Source: an uncultured virus (IMG/VR IMGVR_UViG_3300021400_000004)
Taxonomy: Duplodnaviria; Heunggongvirae; Uroviricota; Caudoviricetes
Length of the DNA: 64,000 nucleotides
Virus record (IMG/VR): IMGVR_UViG_3300021400_000004
Reading direction: 5' to 3' (one strand)
Made by a program: the position numbers and the translations under genes. How positions within the stretch are numbered: position 1 is the first letter of the stretch; each line of letters begins with the position of its first letter. Shown piece by piece: positions 1 to 64,000 of this stretch. Under the pieces are notes generated by a model. It was not told the DNA's origin. It ran no database searches and worked only from the letters and a program-made list of their open reading frames with translations.

Positions 1-351
1 TGGATGTTCAGTAAAATAATATTTATCATCATTACTTATTAAATCTGCCATCTTTTGAAAATGTTCATCATCACCTCGTTCAGCTTCAATGTATTGCATC
101 CCAATTTTCCAATGCTTAATAAAACTTTTTCTTACATAAGGAACCATTGTCCAATCTAAGTGTGTAGCAGAAACGCCACCAAACTGTTGTAAACTCTGTA
201 ATTGAAAAATAACAGCAACTAATTGAAAAGCTGTATTAATACTATTTGCAGGACGAACATCAGTTTGTCTTGTATTAAATCCATTTGCAAGTAAATCATC
301 AAAAGGTATTGATAGGCAATTATGCATACCAACCGCATATGAATCTAAATC
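1..351 (-). CDS. nrdD: Anaerobic (class III) ribonucleotide reductase, exon 2 (continues past the window start)
   Basis: Manual translation from 351 gives DLDSYAVGMHNCLSIPFDDLLANGFNTRQTDVRPANSINTAFQLVAVIFQLQSLQQFGGVS. Joining to exon 1 restores the NrdD motif IYIH|DLD. Confidence 0.93.
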
Positions 352-1443
352 CGTTTACTCTTATATTTCTATAAGAACTGACTATCTCTTCATCCTATAT
401 AATAGGATGCTATGCACTTCGAGTAGTGCTAATCTCTACTCTACGGGGCTACACTCATCACCCCTAGTCGATACACCTTTCTATTTTTAAAATTTCTAAT
501 GTTTCTAACCATTTATGTTTATTATAAGTAGGTTTCCAAGTTTTTGCTATTATTTTATCTATAATAGTTCTTGAAATACTAAATTTTTCTTTACAATAAG
601 ACCACAATTCAGTATGTCCTAAACAAGTATATTGTAATTCATTGTTTAAATAAATTTGATATTCATATGGACAAAGACTATTCATCATTTTTTCTTTAAC
701 TTCTTTAGGCATTGGTTTTCCTAAATTTAAGTTTTTTATTCTTTCTAATTCAGCTTCAGTTTTTTGCCTTCCGCGATTAGCTTCTTTTAATTTTTCAATG
801 TGTTCAGGAGTTAATTTTTTACCTAAATTTTTTTCTCTTATTTTTTGTTTAGTTTCTTCTGTGTGGTGTTTGCCATACATAGGATTTAATTTACCAACTC
901 TTTTTTTAGCAGCTTCACTTATTTTACGACTTCTCTCTGGATCATCATATTTTCCAGTATTTCCTCCGCAGCCGCCTTCATGAAAGTTTGTTTTGCATTC
1001 TCCTTTTGCTTTATATTCAGCAATAAGTTTCTTTTCTAAATCCCATGCTTCTTGTTCAGTTAAATTATCAACAAGAATTTCAGAAGTAACATTTTCTTTT
1101 TCTTTATTAACTATGCTTTTAAAAAAATCATTTCTACTTTGTACTTTTTCTTTATATCTTTGTCCCTTGCCTTTTCCAATATGAAAAGTTTCATTAGTAT
1201 CTTTATAATACCATCTATAAACATAAAATTCTTTTTCCATGTTTTCTCCTTTCTAGGTAGAAAACATTCATTTTAAAAATAGACTTGGCTCGGTATTACC
1301 TTATCCTAGAAGGACTTAGGCTCTCTTACTCATATTGATATTACTATCTTCTGAACCGATAGCCAGATTAAATCTGACACCCCTTTTGCTTGGGTTCACA
1401 TAGTACACTAATATTGTTACCAATATTAGGCACAATTTAACTT
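352..1443 (-). mobile_element. Group I intron in nrdD (1092 nt)
   Basis: The 5' exon ends in U (1444) and the intron ends in G (352). P7 strands are ATCGACTAG (~464-472) and AAGAGATAGTCAG (~378-390). Removal gives an in-frame NrdD. Confidence 0.92.
464..1240 (-). CDS. Intron-encoded GIY-YIG homing endonuclease with NUMOD3 repeats
   Basis: N-terminal FYVY...FHIGKG; NUMOD3-like NPMYGKHHTEETKQKI repeats; lies inside the nrdD intron. Confidence 0.85.
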   Translation of the reverse strand: MEKEFYVYRWYYKDTNETFHIGKGKGQRYKEKVQSRNDFFKSIVNKEKENVTSEILVDNLTEQEAWDLEKKLIAEYKAKGECKTNFHEGGCGGNTGKYDDPERSRKISEAAKKRVGKLNPMYGKHHTEETKQKIREKNLGKKLTPEHIEKLKEANRGRQKTEAELERIKNLNLGKPMPKEVKEKMMNSLCPYEYQIYLNNELQYTCLGHTELWSYCKEKFSISRTIIDKIIAKTWKPTYNKHKWLETLEILKIERCID

Positions 1444-1935
1444 ATGAATATAAATTTCATTATTTAGATGATTCTCTTTAGACTTTTTACTCATACAATA
1501 GTCTAAAGCAAAATTTTTCATAATAACAGAATCTGCTTCACCCTTACGCCCGCCAAAACTATGCTCATCAACATTTGCATTTTGGTTATCAATAATTTCT
1601 CCTAATAATTTGCGTTTCATCTGTTGTGTAATTTCACTATTTAAGTTACGTTCTCTATTACGTTGTTCTCTATATAAAACATAAGCTTTAGCCACATCTT
1701 TTCTTTTTGTAGCCATAAGTCCTTTCTCAACCATATTTTGAATTTCTTCAACTGTATATGGTTCTTCAGTTTCTATTGCAGCTTCTTCAATAAAGTCTGC
1801 AATTTTTTCAGCTTTTTGTATTGCGTAATCAGATACGTCTCCATCAACAGAAACAAAAGCTTTAATGATAGCCTCCTCAATTTTATTTTTATTAAAATTA
1901 ACTTGTCTACCATCTCTTTTAATTATTTTTTCCAT
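1444..1935 (-). CDS. nrdD: Class III RNR exon 1 (ATP-cone domain)
   Basis: IIKRDGRQVNFNKNKI ATP cone, NQNANVDEHSFGGR, ends in EIYIH; GGAGG RBS upstream of the ATG at 1935. Confidence 0.92.
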
Positions 1936-1979
1936 ATCTTGTGCCTCCAATTATTTATAAATATTTTAGGAATACTATA

Positions 1980-2019
1980 TATATGAAAAAAGTTACATTA
2001 AAATTCAATAAAATCGTCC
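1980..2019 (-). promoter_or_regulatory. Putative phage-specific bipartite promoter GGAC-N30-CATATA (first of 10 copies)
   Basis: The same motif and spacer start at 2019, 3398, 29399, 35100, 36250, 47731, 50570, 53073, 57852 (TGGC variant) and 60607, always just upstream of a gene. Confidence 0.7.
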
Positions 2020-2582
2020 TGAAGGCTGCGTTCAACTTCTCTTACTATATCATAACCAGTATAGTTATTATTAAAAGTACGATATATTTCGACTTCATTT
2101 TCTATGTTCATAAACATATCTTTATCTGCTAAAAAGCGTCTACATACTTCTTTACAATCAGGATAATTCTCTCTACTTAAACAATGTATTAATCTTTGTT
2201 TATCATCTGTTTTTATATAATAAACTAATACACTAACTTCTTTATTTTCTTGTAGAAGTTTTAATCTTTCTGGATCAATAGCAATTAGATTAATTTTATC
2301 TTCCTTTAAAGATTTTATATTAGTTCCATAATACCAATCTTTAAAATTAACTGCATCCAACATATCTCCATTTAATACATCTTTTGCAAATTCTGCAACT
2401 GTTATAAAATTATAATCTATTTCATCTTTTTCACCCATTCGCGGCGGGCGGGTAGTATCAGATACTACCCTATTAAATCTTACATCATCGCAAAGCTTTT
2501 TTATGATGTAGTCCTTCCCGCAACCGCTCGGGCCTATGAAAGCAACTATGTTAAACATCTTTGTTACCTCTTTCATTTTCAA
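1998..2582 (-). CDS. gmk: Guanylate kinase
   Basis: GPSGCGKD P-loop, TTRPPRMGEKDEIDYNF and YYGT motifs. Confidence 0.9.
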   Translation of the reverse strand: MKMKEVTKMFNIVAFIGPSGCGKDYIIKKLCDDVRFNRVVSDTTRPPRMGEKDEIDYNFITVAEFAKDVLNGDMLDAVNFKDWYYGTNIKSLKEDKINLIAIDPERLKLLQENKEVSVLVYYIKTDDKQRLIHCLSRENYPDCKEVCRRFLADKDMFMNIENEVEIYRTFNNNYTGYDIVREVERSLQDDFIEF

Positions 2583-3327
2583 TCTTTATATTTCCATATT
2601 CATCATAATATTTCCATTGTAATCTAGTTCCATCTTCTAGTTGCCCAGCAGTTTTTCTCTTCCCTGTACAACAATTTGAAATACAAGAATGACAAACATT
2701 ATATTTATTACTTGCTTCTTGTATAGTATCAAAAATTTCATTTGTAGTTAAACAAATTACTTTTTTACTTCTTTTATGCAAAGGTTTTTTATATTTATAA
2801 ATTTTACCTTCTTCATAAAATTCCCAAACCAGTCTATTTCCATCTTTATCTGCTCCAGCAGACTTTGTTATATGTCTACAGCAATTACTAATACCATCTT
2901 TATGAACTCCAGTTTCTTCACTCGCTTGTTTGAGAGAATCATATATTTTTTGTGTATTTACACAAATAACTTTTTTACACCAGATTTTATTAAAAGTTCC
3001 GTTTTCCCAATTTTTTTGGTTATATTTTTTAGCTTCTTCAGAAGTAAAACCAGTTCCACCTTGATGTATATTATATCCATTATTAATAGTATCATAATAC
3101 TTAATTAATTCTCTTTCTTTTTCATCAGCTAATTCTCGTGTTTGAATATTACTTATTAATATAGAATGTTCAAAGTTATCCCATCCATATTTTTGTATAG
3201 CATGATAAAATTTTGGACTATGTTTATATCCTTCTCCATCTCTCCATCTTTCTTCAGGAGATTGACAGGTTTGTCCAATATAACTTTTTCCATTTATTTT
3301 ATTAGTATGTTTATAAATAATCCACAT
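2551..3327 (-). CDS. Free-standing GIY-YIG homing endonuclease with NUMOD1-like repeats
   Basis: IIYKHTNKINGKSYIGQT plus two KKVICxxTxxIxDxxxxAS repeats. The probable start is the ATG at 3327 after a GAGG RBS. Confidence 0.85.
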   Translation of the reverse strand: MWIIYKHTNKINGKSYIGQTCQSPEERWRDGEGYKHSPKFYHAIQKYGWDNFEHSILISNIQTRELADEKERELIKYYDTINNGYNIHQGGTGFTSEEAKKYNQKNWENGTFNKIWCKKVICVNTQKIYDSLKQASEETGVHKDGISNCCRHITKSAGADKDGNRLVWEFYEEGKIYKYKKPLHKRSKKVICLTTNEIFDTIQEASNKYNVCHSCISNCCTGKRKTAGQLEDGTRLQWKYYDEYGNIKIENERGNKDV

Positions 3328-3407
3328 TTTATTTACCTCTTTTCTTTTATTTCTATTATATATTAAAAAGAGGTAAATAAAATTTAAATAAAATGACCAC
3401 GAACTTA

Positions 3408-6400
3408 TCATTTTCCTCTTTCATTTTCAATAATAATTGAGCCATCTTGATTAATCTCATTAATTTTATATATAGTATGACCATTTGTATTACTATAACG
3501 TTTTGCAAAAAATTGGTCATCTCGCCTAAAACCATTTATAATTAACATAGTTCCACGAGTAAACCAACCTTTTTCAGTTACTTTTTTAGTTCCATCAGAT
3601 TGTACTTCACTTAACTGTCTCTTGTACATAGCGTACATATCTCTTGTGAACTTAACAGGTACAACACCTTCAGTTGTTAATAAAGAAATACTATGACGAG
3701 TATCATTTTTACTAATTACTGTTCCTGCAATTCTAAATAACTTAAAGATAGGAATTTCATTTTTACCTCTTTTCCAATATCTTTCTACAATAGGAGTTTC
3801 CTTATAGTCAAAGAAGTTTTCAATACCATATTTTGCTTTATCAAGATTCTTTAATTCATGGTCGTGATAATAAAAACATAATGCGTCCATTTCCCAGTTT
3901 GAAAGATTAGTTTTTTTAATATATTTACTCCACTGTTCTTCAAACAAAGCTGTATTATAAGTTTTTAAAGTTTCTTCTTGATTATCTATAAGCCACTGTC
4001 TAACTTTATTCATATATATATCATAAATTTCTTTTTTCCAAATATCTTTTTGAATAATTGGAGTTCCATTTACAACTTCTATATAATCTTGATTAAAAAT
4101 TGGATCATCTATACTTCTACTTATATAAAAATCATATATATTTTTTGGTGCTAATACATAATATTCAATACGGGTTGATGGATCAATCCATTTATATTGA
4201 TTAAGATGTTTTGTTAATAAATATAATGTTTTTTCAAATTTAAGGTCATCAGGTATAATACCTTTACTTATTAATCCACTTAAATTTGCAAGGTTTAATT
4301 TCTTTTTTGGTTCTGATGTTTGAATAAGATAATATATCATATTTGCATATCTAATTCTATCTTTTTCATCGTCATTAAGTCCAAAAAGTTCTCCTCCACA
4401 ATTATCAAAAGCCCCACCTTTAATTAAAGCAATCATTGCTGGTTTCTTTACCTTAACCTTATTCATAAAATCTTTTATATTTTTATAAGGTCTGTTTCTT
4501 TTTATTTCGTTAATAACCTCTGTATTGACTCCACTTAAAGCTTTTAACCCATACAATATTTGATTATTTTTAACATCAGATTTGAAACCAAAATCTGACT
4601 TATTTATATCTATTAATGATACATTTATATGACGAGATATAATTTCACCTAAAGCCTTAGCTATTTTTGTATAATCAGAATTTTTCTCTTTGGCTTCTAT
4701 ATCTTCATCATCTATATCATTACTTGATTCAAGACTTCCACTATTTACAACTAATACCGCTGTATCCCAATAAATAGGATTCCACTTTGTGGCAATATAT
4801 GCGGTCTGGTATCCAATAAATGAATATGCCAGGGCATGTATATCAGAGAATGAATATCCAAGCTGCGGGCGGGCAACCGCATCCCATTCATAACGTGCAA
4901 CCGAACTATTTTTTGCACTTGCCGCAATCTTTTCTCTTAACTCAGGTATCTTTGACATTTGCTTTTTACCAATGATTTTTCTTGCGGTATTTGCATCTGC
5001 AAGACTAAAATTACAAATGTTTGGATCCATGAGAGTTTTCATTAATTGCTCTTGTGAAATACCAATTCCATAAGATACATTAAGATATTTTCTAAAAGCA
5101 AGTTGCTCATCTAAAGTTAATCCATAATGCTCCATTTCAAGTTCCCACTGCCCTGGATTAGCTTTAAAACGAACATATTTATCCATTGGATTTTCTTCTC
5201 CGTCAGGCGCCATAAGTCTAATCAAACCATTTGTATTACTTAATTCTGTAATGTCTTTTGGTTGAATTTTCTTAATTCCTTGACTTCCAATATCACTATC
5301 AAACTGAAAACAAGCTAATATTTTATTCTCGTCTATATTTTTCCATACCTTTGGATCATTAATATCCATAACCTCTGGATGAAAATATTTATCATAAACT
5401 TCTCTTAAAGTTAAATCATTTTCAATTTCTCCATCCTCTTGAAGAAATTTAATTGCTTGAGCTAACATATCTTGGACTGAAGTCAAAAGAAAATCATATT
5501 TTGTCAATCCCGCTGCTTCACAGTCATGAAGATCATACTGAGTAACGACCTCTCCGTTAGGAGCCTTCATAAAACACCCAAATTCATAAGGATTTTCGTC
5601 AAATAAAATTACTCCTGAAGCATGAATACCTCTTGACTTTATAAGTCCTTCAATTCCTGTTATAATATCAAGAAGTCCAGGATACTTACTAATTTCCTGA
5701 TTAAAAAGTGCAACAGGCTGACGACCTTTATCTCTATTTCCATTTACCATATCTTCAATAGACCAATTAAATCCTCTTTCTACTGGAACTAAACTTGCCA
5801 AATAAGTTCCTACATCTGAATCTATTCCATCTGGATAATCCTGACTTCTATATCCTCTACAAGCAGTTTGAATTGCTGATTTTGCGGTCTCTGTACCAAA
5901 AGTTACAATATGTGTTGCTCCTAAATTCTGTCTTGATAAATCATCTATATCTTTATTAAATTTCGCACCACGTTCCTGTTTAATTTTCTTCATAATAAGC
6001 GGGCGCTTGCTTGGACAAAGATCTAGATCAACATCAGGAAGCTCTATACGATCTTCGTTTAAGTATCTAAAGAAAGGCAATTTCCATTTAATCGGATCAA
6101 GCTGCGTAATACCAAGAAGATAATGGTTTAATCCTGCACATGAAGAACCTCTTCCCGCACCAACTAAACTTCCACAATCCCACATCATATCAATATAATG
6201 CTGAAGTGTAATAGGATATTTAAAAATGTTTGTACCAAGTTTTTCTCCTATTATTTTCTTTACTTTTGCTTCATGCTCAAGTTCAGATAAATATGTGTCA
6301 TTAAGCTTGTCTAATTCTTTTAATTTATCAAGACATTGATTAACCCAATATCTATCGTACTTATCTTCTGACTTTTTCATTTCAGCTAATATAGGATAAC

Positions 6401-7403
6401 CACTTGACATATAAAATTCTTCCCTAGGATACTCTGGTACATCAACTGAGGGAATTGTCTGTGCATGACGTAAATCATAGACCTCAATCTTATTAAATAT
6501 TTCCATACTTGTTTCACAACATTTTTCATAAAATGGCTGTGTAAATTCACCAAAACTTGGAGTCAAATCTTTTATACAGTCTTCTTCTGAATGAAGATAA
6601 GCATACTGATAAAAAGCATCTACTTCTCTATCTCCTTCACTTGAATTAAGATATGACTTATGAACATATCTATCTTCTCTCTTTAAGAAATGAGAATCAT
6701 CTCCTATTACTATTTTTCTATTAAAAAGATTTGCTATTTCAACAATTTTTTTATTTACTTCTATTTGTTCTTTACTTGCGGCGGGCGCAATCTCTAAATA
6801 AAAATCATCACCAAATAAATCTATATTAAAGTTAAGATAATTAATAATATTGTTATATGCAATACTTTCTTGCTCTACATTACCTACTTTCCTTGCATCA
6901 AACATAGATAAAAGATTTATACCTAATTCACTTCCTATACAAGCAGTGGTTGCTATTAAATGACCTGGATTCTTATTAACTTCATTATAAAGTTCGCTTT
7001 TAAGAGTTGGCACTCTTTCTAGTCCTCTATCATAGTAAGAGTTCATCCAAGCATAAGAACTTAATTTTCTTAACTGTTCATGTCCTTCTTTATCTTTTGC
7101 TATTAATATAAAATGAGGATATTTTTGATTTTTATTCCTTTCATCACATAAATAAATCTCATTACCTATTGCAATTTTAAAATCTTTATATTCATCTTGT
7201 AATTTACAAATACGAATAGACTGGGCTATCGTTTCATGATCTGTAACAGCCAATCCCGCAAGTCCAATCTCATATCCTCTTTTAATTAAATTATGAAGTT
7301 GGTTAATGCTATCAACTAAACGAAAGTTAGATGCATCAGTATGATTATGCACGCTAAATCTATTCATCAACATTCTCCTATTCTTTGTATCTTTGAATAT
7401 CAT
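3408..7403 (-). CDS. dnaE: DNA polymerase III alpha subunit (DnaE-like)
   Basis: PHP domain (HNHT, TDHE), GRGS, catalytic PDVDLD, IHASG, C-terminal OB fold; 1331 aa. Confidence 0.95.
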   Translation of the reverse strand: MIFKDTKNRRMLMNRFSVHNHTDASNFRLVDSINQLHNLIKRGYEIGLAGLAVTDHETIAQSIRICKLQDEYKDFKIAIGNEIYLCDERNKNQKYPHFILIAKDKEGHEQLRKLSSYAWMNSYYDRGLERVPTLKSELYNEVNKNPGHLIATTACIGSELGINLLSMFDARKVGNVEQESIAYNNIINYLNFNIDLFGDDFYLEIAPAASKEQIEVNKKIVEIANLFNRKIVIGDDSHFLKREDRYVHKSYLNSSEGDREVDAFYQYAYLHSEEDCIKDLTPSFGEFTQPFYEKCCETSMEIFNKIEVYDLRHAQTIPSVDVPEYPREEFYMSSGYPILAEMKKSEDKYDRYWVNQCLDKLKELDKLNDTYLSELEHEAKVKKIIGEKLGTNIFKYPITLQHYIDMMWDCGSLVGAGRGSSCAGLNHYLLGITQLDPIKWKLPFFRYLNEDRIELPDVDLDLCPSKRPLIMKKIKQERGAKFNKDIDDLSRQNLGATHIVTFGTETAKSAIQTACRGYRSQDYPDGIDSDVGTYLASLVPVERGFNWSIEDMVNGNRDKGRQPVALFNQEISKYPGLLDIITGIEGLIKSRGIHASGVILFDENPYEFGCFMKAPNGEVVTQYDLHDCEAAGLTKYDFLLTSVQDMLAQAIKFLQEDGEIENDLTLREVYDKYFHPEVMDINDPKVWKNIDENKILACFQFDSDIGSQGIKKIQPKDITELSNTNGLIRLMAPDGEENPMDKYVRFKANPGQWELEMEHYGLTLDEQLAFRKYLNVSYGIGISQEQLMKTLMDPNICNFSLADANTARKIIGKKQMSKIPELREKIAASAKNSSVARYEWDAVARPQLGYSFSDIHALAYSFIGYQTAYIATKWNPIYWDTAVLVVNSGSLESSNDIDDEDIEAKEKNSDYTKIAKALGEIISRHINVSLIDINKSDFGFKSDVKNNQILYGLKALSGVNTEVINEIKRNRPYKNIKDFMNKVKVKKPAMIALIKGGAFDNCGGELFGLNDDEKDRIRYANMIYYLIQTSEPKKKLNLANLSGLISKGIIPDDLKFEKTLYLLTKHLNQYKWIDPSTRIEYYVLAPKNIYDFYISRSIDDPIFNQDYIEVVNGTPIIQKDIWKKEIYDIYMNKVRQWLIDNQEETLKTYNTALFEEQWSKYIKKTNLSNWEMDALCFYYHDHELKNLDKAKYGIENFFDYKETPIVERYWKRGKNEIPIFKLFRIAGTVISKNDTRHSISLLTTEGVVPVKFTRDMYAMYKRQLSEVQSDGTKKVTEKGWFTRGTMLIINGFRRDDQFFAKRYSNTNGHTIYKINEINQDGSIIIENERGK

Positions 7404-7424
7404 TTTGCACTTTCTTATATTATA

Positions 7425-7453
7425 ATTATAACAAATTTTATGTAAAATGTCAA
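7425..7453 (-). promoter_or_regulatory. Sigma-A-type promoter (representative of a family of about 20)
   Basis: TTGACA-17 nt-TATAAT with an extended -10 TG, upstream of dnaE. Confidence 0.85.
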
Positions 7454-7628
7454 TCTTTTTGTCTTTTATCTATTTCTTTGGCTAAAGCTATGTAATATTG
7501 AAAATCTGCCTTATCAATATTAATACCTTGTTCATATAATCTTTTCTTAATATTACTAATTGCATTTAATAATTCACTATATGTTAATTGTTCTATATTT
7601 TCATATACTATTGGAGTCATATAATCAC

Positions 7629-8816
7629 CTACCTTAATAAAACAACTTTATCACTCGCACGAGTCACAGTTGTGTAGAGCCATCTGGCGTGCTCTTCTTT
7701 AGCAAAAGGAAAGCCTTCTTCATAAACAACTACATTAGACCAAGAACTGCCTTGCGACTTATGTCCTGTAATAGCGTATCCGTATGTAAATTCAAGCGGG
7801 ACTAAAGATTGTGTTCTAATATCTCTATTAAGTCTATACTCAATTTTCCAAGACAAACTTTTTTCTCCTTCAAGAATAAGCTTTTTATCCATATTTAAAT
7901 GACCAAAATCTTCATTTACTTCATTAATAAAATTAGCATTTATAATAGATATATCTCTTATACTTGACCAATAAGGTAAATTAAAAAAAGTTTCATAACT
8001 ATCTTTAAGATAACCTATGGTGCCATTAACTAAAGGATTGTCTTTATCAGAAAAAACTTCCCAATAATTTCTTAAACAAATTACTTTGTCACCATCTTCA
8101 GGTTTATTACCTCTTCCTAATTCTTGTCTCATAGCTTGATTAAATTTAATACGAGTCGCGTTCGTTGCTACTAAAACCTGATCGCCCCACATTAAAACAT
8201 TCATCGTTAAATCTTTTTGAGGTAATATCATAACTTCTTTATTTTGGAACATATTTGCTGAAAAAGATTCAAAATTTCTTATCTTTGTAGCTAATTGTAT
8301 AATCTCTGATTCAGCTGCCTGCCGCATAATTTCATCTAAAAATATATGTGGATTATCAAGAAGATGATTATCAGCATCTTTATCTATTGGAGGAAGCTGA
8401 AAAGGATCTCCTAAACAAATTACATGAACATTATGTTTAAAAAGCATATCCATCATTTGCTTTGGAGCCATAGATACCTCATCTACGATAATAATTTTAT
8501 AAGGTATCTCAGTTTTTGGTTTTCTTATCCAACCTCCTGTTGCTTTTGGAATACTTTCATATAATAATCTATGTAATGTACTTACATTTTTATTTCCCAT
8601 ATTAAGTAATACTTGACAAGCTTTTCCAGTATAACAAGCATAGCATACATCTTCTTCTTCATCTATTCCAAAATAAGATAAAGCTTCAATAATAAAACGA
8701 ACAAGAGTTGACTTACCGCTTCCAGCAAAACCTGATATTACAGTACATTTTTCATGGTTTCTATATCTTTCTATTGCAATTTTAAGTCCTTCTTCTTGCT
8801 TCTTTGTTAATTCCAT
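7629..8816 (-). CDS. RecD/Dda-like SF1B helicase
   Basis: GFAGSGKS Walker A, DEVSM, GDPFQLPPI, MRQ, YAITGHKSQGS and YTTVTRA motifs. Confidence 0.9.
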   Translation of the reverse strand: MELTKKQEEGLKIAIERYRNHEKCTVISGFAGSGKSTLVRFIIEALSYFGIDEEEDVCYACYTGKACQVLLNMGNKNVSTLHRLLYESIPKATGGWIRKPKTEIPYKIIIVDEVSMAPKQMMDMLFKHNVHVICLGDPFQLPPIDKDADNHLLDNPHIFLDEIMRQAAESEIIQLATKIRNFESFSANMFQNKEVMILPQKDLTMNVLMWGDQVLVATNATRIKFNQAMRQELGRGNKPEDGDKVICLRNYWEVFSDKDNPLVNGTIGYLKDSYETFFNLPYWSSIRDISIINANFINEVNEDFGHLNMDKKLILEGEKSLSWKIEYRLNRDIRTQSLVPLEFTYGYAITGHKSQGSSWSNVVVYEEGFPFAKEEHARWLYTTVTRASDKVVLLR

Positions 8817-9061
8817 TAATCATGCTCTCCTATTGCTTCGTCTAATATTTCACAAAATCTCATTATATCTCTTCGTGCGCTACTCTGATAAAAAGTTTTC
8901 TCTCTACTTTTGTCTAATAACCATTCATAATCTGCCATTTTTTCTCTTGCTATCATATATCTATAAACAAGAGAGTCATACATGTATCCTTTAATATGTT
9001 TATTACTAATATCTTTAATAAAATCTTCTGATTCATGTATAGTTGTATTAACCGTTCCCAT
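8816..9061 (-). CDS. Hypothetical protein
   Basis: ORF with RBS, downstream of a sigma-A promoter, translationally coupled to the helicase. Confidence 0.6.
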   Translation of the reverse strand: MGTVNTTIHESEDFIKDISNKHIKGYMYDSLVYRYMIAREKMADYEWLLDKSREKTFYQSSARRDIMRFCEILDEAIGEHD

Positions 9062-9129
9062 GTATATTCACCTTTCTTATTAATTTATATAATAATTATA
9101 ATATATTTTTTTATAAAAATCAATAAAAA

Positions 9130-9390
9130 GTAAAATTGGAGCAGAAAAAACGAAAACCAATTTTGGTTTTAAATTACGTTTGTCTCCGCCCCAATAAACT
9201 ATATGTATAATTACCCCAACTCCATTATACTCTATTCTTCGCCCAAAAATTATCACTACCTAATAGGTAGGAGAATATGCCCATAATATGCAGTTTACCA
9301 CTATATCCTAACGCTTAGGACCCCAGGGGGCTCGAACCCCTTCACTGCAAGTTATCCTCAACGGCGCCCCGCAGCATCTAGGAATATAAC
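9130..9390 (-). ncRNA. Putative structured RNA with a permuted tRNA-like domain
   Basis: T-arm AGGGG-TTCGAGC-CCCCT, a closed hairpin and a D-loop-like AGTGGTA, all inside a TGCAGT/ACTGCA stem; long G-U-containing 3' stem. Confidence 0.6.
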
Positions 9391-9399
9391 AGATTTATT

Positions 9400-9924
9400 T
9401 TATAATTGTTCAAAGATTAATTTTTCAGGTAATATATCTTTACAGATATAAATACTTGCAAAAGCAACACCCTTCTGAACTTCTTTCATATCTTTATCTC
9501 TATAATAATTAATTCGTTTGTCAAATATCAATGCTTGACAATCTTTTAAATATTCAAATCTCTTTTGACCTTGTAAAGTTGGTAAAGGAAGCAACATAGC
9601 AAAAGGTTTATTTAATTCACTAAGTCGCTTTAATACCATATCTTTAATACTAAAAGGTGGATTTGAAATAATATAATTATATTCTTCATCTGGTTCATAC
9701 TCGAAAAAGTTCTGTCCAGTATCAATATGTGTTGATATTACTTTTATTCCATTTCTTTCAAATACTTCTACATATTTACTCTGCCCTTTTATATCAAAAG
9801 GACACCATACTGTTTTATCTTTACCTATGTATTTAACTATTGGTAAAACAGCTTCTTCAGGAGTAAAAGTCTCATCTGAAGCTTTATCTGTTTTTGCAGT
9901 TAAATATCCAACATTTAATGCCAT
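9400..9924 (-). CDS. Putative N6-adenine methyltransferase (phage family)
   Basis: DETFTP, VWCPFD and catalytic ISNPPFS motifs. Confidence 0.75.
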   Translation of the reverse strand: MALNVGYLTAKTDKASDETFTPEEAVLPIVKYIGKDKTVWCPFDIKGQSKYVEVFERNGIKVISTHIDTGQNFFEYEPDEEYNYIISNPPFSIKDMVLKRLSELNKPFAMLLPLPTLQGQKRFEYLKDCQALIFDKRINYYRDKDMKEVQKGVAFASIYICKDILPEKLIFEQL

Positions 9925-9934
9925 GTTTCACTCC

Positions 9935-11743
9935 TTAGAAATAATATTTACTTGAGTCTATAATATTATAATCTTCTATAAAAATTTGCGGAGTGATATT
10001 GCCACACCACTCATTCGCATTACATTTACCGACTATATCCATTTCTATATAACCAGTATTATTCACAGTAAGTTTATTACATAATTCTTCATCTGCATCA
10101 AACTTCATTATAGAAATACCATTAGGTAAACTAATCTTAATAGTATTGTTTTTCTTCCTATATATATCAACCATATCATTAGTTATTTTTAATTCTTTTA
10201 TAGCAACTAAAGCTTCATCTAATTCAGTGCCCCAATAATCTTGCATATCAGCTATGTCAATAATAATTTTGCCATCTACATCTTTTCCATGAAATTCATA
10301 ATCAACATAGTATATAGGCTCATCTGACATATCTTTTAATATATCATTAGTTTTATCTATAAAATCTTGAAGCTGTTTTTCATATATTTTAAGTCCAAAA
10401 GCATTACTATGTCCAACGGCATATTCAACATCTTCAGTATTTAAACAAATACTTTTAAAATCATCAACCCCAGCTAAAGAACACCCACGCGCACTTCCCG
10501 CATAAAAAGTTTCATATCTATATCCATCTAAAGTTTGACCGCAATATTCTTCACCTTTTGTTAAAATACAACAAGGTCTTTGATATTTTGCCATAAATTT
10601 ATTTGCAATTAAACCTCTAACTTCACTTGGAATATTATCTCTTTCATCAAGTAAAATTATAAGAACTTTATTATTTAATAAATTTTGTTCTTGTATCTTT
10701 TTTTCAAGTAACTCTAAACTATTATCTTGAATCCTTGTTTGTCGATTTTTAACATTTGTGCAAGTTCTAATAGCTTGTTCTACTATTGTCTCAGTATCTC
10801 CAGGTTTATGACCTCTCTTATTAGAAGGAATTACTTCAAAGGCTTTGTAATTTAGCAAGCTAAAAAATACCAATTCTTTTTCTTCCATTGTGCCACTTCT
10901 TTGAATTGCATTAAGTAAAGGAACTATATAAAAAGCTGCACCAATAGGAGTTATATGACTTCCTAATTTAAAAGCATTTTTTTGTGCTAAGTAATAAATA
11001 CAAGGATTAGATATTGCTTTTAATCCTTTATGAATCAAATATGCTGTCTCTATTGATCGCATATCCATCATATCTCCACAATTTCCTATTGCAACAAGGT
11101 CAATATACTTATCAGCATAATTAGTTTGCATCTTTAAATCACAATATCTGCAAAACTGCCAAACTACCCCAACACCGCTTAAAGCTTTGTTTGGATAATT
11201 ACTATATCCTTCTTGATTATTTATAACTATTGCATAAGGATTTTCTTTATCAAAATCATGGTGATCAAGAATCAATACATCAATATTATTTTCTTTTAAT
11301 ATTTCACATTCATTTGTATCATTGCTTCCCGCATCAGGACATATAACAAATTGATATTTTTTTGAAATAATATCTTGATAACAATCATTTAAACCATGCT
11401 CTTTTCCTTTATGAAAGAAAAAATCTACTTTGTTTTTTATCCAATTAGGATATATATTATAGAAATAATTTAAAAACAATGCAGAAGAAGTATTTCCATC
11501 AACGTCGCAATCTATAATAATAATACTTCTACTATCATTATTAATATGTTTCATTAAAAGGTTATAAGCTTCTTCTATTTTTTCTTCTCCTAATGCGGAA
11601 GGAGAATTTATACTTTGTTCATCCGCATTTATATATTTATTAATTAAATCCCGTCTCATGCCTCTATTTAAAAGAATTTCTATGCGGGTAGGCAGTCCTG
11701 GGATATTTTGACAGTCATCTCTTTTTATAAGTTTATATTTCAA
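9935..11743 (-). CDS. recJ: ssDNA-specific exonuclease RecJ (DHH family)
   Basis: DCDVDG, PDAG, LDHH, GSARG and GHSNAFG motifs. Confidence 0.9.
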   Translation of the reverse strand: MKYKLIKRDDCQNIPGLPTRIEILLNRGMRRDLINKYINADEQSINSPSALGEEKIEEAYNLLMKHINNDSRSIIIIDCDVDGNTSSALFLNYFYNIYPNWIKNKVDFFFHKGKEHGLNDCYQDIISKKYQFVICPDAGSNDTNECEILKENNIDVLILDHHDFDKENPYAIVINNQEGYSNYPNKALSGVGVVWQFCRYCDLKMQTNYADKYIDLVAIGNCGDMMDMRSIETAYLIHKGLKAISNPCIYYLAQKNAFKLGSHITPIGAAFYIVPLLNAIQRSGTMEEKELVFFSLLNYKAFEVIPSNKRGHKPGDTETIVEQAIRTCTNVKNRQTRIQDNSLELLEKKIQEQNLLNNKVLIILLDERDNIPSEVRGLIANKFMAKYQRPCCILTKGEEYCGQTLDGYRYETFYAGSARGCSLAGVDDFKSICLNTEDVEYAVGHSNAFGLKIYEKQLQDFIDKTNDILKDMSDEPIYYVDYEFHGKDVDGKIIIDIADMQDYWGTELDEALVAIKELKITNDMVDIYRKKNNTIKISLPNGISIMKFDADEELCNKLTVNNTGYIEMDIVGKCNANEWCGNITPQIFIEDYNIIDSSKYYF

Positions 11744-12202
11744 TTAATTCACCCACTTCTTAAAAACTTCATTATAATATCCTATATTTCCAAGAAGTTC
11801 CTTTATAAGAGCTATTGCAAATCCTTTCTCTTTGTCATATTTATCTTCAGGGCCGCACTTTACGACAGTCTTGTGTCCATCTTTCCAGACTATAACCGTT
11901 GCAGGATCATTAAATACTACTTTCTTAATATTATTTGAGAAATCATTAATTCTTTTTTTTGCTTTATCTTCTATTTCCTTATTAAGTGTTTTTGTAGCTT
12001 CCTCAGCTTTTTCCTTTATGACATCTTTCAGTAGATAATCTAACATTGCATCATCATAAAAGTTACTATTTGTGGTTATAGCATCGCTATAAATTGTTCC
12101 TATATTGGTCTTATAAGTAATACCTTCTTTATTATTATTACAAAAAGTCACCCATGAATCACTTGCATCACTTAATCTAAACATATTTTTTACCTCTTTC
12201 AT
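11744..12202 (-). CDS. Conserved phage hypothetical protein
   Basis: C-terminal IKKVVFNDPATVIVWKDGHKTVVKC...YDKEKG segment familiar from Bacillota phages; has its own sigma-A promoter (TTGACA at 12243-12248). Confidence 0.7.
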   Translation of the reverse strand: MKEVKNMFRLSDASDSWVTFCNNNKEGITYKTNIGTIYSDAITTNSNFYDDAMLDYLLKDVIKEKAEEATKTLNKEIEDKAKKRINDFSNNIKKVVFNDPATVIVWKDGHKTVVKCGPEDKYDKEKGFAIALIKELLGNIGYYNEVFKKWVN

Positions 12203-12244
12203 TTTATTTTATTTTTTATATTATAATATATTCTTTTAACAATG

Positions 12245-13357
12245 TCAAGTTATTACGAATCTATCTTGAAACATTTTTATAAAAGTCTCTTTTCCAGCAT
12301 CAATAGGACTTGCTTTATATTGAAGATTATATTTATTATTAATATCAAACATAAAACTTATTTTAACATATTTACCAAATTTATTATTAATGGCAGTAAG
12401 TTTTTTTGTCCATTGTTTCCATTCTTTATCACCTTGTTCTTTGTACTGTTTATCAAAGGCAATAACAATTTCTTCTACTCCAAGATTTTTTAATAAATCA
12501 AATTGAAATGAAGTTAAATTACTTCCACAGGCGGCAACGGTTATATCATTTTGTATTCCAAAATATGAAGCATACCCTAAACAGAATTTTTCTCCTTCGC
12601 CTATAATAGCAATTTTCATATCTTTAATATTGTTTTTGCTATTATTAATATTATATAAGTTGAAGCCAAGTGGATGATTATACATCTTTCCATTTAAAAT
12701 GGCTGGCATATATTTTCCTTTATCTTCATTTTCTTTTATAAAAGTTCTTTCTCTTATTCCAATTAAATTATTATCTATATTAAAATGAGGAATAATAACT
12801 CCATAAGACATTGGGTCAAAACATATCCCTCTATTATCCATTACTTCTTTTGTTATCCCCTCTTCGATCCAAGGTTTGATAATTGGATGAGGGAAGTTAT
12901 TTAATATATTTTTATCGAAAATTTTTAATTCGACTTTTTTTTGTTTGTCGTAGGTGCTTTTATTTCTTTCATATTTAGAAAAAATTTCAAAATCTAATAA
13001 CTTCTCCGTTCGTTCTGAAAAAACATTGACAACATCAAGAGAGAAGAAATTTACAACATAAATCATAGCATCATGCAAAGACCAATCTATATTAGTTTTG
13101 ATCTTCATTATTTTTCGAGTTAAATCAAAAATATCAAACCCTGTTGTTTCCGCACATTCAGTATAACATTTAAAAAGTTTTGTATTCTCATAATAATATA
13201 ATTTATGTGATGCATCACTCTCTGGCGGGTTGTGGCAAATCGTGCGGGAGACAAGCATCCCGATTCTACGAACAGGGTCGCCGCCATGTTCAGCTAAAAA
13301 CTGTTCTATTTGTTCTATTGTTAAAGAATTTTTAATTTCATCTTTATCAAATCTCAT
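12245..13357 (-). CDS. DNA primase (CHC2 zinc finger plus TOPRIM)
   Basis: TICHN...FKCYTEC zinc domain, GEGEK, IAFDKQ; next to the helicase gene. Confidence 0.85.
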   Translation of the reverse strand: MRFDKDEIKNSLTIEQIEQFLAEHGGDPVRRIGMLVSRTICHNPPESDASHKLYYYENTKLFKCYTECAETTGFDIFDLTRKIMKIKTNIDWSLHDAMIYVVNFFSLDVVNVFSERTEKLLDFEIFSKYERNKSTYDKQKKVELKIFDKNILNNFPHPIIKPWIEEGITKEVMDNRGICFDPMSYGVIIPHFNIDNNLIGIRERTFIKENEDKGKYMPAILNGKMYNHPLGFNLYNINNSKNNIKDMKIAIIGEGEKFCLGYASYFGIQNDITVAACGSNLTSFQFDLLKNLGVEEIVIAFDKQYKEQGDKEWKQWTKKLTAINNKFGKYVKISFMFDINNKYNLQYKASPIDAGKETFIKMFQDRFVIT

Positions 13358-13589
13358 AATCTTTACCTGGCATTTTAACTATTAAGAATGAAAGGTCCTC
13401 TATCGCTGTTTTATCATTTCTTTCACTAAATAAAAAGAATGTCTTTGAGGTGTCATATAATTTATCACTAAATTTTAAACAATCTATTGAAGCTCCTGTG
13501 TCTTCGCCCCAATCATCACCAAGTAATACTACTTTTAACCTTGTTCCATCAGGTATTTCTTCATACTTTTCTTTTGTATCTATTAGCAT
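13347..13589 (-). CDS. Hypothetical protein
   Basis: ORF with AGGAG RBS between helicase and primase. Confidence 0.6.
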   Translation of the reverse strand: MLIDTKEKYEEIPDGTRLKVVLLGDDWGEDTGASIDCLKFSDKLYDTSKTFFLFSERNDKTAIEDLSFLIVKMPGKDYEI

Positions 13590-13601
13590 ATTTATTCTCC
13601 T

Positions 13602-15146
13602 TTAAAATGCACTTTTCCAATTTTCTGTTTTAGGTTTTACATTTATTATTAAATCTTCTATTTCAATAGGCTCATATAACCATGAAGTTATAAAAGTAGG
13701 ATTCATACGACATATACTTAATTCAGTATGACACCACATAAAAATACGATTATATCTACCTCGTCTATTCTTATATATAGAGATTTTTAGATTAGGTAAC
13801 TCAAATCCATTCTTATTACAAAATTCTCTTAAAGCATCTCTATCTTCATTAGTAACTGGAAGCATAATCATACCAGCATCAACTTTATCTGCTATTGCTT
13901 TTGCGCCTCTTAATAGATTTTGATCGAAGATTTTTGATTCAACATAATCTGCATTGAGCTGAGTAGAAGTTAAAATAAAAACTCCATACTGCCTTGCAAG
14001 ATCTTTTAATCTAACACTTATCATAAAAAGAATATTATCTTCTCTAAGTCCTTTTACATTTGCTTTTCCGCTTATTTCACTTAAAATCTTTATACTTGAA
14101 TGGATATAATCAAAACAAATATATCTTATTCCATACTTTCTAATACCAAGCTTAATTGTACTTTCAATATCTTGAAGTCCAAAGTCTGGAAGTTCTTTAA
14201 TATAAAGAGGACTATTTTTAATTATGTCTTTAGCTCGTTTAACTCGATCAATTTCTCCTACTTCATATTTATTCTCAAGAATATGATCTTCCGGAACGCC
14301 TGAAATAAAAGCCCACATCATTGTTTGAATCTCGTCAAGAGATTGCTCTGTAGTAATATAAATAGTAGGCTCACAAGTTCCATTTTTGATCCATTCATTT
14401 TTATCTACATCATATATTTCATCACAAGCAAAATTACAAGCATCTGCAATCATTAATCGTGATTTACCAAAGTTTGTTGGCGCGGAACGAAGAAAAACAC
14501 AACCAAAACGCGCCCCTCTAAATATTTTATTAATATATTTACCAAACATTGGATAACCAACATTAGGTGTATGCTGTAGTTCTTCAAATAATTCATCTGC
14601 ATTATCTGAAGCAGAACGAATATCATCAGAAGCATTTTCAGCAAATTTAAGTTTTATATCTTCAATTTTATCATTTATTAAATCTGCAATTTCTTCAAGA
14701 GAATGATTATCAAGCCAATCTTCTTGCTCTTGTTTCAACTTTATATCAATTACGTTACTTGGATTATAAATAAAACTTACATTTACTCCTATTGAATCAT
14801 ACATTCTTAATAATGTAAATTTTTTCATTCTCTTGTAGTAATAATCAAAAGTTGCAACAGAGATAGACTCTTTACATTTTTCAAGCCATTCTGCACCATT
14901 ATAGGTTTTATATATAGCCATTTTTTTATCTCTCTGTTCAAGATAATCTTCTATTGTATTTATATTTATATTTTTTGCGCCAAGAGCATGAAGATTATAT
15001 ATAGCTTCAAATATAACTTTATGAAAATCTTGCGGGAAGTCCTCTTCATTAAATCTATATTGTCCATCTTCTAATAGATTTGGATTTTGATAAATACTTC
15101 CTATTACCTGAATAATTGATTTAGTATCTATATAATTACTCTTCAT
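13602..15146 (-). CDS. dnaB: Replicative DNA helicase (DnaB-like)
   Basis: SAPTNFGKS Walker A, TTEQ, FDYI, STQLN and KNRRG motifs. Confidence 0.9.
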   Translation of the reverse strand: MKSNYIDTKSIIQVIGSIYQNPNLLEDGQYRFNEEDFPQDFHKVIFEAIYNLHALGAKNININTIEDYLEQRDKKMAIYKTYNGAEWLEKCKESISVATFDYYYKRMKKFTLLRMYDSIGVNVSFIYNPSNVIDIKLKQEQEDWLDNHSLEEIADLINDKIEDIKLKFAENASDDIRSASDNADELFEELQHTPNVGYPMFGKYINKIFRGARFGCVFLRSAPTNFGKSRLMIADACNFACDEIYDVDKNEWIKNGTCEPTIYITTEQSLDEIQTMMWAFISGVPEDHILENKYEVGEIDRVKRAKDIIKNSPLYIKELPDFGLQDIESTIKLGIRKYGIRYICFDYIHSSIKILSEISGKANVKGLREDNILFMISVRLKDLARQYGVFILTSTQLNADYVESKIFDQNLLRGAKAIADKVDAGMIMLPVTNEDRDALREFCNKNGFELPNLKISIYKNRRGRYNRIFMWCHTELSICRMNPTFITSWLYEPIEIEDLIINVKPKTENWKSAF

Positions 15147-15147
15147 T

Positions 15148-15672
15148 TTAATCCTCCATATCCATATTGAATAATTTTGGCGGAGCTACTTTTGGAATAG
15201 GACTATCTATATTAATTATCGTACTAATATTGTTATTATAATTACTACTTCCTGCTGCCCGCTGTGATGCCATATATAATTCATAATAATAATTATATGC
15301 TTGTGTATAGCAAAATGGTACAATACCTATTGAACCACTTCTAAATTTTTCTTTTGAATTACCTTTTACTTCATAAAAGTAAAGTAAACTTTTTAAAATA
15401 CCACTATAAGTATAGCTATATTCTTTTTTCCAACTTTCTATAATTTTTTTAAATTGAACAAAATTAAAATTAGCACCTTGTTCAGTTTTAACATAATTAT
15501 ATAAATCTTCAAAATCTTTTTCTTCTTGTGTTTTTGAAGACTCTTTTTCCTTTGCACATTTAACATGAGCATATCTATTACTTCGAGGCTTCATCCAAAC
15601 TATATCTTGTTCTTGCGGCAGCGCGTCAAATCGTTCTCCGCAATATAAACATTTAACTATGTGAGGAGCCAT
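15148..15672 (-). CDS. Zinc-binding replication-associated protein (possible helicase loader)
   Basis: CLYC...HVKC motif; immediately upstream of the helicase. The loader function is inferred from position only. Confidence 0.5.
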   Translation of the reverse strand: MAPHIVKCLYCGERFDALPQEQDIVWMKPRSNRYAHVKCAKEKESSKTQEEKDFEDLYNYVKTEQGANFNFVQFKKIIESWKKEYSYTYSGILKSLLYFYEVKGNSKEKFRSGSIGIVPFCYTQAYNYYYELYMASQRAAGSSNYNNNISTIINIDSPIPKVAPPKLFNMDMED

Positions 15673-15874
15673 TTGTCATAATCTCCTTTTCAAGCATTAA
15701 AATTAATTTTAGTTGTTCATTAATTGCCATAGCAGATGCTATTGGAATTTCTAAATCATTTACTAATACATATTGAATTTTCTTTACACAATCTGTTATA
15801 GTCATTATTACATCAACTTCTTTCTTTATTTTATTTCTATAATAATTATAACAAATTTTTTAATAAAAATAAAT

Positions 15875-15910
15875 AAGAGAGTATTTAATTAAATTAAATA
15901 CTCTCTTAAT
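15875..15910 (-). terminator. Rho-independent terminator after the AAA ATPase
   Basis: TAAGAGAGTATTT/AAATACTCTCTTA inverted repeat followed by a T-rich tract on the minus strand. Confidence 0.7.
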
Positions 15911-15924
15911 ATGTAAAGATATTT

Positions 15925-16784
15925 TTATGCTTCAGGAATTTCTTTAAGGTCGTCTATGATAAGAGAAAGCTGTTCAACTTGTCCTCTATCCATATCCCCA
16001 ACCTTCTTACCTTTTCCTAAATATCTATCTATTATTTGAGTAACTCTTGGGGCATAATATGATGCCATTTTATTTTCATCTTTACTAAAACCGTCAATAA
16101 TTTCCTCAAATTCTTTCATTAATTTATCAAAATCTAAATGAGAAGTTGTATCTGCATAAGCTGTTTCGCGTTTGTCAGTAAATAAACTATCTCCATCCTC
16201 CTTAGCCTGCTTATCTATTGCATCAGCTATTGTATTTACAAGATTATCATAAGTAAATTCAATATAGTCTGGAGTATACTTAAAGCGGGAACCCGCCTCA
16301 TATCTCTGAGTTCCTCTCATAAAGAGTACAGTTTTATTATTACCTTCTTCATCACTTACCGACCTTGAATAACCAATAATATCAGCCATTCGCGCAACTA
16401 TATTATTAGCTCTCTTGTCAAGTGTTGGAACAATTTTATTATATTCTACTCCAGATTCATCTTTGAAGGTCTTGTCTGTTGCATGAGATATAAGTACAAT
16501 ACCATATCCCATCTGTACAATACTTCTCAGTTTTTCATCAAACTCGTTTCCTGTCAAAGCATATCCTTTTCCAAATGGTATGTCTGGGATAGAATTAACT
16601 CCATTGTTTGAACAGATATATTTTTCACAATATGAATAAGCTATATCTGCTGTATCTATAATAATTGTAGAAAATTTTTCTTTAACTTTTTCATCCTTTA
16701 ATTGACGAGTTACCTTTACAAACTCAGCCCATGAATTAATTGGCTGTGCCATAACTCCAGCAAGAGCATTGTAACCTTTTTCGA
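15925..16784 (-). CDS. AAA_24 / Sak4-like ATPase, exon 2
   Basis: (T|TC) FEKGYNALAGVMAQPINSW...IIIDTAD Walker B; spliced product is 332 aa. Confidence 0.85.
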
Positions 16785-17890
16785 CATTTATAATATTTAT
16801 AAACTGACTATATCACGAACATTTTATTAAATGTTCCGCCACCACTTCGGAATAAGGATTTGCACCTTAAACCTACTTCTCAATGAGAATAGTCGATTGA
16901 CTTTCTATCTTTTATAAAAGATAGCTTAGCACAGGATTCTTCTAATATCCAAGGATTAACAATATTAGACATTCCCCGTTAGCAAATAAGTAAATACTTA
17001 TTCACACCCTATATTTATAGGTTCAATGGCGATGCGCCCATTCTAAGCAGTCTAAATATTTCTGATATTTTCTATCTAAACGATTATTTTCTTTTGAATT
17101 ATAATATAAATAATTCAATATTCTTTCAACTTGTTTTCTACCGGCTATTTGCAAGACAAACGCTTTACCAGCAATATTAGCTTGTAAGCTTACATTAGTT
17201 TGAAGTTCTTTTTGAATATCAGTTAAAAATTCTTTTGTCCCAATAAAAGAAATTCTATAATTATTAGTACCTTGTAAATAATGTAAACTTCCATCTCCAT
17301 CAAAATATCCTCTTATAAAATGAGATATGTAATCCCTTGGAATATTTGGAATTTTGTTTATTTTTAAGCTTTTTTGAGGAATACACCCCCATTTAATTAA
17401 ATCTTGATGAAGCTGTTTATCTTTAATTGTAAATTGATATAAAGTTTTTGCGTTTTCAAATCTTTTGTCGTGAGTTTCAGTTATTTTATGGTTAAATGCT
17501 CCGATAGCTGTTTTGAATTTTTCAACTTGTTCTTTATCTGTAATATTTATTGAGACTTCATTATTATTTGCATGAACACAACCATCTGCATATAGAAAAC
17601 CTAACCAATACGCTTTTTCTTCTGTATCAATTTTATTGAAATAAAATTCATTTCTTGGGTATCCCTGTTTGTTTCCCCTTGATTGAATATTGTGTTTATT
17701 TAATAAATTTCTAATTGTTCCATAAGCACAATTAAATTCTTTTCCAAGTTGCTTCAAAGTATATTGTTCGTTTAGATATTTATCTATAATGTAGGCTACT
17801 TGTTCATCAGTCCAAGCAATTACTCCGCCTTTTCCACGAGTAATAGTGTATAAATCAGACATATTTATTCTCCTTATTTTTATTTTCTTG
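16785..17890 (-). mobile_element. Group I intron in the AAA ATPase gene (1106 nt)
   Basis: Exon ends ...GCGU at 17891; terminal G at 16785. P7 strands are ATCGACTAT (~16889-16897) and GATATAGTCAG (~16804-16814). Splicing restores LLLA-F-EKG. Confidence 0.9.
17023..17862 (-). CDS. Intron-encoded LAGLIDADG homing endonuclease with N-terminal HTH
   Basis: YWLGFLYADG and FIRGYFDGDG motifs. Confidence 0.9.
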   Translation of the reverse strand: MSDLYTITRGKGGVIAWTDEQVAYIIDKYLNEQYTLKQLGKEFNCAYGTIRNLLNKHNIQSRGNKQGYPRNEFYFNKIDTEEKAYWLGFLYADGCVHANNNEVSINITDKEQVEKFKTAIGAFNHKITETHDKRFENAKTLYQFTIKDKQLHQDLIKWGCIPQKSLKINKIPNIPRDYISHFIRGYFDGDGSLHYLQGTNNYRISFIGTKEFLTDIQKELQTNVSLQANIAGKAFVLQIAGRKQVERILNYLYYNSKENNRLDRKYQKYLDCLEWAHRH

Positions 17891-18029
17891 ACGCTAAAAG
17901 TAATGCATTAGGAAACTTTGAGGCGATTGTAGTCTTGCCCGATTTCGGCTCCCCATAAAAAAAGACCGAATATCCTCGGAGGTCTCTACTTACTTTATGA
18001 GGCTGAAGTCCAAGTAAATCAATTTCCAT
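17891..18029 (-). CDS. AAA_24 / Sak4-like ATPase, exon 1 (not in the ORF track)
   Basis: MEIDLLGLQPHKVSRDLRGYSVFFYGEPKSGKTTIASKFPNALLLA contains Walker A; GAGG RBS. Confidence 0.88.
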
Positions 18030-18066
18030 TTTTAATACCTCCTATTATTATAAGTAGCTTTCAAGT

Positions 18067-19014
18067 TTAAAACTTGAAAGCTCCTCCCTGTGGGATTGTT
18101 GGTGTTGCAGAAGCCGCAGGCTTTAATGCAGCAGCATTTTTATTTGCTCTCCATTCATCATTTGACTTCTTTACTTCAGCAAGATAAATCTCTCTATCCT
18201 GAAGAACCTTTGTAAGCTCTGCCGCAGTTATCGTTGCATCTGTATCAAACTCATAAGGAATTGGGTTTGCACCAGTAATAAGATATTCTCTATTCCTACG
18301 AGTTATAATATCTACTGAACCTGGACCGAATGCAGATTCAGTTGTTCTCTCTTCCTTAATATATGTATTGATAATCTTACCCCATACCTTCGTATAAACA
18401 GGATTTGACTTTGATGCATCAAGATCAAGAAAATATTTTACAGCTTCCTTATTTCTTGCGGTAAGTGTAATAGGAAATGCTGCGTTTCTAAAGTCAAATG
18501 TGATACCCTTAATTGTTGCATAAGATTCTCCTTCATCAGGAACTACCTCATTAACCTCAAAGATAATAAGGTCTACTGAGAACTTATTTCTTCCAATGTC
18601 TCCTGACGGATGAATAGAAGCTTCATTAGTAATTGTTACAAAACCTCCTTCATTTCTTGGCTGAGATACTGGAGTATCCTGACCCTCTGGGAAGAAATCA
18701 TTTACTGCATAAGATGGATTAAGTCTAACTACTGTTGCTCCATCATAACCATCTGTCATAACAGTCTTTCCTGATGCAATAATCTGTTTAAGAGCAGAGT
18801 AAGTATTGTTTGCCTTACCATTATTATAAGTCGGTGCAACATATGTATAATGAACTGGAATAATATTGTCCATCTCTTCACTAACTGCAACTTCGAGTGT
18901 TCCTGAAATAAAAGGAGTTCCCGGATGCTTTGATGTTTCACCTGTTATCTTTTCTGCTAAATCAAACTGATAAATTCTTCCTTCAATATTCTCTGTATTT
19001 TCATTCTTTCTCAT
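18067..19014 (-). CDS. Putative single-stranded DNA-binding protein
   Basis: Beta-rich 315-aa protein with a low-complexity tail ending in F, next to the ATPase and helicase genes. Function is inferred. Confidence 0.55.
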   Translation of the reverse strand: MRKNENTENIEGRIYQFDLAEKITGETSKHPGTPFISGTLEVAVSEEMDNIIPVHYTYVAPTYNNGKANNTYSALKQIIASGKTVMTDGYDGATVVRLNPSYAVNDFFPEGQDTPVSQPRNEGGFVTITNEASIHPSGDIGRNKFSVDLIIFEVNEVVPDEGESYATIKGITFDFRNAAFPITLTARNKEAVKYFLDLDASKSNPVYTKVWGKIINTYIKEERTTESAFGPGSVDIITRRNREYLITGANPIPYEFDTDATITAAELTKVLQDREIYLAEVKKSNDEWRANKNAAALKPAASATPTIPQGGAFKF

Positions 19015-19072
19015 TATTCTTTCTCCTTATTTTTTTCTTATAATAATATTATAACAAAAATTTTAATTAAAA

Positions 19073-19504
19073 TCAACCTTCTTCATCTATTACTTCAGGT
19101 ATTTCAAAATTAATACCTTTTTCAGTAATTCTATAAGATGCAGGATTGCCACATCTTTTTTCTACAAACCCATCTTCGACAAGCTTTCTCATGGTTCCAG
19201 ATACTGACCTACCTGAAATTTCAAGCCTGTCACCAAGCGCCTTTGCAGTAATCCAGTCATTTATATTTTTAAGTTCAACTAACAAATTAATACCTTTAGA
19301 TGTAATTTCTTTCTTATTAGAAGATTTACCTTTCTTATAATCTTCAAAGAAATCAATAGCCTCTGGTGGTACATTCATTGGATAAGCTTCAAACATTTTT
19401 TCTACTGTTTCAATAAAAATATCTTTTCTTTCATCTGTCATAATTACTTTTCTCTCTTTCATATTTTCTATAATAATTATAACAAATTTTTTAAAAAAAT
19501 GCAA
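19073..19504 (-). CDS. Winged-helix DNA-binding protein
   Basis: ITAKALGDRLEISGRSVSGTMRKLVEDGFVEK...YRITEKG; the real start is probably near 19441. Confidence 0.75.
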   Translation of the reverse strand: MHFFKKFVIIIIENMKERKVIMTDERKDIFIETVEKMFEAYPMNVPPEAIDFFEDYKKGKSSNKKEITSKGINLLVELKNINDWITAKALGDRLEISGRSVSGTMRKLVEDGFVEKRCGNPASYRITEKGINFEIPEVIDEEG

Positions 19505-19509
19505 ATTAC

Positions 19510-20175
19510 TTATTTATCTAAGAAAATTAATTCATTTGCATAAGTAAGTGTATGTACCCAATCAACGAAACTTTTCCACTCCGTGAGCTTATGTCCTGCG
19601 CGCTGCCGCACAATAGAATAAAGATTTTCATAATTCATAGTTATAGTGCGTGTTTGTAACCATGACTCTGGAAGGATACGAATTAACTCTTTCCAATATC
19701 TTTTATCTTTTGTTTCAAGATAACCTTTTCTTAATGTTTCACAATAATTAATAATATTATCCCATATATCATCAGTAAAAGCATCTAAATCATAAGGCTC
19801 ACGTTCATACATTAATAAACCGCCTTCGTAATCATCCATTTCAAAACATTCTTTTGTGATTGGCGTTGAAGCAAGTTTGTGCATCTTACTTGTACTATTA
19901 GCTACTGTGCCAACTTTATAAGTATCAAATTCACTCCAAAAGTACATAGGTGCTGTAATATCAACAGATACCATGATCTGACGCATAAATTTACGATGTT
20001 CGGGACCTGCTTTAACAAGACGCTGAAGAAGATCTAAATCATTTGGACCTATTTTATAATCATTATAATATTTACCGCTGTATTCACTATCTGATTTATC
20101 CCAACTATTCATGGGGTTGCGGGCGCCGCGAATTGCGTGCTCAAACCCCCAAACCTCAGTTCTTTCAAATTTCAT
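19510..20175 (-). CDS. Divergent ThyX-like flavin-dependent protein
   Basis: HRKFMRQ, ITAPMYFWSEFDTY, ILPES, TMNYENL and QRAGHKLTEW resemble phage ThyX-like proteins; the canonical RHR motif is absent. Confidence 0.55.
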   Translation of the reverse strand: MKFERTEVWGFEHAIRGARNPMNSWDKSDSEYSGKYYNDYKIGPNDLDLLQRLVKAGPEHRKFMRQIMVSVDITAPMYFWSEFDTYKVGTVANSTSKMHKLASTPITKECFEMDDYEGGLLMYEREPYDLDAFTDDIWDNIINYCETLRKGYLETKDKRYWKELIRILPESWLQTRTITMNYENLYSIVRQRAGHKLTEWKSFVDWVHTLTYANELIFLDK

Positions 20176-20828
20176 TAAATTAACTCCTTTAATACTTCAT
20201 CACAAAAACCTAACTCAATAGCTTCATCTGTAAAGAACCAAAAATCATCACGACTTTTCTCTTTATAAAGCTCTTCATCAACTTTAGTGTTCTTTATAAT
20301 ATAATTTTTCATTCTATCAATGAGATTATTATAATATCCAGCATAGTTTTTAAATTTACCTGCATCTATTGCACCAAGAGTTGTAGATCCTTCATGGAAT
20401 AAAAAACTTGATGAAGGATAAGCATATCTTTTATGACCAGTGATAAAGACAAGAAGCCCGCCTGAATAAGCAGTTCCCATATTAATTGTATAAACAGGTG
20501 TTTTTGACATAGTTATTGTATCTGCAATCATTAAAGCTCCAGTTAAATTACCTCCATTAGAATCTATAAAGAGTTTAATAGGAGTTCTTTCTTCTATTGG
20601 AATGTCCTTATCTGCCATATTCCACATTCTAATTAAATGTGCAATAGCATCACTACTTGCTTCATCTATATCATTTAAGAGCAGTGTTCTATTAATTGTA
20701 TCATATCTTTCAGATATACCATCTAAGTCTTTGATGTCAGAAGTATTATTTAAGTATTCTGTTATTAAAGAATCAAGAGTTACATCTGAAATTTTTTTAT
20801 TATTCATAAATTTATTTGTATCTGCCAT
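20175..20828 (-). CDS. clpP: ClpP-like serine protease
   Basis: IKLFIDSNGG, AYSGG (catalytic Ser), FLFHE (His), EAIELGFCDEV. Confidence 0.85.
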   Translation of the reverse strand: MADTNKFMNNKKISDVTLDSLITEYLNNTSDIKDLDGISERYDTINRTLLLNDIDEASSDAIAHLIRMWNMADKDIPIEERTPIKLFIDSNGGNLTGALMIADTITMSKTPVYTINMGTAYSGGLLVFITGHKRYAYPSSSFLFHEGSTTLGAIDAGKFKNYAGYYNNLIDRMKNYIIKNTKVDEELYKEKSRDDFWFFTDEAIELGFCDEVLKELI

Positions 20829-21751
20829 TAATTTAAGTTTCCTTTCGTTCCATTATAACCAAAAGTATCTGCTTGGTATAATTCAATAAAATATTTTTCT
20901 TTTTCGTTTAAATCTTTTTGACTACATTCTTCTATTAATTCAAAAGTAAAGTTTTCCAATCCATATTCTTGAATAGCTTTATATAATTTATTACCTTGCG
21001 GTGTATCTATACCTAAACCGCACTTACAATGATCTGACCATCGTCTATAAATATCATTAGACTGACCTATATAACATTCATCAGTAATGATATTTGTGAT
21101 TTTATATATTCCACATCTTGTTTTAGCTTGTAAAATTTGTGGAAATTGTTTTTTTGCAATAGGTTGCCAATAGGTTTGCCACACCAACATACTTAAGATA
21201 CGAGGTTTATTAAGTTCTCTTTTTACAATTTCAAGTCTGCGGGCGTCTGCTAAATCAGAATCAGAAGGTAACAATCTATAATTATCTTTATTTTCTTTTA
21301 CTTCTTGCTCTTTTAAAAGAGCTTCATGTGCGGCGGCCCGTGTCTGTTTCATTTTATCAAGTTCCATGGTAGTTTCAGACAGCTGTTCCCGCAACGTGTC
21401 TATTTTATAATCAAATTCTTCTTCGATTTGATTATATTTATTATCTAAATTTTTTACATATTCTTGAAATGCAAGATCTGAAATTTCTTTATTTTGTTCT
21501 ATTGTATCATTTAGACTATTTCTTTTTTTATGTATTATATCATCTAATTCATTGTTTTCATATTTTAATCTATTATTATCTATATTTAATTGTTTTACAT
21601 TATTTTCTAATTCAGCTTGCATTATTTTTAATTTATTATTTTCTTCTATTGCTTTTTTATCTACTTCTATTTTATGATTATTCTTAATTGTTAAAGAAAT
21701 ACAAAATAGTAATAGAATCATAATAATAAAAATTAATAATCCTATAATCAT
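20828..21751 (-). CDS. Membrane-anchored coiled-coil protein with a C-terminal GIY-YIG domain
   Basis: Hydrophobic N-terminal helix, long heptad region, CGIYKITN...CYIGQS. Confidence 0.75.
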   Translation of the reverse strand: MIIGLLIFIIMILLLFCISLTIKNNHKIEVDKKAIEENNKLKIMQAELENNVKQLNIDNNRLKYENNELDDIIHKKRNSLNDTIEQNKEISDLAFQEYVKNLDNKYNQIEEEFDYKIDTLREQLSETTMELDKMKQTRAAAHEALLKEQEVKENKDNYRLLPSDSDLADARRLEIVKRELNKPRILSMLVWQTYWQPIAKKQFPQILQAKTRCGIYKITNIITDECYIGQSNDIYRRWSDHCKCGLGIDTPQGNKLYKAIQEYGLENFTFELIEECSQKDLNEKEKYFIELYQADTFGYNGTKGNLN

Positions 21752-21823
21752 GCAAACTCCTTTTAGTTAAAATAAAAGAGTAGACTTAAAATTGCCTACT
21801 CTTTTATTTTCAAACAGTAATAA

Positions 21824-22150
21824 TTACTGAGCATTCTTTGCTGCGATCTTAGCCTGTGCTATAGCAAGCTCTTCTGCCTCAATGGACTCTACTGTAGACT
21901 CACGTCCCTTGTCTGTAAGCTGAATAAACTTAACTGCCTTTGGCATTACATTACCATTCTCATCTGCTACTTCGATAGAACCCGGTACTCTAACTGCATA
22001 ATCCTTACCAGCTCTGCACAGAGCAGCTGTTATAATACCATTAACTGACTTAATAGGAAGTCCAGTTGCTTCAGCAATATCAGGTGCTGTAATATTCTCT
22101 GATTCATGCTCCTTAATATAATTGAATACGATCTTTGTGTTCTCTTTCAT
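21824..22150 (-). CDS. HTH DNA-binding protein
   Basis: ITAPDIAEATGLPIKSVNGII; has its own promoter and a downstream terminator (21772-21806). Confidence 0.65.
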   Translation of the reverse strand: MKENTKIVFNYIKEHESENITAPDIAEATGLPIKSVNGIITAALCRAGKDYAVRVPGSIEVADENGNVMPKAVKFIQLTDKGRESTVESIEAEELAIAQAKIAAKNAQ

Positions 22151-22251
22151 TTGTTTTTTCTCCTTGTACTTTTAAATTTTTTTATTATAAAGTGTATTAT
22201 TTTTAACACCTTTATTTTATATATATATTATATAAAAAATTTTTATATTTT

Positions 22252-22651
22252 TCAACTGTGCTTAATATAATGCTCAGTTATATATTCATCAATCAAAAGT
22301 AAATCTACATAATTACAATTTTGAATATAGGTATTGATTAATGACATTTTTTCTTTTTCTGATAAAGAAGTATCAGATTCAACTTTCCATATATGATCAG
22401 CTTTTCTTATAATAAAATCTTGTTTATTTTTGTCCATATAAATAATCTCCCCATCCTATTATATCACCTTCATAAAATATTATTGGATCTCCTTCAATGC
22501 ATTCTCCTCTAATAATACTTCCTCTATATAAATTAGTCGTTAAAGTACCTATACAAGTATATAATTTATTATTATACTTTAACAAAAAATGAATACGTTT
22601 ATTAATGGGGCAATCATTTATATTATTATTCCAATAAACTGTTTTAAACAT
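22252..22651 (-). CDS. Two small hypothetical proteins (22252-22437, 22424-22651)
   Basis: Overlapping ORFs coupled to the end of ligA. Confidence 0.5.
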
Positions 22652-24614
22652 TATTTATAATCTCCATTAATTGTTCTTCTGTTATAATAGGAATATTTAA
22701 TTCTTTAGCTCTTTTGTTTTTTGCAGAAGTGCTGGTTATATCATTATTTACAAGATAACTTGTTTTTGAAGTTACTGAACTACTTACTTTTCCACCTGCT
22801 GCTTCAATAACTTTAATTAATTCATCTCTATTTTTAAAATTTTGAAGTTTTCCAGTTATTACAAAAATCTTATTATCTAATTTAACAGAATTGTCCAAAG
22901 GCACTTCAATTTTAAAAGTAATGTATTCTACGATGGCATCGGCTTCAGAATAGTCAAAATCATGTAAAGCTTTATTCATTTCATATCCAAATCCACTCCA
23001 TTTTGTAAAATCAAAATTTGTATCTATTAATTCTTTAAAATCTTTCCAAGTTTCTACTTTTTCACATATTTGTTTTGATACGCGGGAGCCAACTAAAGGT
23101 ATTCCTAATCCAGATATAAATGCGGAAAGAGACGCTTCTGCAAGTCTATCATCAATAGCTTTAAGTATTTTATCTACTGATGCTTGACCAAAACCTGGTT
23201 TATTAATCCATTCTGAACGATGCTCTTTTAATTTAGGAATATCTGTTATATCATTAACCCATTCCCAATCTATAAGTTTCTCAAGAGTTTTTTCTGAAAG
23301 TCCTTTAATATCAAGACCTTTCTTTCCACAGAAATGGTCAAGTCTATTTATAAGTTTACCTTCACACTGCGGATTCGTACATATAAGATTTTCAACTCCA
23401 TCTGCGGAAGTCTGTATTGCGGTTGCCGCTTGACATATTGGACAAAACTCTGGGTTATCATTTGCGGACGCCCCATTATGTTTTACAACTTCGTCCCATG
23501 TAAATTTAGGACCAGCTTCTGCGATCTGAGGTATAATCATGTTCGCTTTAAATACTTTTAAAGGTTCTCCAATATAAGCACAATCTCCAAGCGTTTCGCG
23601 CATTACACTATAATTATGTAAACTTGCTCTTTCTACTGTTCCATCTATTTCAATAGGTTCAAATATTGCAACTGGAGTCAATACACCAGTTCTACCCATA
23701 GACCACTCAATCCATTTTAATTTAGTTTCATATGTTTCATCATAAAATTTATATGCAAGCCCGCCTTTAAAATGATGGTCTGTTCTGCCTGCCGCCTCAT
23801 ATTCATCTATATTATTATATTTAAATACAACTCCATCAATAGGGTAATATCCTTCACTTCTATGTTTAATTACCTTTATTTCTTTTTCAATTTCATTTTC
23901 TCCATAAATCCAAGGAATTACTTCAAAATTTAATGTTTGAAGAAAATTTAGTTTTAAACTTAATGACTTTACAAGTTTAAATATTCCATCAATATCTATT
24001 AAATCCCATGCAACAAAAGTTAAATCTCTTGCACGACATTCTTTTGAGTCAAGCAATCTAATACTACCTGAAGCAAAATTTCTTGGATTTTTATATTCAT
24101 CTTTCCATTTTTCAAAATCTGAATAAGTGCAAATTATTTCACCATCAACGACTATATTATCTTTTTCATCAATTCTCTTTGGAATAGAAGGAATTACAAG
24201 AGCATTATGAGTTATATCTTCTCCTTCGATTCCATTACCACGAGTCTCTGCGCGAACCAGCTTTCCGCCCTCATAATATAAACTGCAAGTAAGACCATCC
24301 ATCTTACTCATAACAATATAATCTTTCCCCTTAACAAAATTCTCAACTTCTTCTATTTCTTTTGTTTTATTAAGAGAAAGCATTGGATGATTATGTTTAA
24401 CTTTCTTTAATTCATTTACAACCTGATAATCAATTTTCTGAAGAGGAGAGTCAGGATCAATATCGTCAAAAAAATGTTCATATTTTTGTACTTCAAAATA
24501 TATGTCATCCCACTCTTTATCAGAGACAGTTGGATGTCCTTCGTCATACTCTTTTGTTCTATTATTAAGCCATTTTACAGCTGCATGATAATCTTTACTG
24601 CTCATACAATACAT
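22644..24614 (-). CDS. ligA: NAD-dependent DNA ligase
   Basis: HPMLSL, KMDG adenylation motif, TRGNG, IDGVV, zinc finger CPIC...CTNPQC, BRCT domain. Confidence 0.95.
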   Translation of the reverse strand: MYCMSSKDYHAAVKWLNNRTKEYDEGHPTVSDKEWDDIYFEVQKYEHFFDDIDPDSPLQKIDYQVVNELKKVKHNHPMLSLNKTKEIEEVENFVKGKDYIVMSKMDGLTCSLYYEGGKLVRAETRGNGIEGEDITHNALVIPSIPKRIDEKDNIVVDGEIICTYSDFEKWKDEYKNPRNFASGSIRLLDSKECRARDLTFVAWDLIDIDGIFKLVKSLSLKLNFLQTLNFEVIPWIYGENEIEKEIKVIKHRSEGYYPIDGVVFKYNNIDEYEAAGRTDHHFKGGLAYKFYDETYETKLKWIEWSMGRTGVLTPVAIFEPIEIDGTVERASLHNYSVMRETLGDCAYIGEPLKVFKANMIIPQIAEAGPKFTWDEVVKHNGASANDNPEFCPICQAATAIQTSADGVENLICTNPQCEGKLINRLDHFCGKKGLDIKGLSEKTLEKLIDWEWVNDITDIPKLKEHRSEWINKPGFGQASVDKILKAIDDRLAEASLSAFISGLGIPLVGSRVSKQICEKVETWKDFKELIDTNFDFTKWSGFGYEMNKALHDFDYSEADAIVEYITFKIEVPLDNSVKLDNKIFVITGKLQNFKNRDELIKVIEAAGGKVSSSVTSKTSYLVNNDITSTSAKNKRAKELNIPIITEEQLMEIINNV

Positions 24615-25599
24615 TAGTAATCCCTCTTTCTTATTTTAATATTTGTATAATTCCTTATTTTTTCTTCCCATCTTTCAACTGCTTCTTTATACCCATTTCC
24701 ATATGGTATATCACAAATATTATTAACTTTATATTTAACTAAAACTTCTTCTACTGATAAAGCATAAAATTCTCTCATTAAATTATGAGATATTCTATTA
24801 TCATACCATCCCATACGTCTTTCAATACTTGTTGGCATAGTATATTGATCTGTTTCTTCAAAACGTCTTTCAATCATTTATATCACTTTCCTTTCTAAAA
24901 ATTCTTTTTTGTATAATGTATCTGTAATATAGCTTTTAACTCCATATAACAATCAAAACAATAATCAAGCGTTTGAGTGCTATTATTAAAATCATTTTGA
25001 TACACTGGTATTGTTAATCTATAAAATTCTTTTGGTGTATTAGTCATTTTCCCGCATATATCACAAATACAACCAAATTGATTTCTTGCCATTTTTATCC
25101 TCCTATTTGCTGTTGCGGATGTATTGGGGCGTGCTTATTCATTTTTGCTGTTTCTATATTTCCTGTACTTGTTGTATATACCGTGGTTTTTTGTTCTCCT
25201 CCACAATAATAACACATTGGTGTATATGGAGAATATACTCTTCCACATGTTGGACATACCCATCCTTGTGGAGTCATAATTAAGAATTCATTTATCATAT
25301 TTATCACCTTCTTATTACCATTGAATTAAATGATATATATTTAAAATATCATTATTATCTATTTCTACAATATCTTCATTATCTATATTAATAACAATAT
25401 ATCCTTCTGTTTTAAGTATTTCACAAACAATAGGCATTAAATGTATATTAACATAACACTGCCTTAAACCTTTATTAGCAGCTTCTTTAATTAATATATT
25501 TACTATTTCTATTTCATCATTTATTTCACCTTTGTTTAATTCTGAAATTCTTTTTGCTTCTTGTATTTTTATTAATTTCATATTTATTACCTCTTTCAT
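24614..25599 (-). CDS. Four small hypothetical proteins (24614-24877, 24895-25092, 25095-25307, 25315-25599), two with CxxC zinc ribbons
   Basis: Tightly packed ORFs with RBSs after a sigma-A promoter (~25603-25643). Confidence 0.55.
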
Positions 25600-25671
25600 T
25601 TACTTTCTATAAATATTATAACAAAAATTTTAATAAAATGCAAAAAAGAGGAGCTAATGCTCCTCTTTATA

Positions 25672-28002
25672 TTATAACTTAATAACTCTCTCAATTTTAC
25701 TTCCATTTACTACCTGAACACCTGCGGCGGTGCGCCCCATGACGTTTATATCCTTAGCCTCTATACAGATGGAGTTTGGTCTTCCGATGATAAACAAGCT
25801 ATCGCTGTCGTCGATAAGGGCAGCTCCAGCCACTGCGCTTTCTGAAATAATGACTCCGACTCCTCCTCTGTTTTGTAATGGTATGTCTGAGATCTTAACT
25901 CGTTTACCCAGTCCAGATGTGGTAAAAATGCCAACATCATTATTTTGTCGTTGAGAGATAGGTAACCCCACAAGAATTTCGTCACCTTCCTTTAATTTAA
26001 TAGCTTTAACACCCGCAGCAACTCTACCAATAGGAGCAATATCTTTAGTTTCAAATTTAATTGCCATACCGTTTTTAGTAAGTACAATTACATTTTCTTC
26101 ATCTAATAAAGTTACATTTGCAAGAGAATCGCCTTCTTTAAACTTGATAGCCTGAATACCGGTTGTTTTCTTTGTACTTTTAAATTCATCTAATTTAGTT
26201 TTCTTTATTAAACCATTCTTTGTAAAGAATACAACATATTTAGCGTCTGTCTTTCTAAACTGAGAAGTTACATATAAAATCTTTTCTCCCATATTTAATT
26301 TAAGTAAAGTTGCTAAATTAGTACCTTTAGATGCATTGGTTCCCGCAGGTACATTATCAACCAACATTCTAAACATTCTACCTTCTGATGTAAAGATAAG
26401 TAATGTATCAATAGTATTAGTTGATATAGATGATAATATTGCATCATCTTGTGTTTTAACACCCTTACCATTTCTGCGTTGAACTTTAAAGGAAGTTTTT
26501 GGAACTCTTTTGATGTCTCCGGACTGAGTACATATAACTACTACGTCCTCAGGTTCAACTAGCTCTATTTCTTTTTCTTCTTTTGGTACTTCAATTTGCG
26601 CGAGCTGTGTCCTGCGCTCATCACCATACTTTCTAACAATTTCATTAAGTCTACTATGAAGTTCTTTTATTTGTGTTAGCTCATCTATAATAAGATATTC
26701 AAGTCTTTCTATATTTTTCTTTAAATCTTCTTTTTCATTTTCAAGTTTTACACCTTCCAATTTAGCAAGAGAAGAAAGTTTCATATTAAGAATAGCTGTT
26801 ACTTGATTATCTGTAAATCCATATTTCTTTATGAGAGCTTCTTTTGCGGCAGCCGCACTTTCAGACTTCTTAATCATAGAGATAATATTATCAATATCTG
26901 CTAAAGCTATAAGTAATCCTTCAACTACTTCAAGTCGTGCAAGCGCCTTGTCTCTATCAAATTTTGCTTCACGTTTAATACACTCTATATTATGGTCTAC
27001 ATAAATCTTAATACAATCTTTAAGATTTAATTCAGTCGGTGTTTTTCCAACAAGACCAACCATATTATAAGAAAATGAAGTCTGCATATTTGTGTGAGCA
27101 TATATCTTATTTGCTATTGCATCCGGATTAGAACCTTTTTTACATTCTATTACAATTCTAATACCTTTTTTATTTGTTTCATCTCTTACATCATCAACAC
27201 CGTCAATTTTACCTTCTTCACAGGCTTTACCAATTTCAGCAATTAAACCTTCTATTGTCTGACCATAAGGGATTTCATAGAATACTATATTATTCTTTTC
27301 AATTTTATATAATCCTCTAATTTTAACAGAACCTTTACCAGTTCTCATTATATTAGGAATATCATTTTTATTAATAACCATACCACCAGTTGGGAAGTCT
27401 GGTCCAGGTAACATAGGTTCTTCTCCTCGGAGATATTGATCAATGGCTTCCGCAACTTCTCTTAAATTATGTGGCGCCCACTTACAAGCCATAGCAACAC
27501 CAATACCTTCATTTGGATTACAAAGAAGATTTGGAAAGATAGCTGGAAGAGTAACTGGCTCTTCATCTGATTCGTCATAAGTAGGTATAAAATCTACATT
27601 ATTCTTCTTTAATCCATTTAATAGTCCATCTTCTGAAATCTTAGCAAGGCGGGCTTCGGTGTAACGCATATGCGCAGGTCCATCCCCGGTAATATTACCA
27701 TTATTTCCATGAAAATCAATCAATGGATAACGCATAACCCAATCTTGAGACAATCTTACAAGTGCGCCATATATTGAACTATCACCATGCGGATGAAGAC
27801 TACCCATAACATCACCGACAATACGCGCAGCCTTAACATGAGCTTTATTGGATGTTCTGCCTGTTGAATACGCTCCATAAAGTATTCGTCTTGCAACAGG
27901 TTTCAATCCTGATTTTGCATCAGGAATCGACCTGTCAGTGTTGACAGCTACTGCATATTCTATAAAATTAGTACCTAATTCTTTTAATACATCATTCTGC
28001 AT
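25672..28002 (-). CDS. gyrA: DNA gyrase subunit A
   Basis: GLKPVARR, HPHGD, catalytic MRYTEAR, GyrA-box-like QRRNGKG and beta-pinwheel repeats; ATG at 28002 with GGAGG RBS. Confidence 0.93.
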   Translation of the reverse strand: MQNDVLKELGTNFIEYAVAVNTDRSIPDAKSGLKPVARRILYGAYSTGRTSNKAHVKAARIVGDVMGSLHPHGDSSIYGALVRLSQDWVMRYPLIDFHGNNGNITGDGPAHMRYTEARLAKISEDGLLNGLKKNNVDFIPTYDESDEEPVTLPAIFPNLLCNPNEGIGVAMACKWAPHNLREVAEAIDQYLRGEEPMLPGPDFPTGGMVINKNDIPNIMRTGKGSVKIRGLYKIEKNNIVFYEIPYGQTIEGLIAEIGKACEEGKIDGVDDVRDETNKKGIRIVIECKKGSNPDAIANKIYAHTNMQTSFSYNMVGLVGKTPTELNLKDCIKIYVDHNIECIKREAKFDRDKALARLEVVEGLLIALADIDNIISMIKKSESAAAAKEALIKKYGFTDNQVTAILNMKLSSLAKLEGVKLENEKEDLKKNIERLEYLIIDELTQIKELHSRLNEIVRKYGDERRTQLAQIEVPKEEKEIELVEPEDVVVICTQSGDIKRVPKTSFKVQRRNGKGVKTQDDAILSSISTNTIDTLLIFTSEGRMFRMLVDNVPAGTNASKGTNLATLLKLNMGEKILYVTSQFRKTDAKYVVFFTKNGLIKKTKLDEFKSTKKTTGIQAIKFKEGDSLANVTLLDEENVIVLTKNGMAIKFETKDIAPIGRVAAGVKAIKLKEGDEILVGLPISQRQNNDVGIFTTSGLGKRVKISDIPLQNRGGVGVIISESAVAGAALIDDSDSLFIIGRPNSICIEAKDINVMGRTAAGVQVVNGSKIERVIKL

Positions 28003-28397
28003 TATAAGTAGCCTCCTCACTATGTTTCTTAATATATTCTTTTCTAGCTACAACTCCAGTTCCCATTAATTGATCGAACAAAAGATCAGTAGCTTTAATA
28101 TCATTTACAGTAATTTGTTTTATAATTCTATTATCTGGGCTTGTGAGTGTTTCTTCTGTCTCTTCGACGTTCATCTCACCAAGACCCTTCATTCGCCCAA
28201 CCTGATACTTCTTTCCCTGATGTGTCTTACGATATTCTTCAAGAGCCTCATCATTTTTTAAATAAATATATTTATCTTTACCCTCTGTAATCTTATAAAG
28301 TGGCGGAACTCCCGCATACACATAACCTTCTTCTATAAGCTGTGGACAAAAATTCCATATAAAAGTATAAAATAAGTTTTTGATATGCGCTCCATCG
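27992..28397 (-). CDS. gyrB: DNA gyrase subunit B, exon 2
   Basis: (GT|C) DGAHIKNLFYTFIWNFCPQLIEEGYVYAGVPPLYK...RMKGLGEM; spliced product is 635 aa. Confidence 0.92.
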
Positions 28398-29457
28398 CGT
28401 GTTATTCTTATGTTTCCATAAGCACTGACTATCTTTTACTTCCATTAAGGAAGGAGACCATTTCGAACTGCGTATCAATAGCAGCCCTACTTCCCCGCCC
28501 ATAAGGCAAAGGGAATAGTCGATACAGGTTCAAATATTTATCCATTTCTTTTCTTTCTTTTTATAAATAGGAAGTTCTGAGTAATATCTACCCCATAATA
28601 TTTGTTGAAAAGTTTGAAAAGATACTTTATCTTTATAATCATTATAAATATTTTTTGCACTTTCATTTACATATCTTTGTCTTATTTTTATAACTTCTTC
28701 ATTTGTAAATTTAGCGCTTGTACCTTGTTCACCTTTACTTTGTTCTGTTTTATAATATTGTTTATTTTCTTCTGTAAATACTTCAGGCATTATATGTGAC
28801 CAACTTTTTCCTTGCCAAACTCTCTGAAAAGACTCAAAAGTTATTTTATCTTTATAATCTTGATATATTTCTTTTTGCTTTTTATGATTATTATAAGCTA
28901 TTCTAATCTTTTTTACATCTTCTTCAGTAAGTTTTGCATTTGGATTATGAGAACCTATTACATCTCTTAATCCACCATCAAATTTATTTCCAGAAGCTTT
29001 TGCATTTAATTTATTAACCCAATATTTTTCTCTTTCACTTAATTCTTCCACTCTACATTCTTCAAGAATTTCATAAGTAAAAGCATCAATACCTTTTTCT
29101 TTAATATAACCATCAAAAGGTATTCTTGATTGTTCATAAGTTTTTGTTTTATGTTCTTTAAATCGTCTTTCTATATCATTACTTTTACCAACATAAAACA
29201 TTTTTGGGTTTTCTTTTTCTGTTATTTTATATATTCCTATCATTTTTATTCTCCTTTAATACTTATTAAAAGAGAATGGATAAATATTTGTTTCCCACGG
29301 GATTTCCATATCTTTCGACTTAGGATTCCCCGTTAGCACTCTCATTCTCTTTTCTATTATATATGAATTTTATGTGTGACACATAAAACTCATTTGTCCT
29401 AGAAAAGTTGAGTACCCGCTTGATTAAGCGAAAAGTCTTTCATACGCCGTGTTACTG
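28398..29457 (-). mobile_element. Group I intron in gyrB (1060 nt)
   Basis: P1 pairs ACGU|C with GGCGU, placing a U-G pair at the splice site. Terminal G at 28398. P7 strands are ATCGACTAT and GATAGTCAG. Splicing restores the TOPRIM motif DADVDGAHI. Confidence 0.93.
28530..29243 (-). CDS. Intron-encoded GIY-YIG homing endonuclease
   Basis: MIGIYKIT...FYVGKS plus two NAKLTEEDVxxIR-type DNA-binding repeats. Confidence 0.88.
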   Translation of the reverse strand: MIGIYKITEKENPKMFYVGKSNDIERRFKEHKTKTYEQSRIPFDGYIKEKGIDAFTYEILEECRVEELSEREKYWVNKLNAKASGNKFDGGLRDVIGSHNPNAKLTEEDVKKIRIAYNNHKKQKEIYQDYKDKITFESFQRVWQGKSWSHIMPEVFTEENKQYYKTEQSKGEQGTSAKFTNEEVIKIRQRYVNESAKNIYNDYKDKVSFQTFQQILWGRYYSELPIYKKKEKKWINI

Positions 29458-30959
29458 ACGTCCGCATCGCTCATAATAATAATTTTACCATATCTTAAAT
29501 CATCTTCATCATAAGTAAGTTTCATTGTCTTTGGATCAGCTTTTAATCCAAACGCTTCAATCATTGTCATAATTTCAGCATTTTTCTTTATCTTTTCAAG
29601 AGTTGCTTTCTGAGTATTTAATATCTTACCTCTTACAGGCATCACGGCTTGATACTCATTATTACGAGCCATCTTTAAATTACCAGAGGCACTATCTCCC
29701 TCTGTTATATATATTTCACATTTCTTTCTATCTTTACTATAACAATCTGCAAGTTTACTATCAAACTTTAATGCCTTTTCTTTCTTTTTATTAAGACCAC
29801 GAGCAGTTTCTCTAGCTTTCTTAGCAGCTTCCCGCGCCTTCTTTGCATTTATAGCTTTATCTGCTATTGTTTTTATTTCTTTTTCATTTGTTTCTAACCA
29901 AACTCTTAAATTTTCTCCAAGAGCCTGAGTAAATATTGCAGTTTCAATCTTGGTTACACGTGACTTAACCTGAGCATCATATCCAACATTAGGAGCTGTC
30001 ATATTAAATACAATATACATTCCCTCTTGAATATCGTCACCTGTTAAGTTTTCATCTTTATCTTTTAACCACTTCTTATCTCTAAAGAACTTATTAAACT
30101 CTCTTGTAATAAGAGTTTTAAGCTGTGTTATATGTGGACCAGAATCTGTCAAGCCTGTATTCACATAAGGAACAATAGTAGATGAATAATTAGAAGTATA
30201 AGTTAATACCATATCCATCTTATACTTTCCTTCAACAAATTGCATATGAAATCTATTTTTAATAATTTCATTATCTTTAACTGCATCATCTACTAAATCA
30301 TTAAGTCCATGTTCTGAATAAAAATTTGTTGTTGTTCCATTATCATTTAATTCTATTGTTAAACCAGGACATAAACAAGATATTGTCTTAAATAATGACT
30401 TAATTTTATTTATTTCTACTTCTGTATGAGTAAAAAATTCTTCAGATGGCTGCCATTCAACGAATGTACCAGATAAATTCTTACTTGCATCGCTAACTTC
30501 TCTTTTATCAAAAATACCCTCTTTAAAAGATATTTTCTCAGCTTTACCATCTCTATATGTAATAACGTCAAGCCAATGAGATAAGAAAGTTGTTATTTTA
30601 CTACCAATACCAAAAGAGCCTAATGAAGTTCCTTCATAAGTTCCATCTTCTCTATATTTACCTGAAGTATTTAATACACTAAAAGCGGCTTCAAGAATTG
30701 TTGTACCATCATCTCTTTTTTCATTTACAAGAAAACCCTGACCATAATCTCGCACAGATATAATATCTTTATTAATATTAACTTCAATGCGGTCACCATG
30801 TCCAAGGCGGAATTCATCAACTGAATTAGATACTATTTCAACTAAAAGCTGTGTTGAATAAGTACAGTCACCTGCATATACCCCTGGCCTAAGTCGAGTG
30901 AATTGTAATGGAGAGAGTGATTCAATACTATCTTTAGTATATAATTTATTATCTGCCAT
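29458..30959 (-). CDS. gyrB: DNA gyrase subunit B, exon 1
   Basis: RLRPGVY, EIVSNSVDE (GHKL ATPase), TEGDSA, PVRGKILN, IMSDADV. Confidence 0.93.
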
Positions 30960-31057
30960 TTATTTTCTCCTTAATTTTTTATTTCTACGAATATTTTATC
31001 ATATTTTTTCAAAAAAGTCAAAAGAGAAGCAAATAAGCTTCTCTCGTAATTGCAAAA

Positions 31058-31525
31058 TTAAAAATCTTCAATTTTATTTTTTCGACATAAAGTTAAAAAT
31101 TTAGTCTTGTTTCCTGTTGCAAGAGCGTCAGCCAGTTCATTACCTAATATTCCATTATGTCCATTAACTTTAACAATAGTTATATTTTTTGCTAATTGTA
31201 AATAATGATATATTTCTTTTACTAAATCTATATTCTCTACTTTCCGCCCCTTACTATTCTTCCATTCATTATTAGCCCAATTCCATATCCAATTATTTAT
31301 CATATTTACACAATAGGCAGAATCAGAAAATATATTAATACTAAAATCAGCACAATAAAAATTTTTTAAAACATGAAGTATAGCTTTTAATTCTTCTCTA
31401 TTGTTTGTAGTATTATTACAATCTTCTGTATGTAAATATAAAATAAAATTATCATCTAAAGATATAACTCCGAATCCACCTGGGCCAGGATTACCTCTCG
31501 TACTTCCATCAGTATAAAAGTCCAT
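31058..31525 (-). CDS. rnhA: Ribonuclease HI
   Basis: YTDGSTRGNPGPGG, TNNREEL, SDSAY, GHNGILGNELADALA. Confidence 0.93.
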   Translation of the reverse strand: MDFYTDGSTRGNPGPGGFGVISLDDNFILYLHTEDCNNTTNNREELKAILHVLKNFYCADFSINIFSDSAYCVNMINNWIWNWANNEWKNSKGRKVENIDLVKEIYHYLQLAKNITIVKVNGHNGILGNELADALATGNKTKFLTLCRKNKIEDF

Positions 31526-31635
31526 ATTATATTTTCTCCATTTTTATTTCTTTTTTTAATTATATTAAAAATTTTATATAAAGTCAAGTAGACAAAAAAA
31601 TAGGAGATTTACTTAAAAGTAAATCTCCTAAAATA

Positions 31636-31911
31636 TTAACATTTTTCAGTAAATGATAAGCTAATCCATCCATCTTGTCCTTGTAGCTTTCCCCAATTAT
31701 CACTACCAGTGTCTTGAACTGCTTCTATAGTATATATTTCATTTCTATGGATAAGTCCAATCTTATCACTAAATAAACCAGGCTCTTTTCTGACTCTTAA
31801 TAAATCTGTATTAACTTTTATTTTATAAGGTTTAAAAGAAGTTTCTTCAGTTTTATTAAAAGTTATATCTTCTTCATCATCATCAAATAATGAAATATTT
31901 TTATTATTCAT
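31636..31911 (-). CDS. SH3b-domain protein
   Basis: LRVRKEPG...WGKL...GWISL; last gene of the lysis cassette, followed by a terminator (31600-31631). Confidence 0.75.
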   Translation of the reverse strand: MNNKNISLFDDDEEDITFNKTEETSFKPYKIKVNTDLLRVRKEPGLFSDKIGLIHRNEIYTIEAVQDTGSDNWGKLQGQDGWISLSFTEKC

Positions 31912-31925
31912 TTTGTTATCCCTCC

Positions 31926-33242
31926 TTATTTATATTTTTGAGCGGTTTTTCTACTTTCCGCACCGTATATACCATCTACTTCTATATTTTCTATCTTTTG
32001 AAAATTCTTTAAAGCATTTTCTGTTGCTACTCCAAAAATACCATCAACATCAAGTTTATAATTACTATACCAATTTAAAAATTGTTGTAAGTATTTTACT
32101 TGAGTTCCTGTATTTCCTCTTTTTAAAATTGAAGTAGGAATAGTTCCTGTGTATTTTTTAGTTGTAGACGAAGATTTCTTAGTAGCTTTCTTTGCGGCTG
32201 CGCGGCTTCCCGCCCCAAATATACCATCGACTTTAATTCCTTCATTCCGTTGAAAATCTCTTACAGCTTTATCTGTAGCTGGACCAAAACTTGAATCTAC
32301 ATCTAATCCATAATTACCATACCAATTGAGGAATTTTTGTAAATCTGCAACTTGAGAATTATAATCTCCTTGACTTAACTCAATAGTTGGAAGATTTCCG
32401 CTGTATGTATTTGAAGGGGCTGGAGTAACTGTACTCTTCTTTTTCGCGGTTTTTGCTTTTGCTAAAGATTCTGCTCCAAAGATACCGTCAACTTCAATCT
32501 TCATATTTGTTTGAAAATCTTTAACAGCCTTTTCTGTTGCTACCCCAAAGATACCATCAACATCTAATCCATAACTGCCATACCAATTTAAGAAATTTTG
32601 TAAATCTACTACTTGAGAACCATTACTTCCACTCTTTAAAACTGTGACTGGGAAAGGTCCTGGGTATAATCCTGGTACGTTAGGAGTTGGTTGTGAACCT
32701 CCGCTTAATAAAGTATTAACTTGTTTTGCTAAATCGCCCATTCTATTGTATAACCAATCTCCAGGGCAAGCCTTGTTTGCAAACCAACGATGAACAGTAA
32801 GCACCATTTCATTTGAAGCTGGTGCATAATTTAATGTTTTATCTTTATCTCCAAACCATAATATTTTGGTTTTACCATTTCTTTTACATATATCTGCACA
32901 AAGTTTAATAAGTGTTTGATAAACGCAATCTTTAAAAGCATATGGATGATAAGAGTCTGATGCACATTCTATTGTGACAGCTCTTTGATCATTAGCGTTT
33001 GAAGAAGAACACCATGAACGATTTTTTTCTTCTACGCATAATAAAACTCTACCATCAGATCCAATACCATAATTACAAGAAGCATCTTTGCTTGTTGGCA
33101 TAAAGATGTTTCCTAATGTTTCAACAGAACATTGTCCAACTACACAATGAGGAGTTATACGATCTATTGAATGTGTTCTTTGTCCAGAGTGATTTGGAGA
33201 TAATTTAGTATAACTAACTAAAGAACTATTTGTATAAGCCAT
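31926..33242 (-). CDS. Endolysin: N-acetylmuramoyl-L-alanine amidase with three peptidoglycan-binding repeats
   Basis: ITPHCVVG, TIECA, HRWFANKACPG; three copies of LQxFLNWY...LDVDGxFG. Confidence 0.92.
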   Translation of the reverse strand: MAYTNSSLVSYTKLSPNHSGQRTHSIDRITPHCVVGQCSVETLGNIFMPTSKDASCNYGIGSDGRVLLCVEEKNRSWCSSSNANDQRAVTIECASDSYHPYAFKDCVYQTLIKLCADICKRNGKTKILWFGDKDKTLNYAPASNEMVLTVHRWFANKACPGDWLYNRMGDLAKQVNTLLSGGSQPTPNVPGLYPGPFPVTVLKSGSNGSQVVDLQNFLNWYGSYGLDVDGIFGVATEKAVKDFQTNMKIEVDGIFGAESLAKAKTAKKKSTVTPAPSNTYSGNLPTIELSQGDYNSQVADLQKFLNWYGNYGLDVDSSFGPATDKAVRDFQRNEGIKVDGIFGAGSRAAAKKATKKSSSTTKKYTGTIPTSILKRGNTGTQVKYLQQFLNWYSNYKLDVDGIFGVATENALKNFQKIENIEVDGIYGAESRKTAQKYK

Positions 33243-33613
33243 TATTCTTCTTCCTCCTTTACTGGACCAAACAAGGTTTGAAGTCTTTCATTGTTTTTAA
33301 TCATTTCATTAAATTCATCAAGGGCTTTATCTACCATATTTTTAAAAGTATCAAAAGTAATAAATATTGAAACACCTGGAAATTTAGAAATGAACATATC
33401 ATATACATATCTTAATTTTAATTGACCTGTTTCAGAGCCAAGCTTTTCTTCTGCTTTCGCAACCGCCCATACAAGCCATTCTTGAACCTTTTTCATTTGT
33501 TCATTTGTAGGCTTTTTAAACCATACATAAAGTTTAATAGAAACTACTGATATAATTGCAATAGCAATTATAATTAAATACCAATAATTTCCAATAAATA
33601 ATAAAGCATCCAT
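33242..33613 (-). CDS. Holin (LL-H-like)
   Basis: N-terminal TM helix, WAVAKAE...TGQLKLRYVYD; coupled to the endolysin. Confidence 0.8.
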   Translation of the reverse strand: MDALLFIGNYWYLIIIAIAIISVVSIKLYVWFKKPTNEQMKKVQEWLVWAVAKAEEKLGSETGQLKLRYVYDMFISKFPGVSIFITFDTFKNMVDKALDEFNEMIKNNERLQTLFGPVKEEEE

Positions 33614-33625
33614 GTTTTATCCTCC

Positions 33626-34044
33626 TTACATTTTTTCTGCAAGAGAAGCTATCTTTGACCGATGACATATTGGTAAAGTTACTTCTCCATAAAAATCTTG
33701 ACCTTTAAATACTTCAGAGACTCTTCTCATACCATTATTTGCACCTGCATATATATTTAAATCTACCTGAGTTTCAGAGTCTCCGTCTAAAATACATATA
33801 GAATCATCTCCTATACGTTGCAAAGCAAGTTTCATTAATTCTACATTAAGATTCTGCGCTTCTGTAATGTATACTCCTGCGTTAAGTCCAGAAGTATCAA
33901 AACCTCTTATATCAGACATTGGTAATAATATTAAAGTACCTTCTGAAATCATTCTTTCTACTTGCGCGCGATCGCCAAGCTTTGACACAAGGAAGTTACC
34001 TATTTGGCTGTCTAATAATTTTTCTATGCGGGAACCTGGGTAAT
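33626..34044 (-). CDS. phoH: PIN-PhoH (PhoH2-like) protein, exon 2
   Basis: (T|AT) YYPGSRIEKL...IRGFD...ITEAQN...LQRIG...GDSETQVD...HRSKIA. Confidence 0.88.
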
Positions 34045-35353
34045 CGTTTATCCTTTATAATTTTCATTATAAAACTGACTATATCTTAATTTAAGCTATT
34101 TTTTAATGCAAGATATTTTTCATGTTTTCTTGCTAAAAATCTTGGACAATTTTCATACAATGTATCTAAAATTTTTAAAACTTGTGATCTTCCTCTCCAG
34201 TTAATATGCCATGCAGAAGTATAAAAAGGCTTATTATCGCTGTTAAGATCAACAATTTTATTAATTAAATCTCTAAAATCTTGCACTTCTGATTCATGGT
34301 ATGCTGTAAAACCAAAAGTTACATCAGTGCTATAATCATCACTACAATAAAAATTACCATCTCCATCAAATAAACCTAAAGCAAAGGCAGGTAAAAATTC
34401 TTGAGGAATTTTTTGATAAGGTATTCTATCTACTTTATAAGTTTTTTGTGGAATTATGCTATATTTTTCTAAATCATTAAAAATTTGTTCATCCACAAAT
34501 TCAACAGAACAGCATATGCTATTTGGTCTTATGTCGTAAATTATTTTACTATCAATTCCTAAATCCTCTTTAAATTTCTCTAAGATTTCTTTATCTCTTT
34601 GCTGTAATTGCAACCTTATTCTTCCGGTTGTCTTATAGTGATCTACTGAACCATCAGTAAATAAAAAACCTAGCCAATAAGCTTTAATAGGAGAATCAAT
34701 ATTTGAGAAATAATCACTCTTTATTCTTCTATTAATTCTATTAGTGTTTTTTACTTCAAGTCCAAGTTCTGTTAATCTTAATTTCATTGTTCCTGTATCA
34801 AGATTAAAATGTTCAGCAAGTTCTTTTAAGAACGCCCCCTCTTCAATCATTCGTTTTGCTTCTTCTATTTGATCTTGAGATAAAGTTTTCTTTTTTCTAC
34901 CACCTCTAATGGTGATGTTATTATCTGTTAATAATTTGGTAATTTTTCTTCGGTTCATAAAAGGATATTCTTCCAACAATTTACTAATGGAAGTTCCATT
35001 TATATATTTTTGTATGATTTCTTGTTCCATAATAAAAATTTCCTTTCTTTTTTGATAATATATTTGAAAAATATAAAAGGAAACTTTTCTTATTTTGTCC
35101 AAAATTTTTCAGCTTAAATCCCATGCGCTTCGGATTTTATAAATCCTACTCTACTAACTTCCATAATTTTATTATGTGCTTTCGATAGTCGATGAACCTT
35201 CCTCTATTCGAGGCTTGGCTGCTGATTGTCCAATCTTTTTAATTTTCAAACATTCACACTTGGTTTTATTTCATACCTATGTTGTAGTCTAAAAAGCTCT
35301 AAGGATGTTCCAGCAGTTCACATGGTTTTACTTGAGCCTTACCCTTTATTTTA
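34045..35353 (-). mobile_element. Group I intron in phoH (1309 nt)
   Basis: P1 pairs CUUGGGU with GCUCAAG, with a U-G pair at the splice site. Terminal G at 34045. P7 strands are ATCGACTAT (~35185-35193) and AAGATATAGTCAG (~34075-34087). Splicing restores KLGYYPG. Confidence 0.92.
34086..35030 (-). CDS. Intron-encoded LAGLIDADG homing endonuclease
   Basis: YWLGFLFTDG and FALGLFDGDG motifs; probable start is the ATG at 35030. Confidence 0.88.
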   Translation of the reverse strand: MEQEIIQKYINGTSISKLLEEYPFMNRRKITKLLTDNNITIRGGRKKKTLSQDQIEEAKRMIEEGAFLKELAEHFNLDTGTMKLRLTELGLEVKNTNRINRRIKSDYFSNIDSPIKAYWLGFLFTDGSVDHYKTTGRIRLQLQQRDKEILEKFKEDLGIDSKIIYDIRPNSICCSVEFVDEQIFNDLEKYSIIPQKTYKVDRIPYQKIPQEFLPAFALGLFDGDGNFYCSDDYSTDVTFGFTAYHESEVQDFRDLINKIVDLNSDNKPFYTSAWHINWRGRSQVLKILDTLYENCPRFLARKHEKYLALKNSLN

Positions 35354-36179
35354 ACCCAAGCTTAGCTGACCCTGCAGTAGCCACAGTATTACAAAAAATT
35401 ACTATTTTATCAATCTTCCCCTCGTCAAGACACTCAAATAAATATCCTAAACCAAGATATGACTTACCTGTACCTGCAGCTCCGCGCAACATAGTCATTT
35501 TATTATTTCTTAAGCTATCTATTGCTATCTTTTGGAATGCATCAAGAGGTTTTACCTCTCCAAACATTTTTGATTTCATTGTACAAAAATGTATTTGTTG
35601 AAATTTATTATTTCTAAATACATAGCTATCTATAATTTTGTCATTTTGTTTAATTATTAAATATTGATTATTTAATAATCCAAAATCATCATTAGAATAA
35701 ATTCTATCATAAACTTGAGCTAATTCATTATCAGTTGTACAATATTTAACTTCATAACCAGTATAATTATAGTCATCTTTTGTTATTAAATTTTTTGTAG
35801 TTAAACCTAAGCTTTTTGCAATATTATTACAATTAATATCATCTGTTGCAAAAATTGTATCTGGATGCTTAATACTATAAACAAAAGCACTAATAATGAT
35901 ACGCGTATCATTATTATCTAATAAAATAGGATTGGGTTTTAGATAACTCTCATCCCAATCCTTTTCATAGTTTATTATCGTATAAGCACCAAAATAGAAA
36001 CTTAGTAACTGGCTAAGCTTTTTAGCTTTAAATTTAATTTCATCATCTTTATACTTAGATGTTTTAATATTTTCAATCTCTCCTAATGTAATATTACTAA
36101 TTATAAAAGGATCTGAATGAATATTTTTAAAGATTTCTTTATATCCATTCAATAGACTGCAAGTATCATAAAAAATCAT
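35354..36179 (-). CDS. phoH: PIN-PhoH (PhoH2-like) protein, exon 1
   Basis: PIN domain (FYDTCSLL...NNDTRII...ATDD) and Walker A GAAGTGKS; spliced product is about 414 aa. Confidence 0.88.
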
Positions 36180-36234
36180 TAAATTCGCTCCCATCTATTT
36201 TGATATATTATATATGAAATTTTTATTTAAAAAA

Positions 36235-36714
36235 TTAATTATTTTTGTCCTGCGTAACAGTTTTTAAAGCTGCGATTGCATCTCCAAGCTCTTTTAACTT
36301 TTTATTTCTTTCTGCTTTATTTGTTGTTCTTGATTTAATATAAATATTTCTTGATTCAATGCAGTTTCTTATTAACTTATCGCATTCAAGAATATTATCT
36401 TCGTATTCTCTAAGTTCCTTTTCTATTGCATTAATTAATCTTTCAGCATATTTAAAGCCATCTTTATTAGAAGGTAATGCAGAAATAAGTCTTTTTAAAC
36501 CTTTTATTTCTGCTTTTTTTAACTTCGCCTCTTCTTTAAAATATGCTTTGTATGCACGAAGCTCTGCTATTCTATGACCAGTTACTTTAGATGGCGGGAG
36601 GGGGTCTAATGTTGCATTAAACTTAGCTACTCCTTTAAAAATACCAAGTCTAGTCTGTAAGAATACACAAGTTGTATTACCTTCTTCATACTCTTTAATA
36701 ACTTTCATTTTCAT
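36235..36714 (-). CDS. Hypothetical coiled-coil protein
   Basis: 159-aa ORF coupled to the upstream gene. Confidence 0.6.
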   Translation of the reverse strand: MKMKVIKEYEEGNTTCVFLQTRLGIFKGVAKFNATLDPLPPSKVTGHRIAELRAYKAYFKEEAKLKKAEIKGLKRLISALPSNKDGFKYAERLINAIEKELREYEDNILECDKLIRNCIESRNIYIKSRTTNKAERNKKLKELGDAIAALKTVTQDKNN

Positions 36715-37268
36715 TAGCGTGAAACCCTTTCATAAGCTTTTATATCTTTTATAATAGTTTCTACATCAACAGGGTAATTATTGTGGGCGTCAAGTTCTAC
36801 ATGGTAGATCAATCCTTTATCCATGTCTTGAAACCTATTATTAGTGTGAGAATGACCGCACAAACTTATCACCCTCCTATTTAACGGTTTGTCATCATCA
36901 TAATTTGAAGTAATAGTTGGATAATGACTTAAATAAAAGTGATACCCATTAATTTTTATCATATCTGCGTGTCCATGACATATAAAACCTTCATTTATCA
37001 TTAACTCTTTGCGGGTGTCTGTGTCGTGATTACCCCAGATAATATGTTTTTCACCTGGCAACCGCTTCATATAAGACATTCCTTCTTCATTATTATTAAG
37101 AAAACAATCTCCAAGAATATAAAGAGTATCTGTCCAATCTACTACTTCATTGATATTTTTAATTATTTGTTCATTCATTTCATATATTGAATCAAATCCT
37201 CGTGGTTCATAAAGGAAAGGTTTATTATGGCACCAATGGAGATCTGATGTAAACCATATTTTATTCAT
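36714..37268 (-). CDS. Calcineurin-like metallophosphoesterase
   Basis: SDLH, LGD, GNHD, SHYP and GHSH motifs. Confidence 0.9.
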   Translation of the reverse strand: MNKIWFTSDLHWCHNKPFLYEPRGFDSIYEMNEQIIKNINEVVDWTDTLYILGDCFLNNNEEGMSYMKRLPGEKHIIWGNHDTDTRKELMINEGFICHGHADMIKINGYHFYLSHYPTITSNYDDDKPLNRRVISLCGHSHTNNRFQDMDKGLIYHVELDAHNNYPVDVETIIKDIKAYERVSR

Positions 37269-37433
37269 ATTATCACCGCCTATTTTTTATTGTAAAAGTT
37301 TTCCCACAATTATTACATATTATATCACAATTAGTATTATCAGCTGAAAATACAATTCTTGTATTGTGAGAACCACATTTTGGACAACGAGCTATATTGT
37401 TTTTATGAAAAATACTATTTATAAAATCTTTTA

Positions 37434-37772
37434 TCATATATTTATTACACTCCCATGTTTTCCACTCATTTTAAATTTCATTATAAATCTTTTAATTATT
37501 TGACTCCCATCATTTATAAAAACAATATAATCTGCTTTTTGAGTCATTTTATCCATTAGTTCATCTATATCTTTATATTTACAAGGATAATATGGTAAAC
37601 CTCTATATTCAGCCCATAGATGACTTAGAGGTTTATCATTATTATCATAATCATAAATAAATCCACCTATTACATTAAATAAGTAAATTCCACTTTCTTC
37701 TATTAAATTCATTAATTCATTATCAACAAGCGCTAAATGTTGCGCGCTCCCGCCAATTATAGCTACATTCAT
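37434..37772 (-). CDS. Hypothetical protein (possible SLOG/YspA-like fold)
   Basis: MNVAIIGGS start and WAEYRGLPY; the similarity is recalled, not verified. Confidence 0.4.
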   Translation of the reverse strand: MNVAIIGGSAQHLALVDNELMNLIEESGIYLFNVIGGFIYDYDNNDKPLSHLWAEYRGLPYYPCKYKDIDELMDKMTQKADYIVFINDGSQIIKRFIMKFKMSGKHGSVINI

Positions 37773-38224
37773 CTTACTCTAATCACTTTATTAAATCCTT
37801 CAAAAGTTGCAGGAGGTCTGAAGTTACTTTTCATTTGATACATTGTTTTATCTGGAACTCTTGTTATACCTTCGCGCTCACTATTTCTTTTCATACATAC
37901 CTCAAATGGTGTATCCATCCATATAACCCATACTTCATCAGGTATAACCTGTAAATTTTTTAATAGCTTTTTCCTTGATGCAGCGGATATATGAGTAGCA
38001 TCCGCAATAACGGTTTTTTCTGCAAGAAGATATTTATCTATTCTATTGCAAAATTCTTTATACACATTTGATTCATGGTCAAAATAATGTGCTTGGTCAG
38101 TAACAGTTTCATATCTTATTTCATCTCTTGAAACATATTCACAATCATTTTCTTCCATTAATTTTTTTGCATATGTACTTTTACCGCAGCCAGGTAATCC
38201 ACACATAATAATTAATCTATTCAT
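37769..38224 (-). CDS. Polynucleotide kinase-like P-loop protein (AAA_33)
   Basis: CGLPGCGKST, SRDEIR, IADAT, RNSER...VP. Confidence 0.85.
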   Translation of the reverse strand: MNRLIIMCGLPGCGKSTYAKKLMEENDCEYVSRDEIRYETVTDQAHYFDHESNVYKEFCNRIDKYLLAEKTVIADATHISAASRKKLLKNLQVIPDEVWVIWMDTPFEVCMKRNSEREGITRVPDKTMYQMKSNFRPPATFEGFNKVIRVR

Positions 38225-38314
38225 AATTAATCCTCTTTTGTAAAATCAATAAAATCTATTATAGTATCAATTAAACTACATACTCCTGATCCAATAGCTA
38301 TGATAAATAAAATT

Positions 38315-38629
38315 TCAGTCAATAGCTTTTTCATAATGATATTCTCCTTTCTGAATCAATTCATTTCTAAATTTCTTGAAATCACCGAGTGGGAGTTTGC
38401 GGTTGCCGCCCTCATCAAAATTACCAAGCTCAAATTCATCTCTAAAATCTCTTAATGTATATTTTCCACCAAATGATCTAACTTCAACCATATTAATGGC
38501 TTCACCACAATAGATACAATAAAGTTTCTTTAGATGACCTGGCTCCCGCTCCTGTCCAGCATTTCTTTGGATTGGAATACCTTTTTTACCACACTTCGTA
38601 CAATAAAATTCACTTGTTGTCATTTTCAT
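38315..38629 (-). CDS. Zinc-ribbon hypothetical protein
   Basis: CTKC...HLKKLYCIYC. Confidence 0.6.
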   Translation of the reverse strand: MKMTTSEFYCTKCGKKGIPIQRNAGQEREPGHLKKLYCIYCGEAINMVEVRSFGGKYTLRDFRDEFELGNFDEGGNRKLPLGDFKKFRNELIQKGEYHYEKAID

Positions 38630-38743
38630 TAGACTACCACATCCTTTTTACATTTTTATTTCTATATATATTATATAATAATTTTTTAAAAAAATAAAGT
38701 TAAAAAATTGTCACGATTATTGTATAATAATCGTGACAAAATA

Positions 38744-39985
38744 TTATTGATGATATTTTATTAAAAAGCTATTTGACACTGCTTTGAATGATCTCTCACC
38801 ATCCCAGTCTCTAAATACAAGTCCTTCTCTTGGATTGTCATCAAGAAAAGAAGATCCATCAGCTTCTTTTATAAGTTCATCACAATTTTCTGGCAGTTTA
38901 AAATTAATATATACAATAGGAACACATGGTAATTTGTATATGTTGAACAATATTTCTGTCATTTCTATTGGATTGAATCTATGTCTTGTACCATCTTTAT
39001 ATCCATATATAAGATTAAAAGCCATAAAATTATGTTCACCTTGAGGTACTGAGTAAGTACGTTTCTGTATTCCATCACCATAAGTCTCGCCTTGGATAGT
39101 TACAAAATCAAGTTTTTCATTATTATAAAGTATTGATTCAAGAATATTTTTAATCTTATATTTTTCATTCATTTCAATATATACATTAGTTTCATAGTAG
39201 CATCTATCTATTTTTTCAGGAGTATCAAAACATACATTTCTTGAACATATATAAAATTCATCCTTATGGAACATCTTACCTCTCTTTAAGGTATAAGTAG
39301 AGCTTGTCCCATCAATCTTCTCAGTTGCTATCCAGTTTTCATTATGCCAGTCTGGGTCGGTAAATAACCAAGGCATATTCTGCGCACGTTCCTCGTCTGT
39401 TTTTACTACCCACTGAGGCCAACTCTTCTTATCTTTAGCCTTGCCAAAGAAAAGGAAAAGAAGCTTTTTACCCCAATTACGTTTCATAAGCCATCTAATT
39501 GGTTTCTTCTTAAATAAGTCAGGATGGCGCTGAGCCATTTTCTTATATTTATCTGCGGAAGGCGCCTTGCGCTTATTATCCTCCTCTGTTGCGTAAGTAA
39601 TACCAAGCTGTTTTGTAAGAAAACGAGACTCGTCATCTACCGCACAGAACTTACCATTTACATATACACCGCTATTATCCGCAGCATAAGGCCACCCGAA
39701 GTCGTCAGGATGCATAAGTAATCCCTGAGAGTAGAATGTCTTAAACTTCTGTGTTTTAATCTTATAATGATACTTCTCAAGAAACTCAAATGGCGTGGTC
39801 TCGGGTGTTTTTGCGTCAACCTCGATATATATTCCTATATCGCCAGGTTTAAACTGACCTTTCTTTACCATCGTGCGCCATCCGTTCACCACTGCCGCTT
39901 CTACTCTATCTTTACCTTCTATTGGCTCTATTGCATCTACATAAATTAAATATGCTAATTCTCTTATATTATTTTTGTTAAGCAT
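38744..39985 (-). CDS. ATP-dependent RNA ligase (Rnl2/DRB0094-like with N-terminal OB domain)
   Basis: TEKIDGTS motif I, SRN, QGETYG, REGLVFR, SFKAVS. Confidence 0.88.
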   Translation of the reverse strand: MLNKNNIRELAYLIYVDAIEPIEGKDRVEAAVVNGWRTMVKKGQFKPGDIGIYIEVDAKTPETTPFEFLEKYHYKIKTQKFKTFYSQGLLMHPDDFGWPYAADNSGVYVNGKFCAVDDESRFLTKQLGITYATEEDNKRKAPSADKYKKMAQRHPDLFKKKPIRWLMKRNWGKKLLFLFFGKAKDKKSWPQWVVKTDEERAQNMPWLFTDPDWHNENWIATEKIDGTSSTYTLKRGKMFHKDEFYICSRNVCFDTPEKIDRCYYETNVYIEMNEKYKIKNILESILYNNEKLDFVTIQGETYGDGIQKRTYSVPQGEHNFMAFNLIYGYKDGTRHRFNPIEMTEILFNIYKLPCVPIVYINFKLPENCDELIKEADGSSFLDDNPREGLVFRDWDGERSFKAVSNSFLIKYHQ

Positions 39986-39999
39986 TTATAATTACCTCT

Positions 40000-40530
40000 C
40001 TATAATCTTCTAAATATACTATCTGTTGCAGGGATAAAATTTTTCTGCCATACTCTTGACTTTTTAACAAAGCTACTTGGTGCTTTTGTATCTTCAAAAC
40101 CTTTAAATACATAAAGCCAGTTACTTTCAAGATTTAACACTTCTTTATTCTTAGCTATAATATTTTCAAAAGCTTGCTTATCTCGTCTATTTTTAATAGA
40201 AATAGTTATTCCATCTATGCTATTAATATGATGAACCATAAGATAATCTGCTAATTCAATAGCATTACTATAAACAAAAACTTTTTTAATGTTTGGGTAA
40301 TTTTCTTTAATCTGTTTTGCAAGCCCGCAAGGGTCTGCATAAGCAAAAGGTTCTCCACCTGTTAAAAAGATCATTTCTGCTTCCCGCAATTCTTGGTCAG
40401 TAATTCTGTGTATTGCGTTTATATCATACTGATTATTACAACAATCAGGACATTTTCTATTACACACATTTGTAATCATAAGATGAATTATTTTTTTAGT
40501 ATTTTCAGTCTTTTCGTTTAATTTTGCCAT
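40000..40530 (-). CDS. Small radical SAM protein
   Basis: CNRKCPDC and LTGGEP motifs. Confidence 0.85.
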   Translation of the reverse strand: MAKLNEKTENTKKIIHLMITNVCNRKCPDCCNNQYDINAIHRITDQELREAEMIFLTGGEPFAYADPCGLAKQIKENYPNIKKVFVYSNAIELADYLMVHHINSIDGITISIKNRRDKQAFENIIAKNKEVLNLESNWLYVFKGFEDTKAPSSFVKKSRVWQKNFIPATDSIFRRL

Positions 40531-40607
40531 AATTTATCACCTTCTTTTTATTTTCTATATATATTATAATAAAAATTTTTAAAAAAATAAAGTAAGTAAA
40601 ACTTACT

Positions 40608-42649
40608 TTATATAATAATTTTTATAATTAAAAATAAATTCATTAAAAATAAGCATAAAAATGCTAACATTTGATTTTTAAAACTTTTATTATCTTCTTT
40701 CTCAGAGGTATCTATTTTACTTATATACCGTAAAACCTTGCCTTCAAAAAAACACCAGCCTATAAAAGATATTCCCCATAATACTGTTAATATTATATTC
40801 ATTTTACTTCTCCTTTTGAAAAATATTGTTCTACTTTATCACTGACTTTTTGCGGCAGCTCGATAGGTACAGTGACATAATCTTTATAAAAATTTGCTAA
40901 TCTTTCATTATATTCTATCAAATCTTCTTTATACATAACAGAAGTATTTGTTAATCCCATATCAAATTTAATAACTTTTTCAACGAGTTCATTAAACTTT
41001 TCAGTTTCAATTAAAGTAAAATCATTCATCTTTTTCTCCTTTCAAATCATACTTTTATTTAGGATGGTCGTATGTAGTCACTCTCCCATGTAGCAACTGG
41101 TGTTGTAGTTGGCGTTATGAAATAATTATGCTTTGAAATATCCAAACTACAATCTCCATCTGCGCACAACGTCAATGAAAAATCACTCCCAGCTTTTATA
41201 GCTATCTCTGCAAGTTCCTTAATTTGTTCCCATGATAAATTATTTACATTCATATTTATTCTCCTATCAAACTACATTTTCGTTTACTTTTTTATTCTTC
41301 CTTATCCGCTTTTATAATAATTGGCGCATTTTTTATATCATCCCAATCTACAATATCATAGTCAAAATCTCTTTTCAAATAATATCTTGCATACTCAATA
41401 TCATTAACATCAATCAAATCTCCATGCCCTTTTGGTAATGGCATTCCATTTTTAACTGCTAACTGTATCTCAGTAGCATCTGTTTGAGTTTTACAATATT
41501 CATAAAAATATTCCGGTATCTTGATTACTAACTCTATATCTGCCATATCTTATTCCTCCCTTTCTATTTTATAGGATGCGTTACATAAATATTTCGCTTT
41601 CTTCTTTCATATATTGAATAACCTTTTCAAAATACCATTGTCTATCAATATACATATCATCAGCTCCTTTGATAATTTGATAATACAAATCTTCTGCTAA
41701 GTTTCTTGCACTTTGCTCACTTTCTAATATCCATTGTTCTTTCATTCCTTATCCTCACTTTCTGCACCACATTCTTTGCATCTTGTATAATCGGGATTGA
41801 TGTAATATTCACATTTACTGCACTTATCGCTCCTTTCCTGTGGCTCAACCATCTTTGCTCCACATTTCGGACAATACCTATATTTACGACTAACCATTGC
41901 AGTACATTCTGAACAATCATAAGCAATTGGTTCCTCATTATCTACTTTTATCCAATGTCCTATTTTTGGATATAATGCGGCGGGTGGCAGCTGCTTAATT
42001 GCATCTCTTATCTCATAATAACATTCTTTACTATCTTCTTGTGCTTCATAGAAAGATATAGCATTTAATTCAGATATAGTATCAAGCACTGCTGTCTGCA
42101 TTTCTGCTTTTCCTAACTCATATGCCTTGTCTAATTGTGCCTGTTCCATTTCTTGCATCTTCTGTATCTCAGCATCCGTAAATTTAGGTGTGACTGATGA
42201 TAATGCTTCAATTGCCATTTTAAGAGCTTCACCTATTTGTTCTTGTGTTAATGTTTGTTCACCTAGCTCCCAATAAAAAGTAACTTTTCTTATAATTTCT
42301 ATTGCTTCTTCTCTTGTCATTTTATCACCTTCTCTTTTTGTTCTACAATTAATTTCTTCTTTATATTTAAGTTCTATATTATTTATCTACATTTTGTATC
42401 AGGAGTAAAATTTAAACCATCCTGTACTGCGTAACCATCTTTAAGAGTAAAACTTAAACTATCATTTTTAGCAAAATTAAATATACAAGGATGTCCCCAT
42501 AAAGTTAAATAAAAAACATTAAAATTTTTATAAAACTCTTCTTTAGTATCAAAAATTACTGTTCTATCATCATTTATAAGTTTCATAATCTTTATTCCTT
42601 TCATTTTTATTTCTAAATAAATTATAACAAAAAATTTTAAAAAATACAA
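40608..42649 (-). CDS. Cluster of small phage hypothetical proteins (40608-40802, 40799-41029, 41059-41253, 41292-41546, 41742-42320, 42383-42649)
   Basis: Packed ORFs with RBSs after a sigma-A promoter; 41742-42320 has CSEC/CPKC zinc motifs. Confidence 0.55.
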
Positions 42650-42697
42650 ACAAAAAAATGCGGAAGCTGCTTAAAATTTTGCAACTTCCGCATATTA

Positions 42698-43615
42698 TCA
42701 CATAACTTCATTATGCACTGTTGTAACAACCCATTTATTATCATCAAAACTTTGAGGAGTAGTAACCGCAACAATACATTTATATAATAAATCATTATAA
42801 ATACAATAGTCACCAATCTTATATGTTTTAAGATTAGAGTATCCTTCTGTTGAGGTACTTGGATTAGGACTTACTTCTTCAGCTGGTAATTTAAAGACTG
42901 GACACCTATATCCTTCTGTACTACAGAAATTAATATATTTTTGACCATTTATTTTGTATATTGTGCTTGGCGGTTTGACGTCACCAAGAACTTGTACATA
43001 TATATTATCACTCCAACGTCCATACTGTAAAAAAGCTTTAGTTAATGTTACTGCATTATTAGCTGGAATCATTTGAGCTAAAGGAATTTCTTTTCCACTT
43101 GAAACATATCCATGTGTATTATCAACCGCCCACTTATATAGATCTGTTGTTGTTAAATCTTTATCTTTCCATGTATATCTCCAATAATTATCTTGTTCTG
43201 GCGGGGTGCAGATTACAAGACCATTTTCTAATAGATTGTCATCTTCTACTATTGTTTCTTGCTCTTCTACTATTTCAATATGATAATTATTTGTACTACA
43301 TACTGTTAAATCATCAACAGAAGAACCAATAGGAAGGGGCGTTAAATAAAGCGCGCACCCATTGTTTAATAATGGAATAAAAATACATCCGCACCATTTA
43401 AACCAATCTGTTAAATTGTTGCGGAAGGCGGTTCCCGCCCCATCAGACCTTGTGAAATTCATTACTCCACTAGCATCAATGCTCCAATAACATTGGGTAG
43501 ATGAATTACCCCAACGCATTTCAGTGTCATTATTTGAATATATAAAACCTTTAGAAGTAAGATATGTTTTTAAATCATTATATGTTTGAAAAATATTCTT
43601 TTCTATTTTACTCAT
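42698..43615 (-). CDS. Putative virion protein with a C-terminal carbohydrate-binding-like repeat
   Basis: YKIGDYCIYNDLLYKC...W resembles CBM5/12-type modules. Confidence 0.5.
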   Translation of the reverse strand: MSKIEKNIFQTYNDLKTYLTSKGFIYSNNDTEMRWGNSSTQCYWSIDASGVMNFTRSDGAGTAFRNNLTDWFKWCGCIFIPLLNNGCALYLTPLPIGSSVDDLTVCSTNNYHIEIVEEQETIVEDDNLLENGLVICTPPEQDNYWRYTWKDKDLTTTDLYKWAVDNTHGYVSSGKEIPLAQMIPANNAVTLTKAFLQYGRWSDNIYVQVLGDVKPPSTIYKINGQKYINFCSTEGYRCPVFKLPAEEVSPNPSTSTEGYSNLKTYKIGDYCIYNDLLYKCIVAVTTPQSFDDNKWVVTTVHNEVM

Positions 43616-43627
43616 ATCTTCGCCTCC

Positions 43628-44488
43628 TTAATTCTCAGGTAATTCTACTACAAGATTTTCATATATGCCTAAAAAGTTTCTACCATTAAAGCTAAAGAAT
43701 TTACCTTCAATTTCATCTTCAGGATATGTTGTACACAAATAAAGACCATCAAGAAAAGTATTTTCATAAGGTACTCGCACCAATGTACAAACTCCTTGAT
43801 TTATATTATTGTAAATTCTTTCGTTTTGAATAGGATGTTGTTGTGGATAATGATTAATTAAATTCACATAATTAAAAATACCTGTTGTAGCAGGAGATGT
43901 AGGATTATAGCTGTTAGAAAAATATTTCGCACCAATATGACAACCAAACCAAGAAATATCAGGAAGAGTATTATCAGAATCTGATCTCATAAAAATATTT
44001 CTTATATAACCAAAATTATTATAATTAGGAACATAAAAACTTGTAATACTACTTCCTTTTGTTGTGTTACGGAAAGTGTCGTAAGGTAATATTGATTGAG
44101 AACTTTTACAAGTTAAGAAGGGAGGCGTTATAATTAAATTACTGGTTAAATATAATTGAAGTATAAAATTATGATTCTTTAAAGGTATAAAAATAAAAGA
44201 TCTATATGGGAAGATAGAATTATCTACATTACCTCCTATCATATCATAATATGCTTCAATTTGATAAAAAGTGATAGTAGCATTTTGATTATAGGCAGTT
44301 ATAAGTTTATCTTGAAAAAAAGTTTCTCCACTTGTATCATATCGCCATCTAAATTTATCACCAAATGATAGTGTTGAAAGATCTGTTCCATCAAGATTAA
44401 CAAAACCAAATTCAGATAAATGATTTCTAAAGATATTAACATCATCAGTTGTTAGATAAGTATATGCACTTTGTCTATAAAAATCCAT
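43628..44488 (-). CDS. Putative virion protein, possibly a distant paralog of 42698-43615
   Basis: Shares FIFIPL and F(S/K)xNGxx(F/Y)-like segments with the neighbour; lies in the late operon. Confidence 0.45.
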   Translation of the reverse strand: MDFYRQSAYTYLTTDDVNIFRNHLSEFGFVNLDGTDLSTLSFGDKFRWRYDTSGETFFQDKLITAYNQNATITFYQIEAYYDMIGGNVDNSIFPYRSFIFIPLKNHNFILQLYLTSNLIITPPFLTCKSSQSILPYDTFRNTTKGSSITSFYVPNYNNFGYIRNIFMRSDSDNTLPDISWFGCHIGAKYFSNSYNPTSPATTGIFNYVNLINHYPQQHPIQNERIYNNINQGVCTLVRVPYENTFLDGLYLCTTYPEDEIEGKFFSFNGRNFLGIYENLVVELPEN

Positions 44489-44505
44489 TTTGCACTCAAC
44501 CTCCT

Positions 44506-45945
44506 TTACTTTAAATATATTTCTGTTATTTTATATGAACTCTTAGAAGTTGAAGCAAAATAAACTCCTTGAGTTTGTGTTATATTATAATGAACTAAAG
44601 TACTTGAATTTAAACTGCCTTGTTCATAAGTTTCCCTATAAGTTCCATTGACCAATGAAGGTAATGAAGCATTTTCATTTGAAAATACTCCTATTTCATA
44701 ATTAATTGTGCTTCCCGCAACAACTGGCTCAACTCTAAAATAAATTTCATTTGCTTCTAATCCAATACTATTAATATCAAACCAAATACCTTCAACTGCT
44801 TCGGTATTATTAGACGTTAAGGTATTTTCATTCATATTATATAAATGATAATTTAAACTATAATTAACAAATTTATTATTTTTATAAATATGATAAATAG
44901 CATTATAACCATCTTCAAAATCTTGAACTACTACATTAGATCCATATAATACTGAATCATCTTCGCCAGTATCATTAGACGCATCATTTTCAAAAGAAGT
45001 TGCGCTAATAGGCGGCACGGTAGCAAGAGTCGGCGCAGCATATAAATTATTTGAAGCAAATTCAAATTGACTAACTCCGCTGCCAGTAGAAGTAAACATT
45101 GTTGATAGCACTTCCGCATCAGTATTATCAAAAGGAATTATGGCTTCACTATCAGTTGGAATATATCCATACTTACCTTCTGTTGTAACACCAAATTTAA
45201 AGAAATGAGTTTTATTATTAGTTTCATACTGTAATCTATTTTCTAAATCTTTTATTCTATTTTGAAATTGACTCAGTATTTCAGTTGTTTTTAATTGATA
45301 ATCAGCTATTGCTTTATATACAGCTTTATTTTGAACTGCATTAGTTGAATCTGGATCAAGATTCTTGTCAATAGCTATTATACCACTTCTTAGCCAAGCT
45401 ACGAAGTCAGTTTCATCACCTGTATAGCCTTGGTCTAACCAAGATTCATATGCTGATTTACCTGGGTCTCCTTTTAATGCGGCGACCTGCTCATCTGAGA
45501 GTGTAACTTCTCCCATCGGTCCTTGAGGGCCTTGTATACCCTGAGGACCAACAGGACCTTGTATACCCTGAGGGCCTCGCAATTCTTCTTTTTGAGCTGG
45601 GGTTAATGCTTCGAAAGACACCTCGACCGCGCTTTTACCTCGTACATTAATACCAGTATTTTCATTATTAACATATACCCAGCCAGCATCATCTATATAT
45701 ATATTATCTCTATCCCAAAAATTTTCGTCTCCACTATAATCTCCATGAGGCATTATAGTATTTTCTTTTTTGTAAATATCTAAAGCTAACCAATAAGTCC
45801 TATTAATATCTAATCCCGGATTCTTATCAGTTGATGTTGATACTGCTTTATAAATGATATTTGCATAAGTTACTAAATCGCCCTCATAATAAGTAATAGT
45901 AGATTTCCATTCATTTGGGAGTGTACTATTCATTGTTGTTGGCAT
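44506..45945 (-). CDS. Collagen-repeat fibre protein with an N-terminal CBM-like module
   Basis: GPQGIQGPVGPQGIQGPQG, GKSAYESWL, WKSTITYYEGDLVTY. Confidence 0.7.
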   Translation of the reverse strand: MPTTMNSTLPNEWKSTITYYEGDLVTYANIIYKAVSTSTDKNPGLDINRTYWLALDIYKKENTIMPHGDYSGDENFWDRDNIYIDDAGWVYVNNENTGINVRGKSAVEVSFEALTPAQKEELRGPQGIQGPVGPQGIQGPQGPMGEVTLSDEQVAALKGDPGKSAYESWLDQGYTGDETDFVAWLRSGIIAIDKNLDPDSTNAVQNKAVYKAIADYQLKTTEILSQFQNRIKDLENRLQYETNNKTHFFKFGVTTEGKYGYIPTDSEAIIPFDNTDAEVLSTMFTSTGSGVSQFEFASNNLYAAPTLATVPPISATSFENDASNDTGEDDSVLYGSNVVVQDFEDGYNAIYHIYKNNKFVNYSLNYHLYNMNENTLTSNNTEAVEGIWFDINSIGLEANEIYFRVEPVVAGSTINYEIGVFSNENASLPSLVNGTYRETYEQGSLNSSTLVHYNITQTQGVYFASTSKSSYKITEIYLK

Positions 45946-47659
45946 CTGTTGTATCTCCTTCTATCTCTTCTTCAGATTCCTCTGAACCTTTAAGTTTTAT
46001 ATAAAATTCATCTTTATCAATTCCAATAATATATACGTTACTTGTATATGTATCATCAGTTATTTCATGTGGATTACCATATGCTGCAATAATCGTTTCA
46101 AGAGTAGTAATTCTTGTTTGGAGTGAAGCAACTGTAGATTGTAAAGATGCAATTTGTCTTTCGTATCCATTTTGTTTATCAAAAACATTATCTACAAAAT
46201 ATGTATATAAATCACCTGATCTAACTATATTTAGACTATTAACAGTTGGCTCTGCATCATATGTTAATATATTTTGTTTACCAGATAATGTTTCACCATT
46301 ACCATTTGTAATATCACCTGAAATAGTTAAGTTACCTGTTTTAGATAATTCTAATATATTACTTCTATTTTGCGCATTTCCATAACCAATTTCAAGAAAA
46401 TCATTTGCTTTAGCTTCATTATATTTTCCTAATATAACTTGGTTATTTTCAGAAGCCACAAGATTATCACCAAAACCTATTATATTTGAATATGTTGATG
46501 TAATACCTTTTTTGATAGATTGTAATGCGGGATTCCAGGTTAGTGACGCATCATATTTAGCCTCATCAAGCGTGCCATCAGTGGTTCGCGCAGCATAAAG
46601 TAATGATAAGTCTTGATTAGTATTAGCTAAATTTTGAACCGGTTTACCGCTTTGAACACTTACTTGTTCTATTGCTTCATAAATAGCTTTATTAGTTACA
46701 GGATTTAATGATTGAGGTATTAATTCTGTATCAACAGTATAATTATCAATAAAATTTTTGTAAGTATCATTAAAATCATAAGTCGATAATTGTTTTCCTA
46801 CAACTTTATCTATTTTGTTTGATAATATATTACCATTTCCATCACTAATTTCTCCATCTGCTATCACATTACCAGACCAATCAACAGAGAAAGCATTAGA
46901 TTTGTCTAAATCTGTTTGTCCATTACCTATAATAAAAGGTTTATCTACAGCAGTATTATTCTTACCGACAACAAATTGATTTGCATAATTTGCTATTGTT
47001 TTATATCCTGAACTGAATGAATTATTTCCATTAGCTTGAGTATAATATCCTGAAGCAGTGGCACCCGCCCCGTTCGCAATATTATTATTACCTTTATAAT
47101 TCATTAAAATAGAACCATTACCAGTTCCTTGTTTAATAATACCATTAGCTAAATTTGCTATATATTGATAAAAATCTGATACTGGATGGGCATCAGGATT
47201 ATCTAGCCATCCATTTTCATCAAGCCAAACTTCATATGCACTTAAACCATTTATACCATCTTTTCCATCTTGTCCATTAATACCATTTACGCCATCTCGT
47301 CCATCCTGTCCTTTTAGACTAGCCTTTTGTTCTTCTGTTAAATCATCCCAAGCAATAGCTGAGATACCTGCGGGACCGCGCACATTGATACCTGTATTTT
47401 CGCCATTATAAAAGATATATCCATTTATATCAATAGAAATAGGGTAGTCTGTCCAAAAATCATTGGTCGGTCCAGTATTGTTTGGATCTTGATCCATCAT
47501 TGACTTTTGCACAGTAGACATTGGAAAAAAGTAATCTTCATAATGTAAATTACCTTGTTCATCAACAGTAGGAGAACCTGGTAATGCTTCAGTCGAATCA
47601 CCTGAAGTATATAAATCATAATCATTAGTATTTATATTCCAATTATTTGCCATTGTCAA
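45926..47659 (-). CDS. Collagen-repeat and YadA-head-like fibre protein
   Basis: GxDG repeats, ANGAGATASGYYTQANGNNSFSSG, C-terminal coiled coil; shares NxENTGINVRG with 44506-45945. Confidence 0.7.
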   Translation of the reverse strand: MTMANNWNINTNDYDLYTSGDSTEALPGSPTVDEQGNLHYEDYFFPMSTVQKSMMDQDPNNTGPTNDFWTDYPISIDINGYIFYNGENTGINVRGPAGISAIAWDDLTEEQKASLKGQDGRDGVNGINGQDGKDGINGLSAYEVWLDENGWLDNPDAHPVSDFYQYIANLANGIIKQGTGNGSILMNYKGNNNIANGAGATASGYYTQANGNNSFSSGYKTIANYANQFVVGKNNTAVDKPFIIGNGQTDLDKSNAFSVDWSGNVIADGEISDGNGNILSNKIDKVVGKQLSTYDFNDTYKNFIDNYTVDTELIPQSLNPVTNKAIYEAIEQVSVQSGKPVQNLANTNQDLSLLYAARTTDGTLDEAKYDASLTWNPALQSIKKGITSTYSNIIGFGDNLVASENNQVILGKYNEAKANDFLEIGYGNAQNRSNILELSKTGNLTISGDITNGNGETLSGKQNILTYDAEPTVNSLNIVRSGDLYTYFVDNVFDKQNGYERQIASLQSTVASLQTRITTLETIIAAYGNPHEITDDTYTSNVYIIGIDKDEFYIKLKGSEESEEEIEGDTTDANNNE

Positions 47660-47782
47660 GCCTCCTTTTCTTAAAATTATATTATATAAATAATATGAAA
47701 AAATAAAACATTTTATTAAAGATTGTTGTCCTTATAAAATAAAAATGCGGGAGTTGCATAATTTTTAGCAACTCCCGCATCA

Positions 47783-47998
47783 TTATTCTGCCTCTACCTC
47801 TTCTATTAAAATAGAATCTGTTATAATACAGTTCTTTACAACTTTTAAAGAACTTAATAAGTTAGTCTGTAAAAGCTCTACTATTTTAGTTTTTACATTC
47901 TCAAGGTCATTTTCTACATAAACTGTTCCATCTGCATTTGTAAGATATTTCCATCTATCAGCAGTAGAATTACTTAATTTAATTAAAATAGAATACAT
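47783..47998 (-). CDS. Hypothetical protein
   Basis: ORF with GGAGG RBS, followed by a terminator (47744-47780). Confidence 0.6.
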   Translation of the reverse strand: MYSILIKLSNSTADRWKYLTNADGTVYVENDLENVKTKIVELLQTNLLSSLKVVKNCIITDSILIEEVEAE

Positions 47999-48010
47999 TT
48001 TTTAATCCTC

Positions 48011-48547
48011 CTATTTATATTTTTTATGGAGTATTTTTTGTTCTTCTATAATATCTACAATATCATAATTTGTAGCTATTTTATTTAATTGATATTGCTC
48101 TGCGGTCTTTAGCTCTTCCGAAACATCACAGATAAGTTCCATGATTTTGCAAGCCGCGCCAACCTCACCGATATTCATTAGCTCTTGATACATAGTTTGA
48201 TATAAATGTTTAGTATCCTTTTCCCATTCAACCCACTTATTTAATCCATCTTGTATAGCAATGCGTTTAGTCTTTGTATCTACATCTTGTCTAGTGTAAT
48301 TAAGCCAGTTTGATGGTACAACATTAGGATTTTCAAATTTTAAATTTGGAAGAAGCTTATTATAAGTAGTTACATAGTAATGATATATTTCTCTATAACT
48401 TTTACTTTCTTCTTCATAATGATGTTCATGACATTGTCTATATCCATCTAAGCCAAGAAAATCATAATAATTAGCAAATTGTTCATGCACCATAAAACCT
48501 TTTAACATATGAGCTACAATTTTAGAAAAGATTTCTTCAACGGTCAT
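48011..48547 (-). CDS. Ferritin-like protein
   Basis: Helical protein with His/Glu ligand-like patterns (HEQFA, HEHHYEEE, WVEWE, DVSEEL). Confidence 0.65.
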   Translation of the reverse strand: MTVEEIFSKIVAHMLKGFMVHEQFANYYDFLGLDGYRQCHEHHYEEESKSYREIYHYYVTTYNKLLPNLKFENPNVVPSNWLNYTRQDVDTKTKRIAIQDGLNKWVEWEKDTKHLYQTMYQELMNIGEVGAACKIMELICDVSEELKTAEQYQLNKIATNYDIVDIIEEQKILHKKYK

Positions 48548-48633
48548 ACATTTTACCCTCCTGATTATTTTTTATTAAAAAAATGGCTTTACAATTAACT
48601 TATAAAAAGCAAAATTGTAAAGCCATAAAATAA

Positions 48634-49038
48634 TTAACAAATTTTAGTTACAGTAATATTAGCAATAGCATAATCACTTTCTATTGAGTTAATTACTTGA
48701 ATAGTTGTTGGACTTGTGCAGCAACTACAAGTATTATTTTCTGCAACTTGTACAAGAGTGGTAAATGACAGTGCGTCATATGAATCTACGGTTCCTGTTG
48801 AAACAGATTGCGCTTGAGGTTGTAAAATTCCATTTTTACTTAATTGGATTCCAATCTCGCCTGCTGCGGTTGGTGCTAAAGAAGCATCGCAACTAACCAT
48901 ATATACTCCACATTTATTTAATTGAATTGTTGCGGGACCCGCAACTACAGCGGTACATCCCTTTGATATATTTACATTATTAAACGGTATTGCAGTATTA
49001 TCTGCTACCGTAATATTTGTGCTATAAGCCTCTAACAT
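48634..49038 (-). CDS. BclA-C/C1q-like beta-sandwich protein, Cys-rich
   Basis: AIPFNN...IQLNKCGVYMVS...QLSKNG...ANITVTKI; CSCC. Confidence 0.6.
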   Translation of the reverse strand: MLEAYSTNITVADNTAIPFNNVNISKGCTAVVAGPATIQLNKCGVYMVSCDASLAPTAAGEIGIQLSKNGILQPQAQSVSTGTVDSYDALSFTTLVQVAENNTCSCCTSPTTIQVINSIESDYAIANITVTKIC

Positions 49039-49137
49039 TTTTATTCCCTCCTAATAAAAAAATAAATGGGGTATACTTTAGATTACTAAAGTACACCCCA
49101 CTTTTAAATTAAGGCGTACTAAATACGCTCAGATAAT

Positions 49138-49797
49138 TTAAGCCATTCCTCCGCAGCATCCACAGAATGGATTGCAACCACTTGAGTAAACTGAACTCGT
49201 TGGGTATCTAACAACACCAGCAGTAGCCTGAGCTAACTGAAGTGCGCCAACCTGATCCCTAAGTGACTGAATTTCATTTTGATCCATCTTAGATGTAAGT
49301 CTTTGCTCAAGACCTGCGAGAGCCATTGCGTTTTCATACTTAGCTTGCGCAATGTTTGCGTTAGTTGCGGCAGCAGTCTCAGAAATGAGCAGCTTTGTAT
49401 TGCAGCAGCATTCATTCTGGTTTGCTATGGCTTGAGCCTGACCAACACGAACCTCTGCAATATCTCTTTCAAGTTCATTATATTTGTCTCCAAGAACTGA
49501 AACAGTATCGTGGAATGTTTGGTTTGTTGCGGCTACGCTTTGAGCGGTTCCCGCATTAACTGCTGCTAAGATGTCACGAGTCTGTGCCTGAAGGTTCTGA
49601 TTATCGAACCCTCTCTGAACTTCATTTGAAGTTGCATAATTTTCATAACCAAGGCCTCTATTATTTCCACCCCAGTTAAAACCTCCGCCCATAAGAGCGA
49701 GGATAGCAAATAACCAAATGAATGAGCCATTTCCATTAAAGCCTCCATCATTCAGTAATGCTACATCAGATGCTGATAAACCTGTACCATTATCCAT
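49138..49797 (-). CDS. Conserved phage protein: Gly-flanked hydrophobic segment, coiled coil and Cys clusters
   Basis: LSASDVALL, FIWLFAILALMGGG, ECCC, C-terminal GCNPFCGCCG; higher GC than neighbours. Confidence 0.75.
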   Translation of the reverse strand: MDNGTGLSASDVALLNDGGFNGNGSFIWLFAILALMGGGFNWGGNNRGLGYENYATSNEVQRGFDNQNLQAQTRDILAAVNAGTAQSVAATNQTFHDTVSVLGDKYNELERDIAEVRVGQAQAIANQNECCCNTKLLISETAAATNANIAQAKYENAMALAGLEQRLTSKMDQNEIQSLRDQVGALQLAQATAGVVRYPTSSVYSSGCNPFCGCCGGMA

Positions 49798-49851
49798 TTT
49801 TGTTTCCCTCCTAAAATAAAATATTTTTTATATAATAAAACCTTTATGGTT

Positions 49852-50124
49852 TTATCTCAATGGATTTAATATGGAATCTGGGTTTATGCCTTTTTGTTGA
49901 GCAAGTTGATAAAAAACTTGTTCGGCATTCCCTCCATTTTGCTGAACTAAGTCTATTGCTTCTTTAAATTTTGGATTGTTTTGCATTAAATTTAATATGA
50001 AGCCATTTTTATCTTTTGATAGTTTAAATTGTCTATATAAATCCCCTATATTATTTGTTGCTTGGGGCGATTGAAACTGTCTTCTTGATAATTGGTTGAG
50101 TTGTTGTTGGTATAACCTGTTCAT
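49852..50124 (-). CDS. Small Gln/Asn-rich conserved phage protein
   Basis: NGGNAEQVFYQLAQQKGINP. Confidence 0.7.
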   Translation of the reverse strand: MNRLYQQQLNQLSRRQFQSPQATNNIGDLYRQFKLSKDKNGFILNLMQNNPKFKEAIDLVQQNGGNAEQVFYQLAQQKGINPDSILNPLR

Positions 50125-50506
50125 TGTTCGTTCCCTCCTCTTGAGATTGTGGTATTATTGACATTAATAAATCTCTTAATTCATCTTTTTTAACATACTG
50201 AGATAAATCTACTGATGTATTTGTTTGTTCTTCTTCAGGATAATATTTATTTCTTGAAAGAGAAACTCTTCCTTGAGCATCTGTCATTTTAATATAAAAA
50301 ACATTATCCTCTTCATTATCCATAAGAATTACAAATGAATTTGGTTTAAATAATGGATAAGCTTTAGCGCCTATTTCACCATTTACCCATATTATATTAT
50401 AATTACCATCAATCATTGGTGAATCATATACGGGTTTATTATTAAACCCTTGATTCGACATATAGTTGTTATAACCCATCATTGGGTTCATATATTGATT
50501 ATTCAT
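50051..50506 (-). CDS. Conserved phage protein with a low-complexity N/M/Y N-terminus
   Basis: IIWVNGEIGAKAYP...VILMD...VFYIK...D...GR; YVKKDEL. Confidence 0.7.
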   Translation of the reverse strand: MNNQYMNPMMGYNNYMSNQGFNNKPVYDSPMIDGNYNIIWVNGEIGAKAYPLFKPNSFVILMDNEEDNVFYIKMTDAQGRVSLSRNKYYPEEEQTNTSVDLSQYVKKDELRDLLMSIIPQSQEEGTNNEQVIPTTTQPIIKKTVSIAPSNK

Positions 50507-50581
50507 AAGAATAAACCTCCCTCGTATTTATATATAAAAAATTAAATATATAATTTAAAAATCTTCGACCAAAAATTTTTT

Positions 50582-52909
50582 TTATGATGTAACCTTAGTG
50601 TATCGAATTGCAATTATGACATCTGTATGCGAATGTGCACTATGGAAATATACCTCTTGAGTAGTTGGATTTGGAACAAGTATTATCTCTTGTTGATTAT
50701 TCATACAATCAACATAACCACTATTATTCCTTTTAGCATAAAGTGTCGTTATATCAATCCAACCAATACCCGCTGGAAGTGCTTGTGCGAAAATATCATT
50801 GGCATATGAAAAATTATTTGTACCATTTTCTCTTAACACTATTGTTTTTTCATATACATCAGAACCATCAATCCACTTACCTACTACTTGTTCTGTTGTT
50901 GAATAGGTATGAGAAGATGATCCGCTGCCAGAATCTAACTTTACTCCATATATTTTATGTACATAAGCACCATTAGTTCTTAATACAGCTAATGTAGTAT
51001 CATCAATATATCGCATATCACAATAACCAGCATCATTATATACAACATAAAAATCAGATGTATATCTATTTATTATATCATCAGTAAAATATGCAGCTGT
51101 TTGAAAACCTGCTACTTGCGATGAATAATTTGTGCAAAAAATTAAAATGTCATAATTAGTAATGCTGTCACTTAATGTAACATTACCAACTGAAAAACCT
51201 GTCGTATTAGTTTCAGCTAATTTAACAATATTTACTCCACTACCAGAGCCTCCGCCACCTGAACTAATACCATATGTCTTGTCCATATACTTAATTTGCG
51301 ATTCGTTGCCGCCACTTGTAGCATATTTAAGATTACTTATAGTAGCTTCCCAAGCAACATAAGCAATAACTAAATAATACTCACCGCTTAATTCTGATAC
51401 GTCTAAAGTTTGAGTTCCAAGATCTCTATTAGTATCAGTAACTTCATATCTATTCCATATTGTCCAATTTACATTTGGAGCATATGCCCAAGTCGAAGGT
51501 GCTGAACTACATAATCCAATTCCTAAATCTCTAATAGGGTTTTCACTACCAGGATGTAAAGAATCATAAGAATCTCCAGTCACTAAGTCATAAGTAAGAT
51601 AATCATAATCTGTCACATCTATTCGACTGTAATAAAATGTTGCAGCAATTCCGCTTAAACTAGCGGTGTTCCAAGTCATTTCTACTGATTTTTCTGAAGG
51701 TGTAATAACTATATTAGAACTTTCAGAAATGTTAGTAGGATTTGACATATTTATTGGAGTTGTTGCTCCAACAGAACTTTCAGGTATAAACCTAATTGTA
51801 CCATCATTCTTTTGTGCTGAAGTAAGTTCATTATAATCACTTAAGGTTATTTCTTCTGCGGAAGCATTTCCACCTCCACCGCCGCTTCCAAGTTTTAATC
51901 CATATATAGTATCAATGACATCATATTGTACTGCATTTTTTGTTAAAGTTGAAAGATCAGTAACAGTATACCATGCATAATAAGCATCATCATTTAATTC
52001 AATTACATCACCTGGATTAATATTTGAACTTACATAAAAAGTTGACATTTTCCATGTAGGTGTAGTTGATCTAAAACCTGAAATTAATATTATATCAAAA
52101 TCATTAATAGGTTTAGTTAAATTAATAGTGTCAGGAATTGTACCTGCTGTGTTCTTATATATTTGTTCAGTGGTTGTTGCACTTCCACCACCAGAACCTT
52201 CAATGTCATAAATTGTTCCATCTATTTCAATAGTAGATAATGTATCTGTTGCAGTTCCTTGCGGGTTTGGGGTCACGCTTGAACCACCGCCACTTTCATT
52301 TGCGTTTTCCCATTTTTCAGTTGTAGAATTATATTTTAATACTTGACCATTTGCAAGGTTAGTCAAATCTACATCTGTTAAGTCGGACATAGCTGATGCG
52401 GTGCCCCCGCCTTGAGGCGCATAAAGGCTTCCACTAACTCCATCAATTTCATAGTCAGCTATTTTAGTACCTGTAGCAAGAGTAGGAGTAATTGATACGT
52501 CACTCCCGCCACCTTGCGCGCTTATAACGTTATTTTCAATAGTAATGTTAGTTCCTGCGGTCAGGCGGTCTTGCTTTGCGGAAACCATGCTTTGTGACGC
52601 TGCAAGGCTAGAACTGTTACCAGCAACACTTGTGATACCAGTAATATTGGACACGTTCTGTCCGTCCGTAAACGTTAACCCCGCCTCGCCATCTATAGTT
52701 AATCTCTTATTTTCTGTAGTATTACTTTTTAAAAGTAAAGTATTTTCATTAATTAAACTATCACTAAACCTTTGTTCAGTTTCAGACAAAGAAATTGTAA
52801 CGTCAGGCAAGTGAAGTATATTATTTTCATCAGGTTTTAGAACTCCCTCCAAATCAGTTTTCTTTGCTAATAAGTCTTTTTGATTTGGTGTTAAACTCAT
52901 TCTTGCCAC
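50582..52909 (-). CDS. Modular tail fibre/adhesin protein
   Basis: Gly-linker-separated modules: LTAGTNITIENNVISA, LTDVDL, YNELTSAQKNDG, YSTTEQVVGKWIDG. Confidence 0.7.
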   Translation of the reverse strand: MARMSLTPNQKDLLAKKTDLEGVLKPDENNILHLPDVTISLSETEQRFSDSLINENTLLLKSNTTENKRLTIDGEAGLTFTDGQNVSNITGITSVAGNSSSLAASQSMVSAKQDRLTAGTNITIENNVISAQGGGSDVSITPTLATGTKIADYEIDGVSGSLYAPQGGGTASAMSDLTDVDLTNLANGQVLKYNSTTEKWENANESGGGSSVTPNPQGTATDTLSTIEIDGTIYDIEGSGGGSATTTEQIYKNTAGTIPDTINLTKPINDFDIILISGFRSTTPTWKMSTFYVSSNINPGDVIELNDDAYYAWYTVTDLSTLTKNAVQYDVIDTIYGLKLGSGGGGGNASAEEITLSDYNELTSAQKNDGTIRFIPESSVGATTPINMSNPTNISESSNIVITPSEKSVEMTWNTASLSGIAATFYYSRIDVTDYDYLTYDLVTGDSYDSLHPGSENPIRDLGIGLCSSAPSTWAYAPNVNWTIWNRYEVTDTNRDLGTQTLDVSELSGEYYLVIAYVAWEATISNLKYATSGGNESQIKYMDKTYGISSGGGGSGSGVNIVKLAETNTTGFSVGNVTLSDSITNYDILIFCTNYSSQVAGFQTAAYFTDDIINRYTSDFYVVYNDAGYCDMRYIDDTTLAVLRTNGAYVHKIYGVKLDSGSGSSSHTYSTTEQVVGKWIDGSDVYEKTIVLRENGTNNFSYANDIFAQALPAGIGWIDITTLYAKRNNSGYVDCMNNQQEIILVPNPTTQEVYFHSAHSHTDVIIAIRYTKVTS

Positions 52910-53102
52910 CTCTCTTGTAATTTAAAAATAGATAAAAAAAATGCGAGAACTCGCGCTAGTAATCCTCTATCTAGCTCCCTCCAAATATACATAGAAAATT
53001 AATAGTTTAAGTTCTCGTATTTTCCTCTTGTTATATATAAAAAATATAGCACTAAGATTTACTATATTTGTCCTAAGTTGTTAAAAAATTTTTGCTTAAA
53101 TT

Positions 53103-53261
53103 TTAATTAGAAGCCTTATCCCCTGTAAGCTCCTTTTTCTCTAATGGACACCACATCGGCTTTTGTTCGTTGTATTGCTTATCGCTTATAGCCCATCGTC
53201 CGTCTAACTTACATAAATCATCATCAATTACATATGGACAATCTTTACATGCTTTTATCAT
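53103..53261 (-). CDS. Small Cys-containing protein (52 aa, not in the ORF track)
   Basis: MIKACKDCPY...C...KPMWCPL; AGGAG RBS. Confidence 0.5.
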   Translation of the reverse strand: MIKACKDCPYVIDDDLCKLDGRWAISDKQYNEQKPMWCPLEKKELTGDKASN

Positions 53262-53320
53262 TATTCTTCTCCTTTTTCTTCTATAGCGTAATTAGGTTTA
53301 GGGTGATTACTAATCAACCT

Positions 53321-53605
53321 TTATATATTAGTGTCTTTAAATTCCAAGGATTCATTTAGTGTCCCTCCCAAATTATCCCTGTATGCTTTATTTAAATTAG
53401 CAAAAACATCTTTCTTTTCCTTCAGCATTTCAAGGCATTTCTGTTTCATTACCTCTGCATCTGTTTTTGTTAATCCTTTGATTAATTCGTTATATTTTTC
53501 ATCAAAATTCTCTGCCGTGATTAAGTCCCAAAAGGTCTCTTTATCTTCTGTCATTAGAAAGAATAAGAAATAGATGTACCAATCTGTGTTGTTTTCTTCT
53601 TCCAT
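53321..53605 (-). CDS. Hypothetical protein
   Basis: ORF with GGAGG RBS. Confidence 0.55.
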   Translation of the reverse strand: MEEENNTDWYIYFLFFLMTEDKETFWDLITAENFDEKYNELIKGLTKTDAEVMKQKCLEMLKEKKDVFANLNKAYRDNLGGTLNESLEFKDTNI

Positions 53606-53709
53606 TTTTGCCCTCCTATGTAATCTGCTCTGTTGTTATCTGATTGTTCCACAGTTCTATCTGCTTTTTCGGCTATTTGCTCTGTAAATGTCATTGGATT
53701 TCCTCCGAA

Positions 53710-54381
53710 TTAATACACTTTCCGCCATCCGTACCACTGACCATTTGCATAAAATCGTATATATGTTTCACCATTTTCCGTTGAAGAATAATTACTTAAA
53801 AACCTTGTAAACTCTTGCAAAATTATAGCAGTACTTGGTTTTTTAACAGTTAAAACACCAAACTTTCCACTAGGGTTTGAGTAAGGACTGTTTGTAGCAT
53901 CGTTTAAATTAAACCAGTAATAACCCGATGTTGTAATGTTGTTAAAGTTAGGTGATGAAAAACCACCCTTTGAAAGTGTTTCTTGAATTTCGTAAAAAAT
54001 CCATGCACCATCAACATAGTTTGCACGATAAACAGCTAATTCCGAACGATATGAAATATACAAACCAACGCCTGTGTTTTCTCTGCCAAAAATAGTTAGA
54101 AACAATCCGCCATCATTAACTGGTTTGTCTGTAACTGCATTAAATACATAATGAATAGCTGTATCTGTAATATCGTTAATGCTACCACTCGATTTTATAA
54201 TAACATCGAGCTTTAAATTCACATCATCGACTACCTCATCTATCTTCCCCTTAACCGAGAGATTACTGTCATATGGTATATCGCTTGCGTCTGGCTTTAC
54301 TGCATTTATTAAGGCTAACAATGCATCTGCAATATCCTGTCCTGTTGCATCGGTCATAATTGGGCTTGTTACTGTTGACAT
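53710..54381 (-). CDS. Short fibre protein with pyocin-knob-like domains
   Basis: FNNITTSGYY...GVLTV...ILQEF...YIRF...WYGWRKV. Confidence 0.65.
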   Translation of the reverse strand: MSTVTSPIMTDATGQDIADALLALINAVKPDASDIPYDSNLSVKGKIDEVVDDVNLKLDVIIKSSGSINDITDTAIHYVFNAVTDKPVNDGGLFLTIFGRENTGVGLYISYRSELAVYRANYVDGAWIFYEIQETLSKGGFSSPNFNNITTSGYYWFNLNDATNSPYSNPSGKFGVLTVKKPSTAIILQEFTRFLSNYSSTENGETYIRFYANGQWYGWRKVY

Positions 54382-54392
54382 ATGTTACCTCC

Positions 54393-54551
54393 TTACTGTC
54401 CGTCATCGTATACTATACAGACTTTCCCATTGACTACCGTAAGATATTCAAGGGAGACTGTATTATTAGTTATATCTATTCCTTCGCCTGCGGTGAGTGT
54501 ATCACCTCCACCACCCGCATACTCAATTCCGTTTTTAATTATTATTCCCAT
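54393..54551 (-). CDS. Small fibre-associated protein (52 aa, not in the ORF track)
   Basis: MGIIIKNGIEYAGGGGDTLTAGEGIDITNNTVSL repeats the LTAGxxIxIxNN module of 50582-52909. Confidence 0.55.
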   Translation of the reverse strand: MGIIIKNGIEYAGGGGDTLTAGEGIDITNNTVSLEYLTVVNGKVCIVYDDGQ

Positions 54552-54656
54552 TTGATTATTCTCCTATGAAGTTATTACTTTATTAGTCATGTGTAACGCA
54601 ACTATTGAATAGTAAATGTTATTAAATTTCTTCGTTGGTTTGTTCATGATATTCTT

Positions 54657-56522
54657 CTAGCTTACATATAAGATTCTGAATATAGCCTTTATTTTAGCCG
54701 CTCCACCTGTATAGTGATTCCTTATTTGAGCATTAACTTGTTTAGAGGCATTCATATTAAGAGAATATACACTACACCAACTATATAGCGTACCACCAGA
54801 GGAAGCATTCGCTAAATTTACAGACAATACAGTTAATGCTGTCCAACCGCTCTTTGTAGTGCTAACATTTGGAGTTTGTGCAGAGCCATTAGCCGCAATT
54901 GATACATTATCTGCTACTACCTCGCCAACAATGATTTTACTACTTAAGCTACTCAAAGTTGCTAACGAACCAAGACCAAGTAATGTTCTGAAGTTTGCCG
55001 CATCTGATTTTCTCAACCATCCATCATCGTCAATGAATGCTGGATAAGATGTGAAAGAAGATGGGTTTTGTGCTGGACAACTTGTATTATAAAATGTTGC
55101 ATATAAATAACCATTACCTTGCCTCTCTGCTACTGTATTAGCGGTTGCGGTTGTTGCAGCTGTTAAATAAGCGGCTGATCCTAGTCCTTTAACAGAAACA
55201 TTAGTACCAGCGATTTTAACTTGTCCGTTACTATCACCTGTACCAACATTTCCGCTATCAGCTACCTGTCTCCATGATTGCCAAGTTCCGTTATTTTTTC
55301 CTCGTACAAAAAGCCTTCCATTTCTATAATCTTGTGCTATTTGAGCTACCCAAGTATCACTATAAGACTGAACATATAATGCTCCATCTGATGTAGAAGC
55401 GCCAATAGAAGTTGCAGGACCATTAGATGTATAATAATAGTTTCCATTTTTTATCGCATCATTACAATTATGTTCTGCCGTATTACTATTACCCGAATAA
55501 AATATAGTTCCACTAAAATTATAAGTAGTATCTCTTAACGGAATAGTCCCCGAAAATAACGAAGTTCCATCTTCTTTATACATCCTAAAGTTCAATCCAG
55601 ATTCGGCTGTATATGCCTCGTTTGTCCACAATCTAGCTTTTTCTTGTCCATTACCATAATACCAAACTATATCTGAACTATCGTTAGAAGAAGAGTTTGG
55701 TGTCTCCAGCCTAATATCAGTACCTTGCATAACTAATTGCCCAGTCATAGTATCCCCAGTTTTATCAAGTTTACCCGTCAAATCTATCTGCGCAATTTTA
55801 TTACTATCAAGTACTGATACGCCATTAACATATACATCATCTACGTTTCCTCCACCACCTGGAGCATCTGTAATAAAATATGTTGTTCCGTTATTCTTTT
55901 CTTCAGGAGTGAGTGCATCATATTGCGCTTGAGTGAGTTCAATTTGTTTATTGTCTACATATAACTTAGTAGTAACATCCATATTGTTAGTTGGTGCGGT
56001 TCCCACAGTTAATTTTCCTGACAGGACTTCATTACCATTCCAATCAAGGGTTCGCGCGTTGGAGCGTTCACCTACATTACCGTTTCCAACTATTTCCAAT
56101 AATCCACTTTCGCCAATAGGTGTAGTATCTTCTATATTATATGCACCAAAAACACTTTGTGCAAAATTATTTGCAATGGTGTTATCCCCTTGTGCATGAG
56201 ATGATTCTCCACTTGCCACAACATTATTTCCTTGCGCATAAGAAAAAAATCCTGAAGCAATAGAATCTACGCCAACACTCATACTTGCTTTTACTGGATT
56301 TAACATTAGACTAGATGATTTCTTTGCTCCTTCGGTTGCGGTAGTAGTAGACGTGCTACCCGCCAACAGTACTTCAAAATTACCATTGGTACTATCATCT
56401 TGAGTTTGAGTAACTTTAGTATCAGTTTCGGTGCTATCTACATACTCTTTAGTTTTTCTAAAAATTTCTTCGGCAAAAGCTTTATGTCCGTCAGGTTCTA
56501 AGATTTCGTATATTTCTGCCAT
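54657..56522 (-). CDS. Tail fibre protein (YadA-like head, knob domain)
   Basis: ASGESSHAQG repeats, LTQAQYDAL, GDTMTG, WQSWRQV. Confidence 0.72.
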   Translation of the reverse strand: MAEIYEILEPDGHKAFAEEIFRKTKEYVDSTETDTKVTQTQDDSTNGNFEVLLAGSTSTTTATEGAKKSSSLMLNPVKASMSVGVDSIASGFFSYAQGNNVVASGESSHAQGDNTIANNFAQSVFGAYNIEDTTPIGESGLLEIVGNGNVGERSNARTLDWNGNEVLSGKLTVGTAPTNNMDVTTKLYVDNKQIELTQAQYDALTPEEKNNGTTYFITDAPGGGGNVDDVYVNGVSVLDSNKIAQIDLTGKLDKTGDTMTGQLVMQGTDIRLETPNSSSNDSSDIVWYYGNGQEKARLWTNEAYTAESGLNFRMYKEDGTSLFSGTIPLRDTTYNFSGTIFYSGNSNTAEHNCNDAIKNGNYYYTSNGPATSIGASTSDGALYVQSYSDTWVAQIAQDYRNGRLFVRGKNNGTWQSWRQVADSGNVGTGDSNGQVKIAGTNVSVKGLGSAAYLTAATTATANTVAERQGNGYLYATFYNTSCPAQNPSSFTSYPAFIDDDGWLRKSDAANFRTLLGLGSLATLSSLSSKIIVGEVVADNVSIAANGSAQTPNVSTTKSGWTALTVLSVNLANASSGGTLYSWCSVYSLNMNASKQVNAQIRNHYTGGAAKIKAIFRILYVS

Positions 56523-56539
56523 TTAACTCACCTCCGCAT

Positions 56540-57220
56540 TTATGGAGTCGGATTAAATACCGCATCATATGCATCGTCCACTATATCTGCAATTTCTGTA
56601 TTAGTTATTAAAGATATATCTGTATGTTTAACATAACCACTTAAATCAATAGCAGTAGTACCTATTTTTTCATATCCGCTTGTTGCGGGAGTGGTTGATG
56701 AATCCGTATACCATATATACTCGTCATATATGTTCGGAGTAGTACCACCGCTTGGTACTAAATATATAACTCCATTCTGTCCAGTCGCAGGTAAATCACC
56801 ATAAGAATTAACTTTTTCAAAGCTAATTCTTTCAAAGTTAGCAAGTGCGGTACTTATAAGAGTATTAATCTGAGTGGTAGTCACAACACCTTTGGTGGAA
56901 GCGCCCGCAACAGGTATATTGACTTTCTTGTTTGTGATACTGAGGTCAGTACCATCTATCTGTACACCCTCAAGTACATTTGCTTCTCCAAAATCTGAGT
57001 AGCTAACATGAGTGCTTGCGCCTTGATCGTCTGTTAATACTATCCACTCATTTGTTGTATCTAATGAAATTGAATATGTGCTATTGACATTTAAGGGACT
57101 ATTTTTAAGTTTTGTAAAAATATATTGAACAGCATATAACAATCCATCATCATCTAATAAATTATATGTGGTATCAGCCATTTTAATTTCCTCCTCCAAA
57201 AATTCTATCATATTGCTCAT
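56540..57220 (-). CDS. Putative virion fibre/baseplate-associated protein
   Basis: LDDDGLLY, LPATGQNGVIYLV...NIYDEYIW...YEKIG; probable start near 57181. Confidence 0.6.
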   Translation of the reverse strand: MSNMIEFLEEEIKMADTTYNLLDDDGLLYAVQYIFTKLKNSPLNVNSTYSISLDTTNEWIVLTDDQGASTHVSYSDFGEANVLEGVQIDGTDLSITNKKVNIPVAGASTKGVVTTTQINTLISTALANFERISFEKVNSYGDLPATGQNGVIYLVPSGGTTPNIYDEYIWYTDSSTTPATSGYEKIGTTAIDLSGYVKHTDISLITNTEIADIVDDAYDAVFNPTP

Positions 57221-57781
57221 CTATAATTTGTTTAATTCGAGCATTTTTTATATCTTCTCTACCAAGTTCTTCAAATGTTTTATTATCTTCAAGTACAACA
57301 CCATTAATAGAAGGTTTATTTAATAAAGTTTTATAATCTGTATCTGAAGATTCTCCAATCTTTTGCCATACTGATCCATTAAACATGAATTCTTCATTAG
57401 TATCATATCTAATTACCCAGTCACCGGATTTAGCAGTCACATATTCATTATCTATGATTATTGGATTTGTGTTATCTCCATCTTGAAGTTCAGTGGTAGT
57501 AATACCAAGATATTTACCAAGATTATCTATTTTTTGTTCTAATTCTTTAATTCTTTTCCGCAAAAGTGCATAAGTAATTATATCCATGAAATCATCACCC
57601 ATTCCCCTTTGCTATTAAGCATATAAACTTCACTATTTTCTATGCAAATAGCTACACTTCCTGTACTACATTCTGGTTGAGTAGGTAATGTATTTATATC
57701 TGCTATTTTATCAATAGCAAATTCAGTATAATATGTATTATTATGATCTTGCTGTCTTATTCTTGTATAACCCATCTTCAA
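57183..57781 (-). CDS. Two small putative virion proteins (57183-57602, 57578-57781)
   Basis: YLGITTTELQDG, LNKPSINGVVL; TGSVAIC...VYMLNSKGEW. Confidence 0.55.
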
Positions 57782-57993
57782 CCTCCTTTAATTCAATTTT
57801 TATACTATAAATTATATGAAAAATAAAGTTTCTTAATTAAAGAAAAATGCCATGAAAAATATTATAAAGCGGTTTTTGTTTGCGGTTGCGGGAACCACAC
57901 TCACAAACTATTCGGCGCCCGCCCGCCCAAATAAATAAAAAAGAGGGTGAGTTATATAGCTCACCCTTAAAAGACATAATTATGAAAAATATA

Positions 57994-58290
57994 TTACATA
58001 CCAAATATATTAAAAAACATATCAGTTAAATCTTTAGTTGTTTTATAATTCTTTTTACCCTGAAGTTCAGCAATCTCTTTCTCTTTCTTATCTATCTGAT
58101 CTATAATTGCTTCAATCTCATTATAAGCCTTATCATAAAGTTCCTTTAAGTCATCAAGCTCCTTCTTTGCAGTTTTAATTTTTTCATTAGTTGAAATAAT
58201 CTTTGCTTCTGCTTCCTTCAGTTCTTTTTCTGTATCATAAAGCTTGTTTGTTTTTTCACTATAAAACTTCATAAAATAACCTTCTTTCAT
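57994..58290 (-). CDS. Hypothetical coiled-coil protein
   Basis: MKFYSEKTNKLYDTEKEL; downstream terminator at 57942-57968. Confidence 0.6.
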   Translation of the reverse strand: MKEGYFMKFYSEKTNKLYDTEKELKEAEAKIISTNEKIKTAKKELDDLKELYDKAYNEIEAIIDQIDKKEKEIAELQGKKNYKTTKDLTDMFFNIFGM

Positions 58291-58293
58291 TTT

Positions 58294-58921
58294 CTTTAAT
58301 AATTTAACTATAATAATAAATGATTAGACTTTCGCCTTACTTACATTACCTTCCTTTTTATTCGACCAATGGAAAGATAAGTCTGAGCCAAAGGGAGCTA
58401 CCCTTTAACTTCTTACCTTGCGGATACCCGAAGATACCCTGCCTACACCATACAGGATTGATTACCTATAACTTTCACGCTCCATTCAGATGTTTTATTT
58501 TTATAAAGTTTAACCACACTTTCTTTAATTTGATCTCATTGTAGATTTGCGCTACTCGTACCTTGACCTTCTCTTATAGATTGTCACCAATCATCAACTA
58601 CAAAAAACTTCCTTATTTTCGTATTACTTAGGTTTGCGGCGGGGACGCCCCACATACCGCCTAACTAAGCTTCTTCCTCGCAGAGGCTGCCTATTACGGA
58701 AGCGAGAAGACAGTGTCTTAAAAAGCGATAACTTCAGCACATAATACTAGGAACCTAATTACATTTATTAGGCATTTCTTATATCACTATAAGAACCTTT
58801 AGAATTTTTAAAAAGTATCCTTAGTAAAAACCTTATTACCCTTGATTAAGTATTATTCTCAGCCACATGGAGTTGTGTCTGCACTGAGTTAATATTTATT
58901 ATTATAATTAAATTATCAAAG
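58294..58921 (-). ncRNA. Large ornate ncRNA, ROOL-like
   Basis: ORF-free on the minus strand, hairpin-rich, closed by a 28-bp terminal stem with two G-U pairs. It has its own TTGACA/TATAAT promoter (58948-58976) and adjoins tRNAs. The family is inferred from size and context. Confidence 0.65.
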
Positions 58922-59076
58922 TGCTTTTTGTTTCATTTTCTATATATATTATATAAAAAATTTTTTAAAATGTCAAATCAGTTACTCGGCGCGGGTTGTG
59001 TACAGATACCGCAATACTGGTGGGTCTACATATGATAACATATGAACATTTGCCTAAACGCAACTGATTTGATTAG

Positions 59077-59147
59077 CTGGGGTAGTTGGATTCGAACCAA
59101 CGTTCATGGAGTCAAAGTCCACCGTCTTACCGCTTGGCTATACCCCA
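59077..59147 (-). tRNA. tRNA-Gln(UUG)
   Basis: TGGGGTA/TACCCCA acceptor, GTGGA-CTTTGAC-TCCAT anticodon arm, TTCGAAT T-loop. Confidence 0.9.
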
Positions 59148-59155
59148 ATATTTAG

Positions 59156-59239
59156 TGCGCTTGGCGGGACTTGAACCCGCATGAACTTTCGCTCGAGGGA
59201 TTTTAAGTCCCTTGTGTCTGCCGATTCCACCACAGGCGC
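59156..59239 (-). tRNA. tRNA-Leu(UAA)
   Basis: AGGGA-CTTAAAA-TCCCT anticodon arm, long variable arm, TTCAAGT T-loop. Confidence 0.9.
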
Positions 59240-59683
59240 ATATTGCGGGAACCCAGCTTTGAAACTTCACGAAGCGCCATTCCCGCACTCCTTTTATCTC
59301 TCTCTATTGAATAACTCCCGTGCTAATATGCTTACACTACAAGACTTGGAGATTATGAATATGTAGCTTATCATAGAAAGAGAGGAAGCTTTCAGCTACA
59401 TATTTTATAATAATGGCATATAAGATTAACTCTTATTCTAGGACATATGCCAGATCCTGTTCTGTTTAGTTGGTCAGACAACCATTATTACATTACTACA
59501 TTACTATTGTACAAAGACAATAATTATTGCACGATAGCCTGCCGAAGCGGGACAGCAACCCCCACATTATTCTTGAGTTTAGTCAAGCGAGTTCTCTTTT
59601 TGATTTTACTCCATTCGGTTATCTACCCTCTGTGCTACGCCCAAAGACGATTTCGACTATTAAAAGGAAGTCGCTAACCTTAG

Positions 59684-59756
59684 TGGCGGAGAGGGGAGTT
59701 GAACCCCTAGCCCTTGACGTATGAAGCCACGAATCTACCTTTGATACTACTCCGCG
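59684..59756 (-). tRNA. tRNA-Met(CAU)-like with an initiator-type 1:72 mismatch, partly degenerate
   Basis: CGCGGAG/CTCCGCC acceptor, TTCATAC anticodon loop, TTCAACT T-loop. Confidence 0.65.
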
Positions 59757-60551
59757 TTATATTTTTTCCCATTCTTCTTCAGAATAAGATTTTATTTCTT
59801 GTTTTTTAAATGGTAAATTATAACTTTTACACCATTTTCTTATACTGTTATCAGTAACATTATATTTTTTACCTATTTGAACAAACGAAGTTGTTCTAAT
59901 TAATTGTTTCAATTCTTCTCTTGTTACAGGTCTAGTTGCTAATCCTTCTTGTTTTTGAATTTCATGTCTACAATCTTGACAATACTCTGCATTTTTACTA
60001 ACTATTTTATGACATTTTTTACAATAAAAGATTTGTTTTTTAGTTCTTGTGCAGTCAAAAGGACTAATTCTTAATGGATAAATTAATTTACTTTCTCTCC
60101 AAGTTCTTCCTGTATTAATATCTCTAATAGTATCTTCATGCACTCCATATATCTTTGCAATTTGAGGATAAGATAAATTCGATTTTGTTTTATCCAATAA
60201 AATTTTTTGAATGTCTTTTACTTGAGCATAAGTTAATTTCACTCCATGAACTTGATAATCTCCACCTTCTGTTTGATTATAAACTGGATTATAATATTTT
60301 ATCCAATAATGTTCTCTTTCATTAAGCTTATTAATATCGCATTCTTCAATAACTTCAAATGAAAAATTATCAATTCCATATTTCCTAAAAGCTCTATATA
60401 AAGGATAATCATACCCTTTATCATTTTTATTTTGACTTGCTACTTTATGGTCTGACCATCTTTTATTAATATTTCTACTTTGACCTATATAACAATGACC
60501 ATTTAAATTATTAGTTATTTTATAAATTCCTATCATAGTAAAAACCTCCAT
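59757..60551 (-). CDS. Free-standing GIY-YIG homing endonuclease in the tRNA cluster
   Basis: MIGIYKITNNLNGHCYIGQS, a CKKC...CQDC zinc finger and a C-terminal HTH; probable start at 60536. Confidence 0.87.
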   Translation of the reverse strand: MEVFTMIGIYKITNNLNGHCYIGQSRNINKRWSDHKVASQNKNDKGYDYPLYRAFRKYGIDNFSFEVIEECDINKLNEREHYWIKYYNPVYNQTEGGDYQVHGVKLTYAQVKDIQKILLDKTKSNLSYPQIAKIYGVHEDTIRDINTGRTWRESKLIYPLRISPFDCTRTKKQIFYCKKCHKIVSKNAEYCQDCRHEIQKQEGLATRPVTREELKQLIRTTSFVQIGKKYNVTDNSIRKWCKSYNLPFKKQEIKSYSEEEWEKI

Positions 60552-61052
60552 TTTTTTATTTCATATATATTTGAAAAAATGAAGATATATTTTATATAAA
60601 ATTGACCTCTTAAATTTAAGAGTTCAATCTAATCCGCGTTATAAAACCTGTGATTTATCTCGTTAGCACAGGTACTCCGCGTTATTAAGGTGGTTGAAAC
60701 GTGCCACCTCACGTTCTATTCTATGTCAAGGTATAATCATTGTCATAAGACATATAGTTTCGATTATTTAGACGGAAATAGACAAGCCACTTAATATCCT
60801 TTTTTTATTTTACATATATATTATATAAAAAATTTTTATAAATTTCAAATTATTTTTAAATCCGTTTTTGTTTCCTTTTACCCTTTTTGGCGGCTAAGCT
60901 AGTGGAGAACGGTAACTCCCCCTATTTCCATATATATTATATTAAAAATTTTTATAAAATTCAAATTTATGATATAAGTGAGCCACTCGCATCCCACCAC
61001 CTTATTTCATGTGCCTAAGCCTTGTCCGCTATTATATCATATATTTGAAAAG

Positions 61053-61125
61053 CCACCCCTGAGGAACTCGAATCCTACATTCCCAGAATGAAAATCTGGT
61101 GTACTGACCTTTATACGAAGGGGCG
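61053..61125 (-). tRNA. tRNA-Glu(UUC)
   Basis: CCAGA-TTTTCAT-TCTGG anticodon arm, TTCGAGT T-loop. Confidence 0.8.
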
Positions 61126-61452
61126 AAATAATACAACTCTTTACTTAACGAAGCAGTTGCCGCACCGTGTAACTCATTAGTACAATCATCACTGGGTAAA
61201 TTAGTAAGCTCGACCTGTCCCAGCTTATTGATTGGGTCCCCTCTTCACCGCATTGTCGATGTGATCTCTCGTAGCCGCTTACTCAATTATTTGTCAACTT
61301 ATATCTTGTTCTACGACTCCCCGCTATATATAGTCGAAATTCTCCGCGTCCGTGGTACTGTTGTATCGTCTATCAAGACGTCCTGGGCCTTCAGGAGGAT
61401 ATTCTCTGCGGCGGTCGGATCCTACCTTCCGCAGTTTTTATTGTTGACTTAG

Positions 61453-61527
61453 TCGGGGTGACAGGATTCGAACCTGCGACCTCCTGATCCCAAATCAGGC
61501 GCTCTAGCCAAGCTGAGCCACACCCCA
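61453..61527 (-). tRNA. tRNA-Pro(UGG)
   Basis: Canonical cloverleaf with CCTGA-TTTGGGA-TCAGG anticodon arm. Confidence 0.93.
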
Positions 61528-62090
61528 TTAATATTTTCTTAACTTTTCTATATATATTATAATAAAATTTTTTATAAAATTCAAATTAATTTTTTGGTTG
61601 ATTGGGGAGAACCACTCCCCTAAAGAAGATTACCATTCTCCTATAAGTTTTTTGAGATGAAAGCTTATAAAAAATCTAAGATTTGAACATTCAATCTAAA
61701 AGTAGATTTTATCGTTATATCAAACGGATAGTTTTTGGTTTTGAGTGACTATCAACTCTTCATATAGAAGGCACTTCCTTCTATGATACCCGACTTCTGA
61801 TTCTCACTGGTATCGGGCGGTAGGACCTCTATGGGTAACTTAATCCCAGCCCACGCATTGTTTCTAACTCAGAGTGACGACTCTCCTTCAAATCAAACGT
61901 CTCTTTTAATATTGATTTTAAGTTAGTACAATTTTAATTATCTATTATTTTTGTAAGGGTGTCTCTAAGCAGCACTTCTCCTTGTTTTACCCCTTACTAT
62001 TTACATCAACTGTCGCTATCAATGTAAAACTAGGACATAAGTTATTTTCAAGTCAGGCTACGACATTAATACCTTTCTTGATGCTCTATG

Positions 62091-62155
62091 AGCCGTCCAA
62101 GGGAGTCGAACCCTTAATCACAAGTCAATTGTGTTCACCATTGCGCCAAGACGGC
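62091..62155 (-). tRNA. Short tRNA-like element with an aberrant anticodon arm
   Basis: GCCGTCT/GGACGGC acceptor and AAGGG-TTCGACT-CCCTT T-arm, but the anticodon arm CACAA-TTGAC-TTGTG has a 5-nt loop. Confidence 0.5.
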
Positions 62156-62327
62156 ATATCATCAAGTGAGTAGTTTCAACCTCACGCATCTCTAGCGGGT
62201 TCAACGAATCGTAACTGGGGTAGCTTACTCGGATTTTCACCGACGCCCTCTGTGGTGTCTCCCCACTGCTTCCCGCAACACGAGCTTTATTCTCTTCACG
62301 ACTTTTAATACTTGTCTATTGATGAAA

Positions 62328-62398
62328 CTCCCCTGTCTGGATTCGAACCAGAGAGAATTGATTAACAATCAATCATGTTACCACTACATCACAAGGGA
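62328..62398 (-). tRNA. tRNA-Asn(GUU)
   Basis: TCCCTTG/CAGGGGA acceptor, ATTGA-TTGTTAA-TCAAT anticodon arm, TTCGAAT T-loop. Confidence 0.88.
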
Positions 62399-62403
62399 TT
62401 AGA

Positions 62404-62474
62404 ATGACTAGACAGGAATCGAACCTGTTCCGTTACTCTTGCGAGTTCCATCCTACCATTAGAACGACTAGTCA
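62404..62474 (-). tRNA. tRNA-like element (Cys-like U73) with a GCAA tetraloop in place of the anticodon loop
   Basis: TGACTAG/CTAGTCA acceptor, normal D and T arms, ACTC-GCAA-GAGT hairpin. Confidence 0.55.
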
Positions 62475-62825
62475 TCAAAAGGGGAAGGAAGAGTCGCAGG
62501 CAGCTACCCGCCTCTTATTACTTGGTCTTACATCTTCAGCATTTCTGCCTTGTAGCCTAACTTCCATTTGAAGTATATTTCAACTCACTCTCTTATATTT
62601 ATAAATAAAACAGTTAGAATCCTTTTTAGATGGTTCAGATTTTTTACCCATCTCTTCGCGCACTGACCTATTCTTTATTCTACCCTTGTAGAGCCAATCC
62701 TTCGCTGGCAAGATTCTTTTCTTAACATTGTTTGCAACCAATTTGTTAAGTTCATTCGTTATCTCTGTTTCATTTTCTATATATATTATAATAAAAATTT
62801 TTTAAAATTTCAAATTATGTTTCTT

Positions 62826-63242
62826 TTAATAATATTTATAAGGATAATATTTTAAATTCCATAAATTATCATCAATTTCTATTTTAGTATAGTCTATCTT
62901 TTCATCCTTATATGGATTATTACCATTCTGCCAAGTATCAGTATCATTAGCGATAAAACGATTACCTATCTTCCATACAGTAAAGCCAGTAAAAGAAAGA
63001 TTTGGAACATAATCTATACCATAGTCTTTATAATATTTAGTCTTTTTATCATATCCTCGTATAGTCGCATATAACAAACCACCGCTACCATCTTCAAATC
63101 TTTCAAAATTACTGTTTATTATATGAAATACAAATCTACCATTCCATAAAAAATCATTCTCTATTGATTTATTCAATTCTCTTACAAGTTTATTTAACTT
63201 ATGCTGATACTTTTTTCTTAATTTATCTCTCATAATTATCAC
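62826..63242 (-). CDS. Hypothetical protein
   Basis: ORF downstream of its own sigma-A-type promoter. Confidence 0.6.
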   Translation of the reverse strand: MIIMRDKLRKKYQHKLNKLVRELNKSIENDFLWNGRFVFHIINSNFERFEDGSGGLLYATIRGYDKKTKYYKDYGIDYVPNLSFTGFTVWKIGNRFIANDTDTWQNGNNPYKDEKIDYTKIEIDDNLWNLKYYPYKYY

Positions 63243-63293
63243 ATCCTTTTTATTTTCTATAATAATTATAGCAAAAATTTTATGAATTTCAAA

Positions 63294-63650
63294 TTAAATC
63301 TCTTTAAGTAAATTTTTGAATATTTTATCAACTTCTAATTTTTTAAGTTCTTTTCGAGCAAAAACATTATAACCAGAATAAATAATATCTCCATTATTTA
63401 TATAATTAGTTTCAACAAGATCTTTGAGTATATCGCCTATATATGGCTTTAAACAATAAATTGTTTTCCATCCATACTTTTTAGAATTTTCATAATCCTG
63501 TTTGGCATACTCTACATATTCTCTACAAGAACTTGAATCATACCCAAGATAATAAGTATGCTCAAAAATTGAATTTTCATTATCATAAATTTTAACTTCT
63601 ACTCTATCTGAATTTAAACCCATAATATATCTTATATTCATTTTTGGCAT
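63294..63650 (-). CDS. Hypothetical protein
   Basis: Probable start MPKMNIRY at 63650 with GAGG RBS and its own promoter. Confidence 0.6.
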   Translation of the reverse strand: MPKMNIRYIMGLNSDRVEVKIYDNENSIFEHTYYLGYDSSSCREYVEYAKQDYENSKKYGWKTIYCLKPYIGDILKDLVETNYINNGDIIYSGYNVFARKELKKLEVDKIFKNLLKEI

Positions 63651-63715
63651 ATAATTATTACCTCTTTCTTTATTTTCTATAATAATTATAATAAAAATTT
63701 TTAAATTTTGCAAGT

Positions 63716-63764
63716 TGGAGGTAGAGGGAATCGAACCCACTCGAGCCATAAGGCATGTGATTTA
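63716..63764 (-). tRNA. 3' half of an interrupted long-variable-arm tRNA (Tyr-like)
   Basis: TA-AA-TCACA, variable arm GCC-TTAT-GGC, GGG-TTCGATT-CCC, TACCTCC-A; the 5' half is not in the window. Confidence 0.6.
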
Positions 63765-64000
63765 TGCCTTATCCGAGAATTGAACTCGGTATTTATAAGT
63801 TTGAAATCCTTGATTATTTTTATTTGGTTCTGTTCTTAAAGAAATTATTTGTTTAGTTGTAGTAATATCTTTAATAGGTATTAACCACATATTTAAATCT
63901 TTATTTACACAGAATAAATAATCAAGCTCAGAGTGATTTAAAAGATTATCATAGACTTTGCCATTGGTTCCACCAGTTGAACGAAAATCTATTCTATCAT
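63762..64000 (-). CDS. C-terminal part of a PD-(D/E)XK homing endonuclease (I-Ssp6803I-like), not in the ORF track
   Basis: Manual translation: DRIDFRSTGGTNGKVYDNLLNHSELDYLFCVNKDLNMWLIPIKDI...YKYRVQFSDKA*. Confidence 0.65.
   Translation of the reverse strand, partial: DRIDFRSTGGTNGKVYDNLLNHSELDYLFCVNKDLNMWLIPIKDITTTKQIISLRTEPNKNNQGFQTYKYRVQFSDKA

What the first reader, a model, noticed from the sequence alone, without database searches (positions are those of the whole stretch)
63716..64000. Endonuclease gene ending in a tRNA 3' end, nested in the anticodon loop of another tRNA (possible tRNA-mimic intron)
Seen: the last codons of a PD-(D/E)XK endonuclease-like ORF (YRVQFSDKA*) double as a perfect T-arm CCGAG-TTCAATT-CTCGG (63773-63789), a 7-nt acceptor-like strand ATAAGGC and a discriminator-like A (63765). 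The next base begins an orphan tRNA 3' half (TA-AA-TCACA...TACCTCC-A), and the ORF stop TAA is its anticodon-loop sequence. No group I P7/P9 core or terminal G is visible at this junction, unlike the four true introns in the window. Established: I-Ssp6803I-type enzymes sit in tRNA anticodon-loop group I introns. Inference: the insert may fold as an inner tRNA mimic, be cut out by RNase P and RNase Z, and leave outer halves to be joined by a ligase such as the one at 38744-39985. Caveats: ATAAGGCAT can alternatively pair with ATGCCTTAT (63748-63756), and the outer 3' end would also fit an Ala/tmRNA acceptor.
Basis: partly seen in the sequence, partly recalled or inferred. Interest (0 to 1): 0.82.

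Follow-up and report, generated by a model that had tools for sequence, protein, structure and literature searches.

The report
tRNA-shaped intron splitting phage tRNA-Tyr
A phage tyrosine-tRNA gene is interrupted in its anticodon loop by a nuclease gene whose two ends pair into the top half of a tRNA, which suggests a so far undescribed way of cutting an intron out with the cell's ordinary tRNA-trimming enzymes and resealing the tRNA with a phage RNA ligase.

Summary
A metagenome contig (L015) is 100% identical to window 62268-64000 and runs past the window end. It carries the missing tRNA-Tyr 5' half, followed at once by a strand that pairs with ATAAGGC.

- **Insert:** 435 nt, almost all a PF11645 PD-(D/E)XK ORF whose stop codon is U35-A36-A37 of the tRNA.
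- **Spread:** 47 of 142 related loci share the design, against 0-3 of 142 in shuffled controls.
- **Boundaries:** the insert starts at N1 of a covarying 7-bp acceptor-like helix and ends at its discriminator, or at an encoded CCA.
- **CCA match:** an inner CCA is present exactly when the outer tRNA encodes CCA (20 with both, 20 with neither, 0 discordant).
- **Other cargo:** HNH and GIY-YIG genes sit in the same frame in tRNA-Asn, Gly and Glu.
- **Known intron types:** group I, group II and BHB features are absent.

Best reading (about 0.5): host RNase P and a tRNA 3'-end nuclease excise the insert, and a phage RNA ligase rejoins the exons. No RNA evidence was obtained. Earlier notes of this scan read similar splits as dead genes and mention no minihelix.

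The parts
63716..63764 (-). 3' exon of the split tRNA-Tyr(GUA): U35 to A73. It comprises TAAA, the anticodon-stem 3' strand TCACA, a 3-bp variable arm, the T arm GTGGG-TTCGATT-CCCTC, the acceptor strand TACCTCC and the discriminator A. No CCA is encoded.
   Evidence: After in-silico excision ARAGORN calls Tyr(GTA) for this copy only at the 80% threshold.
63762..63764 (-). The ORF stop codon TAA, which is U35-A36-A37 of the tRNA. It lies in the 3' exon.
   Evidence: In the first scan (42 loci) the stop begins at the first 3'-exon base in 33, including all but two of the inserts at the G34/U35 site.
63765..63765 (-). Inner discriminator-like A, the last base of the insert.
63766..63772 (-). Inner acceptor 3' strand ATAAGGC. 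It pairs with GTCTTAA, the first 7 bases of the insert, which lie outside the window at L015 1025-1031.
   Evidence: The family helix is 90.4% paired, with compensatory changes at 7 of 7 positions.
63773..63789 (-). Inner T-arm mimic CCGAG-TTCAATT-CTCGG, which also encodes R-V-Q-F-S.
   Evidence: RNAalifold predicts this helix, with 14, 7, 15, 1 and 0 double changes at its five pairs.
63765..64000 (-). The part of the 435-nt insert that lies in the window: the C-terminal 78 codons of a 138-aa PF11645 PD-(D/E)XK endonuclease ORF. The rest lies past the window end: ATG at L015 1046, SD at 1032-1037, inner 5' strand at 1025-1031, 5' exon at 990-1024.
   Evidence: Pfam PF11645 with E 1.1e-17 for L015:1046-1459. 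L015 is identical to the window.
38744..39985 (-). Phage ATP-dependent RNA ligase: an N-terminal PHA02142 OB domain plus PF09414. It is the candidate exon-sealing enzyme.
   Evidence: PF09414 E 5.8e-19, PF21189 E 9.3e-17.
37769..38224 (-). P-loop kinase (AAA_33) next to the ligase, a possible RNA 5'-end healing enzyme.
   Evidence: PF13671 E 1.8e-24.
36714..37268 (-). Calcineurin-like phosphoesterase, a possible RNA 3'-end healing enzyme of the same cluster.
   Evidence: PF12850 E 2.8e-07.

Best explanation
The insert is a mobile, endonuclease-carrying intron of a new design.

**Predicted fold.** In the precursor RNA, its first 7 bases pair with the 7 bases that follow a T-arm mimic at its 3' end. 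The insert's two ends therefore form the acceptor/T-arm half of a tRNA (a minihelix). The ORF sits where the D and anticodon arms would be. This minihelix stands on the anticodon stem of the outer tRNA-Tyr.

**Inferred pathway.**
1. Host RNase P cuts 5' of inner N1, leaving the 5' exon ending in G34 with a 3'-OH.
2. The host tRNA 3'-end endonuclease cuts after the inner discriminator, or after CCA where CCA is encoded. In CCA-less genomes such as this one that enzyme would be RNase Z. The 3' exon is left starting at U35 with a 5'-phosphate.
3. The two exons stay held together by the tRNA body and are sealed by the phage ATP-dependent RNA ligase, giving tRNA-Tyr(GUA).

**Shown:** the architecture, its covariation, its exact boundaries and its spread.
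**Inferred:** which enzymes cut, the end chemistry, and ligation.
For: 1. **The missing half is where predicted.** It lies on DNA identical to the window.
2. **Frequency.** 47 of 142 unique related loci have a 431-445 nt insert bounded in this way; shuffled controls give 0-3 of 142.
3. **Inner acceptor helix.** In 40 non-redundant loci it has 28 distinct sequences and is 90.4% paired. Compensatory changes occur at 7 of 7 positions. With partners shuffled the mean is 63% and the maximum 70% in 500 shuffles.
4. **No spare base at either junction.** With the boundaries taken from the minihelix alone, a 5/5 outer stem lies at offsets (3,4) in 24 and (4,3) in 4 of 43 loci. Cells outside these two helices' own diagonals hold at most 6 loci, most of them 0-2.
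5. **Two insertion sites.** Both give the same 7-nt loop: G34/U35 in 35 of 40 and U35/A36 in 5 of 40.
6. **The inner 3' end copies the genome's own tRNA style.**
   - Inner CCA and outer CCA: 20 with both, 20 with neither, 0 discordant.
   - Genome-wide, tRNA genes with encoded CCA number 1 of 18 and 1 of 13 in two genomes without an inner CCA. They number 13 of 15, 22 of 23 and 11 of 12 in three genomes with one.
   - In the window 0 of 6 tRNA genes encode CCA. All 6 are followed by T, 4 of them by TAA, as the inner discriminator is.
7. **The outer tRNA stays intact.** Its anticodon stem is 100% paired, its acceptor stem 97.9% and its T stem 94.5%; A73 is present in 40 of 40. After excision ARAGORN calls Tyr(GTA) in 33 of 47 loci at default thresholds and 45 of 47 at 90%.
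8. **Intronless alleles exist.** Uninterrupted alleles 95-98% identical to the joined exons are found for 3 loci.
9. **The split gene is the only tRNA-Tyr.** This holds in 5 of 5 complete genomes. One of them has 23 tRNAs for 19 amino acids, all but Tyr.
10. **Other cargo and tRNAs.** The same frame carries HNH and GIY-YIG genes in tRNA-Asn, Gly and Glu, plus a 158-nt ORF-less derivative.
11. **Free-standing relatives lack the T-arm mimic**.
12. **Ligase.** One is present in the window. Among records at least 90% complete, 7 of 8 carriers have a ligase against 7 of 17 non-carriers. Fisher one-sided p is 0.038, uncorrected for relatedness.
Against: - No RNA evidence was obtained; whether the exons are joined is untested.
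- In the CCA class the cut must fall exactly after CCA. As I recall, most characterised RNase Z enzymes do not cut there (Thermotoga maritima is the exception), and exonucleolytic 3' trimming would destroy the 3' exon.
- The window's ligase is of the DraRnl/OB type, known (recalled) for sealing nicks in duplexes, not for anticodon loops.
- A ligase is not universal among carriers: one complete carrier has only a sub-threshold match of 22.9 bits. It is also common in non-carriers (7 of 17).
- Exons differ more between loci (mean p-distance 0.40) than inserts do (0.31), and the two distances correlate weakly (Mantel r 0.175). Intact exons may therefore partly reflect repeated homing into intact genes, not long-term selection on a split gene.
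- Some copies are decayed. In L004/L096 the outer 3' half is truncated and position 34 is A. In L088 U33 is lost and the ORF is broken.
- The window's own spliced product scores poorly in ARAGORN, passing only at the 80% threshold.
- In CCA-less members the inner helix has only 5-6 of 7 pairs.
Confidence: 0.5

Rival explanations
1. Selfish cassette in a dead tRNA gene. A homing endonuclease gene landed in the anticodon loop and inactivated this tRNA-Tyr copy. The minihelix serves only the nuclease mRNA: RNase P/Z release it from the tRNA-cluster transcript and give it paired, tRNA-like, nuclease-resistant ends. The exons are never joined.
For: - Earlier notes of this scan read similar bare-ORF splits as dead genes.
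- Many relatives are free-standing genes beside intact tRNA-Tyr genes, so the ORF does not need an intron.
- L127-L130 carry a related ORF in a tRNA with no minihelix and an unclean junction.
- Some carriers are decayed.
- The exon and insert distances are weakly coupled.
- A clean insertion by homing would by itself leave exons that sum to an intact gene.
Against: - An mRNA-stabilising helix need not begin at the very first and end at the very last inserted base, yet there is no spare base at either junction in the 40 loci, at two different insertion sites and in four tRNA species.
- The split gene is the only tRNA-Tyr in 5 of 5 complete genomes, and one of them otherwise has tRNAs for all 19 other amino acids.
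- Outer stems are 94-100% paired across 29 distinct acceptor sequences.
- A cut after the discriminator would remove the ORF's own stop codon, so it does not obviously help the mRNA.
Confidence: 0.27
2. Self-splicing by an unrecognised ribozyme. The insert is a highly reduced group I-like or new catalytic RNA whose core overlaps the ORF, and the minihelix is part of it.
For: - Homologous PF11645 enzymes such as I-Ssp6803I sit in group I introns of tRNA anticodon loops (recalled; listings).
- Rfam's intron models can miss introns with large ORF insertions. Other long inserts in these loci also gave no Rfam match.
Against: - The last insert base is A in 38 and T in 2 of the 40 loci, never the terminal G that group I needs. 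The last 5'-exon base is G in 35 of 40, not U.
- Only 21 nt of the insert lie outside the ORF.
- RNAalifold on 38 sequences finds no conserved helix inside the ORF apart from one tiny, nearly invariant hairpin.
- No Rfam ribozyme or intron match at E up to 1 (L001, L002), up to 10 (window 58000-64000) or up to 0.1 (six further loci).
- The ORF sequence is shared with free-standing homologues.
Confidence: 0.07
3. The cutting enzyme is phage-encoded. Either the intron's own nuclease or another phage protein acts as an RNA splicing endonuclease that recognises the helix-loop-helix junction, as EndA does in archaea, followed by healing (kinase, phosphoesterase) and sealing by the phage ligase cluster.
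For: - The window has a phosphoesterase-kinase-ligase cluster fit for 2',3'-cyclic phosphate and 5'-OH ends.
- A review abstract lists tRNA-intron splicing among the functions of the PD-(D/E)XK superfamily (PMC3424549, listing and abstract).
Against: - Three unrelated nuclease families (PD-(D/E)XK, HNH, GIY-YIG) and an ORF-less 158-nt insert share the same RNA frame.
- The junction is a 3 x 4-5 nt internal loop, not a bulge-helix-bulge.
- No EndA domain (PF01974) in 0 of 5 complete genomes.
- This reading does not explain why the inner CCA tracks the genome's tRNA style.
Confidence: 0.08

Closest known systems
Cyanobacterial tRNA-fMet group I intron encoding I-Ssp6803I (PD-(D/E)XK homing endonuclease, PDB 2OST)
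   Same: A mobile insert in a tRNA anticodon loop that carries an endonuclease of the same Pfam family (PF11645, E 1.1e-17). The family profile matches 2ost_A weakly (E 0.03).
   Different: There is no group I core, no terminal G and no U at the 5' splice site. The ORF fills the insert, and the insert's ends form a tRNA minihelix instead.
Archaeal and eukaryal protein-spliced tRNA introns (BHB motif, EndA/Sen endonuclease plus RtcB or Trl1 ligase)
   Same: It would work alike: two endonucleolytic cuts in the anticodon loop defined by RNA structure, with the exons held by the tRNA body and then ligated.
   Different: There is no bulge-helix-bulge and no EndA (0 of 5 genomes). The inserts lie at 34/35 or 35/36 rather than 37/38. 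The proposed cutters are the general tRNA end-processing enzymes. The expected ends (3'-OH and 5'-phosphate) suit an ATP-dependent ligase without healing.
tRNA-like processing signals cut by RNase P and RNase Z: plant mitochondrial t-elements and MALAT1/mascRNA (recalled, not from a call)
   Same: An acceptor/T-arm mimic inside a longer transcript that recruits tRNA end-processing enzymes.
   Different: Those signals only define transcript ends. Here the mimic is nested in a real tRNA's anticodon loop, so the two cuts would equal intron excision.
Phage T4 Pnkp/Rnl1 repair of anticodon-loop breaks (recalled; review PMC3400036 seen as listing and abstract only)
   Same: A phage-encoded kinase, phosphatase and RNA ligase able to reseal a tRNA broken in its anticodon loop. 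The window has such a cluster.
   Different: In T4 the break is host-inflicted damage. Here it would be a programmed step of tRNA maturation.
Free-standing homing endonucleases of phage tRNA clusters (T4 SegB type, named in earlier notes)
   Same: Most distant relatives of this ORF are free-standing genes immediately upstream of a tRNA. Examples are Escherichia phage SelmaRatti, Vibrio phage AG74 and Bacillus phage BCP78 (29-38% identity).
   Different: Those copies lie outside the tRNA and have no T-arm or acceptor mimic at the ORF end.

Membership tests
Group I intron | Terminal G (omega G) as the last intron base | tested here: not met
   Across the 40 non-redundant loci the last insert base is A in 38 and T in 2, never G.
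Group I intron | U as the last base of the 5' exon (U-G pair in P1) | tested here: not met
   The 5' exon ends in G34 in 35 of 40 loci, the window's copy included. It ends in U35 in only 5 of 40.
Group I intron | Conserved catalytic core (P3-P9) | tested here: not met
   No Rfam intron or ribozyme match in the window or in 8 loci. RNAalifold on 38 sequences finds no conserved helices inside the ORF. Only 21 nt of the insert are non-coding. Rfam can miss ORF-bearing introns, so this row alone is weak.
Group II intron | 5' GUGYG, domain V, and a length above about 600 nt | tested here: not met
   The inserts are 431-445 nt and mostly begin GTCTT, GTTAT or GTTGT. There is no Rfam match.
Archaeal/eukaryal BHB tRNA intron | Bulge-helix-bulge at the splice sites | tested here: not met
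   The splice sites lie in one internal loop: 3-4 nt on the 5' side and 3-4 nt plus the discriminator (and CCA) on the 3' side. The loop sits between a 5-bp and a 7-bp helix.
Archaeal/eukaryal BHB tRNA intron | Splicing endonuclease EndA (PF01974) available | tested here: not met
   0 of 5 complete carrier phage genomes have it. Hosts were not tested.
PF11645 / I-Ssp6803I-type homing endonuclease | Sequence membership above Pfam's curated cut-off | tested here: met
   L015:1046-1459 scores 64.7 bits against a cut-off of 26.1. The 78-aa part inside the window alone scores only 14 bits.
PF11645 / I-Ssp6803I-type homing endonuclease | Site-specific DNA cleavage of the intronless tRNA gene | not testable with these tools
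   Only indirect support: intronless alleles 95-98% identical to the joined exons exist, and the insert and exon distances are weakly coupled.
tRNA-like minihelix substrate of RNase P / RNase Z | 7-bp acceptor helix stacked on a 5-bp T stem with a 7-nt T loop (UUCRANY), followed by a discriminator with or without CCA | tested here: met
   The T stem is 5/5 paired in 35 of 40 loci. T loops are TTCAAAT, TTCAATT or TTCAACT in 36 of 40. The acceptor has 7/7 pairs in 17 of 20 loci of the CCA class and 6/7 in 17 of 20 of the CCA-less class. N1:N72 is G:C in 31 of 40.
tRNA-like minihelix substrate of RNase P / RNase Z | Actual cleavage by these enzymes at N1 and after N73 or CCA | not testable with these tools
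   No phage RNase Z-like gene (PF12706, 0 of 5) and no CCA-adding enzyme (PF01743, 0 of 5) were found, so host enzymes would have to act.
Bacterial tRNA-Tyr (class II) | GUA anticodon in a 7-nt loop, a long variable arm and A73 | tested here: met
   After excision the loop is CTGTAAA. The variable region is 13-17 nt and A73 is present in 40 of 40. ARAGORN calls Tyr(GTA) in 33 of 47 loci at default thresholds and in 46 of 47 at 80%; the window's copy passes only at 80%.

The most novel reading that the evidence does not exclude
A third, ribozyme-free and EndA-free route of tRNA splicing exists in the bacterial virus world. Mobile introns disguise their two ends as the top half of a tRNA. The host's own RNase P and tRNA 3'-end nuclease then excise them precisely, and a phage RNA ligase reseals the anticodon loop. 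This portable frame would let any homing endonuclease gene (PD-(D/E)XK, HNH or GIY-YIG) live inside an essential tRNA gene without a catalytic RNA.
Probability: 0.5. Interest if true: 0.93.

Novelty: categorically new. Interest (0 to 1): 0.86.

Why it matters
**A new kind of intron.** Bacterial and phage tRNA introns are known only as self-splicing group I introns. Protein-spliced tRNA introns are thought to be confined to archaea and eukaryotes. If correct, this would be an intron whose splice sites are defined by mimicry of a tRNA end and which is removed by ubiquitous tRNA-processing enzymes plus a repair ligase.

**A role for phage RNA ligases.** It would give a housekeeping role to the RNA ligases that are common in tRNA-rich gut phages. 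One paper noted that an RNA ligase of the DRB0094 family is enriched in such phages without a settled function (PMC10879173, passages read).

**Hidden tRNA genes.** It would explain tRNA genes that standard finders miss. In one phage the supposedly missing tRNA-Tyr is the only gap in a full tRNA set.

**Testability.** The idea can be tested directly with one transcript and three enzymes.

**A possible tool.** The frame could be used for programmed RNA excision in bacteria.

Tried and rejected
**Searches that found nothing**
- No whole genome is held for the window. The nearest record, G001, does not cover the window end; only a repeated promoter-like element matched.
- Megablast of window 62800-64000 against phages gave no match.
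- An exact 41-nt pattern in viral contigs gave none.
- The neighbouring 119-aa ORF has no relatives in viral contigs.
- phmmer of the ORF against PDB gave no meaningful hit.

**RNA evidence**
- The look-up of sequencing runs listed only runs with small shares, at most 0.19 of the words.
- Read laying on 4 runs (contigs only) laid fragments of relatives' ORFs and showed no joint across the insert. This says nothing either way.

**My own scans that failed their controls**
- shuffled flanks scored as high as the real data.
- One search was confounded because the outer tRNA's own acceptor and T arm fit the search.
- These were replaced. One search was a script error, repeated.

- ARAGORN's intron mode found only 14 of 142 split genes. 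It places the intron by its own rule, so it reads the anticodon as GGA.
- A '1483-nt insert in tRNA-Ser' in G006 overlaps the ligase gene and is taken as a false positive.
- The Mantel test of exon against insert divergence was weak.
- PF09414 also scores the window's NAD-dependent DNA ligase at 29.6 bits, so PF09414 matches near the cut-off were not counted as RNA ligases.

**Literature.** Seven full-text searches found no paper describing this architecture. Subscription journals and supplements were not searched.

Full report
**What is at the site.** The genes at this end of the window lie on the minus strand.
- An ORF that runs off the window end finishes ...YKYRVQFSDKA*.
- Its last codons contain a perfect T-arm-like hairpin, CCGAG-TTCAATT-CTCGG (63789-63773), followed by ATAAGGC (63772-63766) and an A (63765).
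- The stop codon TAA (63764-63762) is the start of a tRNA 3' half, 63764-63716. This half comprises TAAA, a 5-nt stem strand, a short variable arm, a T arm, a 7-nt acceptor strand and A73, with no CCA.
- ARAGORN and Rfam find six ordinary tRNAs and a ROOL RNA nearby. They find no Tyr tRNA and no intron family.

**The missing half.** No genome is held for the window.
- A metagenome contig, L015, is 100% identical to window 62268-64000 over 1733 nt and continues past the window end.
- It shows GGAGGTA...TGTGA-CTG. GTCTTAA follows directly, then a Shine-Dalgarno AAGGAG and the ATG of a 138-codon ORF.
- The gene is therefore a class II tRNA with anticodon GUA (Tyr), split between G34 and U35 by a 435-nt insert. 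All but 21 nt of the insert is ORF.
- GTCTTAA pairs with ATAAGGC at 6 of 7 positions.
- The full-length protein belongs to PF11645, the PD-(D/E)XK family of I-Ssp6803I (E 1.1e-17). The family profile touches PDB 2OST only weakly (E 0.03).

**How general it is.** Searches with the protein gave 160 loci from viral and metagenome contigs, of which 142 are unique.
- A scan for a T-loop-bearing hairpin at the ORF end, a 7-nt partner upstream and a flanking 5-bp stem that restores NTGTAAA found 47 of 142 loci. With the 5' flank shuffled it found 1, 1, 3, 0 and 2 of 142.
- Inserts are 431-445 nt long.
- After in-silico excision ARAGORN calls tRNA-Tyr(GTA) in 33 of 47 loci at default thresholds, 45 of 47 at 90% and 46 of 47 at 80%. 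The window's own copy passes only at 80%.
- Two more carriers turned up on contigs binned with Muribaculaceae and Oscillospiraceae genomes.

**The structure is selected.** These figures come from 40 non-redundant loci.
- The inner acceptor helix has 28 different sequences. It is 90.4% paired and has compensatory changes at all 7 positions. With partners shuffled among loci, pairing averages 63% and never exceeds 70% in 500 shuffles.
- The inner T stem is 97.5% paired. Its loop keeps the T-loop motif (TTCAAAT, TTCAATT or TTCAACT) in 36 of 40 loci.
- The outer tRNA is intact: anticodon stem 100% paired, acceptor 97.9%, T stem 94.5%, and A73 in 40 of 40.
- RNAalifold on an alignment of 38 sequences independently predicts the outer anticodon stem (all 38 paired at all five pairs), the inner T arm and the outer T arm. 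Inside the ORF it predicts nothing but a tiny, nearly invariant hairpin.

**The boundaries are exact.** When the insert's ends are taken from the minihelix alone, the outer 5-bp stem lies 3 nt before and 4 nt after in 24 of 43 loci, and 4 before and 3 after in 4 of 43. Apart from extensions of these two helices along their own diagonals, cells hold at most 6 loci, most of them 0-2.
- There are two insertion sites: G34/U35 in 35 of 40 and U35/A36 in 5 of 40. In both, no base is left over on either side.
- Uninterrupted tRNA-Tyr genes 95-98% identical to the joined exons of three carriers exist in other phages.

**The inner 3' end copies the genome's tRNA style.** Half of the inserts end discriminator-CCA and half end at the discriminator.
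- This matches whether the outer tRNA encodes CCA, without exception: 20 with both, 20 with neither, 0 discordant.
- It also matches the whole genome in five complete phages. Two without an inner CCA have 1 of 18 and 1 of 13 tRNA genes with encoded CCA. Three with an inner CCA have 13 of 15, 22 of 23 and 11 of 12.
- In the window 0 of 6 tRNA genes encode CCA. All six are followed by T, four of them by TAA, just as the inner discriminator is followed by TAAA.

**The frame is independent of the cargo.**
- A general scan found the same design in tRNA-Asn(GTT) with an HNH gene, and in tRNA-Gly(TCC) and tRNA-Glu(TTC) with GIY-YIG genes. It also found a 158-nt ORF-less derivative of the Gly insert.
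- Conversely, most relatives of the Tyr-associated ORF are free-standing genes directly upstream of an uninterrupted tRNA-Tyr, sometimes overlapping it. These end ...YKYLITL* or similar, without a T-arm mimic.
- In cultured phages only distant homologues (29-38% identity) exist. They are free-standing in tRNA clusters and annotated as hypothetical.

**Is the split gene needed?**
- In 5 of 5 complete carrier genomes ARAGORN finds no other tRNA-Tyr. One genome has 23 tRNAs for 19 amino acids, with only Tyr lacking.
- Against this, exons differ more between loci than inserts do, and the two distances correlate weakly (Mantel r 0.175). This fits an intron that moves between alleles.
- A few copies are decayed.

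**Mechanism.**
- Known intron types fail their defining tests: no terminal G, no U before the 5' splice site in 35 of 40 loci, no core, no GUGYG, no bulge-helix-bulge and no EndA.
- An acceptor/T-arm minihelix is the part of a tRNA that RNase P and RNase Z recognise (established knowledge, recalled).
- Cuts before N1 and after N73 would leave a 3'-OH on G34 and a 5'-phosphate on U35. These are the ends an ATP-dependent RNA ligase joins.
- The window encodes such a ligase next to a P-loop kinase and a phosphoesterase.
- Among records at least 90% complete, 7 of 8 carriers have a PF09414 or PF09511 ligase above cut-off, against 7 of 17 non-carriers. Fisher one-sided p is 0.038, uncorrected for relatedness.
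- No RtcB was found in 0 of 5 carrier genomes tested, and no RNase Z-like gene or CCA-adding enzyme in 0 of 5. The cutters would therefore be host enzymes.
- A cut after the discriminator removes the ORF's stop codon, so only the unprocessed precursor can give a normally terminated protein.

**Open problems.**
- No RNA evidence was obtained.
- What cuts exactly after an encoded CCA is unknown.
- The window's ligase type is known for duplex nicks (recalled).
- The main rival accepts RNase P/Z processing of the nuclease mRNA but denies that the exons are joined.

**Literature and earlier notes.**
- Seven full-text searches found no description of this design.
- One paper on gut-phage theta ribozymes notes an unexplained enrichment of DRB0094-family RNA ligase in tRNA-rich phages and never uses the word intron (PMC10879173, passages).
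- Earlier notes of this scan describe bare nuclease ORFs splitting phage tRNAs and read them as dead genes. None mentions a minihelix.

Noticed in passing
window 58306-58912 (-): A full-length ROOL RNA (Rfam RF03087, 309 bits) lies at the edge of the tRNA cluster. The relative L001 has one in the same place (274 bits).
   Followed up: no
window 62400-62475 (-): A tRNA-like element lies directly upstream of tRNA-Asn. It has a 7-bp acceptor stem and a canonical T arm, but a 4-bp stem with a GCAA tetraloop stands where the anticodon arm should be. Neither ARAGORN nor Rfam calls it.
   Followed up: no
window 33626-36194 (-): A PhoH-like gene appears split: the PIN domain plus PhoH N-terminal part at 35346-36194 and the PhoH C-terminal part at 33626-33988, with a LAGLIDADG ORF (34086-35102) between them. 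This suggests an intron or intein. Rfam reports no intron family in the window at gathering score.
   Followed up: no
window 464-1240, 2551-3411, 17023-17862, 20828-21751, 28530-29243, 59757-60551 (-): The window is unusually rich in homing-endonuclease-type ORFs: NUMOD3, four GIY-YIG and a second LAGLIDADG. One GIY-YIG ORF lies inside the tRNA cluster.
   Followed up: no
window about 63660-63712 and 63240-63290, 62760-62820; G001 at six places: A repeated AT-rich promoter-like element (...TTATTTTCTATAATAATTATAATAAAAATTTT...) precedes several small genes. It recurs in the nearest related record.
   Followed up: partly
L002, L006, L009 and many other loci: Many carrier phages read TAG as a sense codon: in-frame TAG occurs at conserved Gln positions of the nuclease ORF. 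They also carry a CTA-anticodon suppressor tRNA. The window's own ORF has no in-frame TAG.
   Followed up: partly
L127-L130, L153 (about 1400-2000): A related ORF sits in the anticodon loop of a tRNA-Tyr-like gene without a minihelix, with extra bases at the 3' junction. The insert's ends pair (GTAATG with CATTAT). Their complete genomes carry a long Rnl1-type ligase open frame (737-749 aa).
   Followed up: partly
L009 15-847 and L006 2958-3810: Two further long inserts (747 and 780 nt, each with ORFs) interrupt other tRNA genes and do not have the minihelix design. Rfam gives no intron match for either. The first has group I-like sequence features by eye.
   Followed up: partly
L042, L043, L053, L056, L067: In some free-standing copies the nuclease ORF runs into the 5' end of the uninterrupted tRNA-Tyr, and its stop codon lies in the tRNA's D loop.
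   Followed up: no
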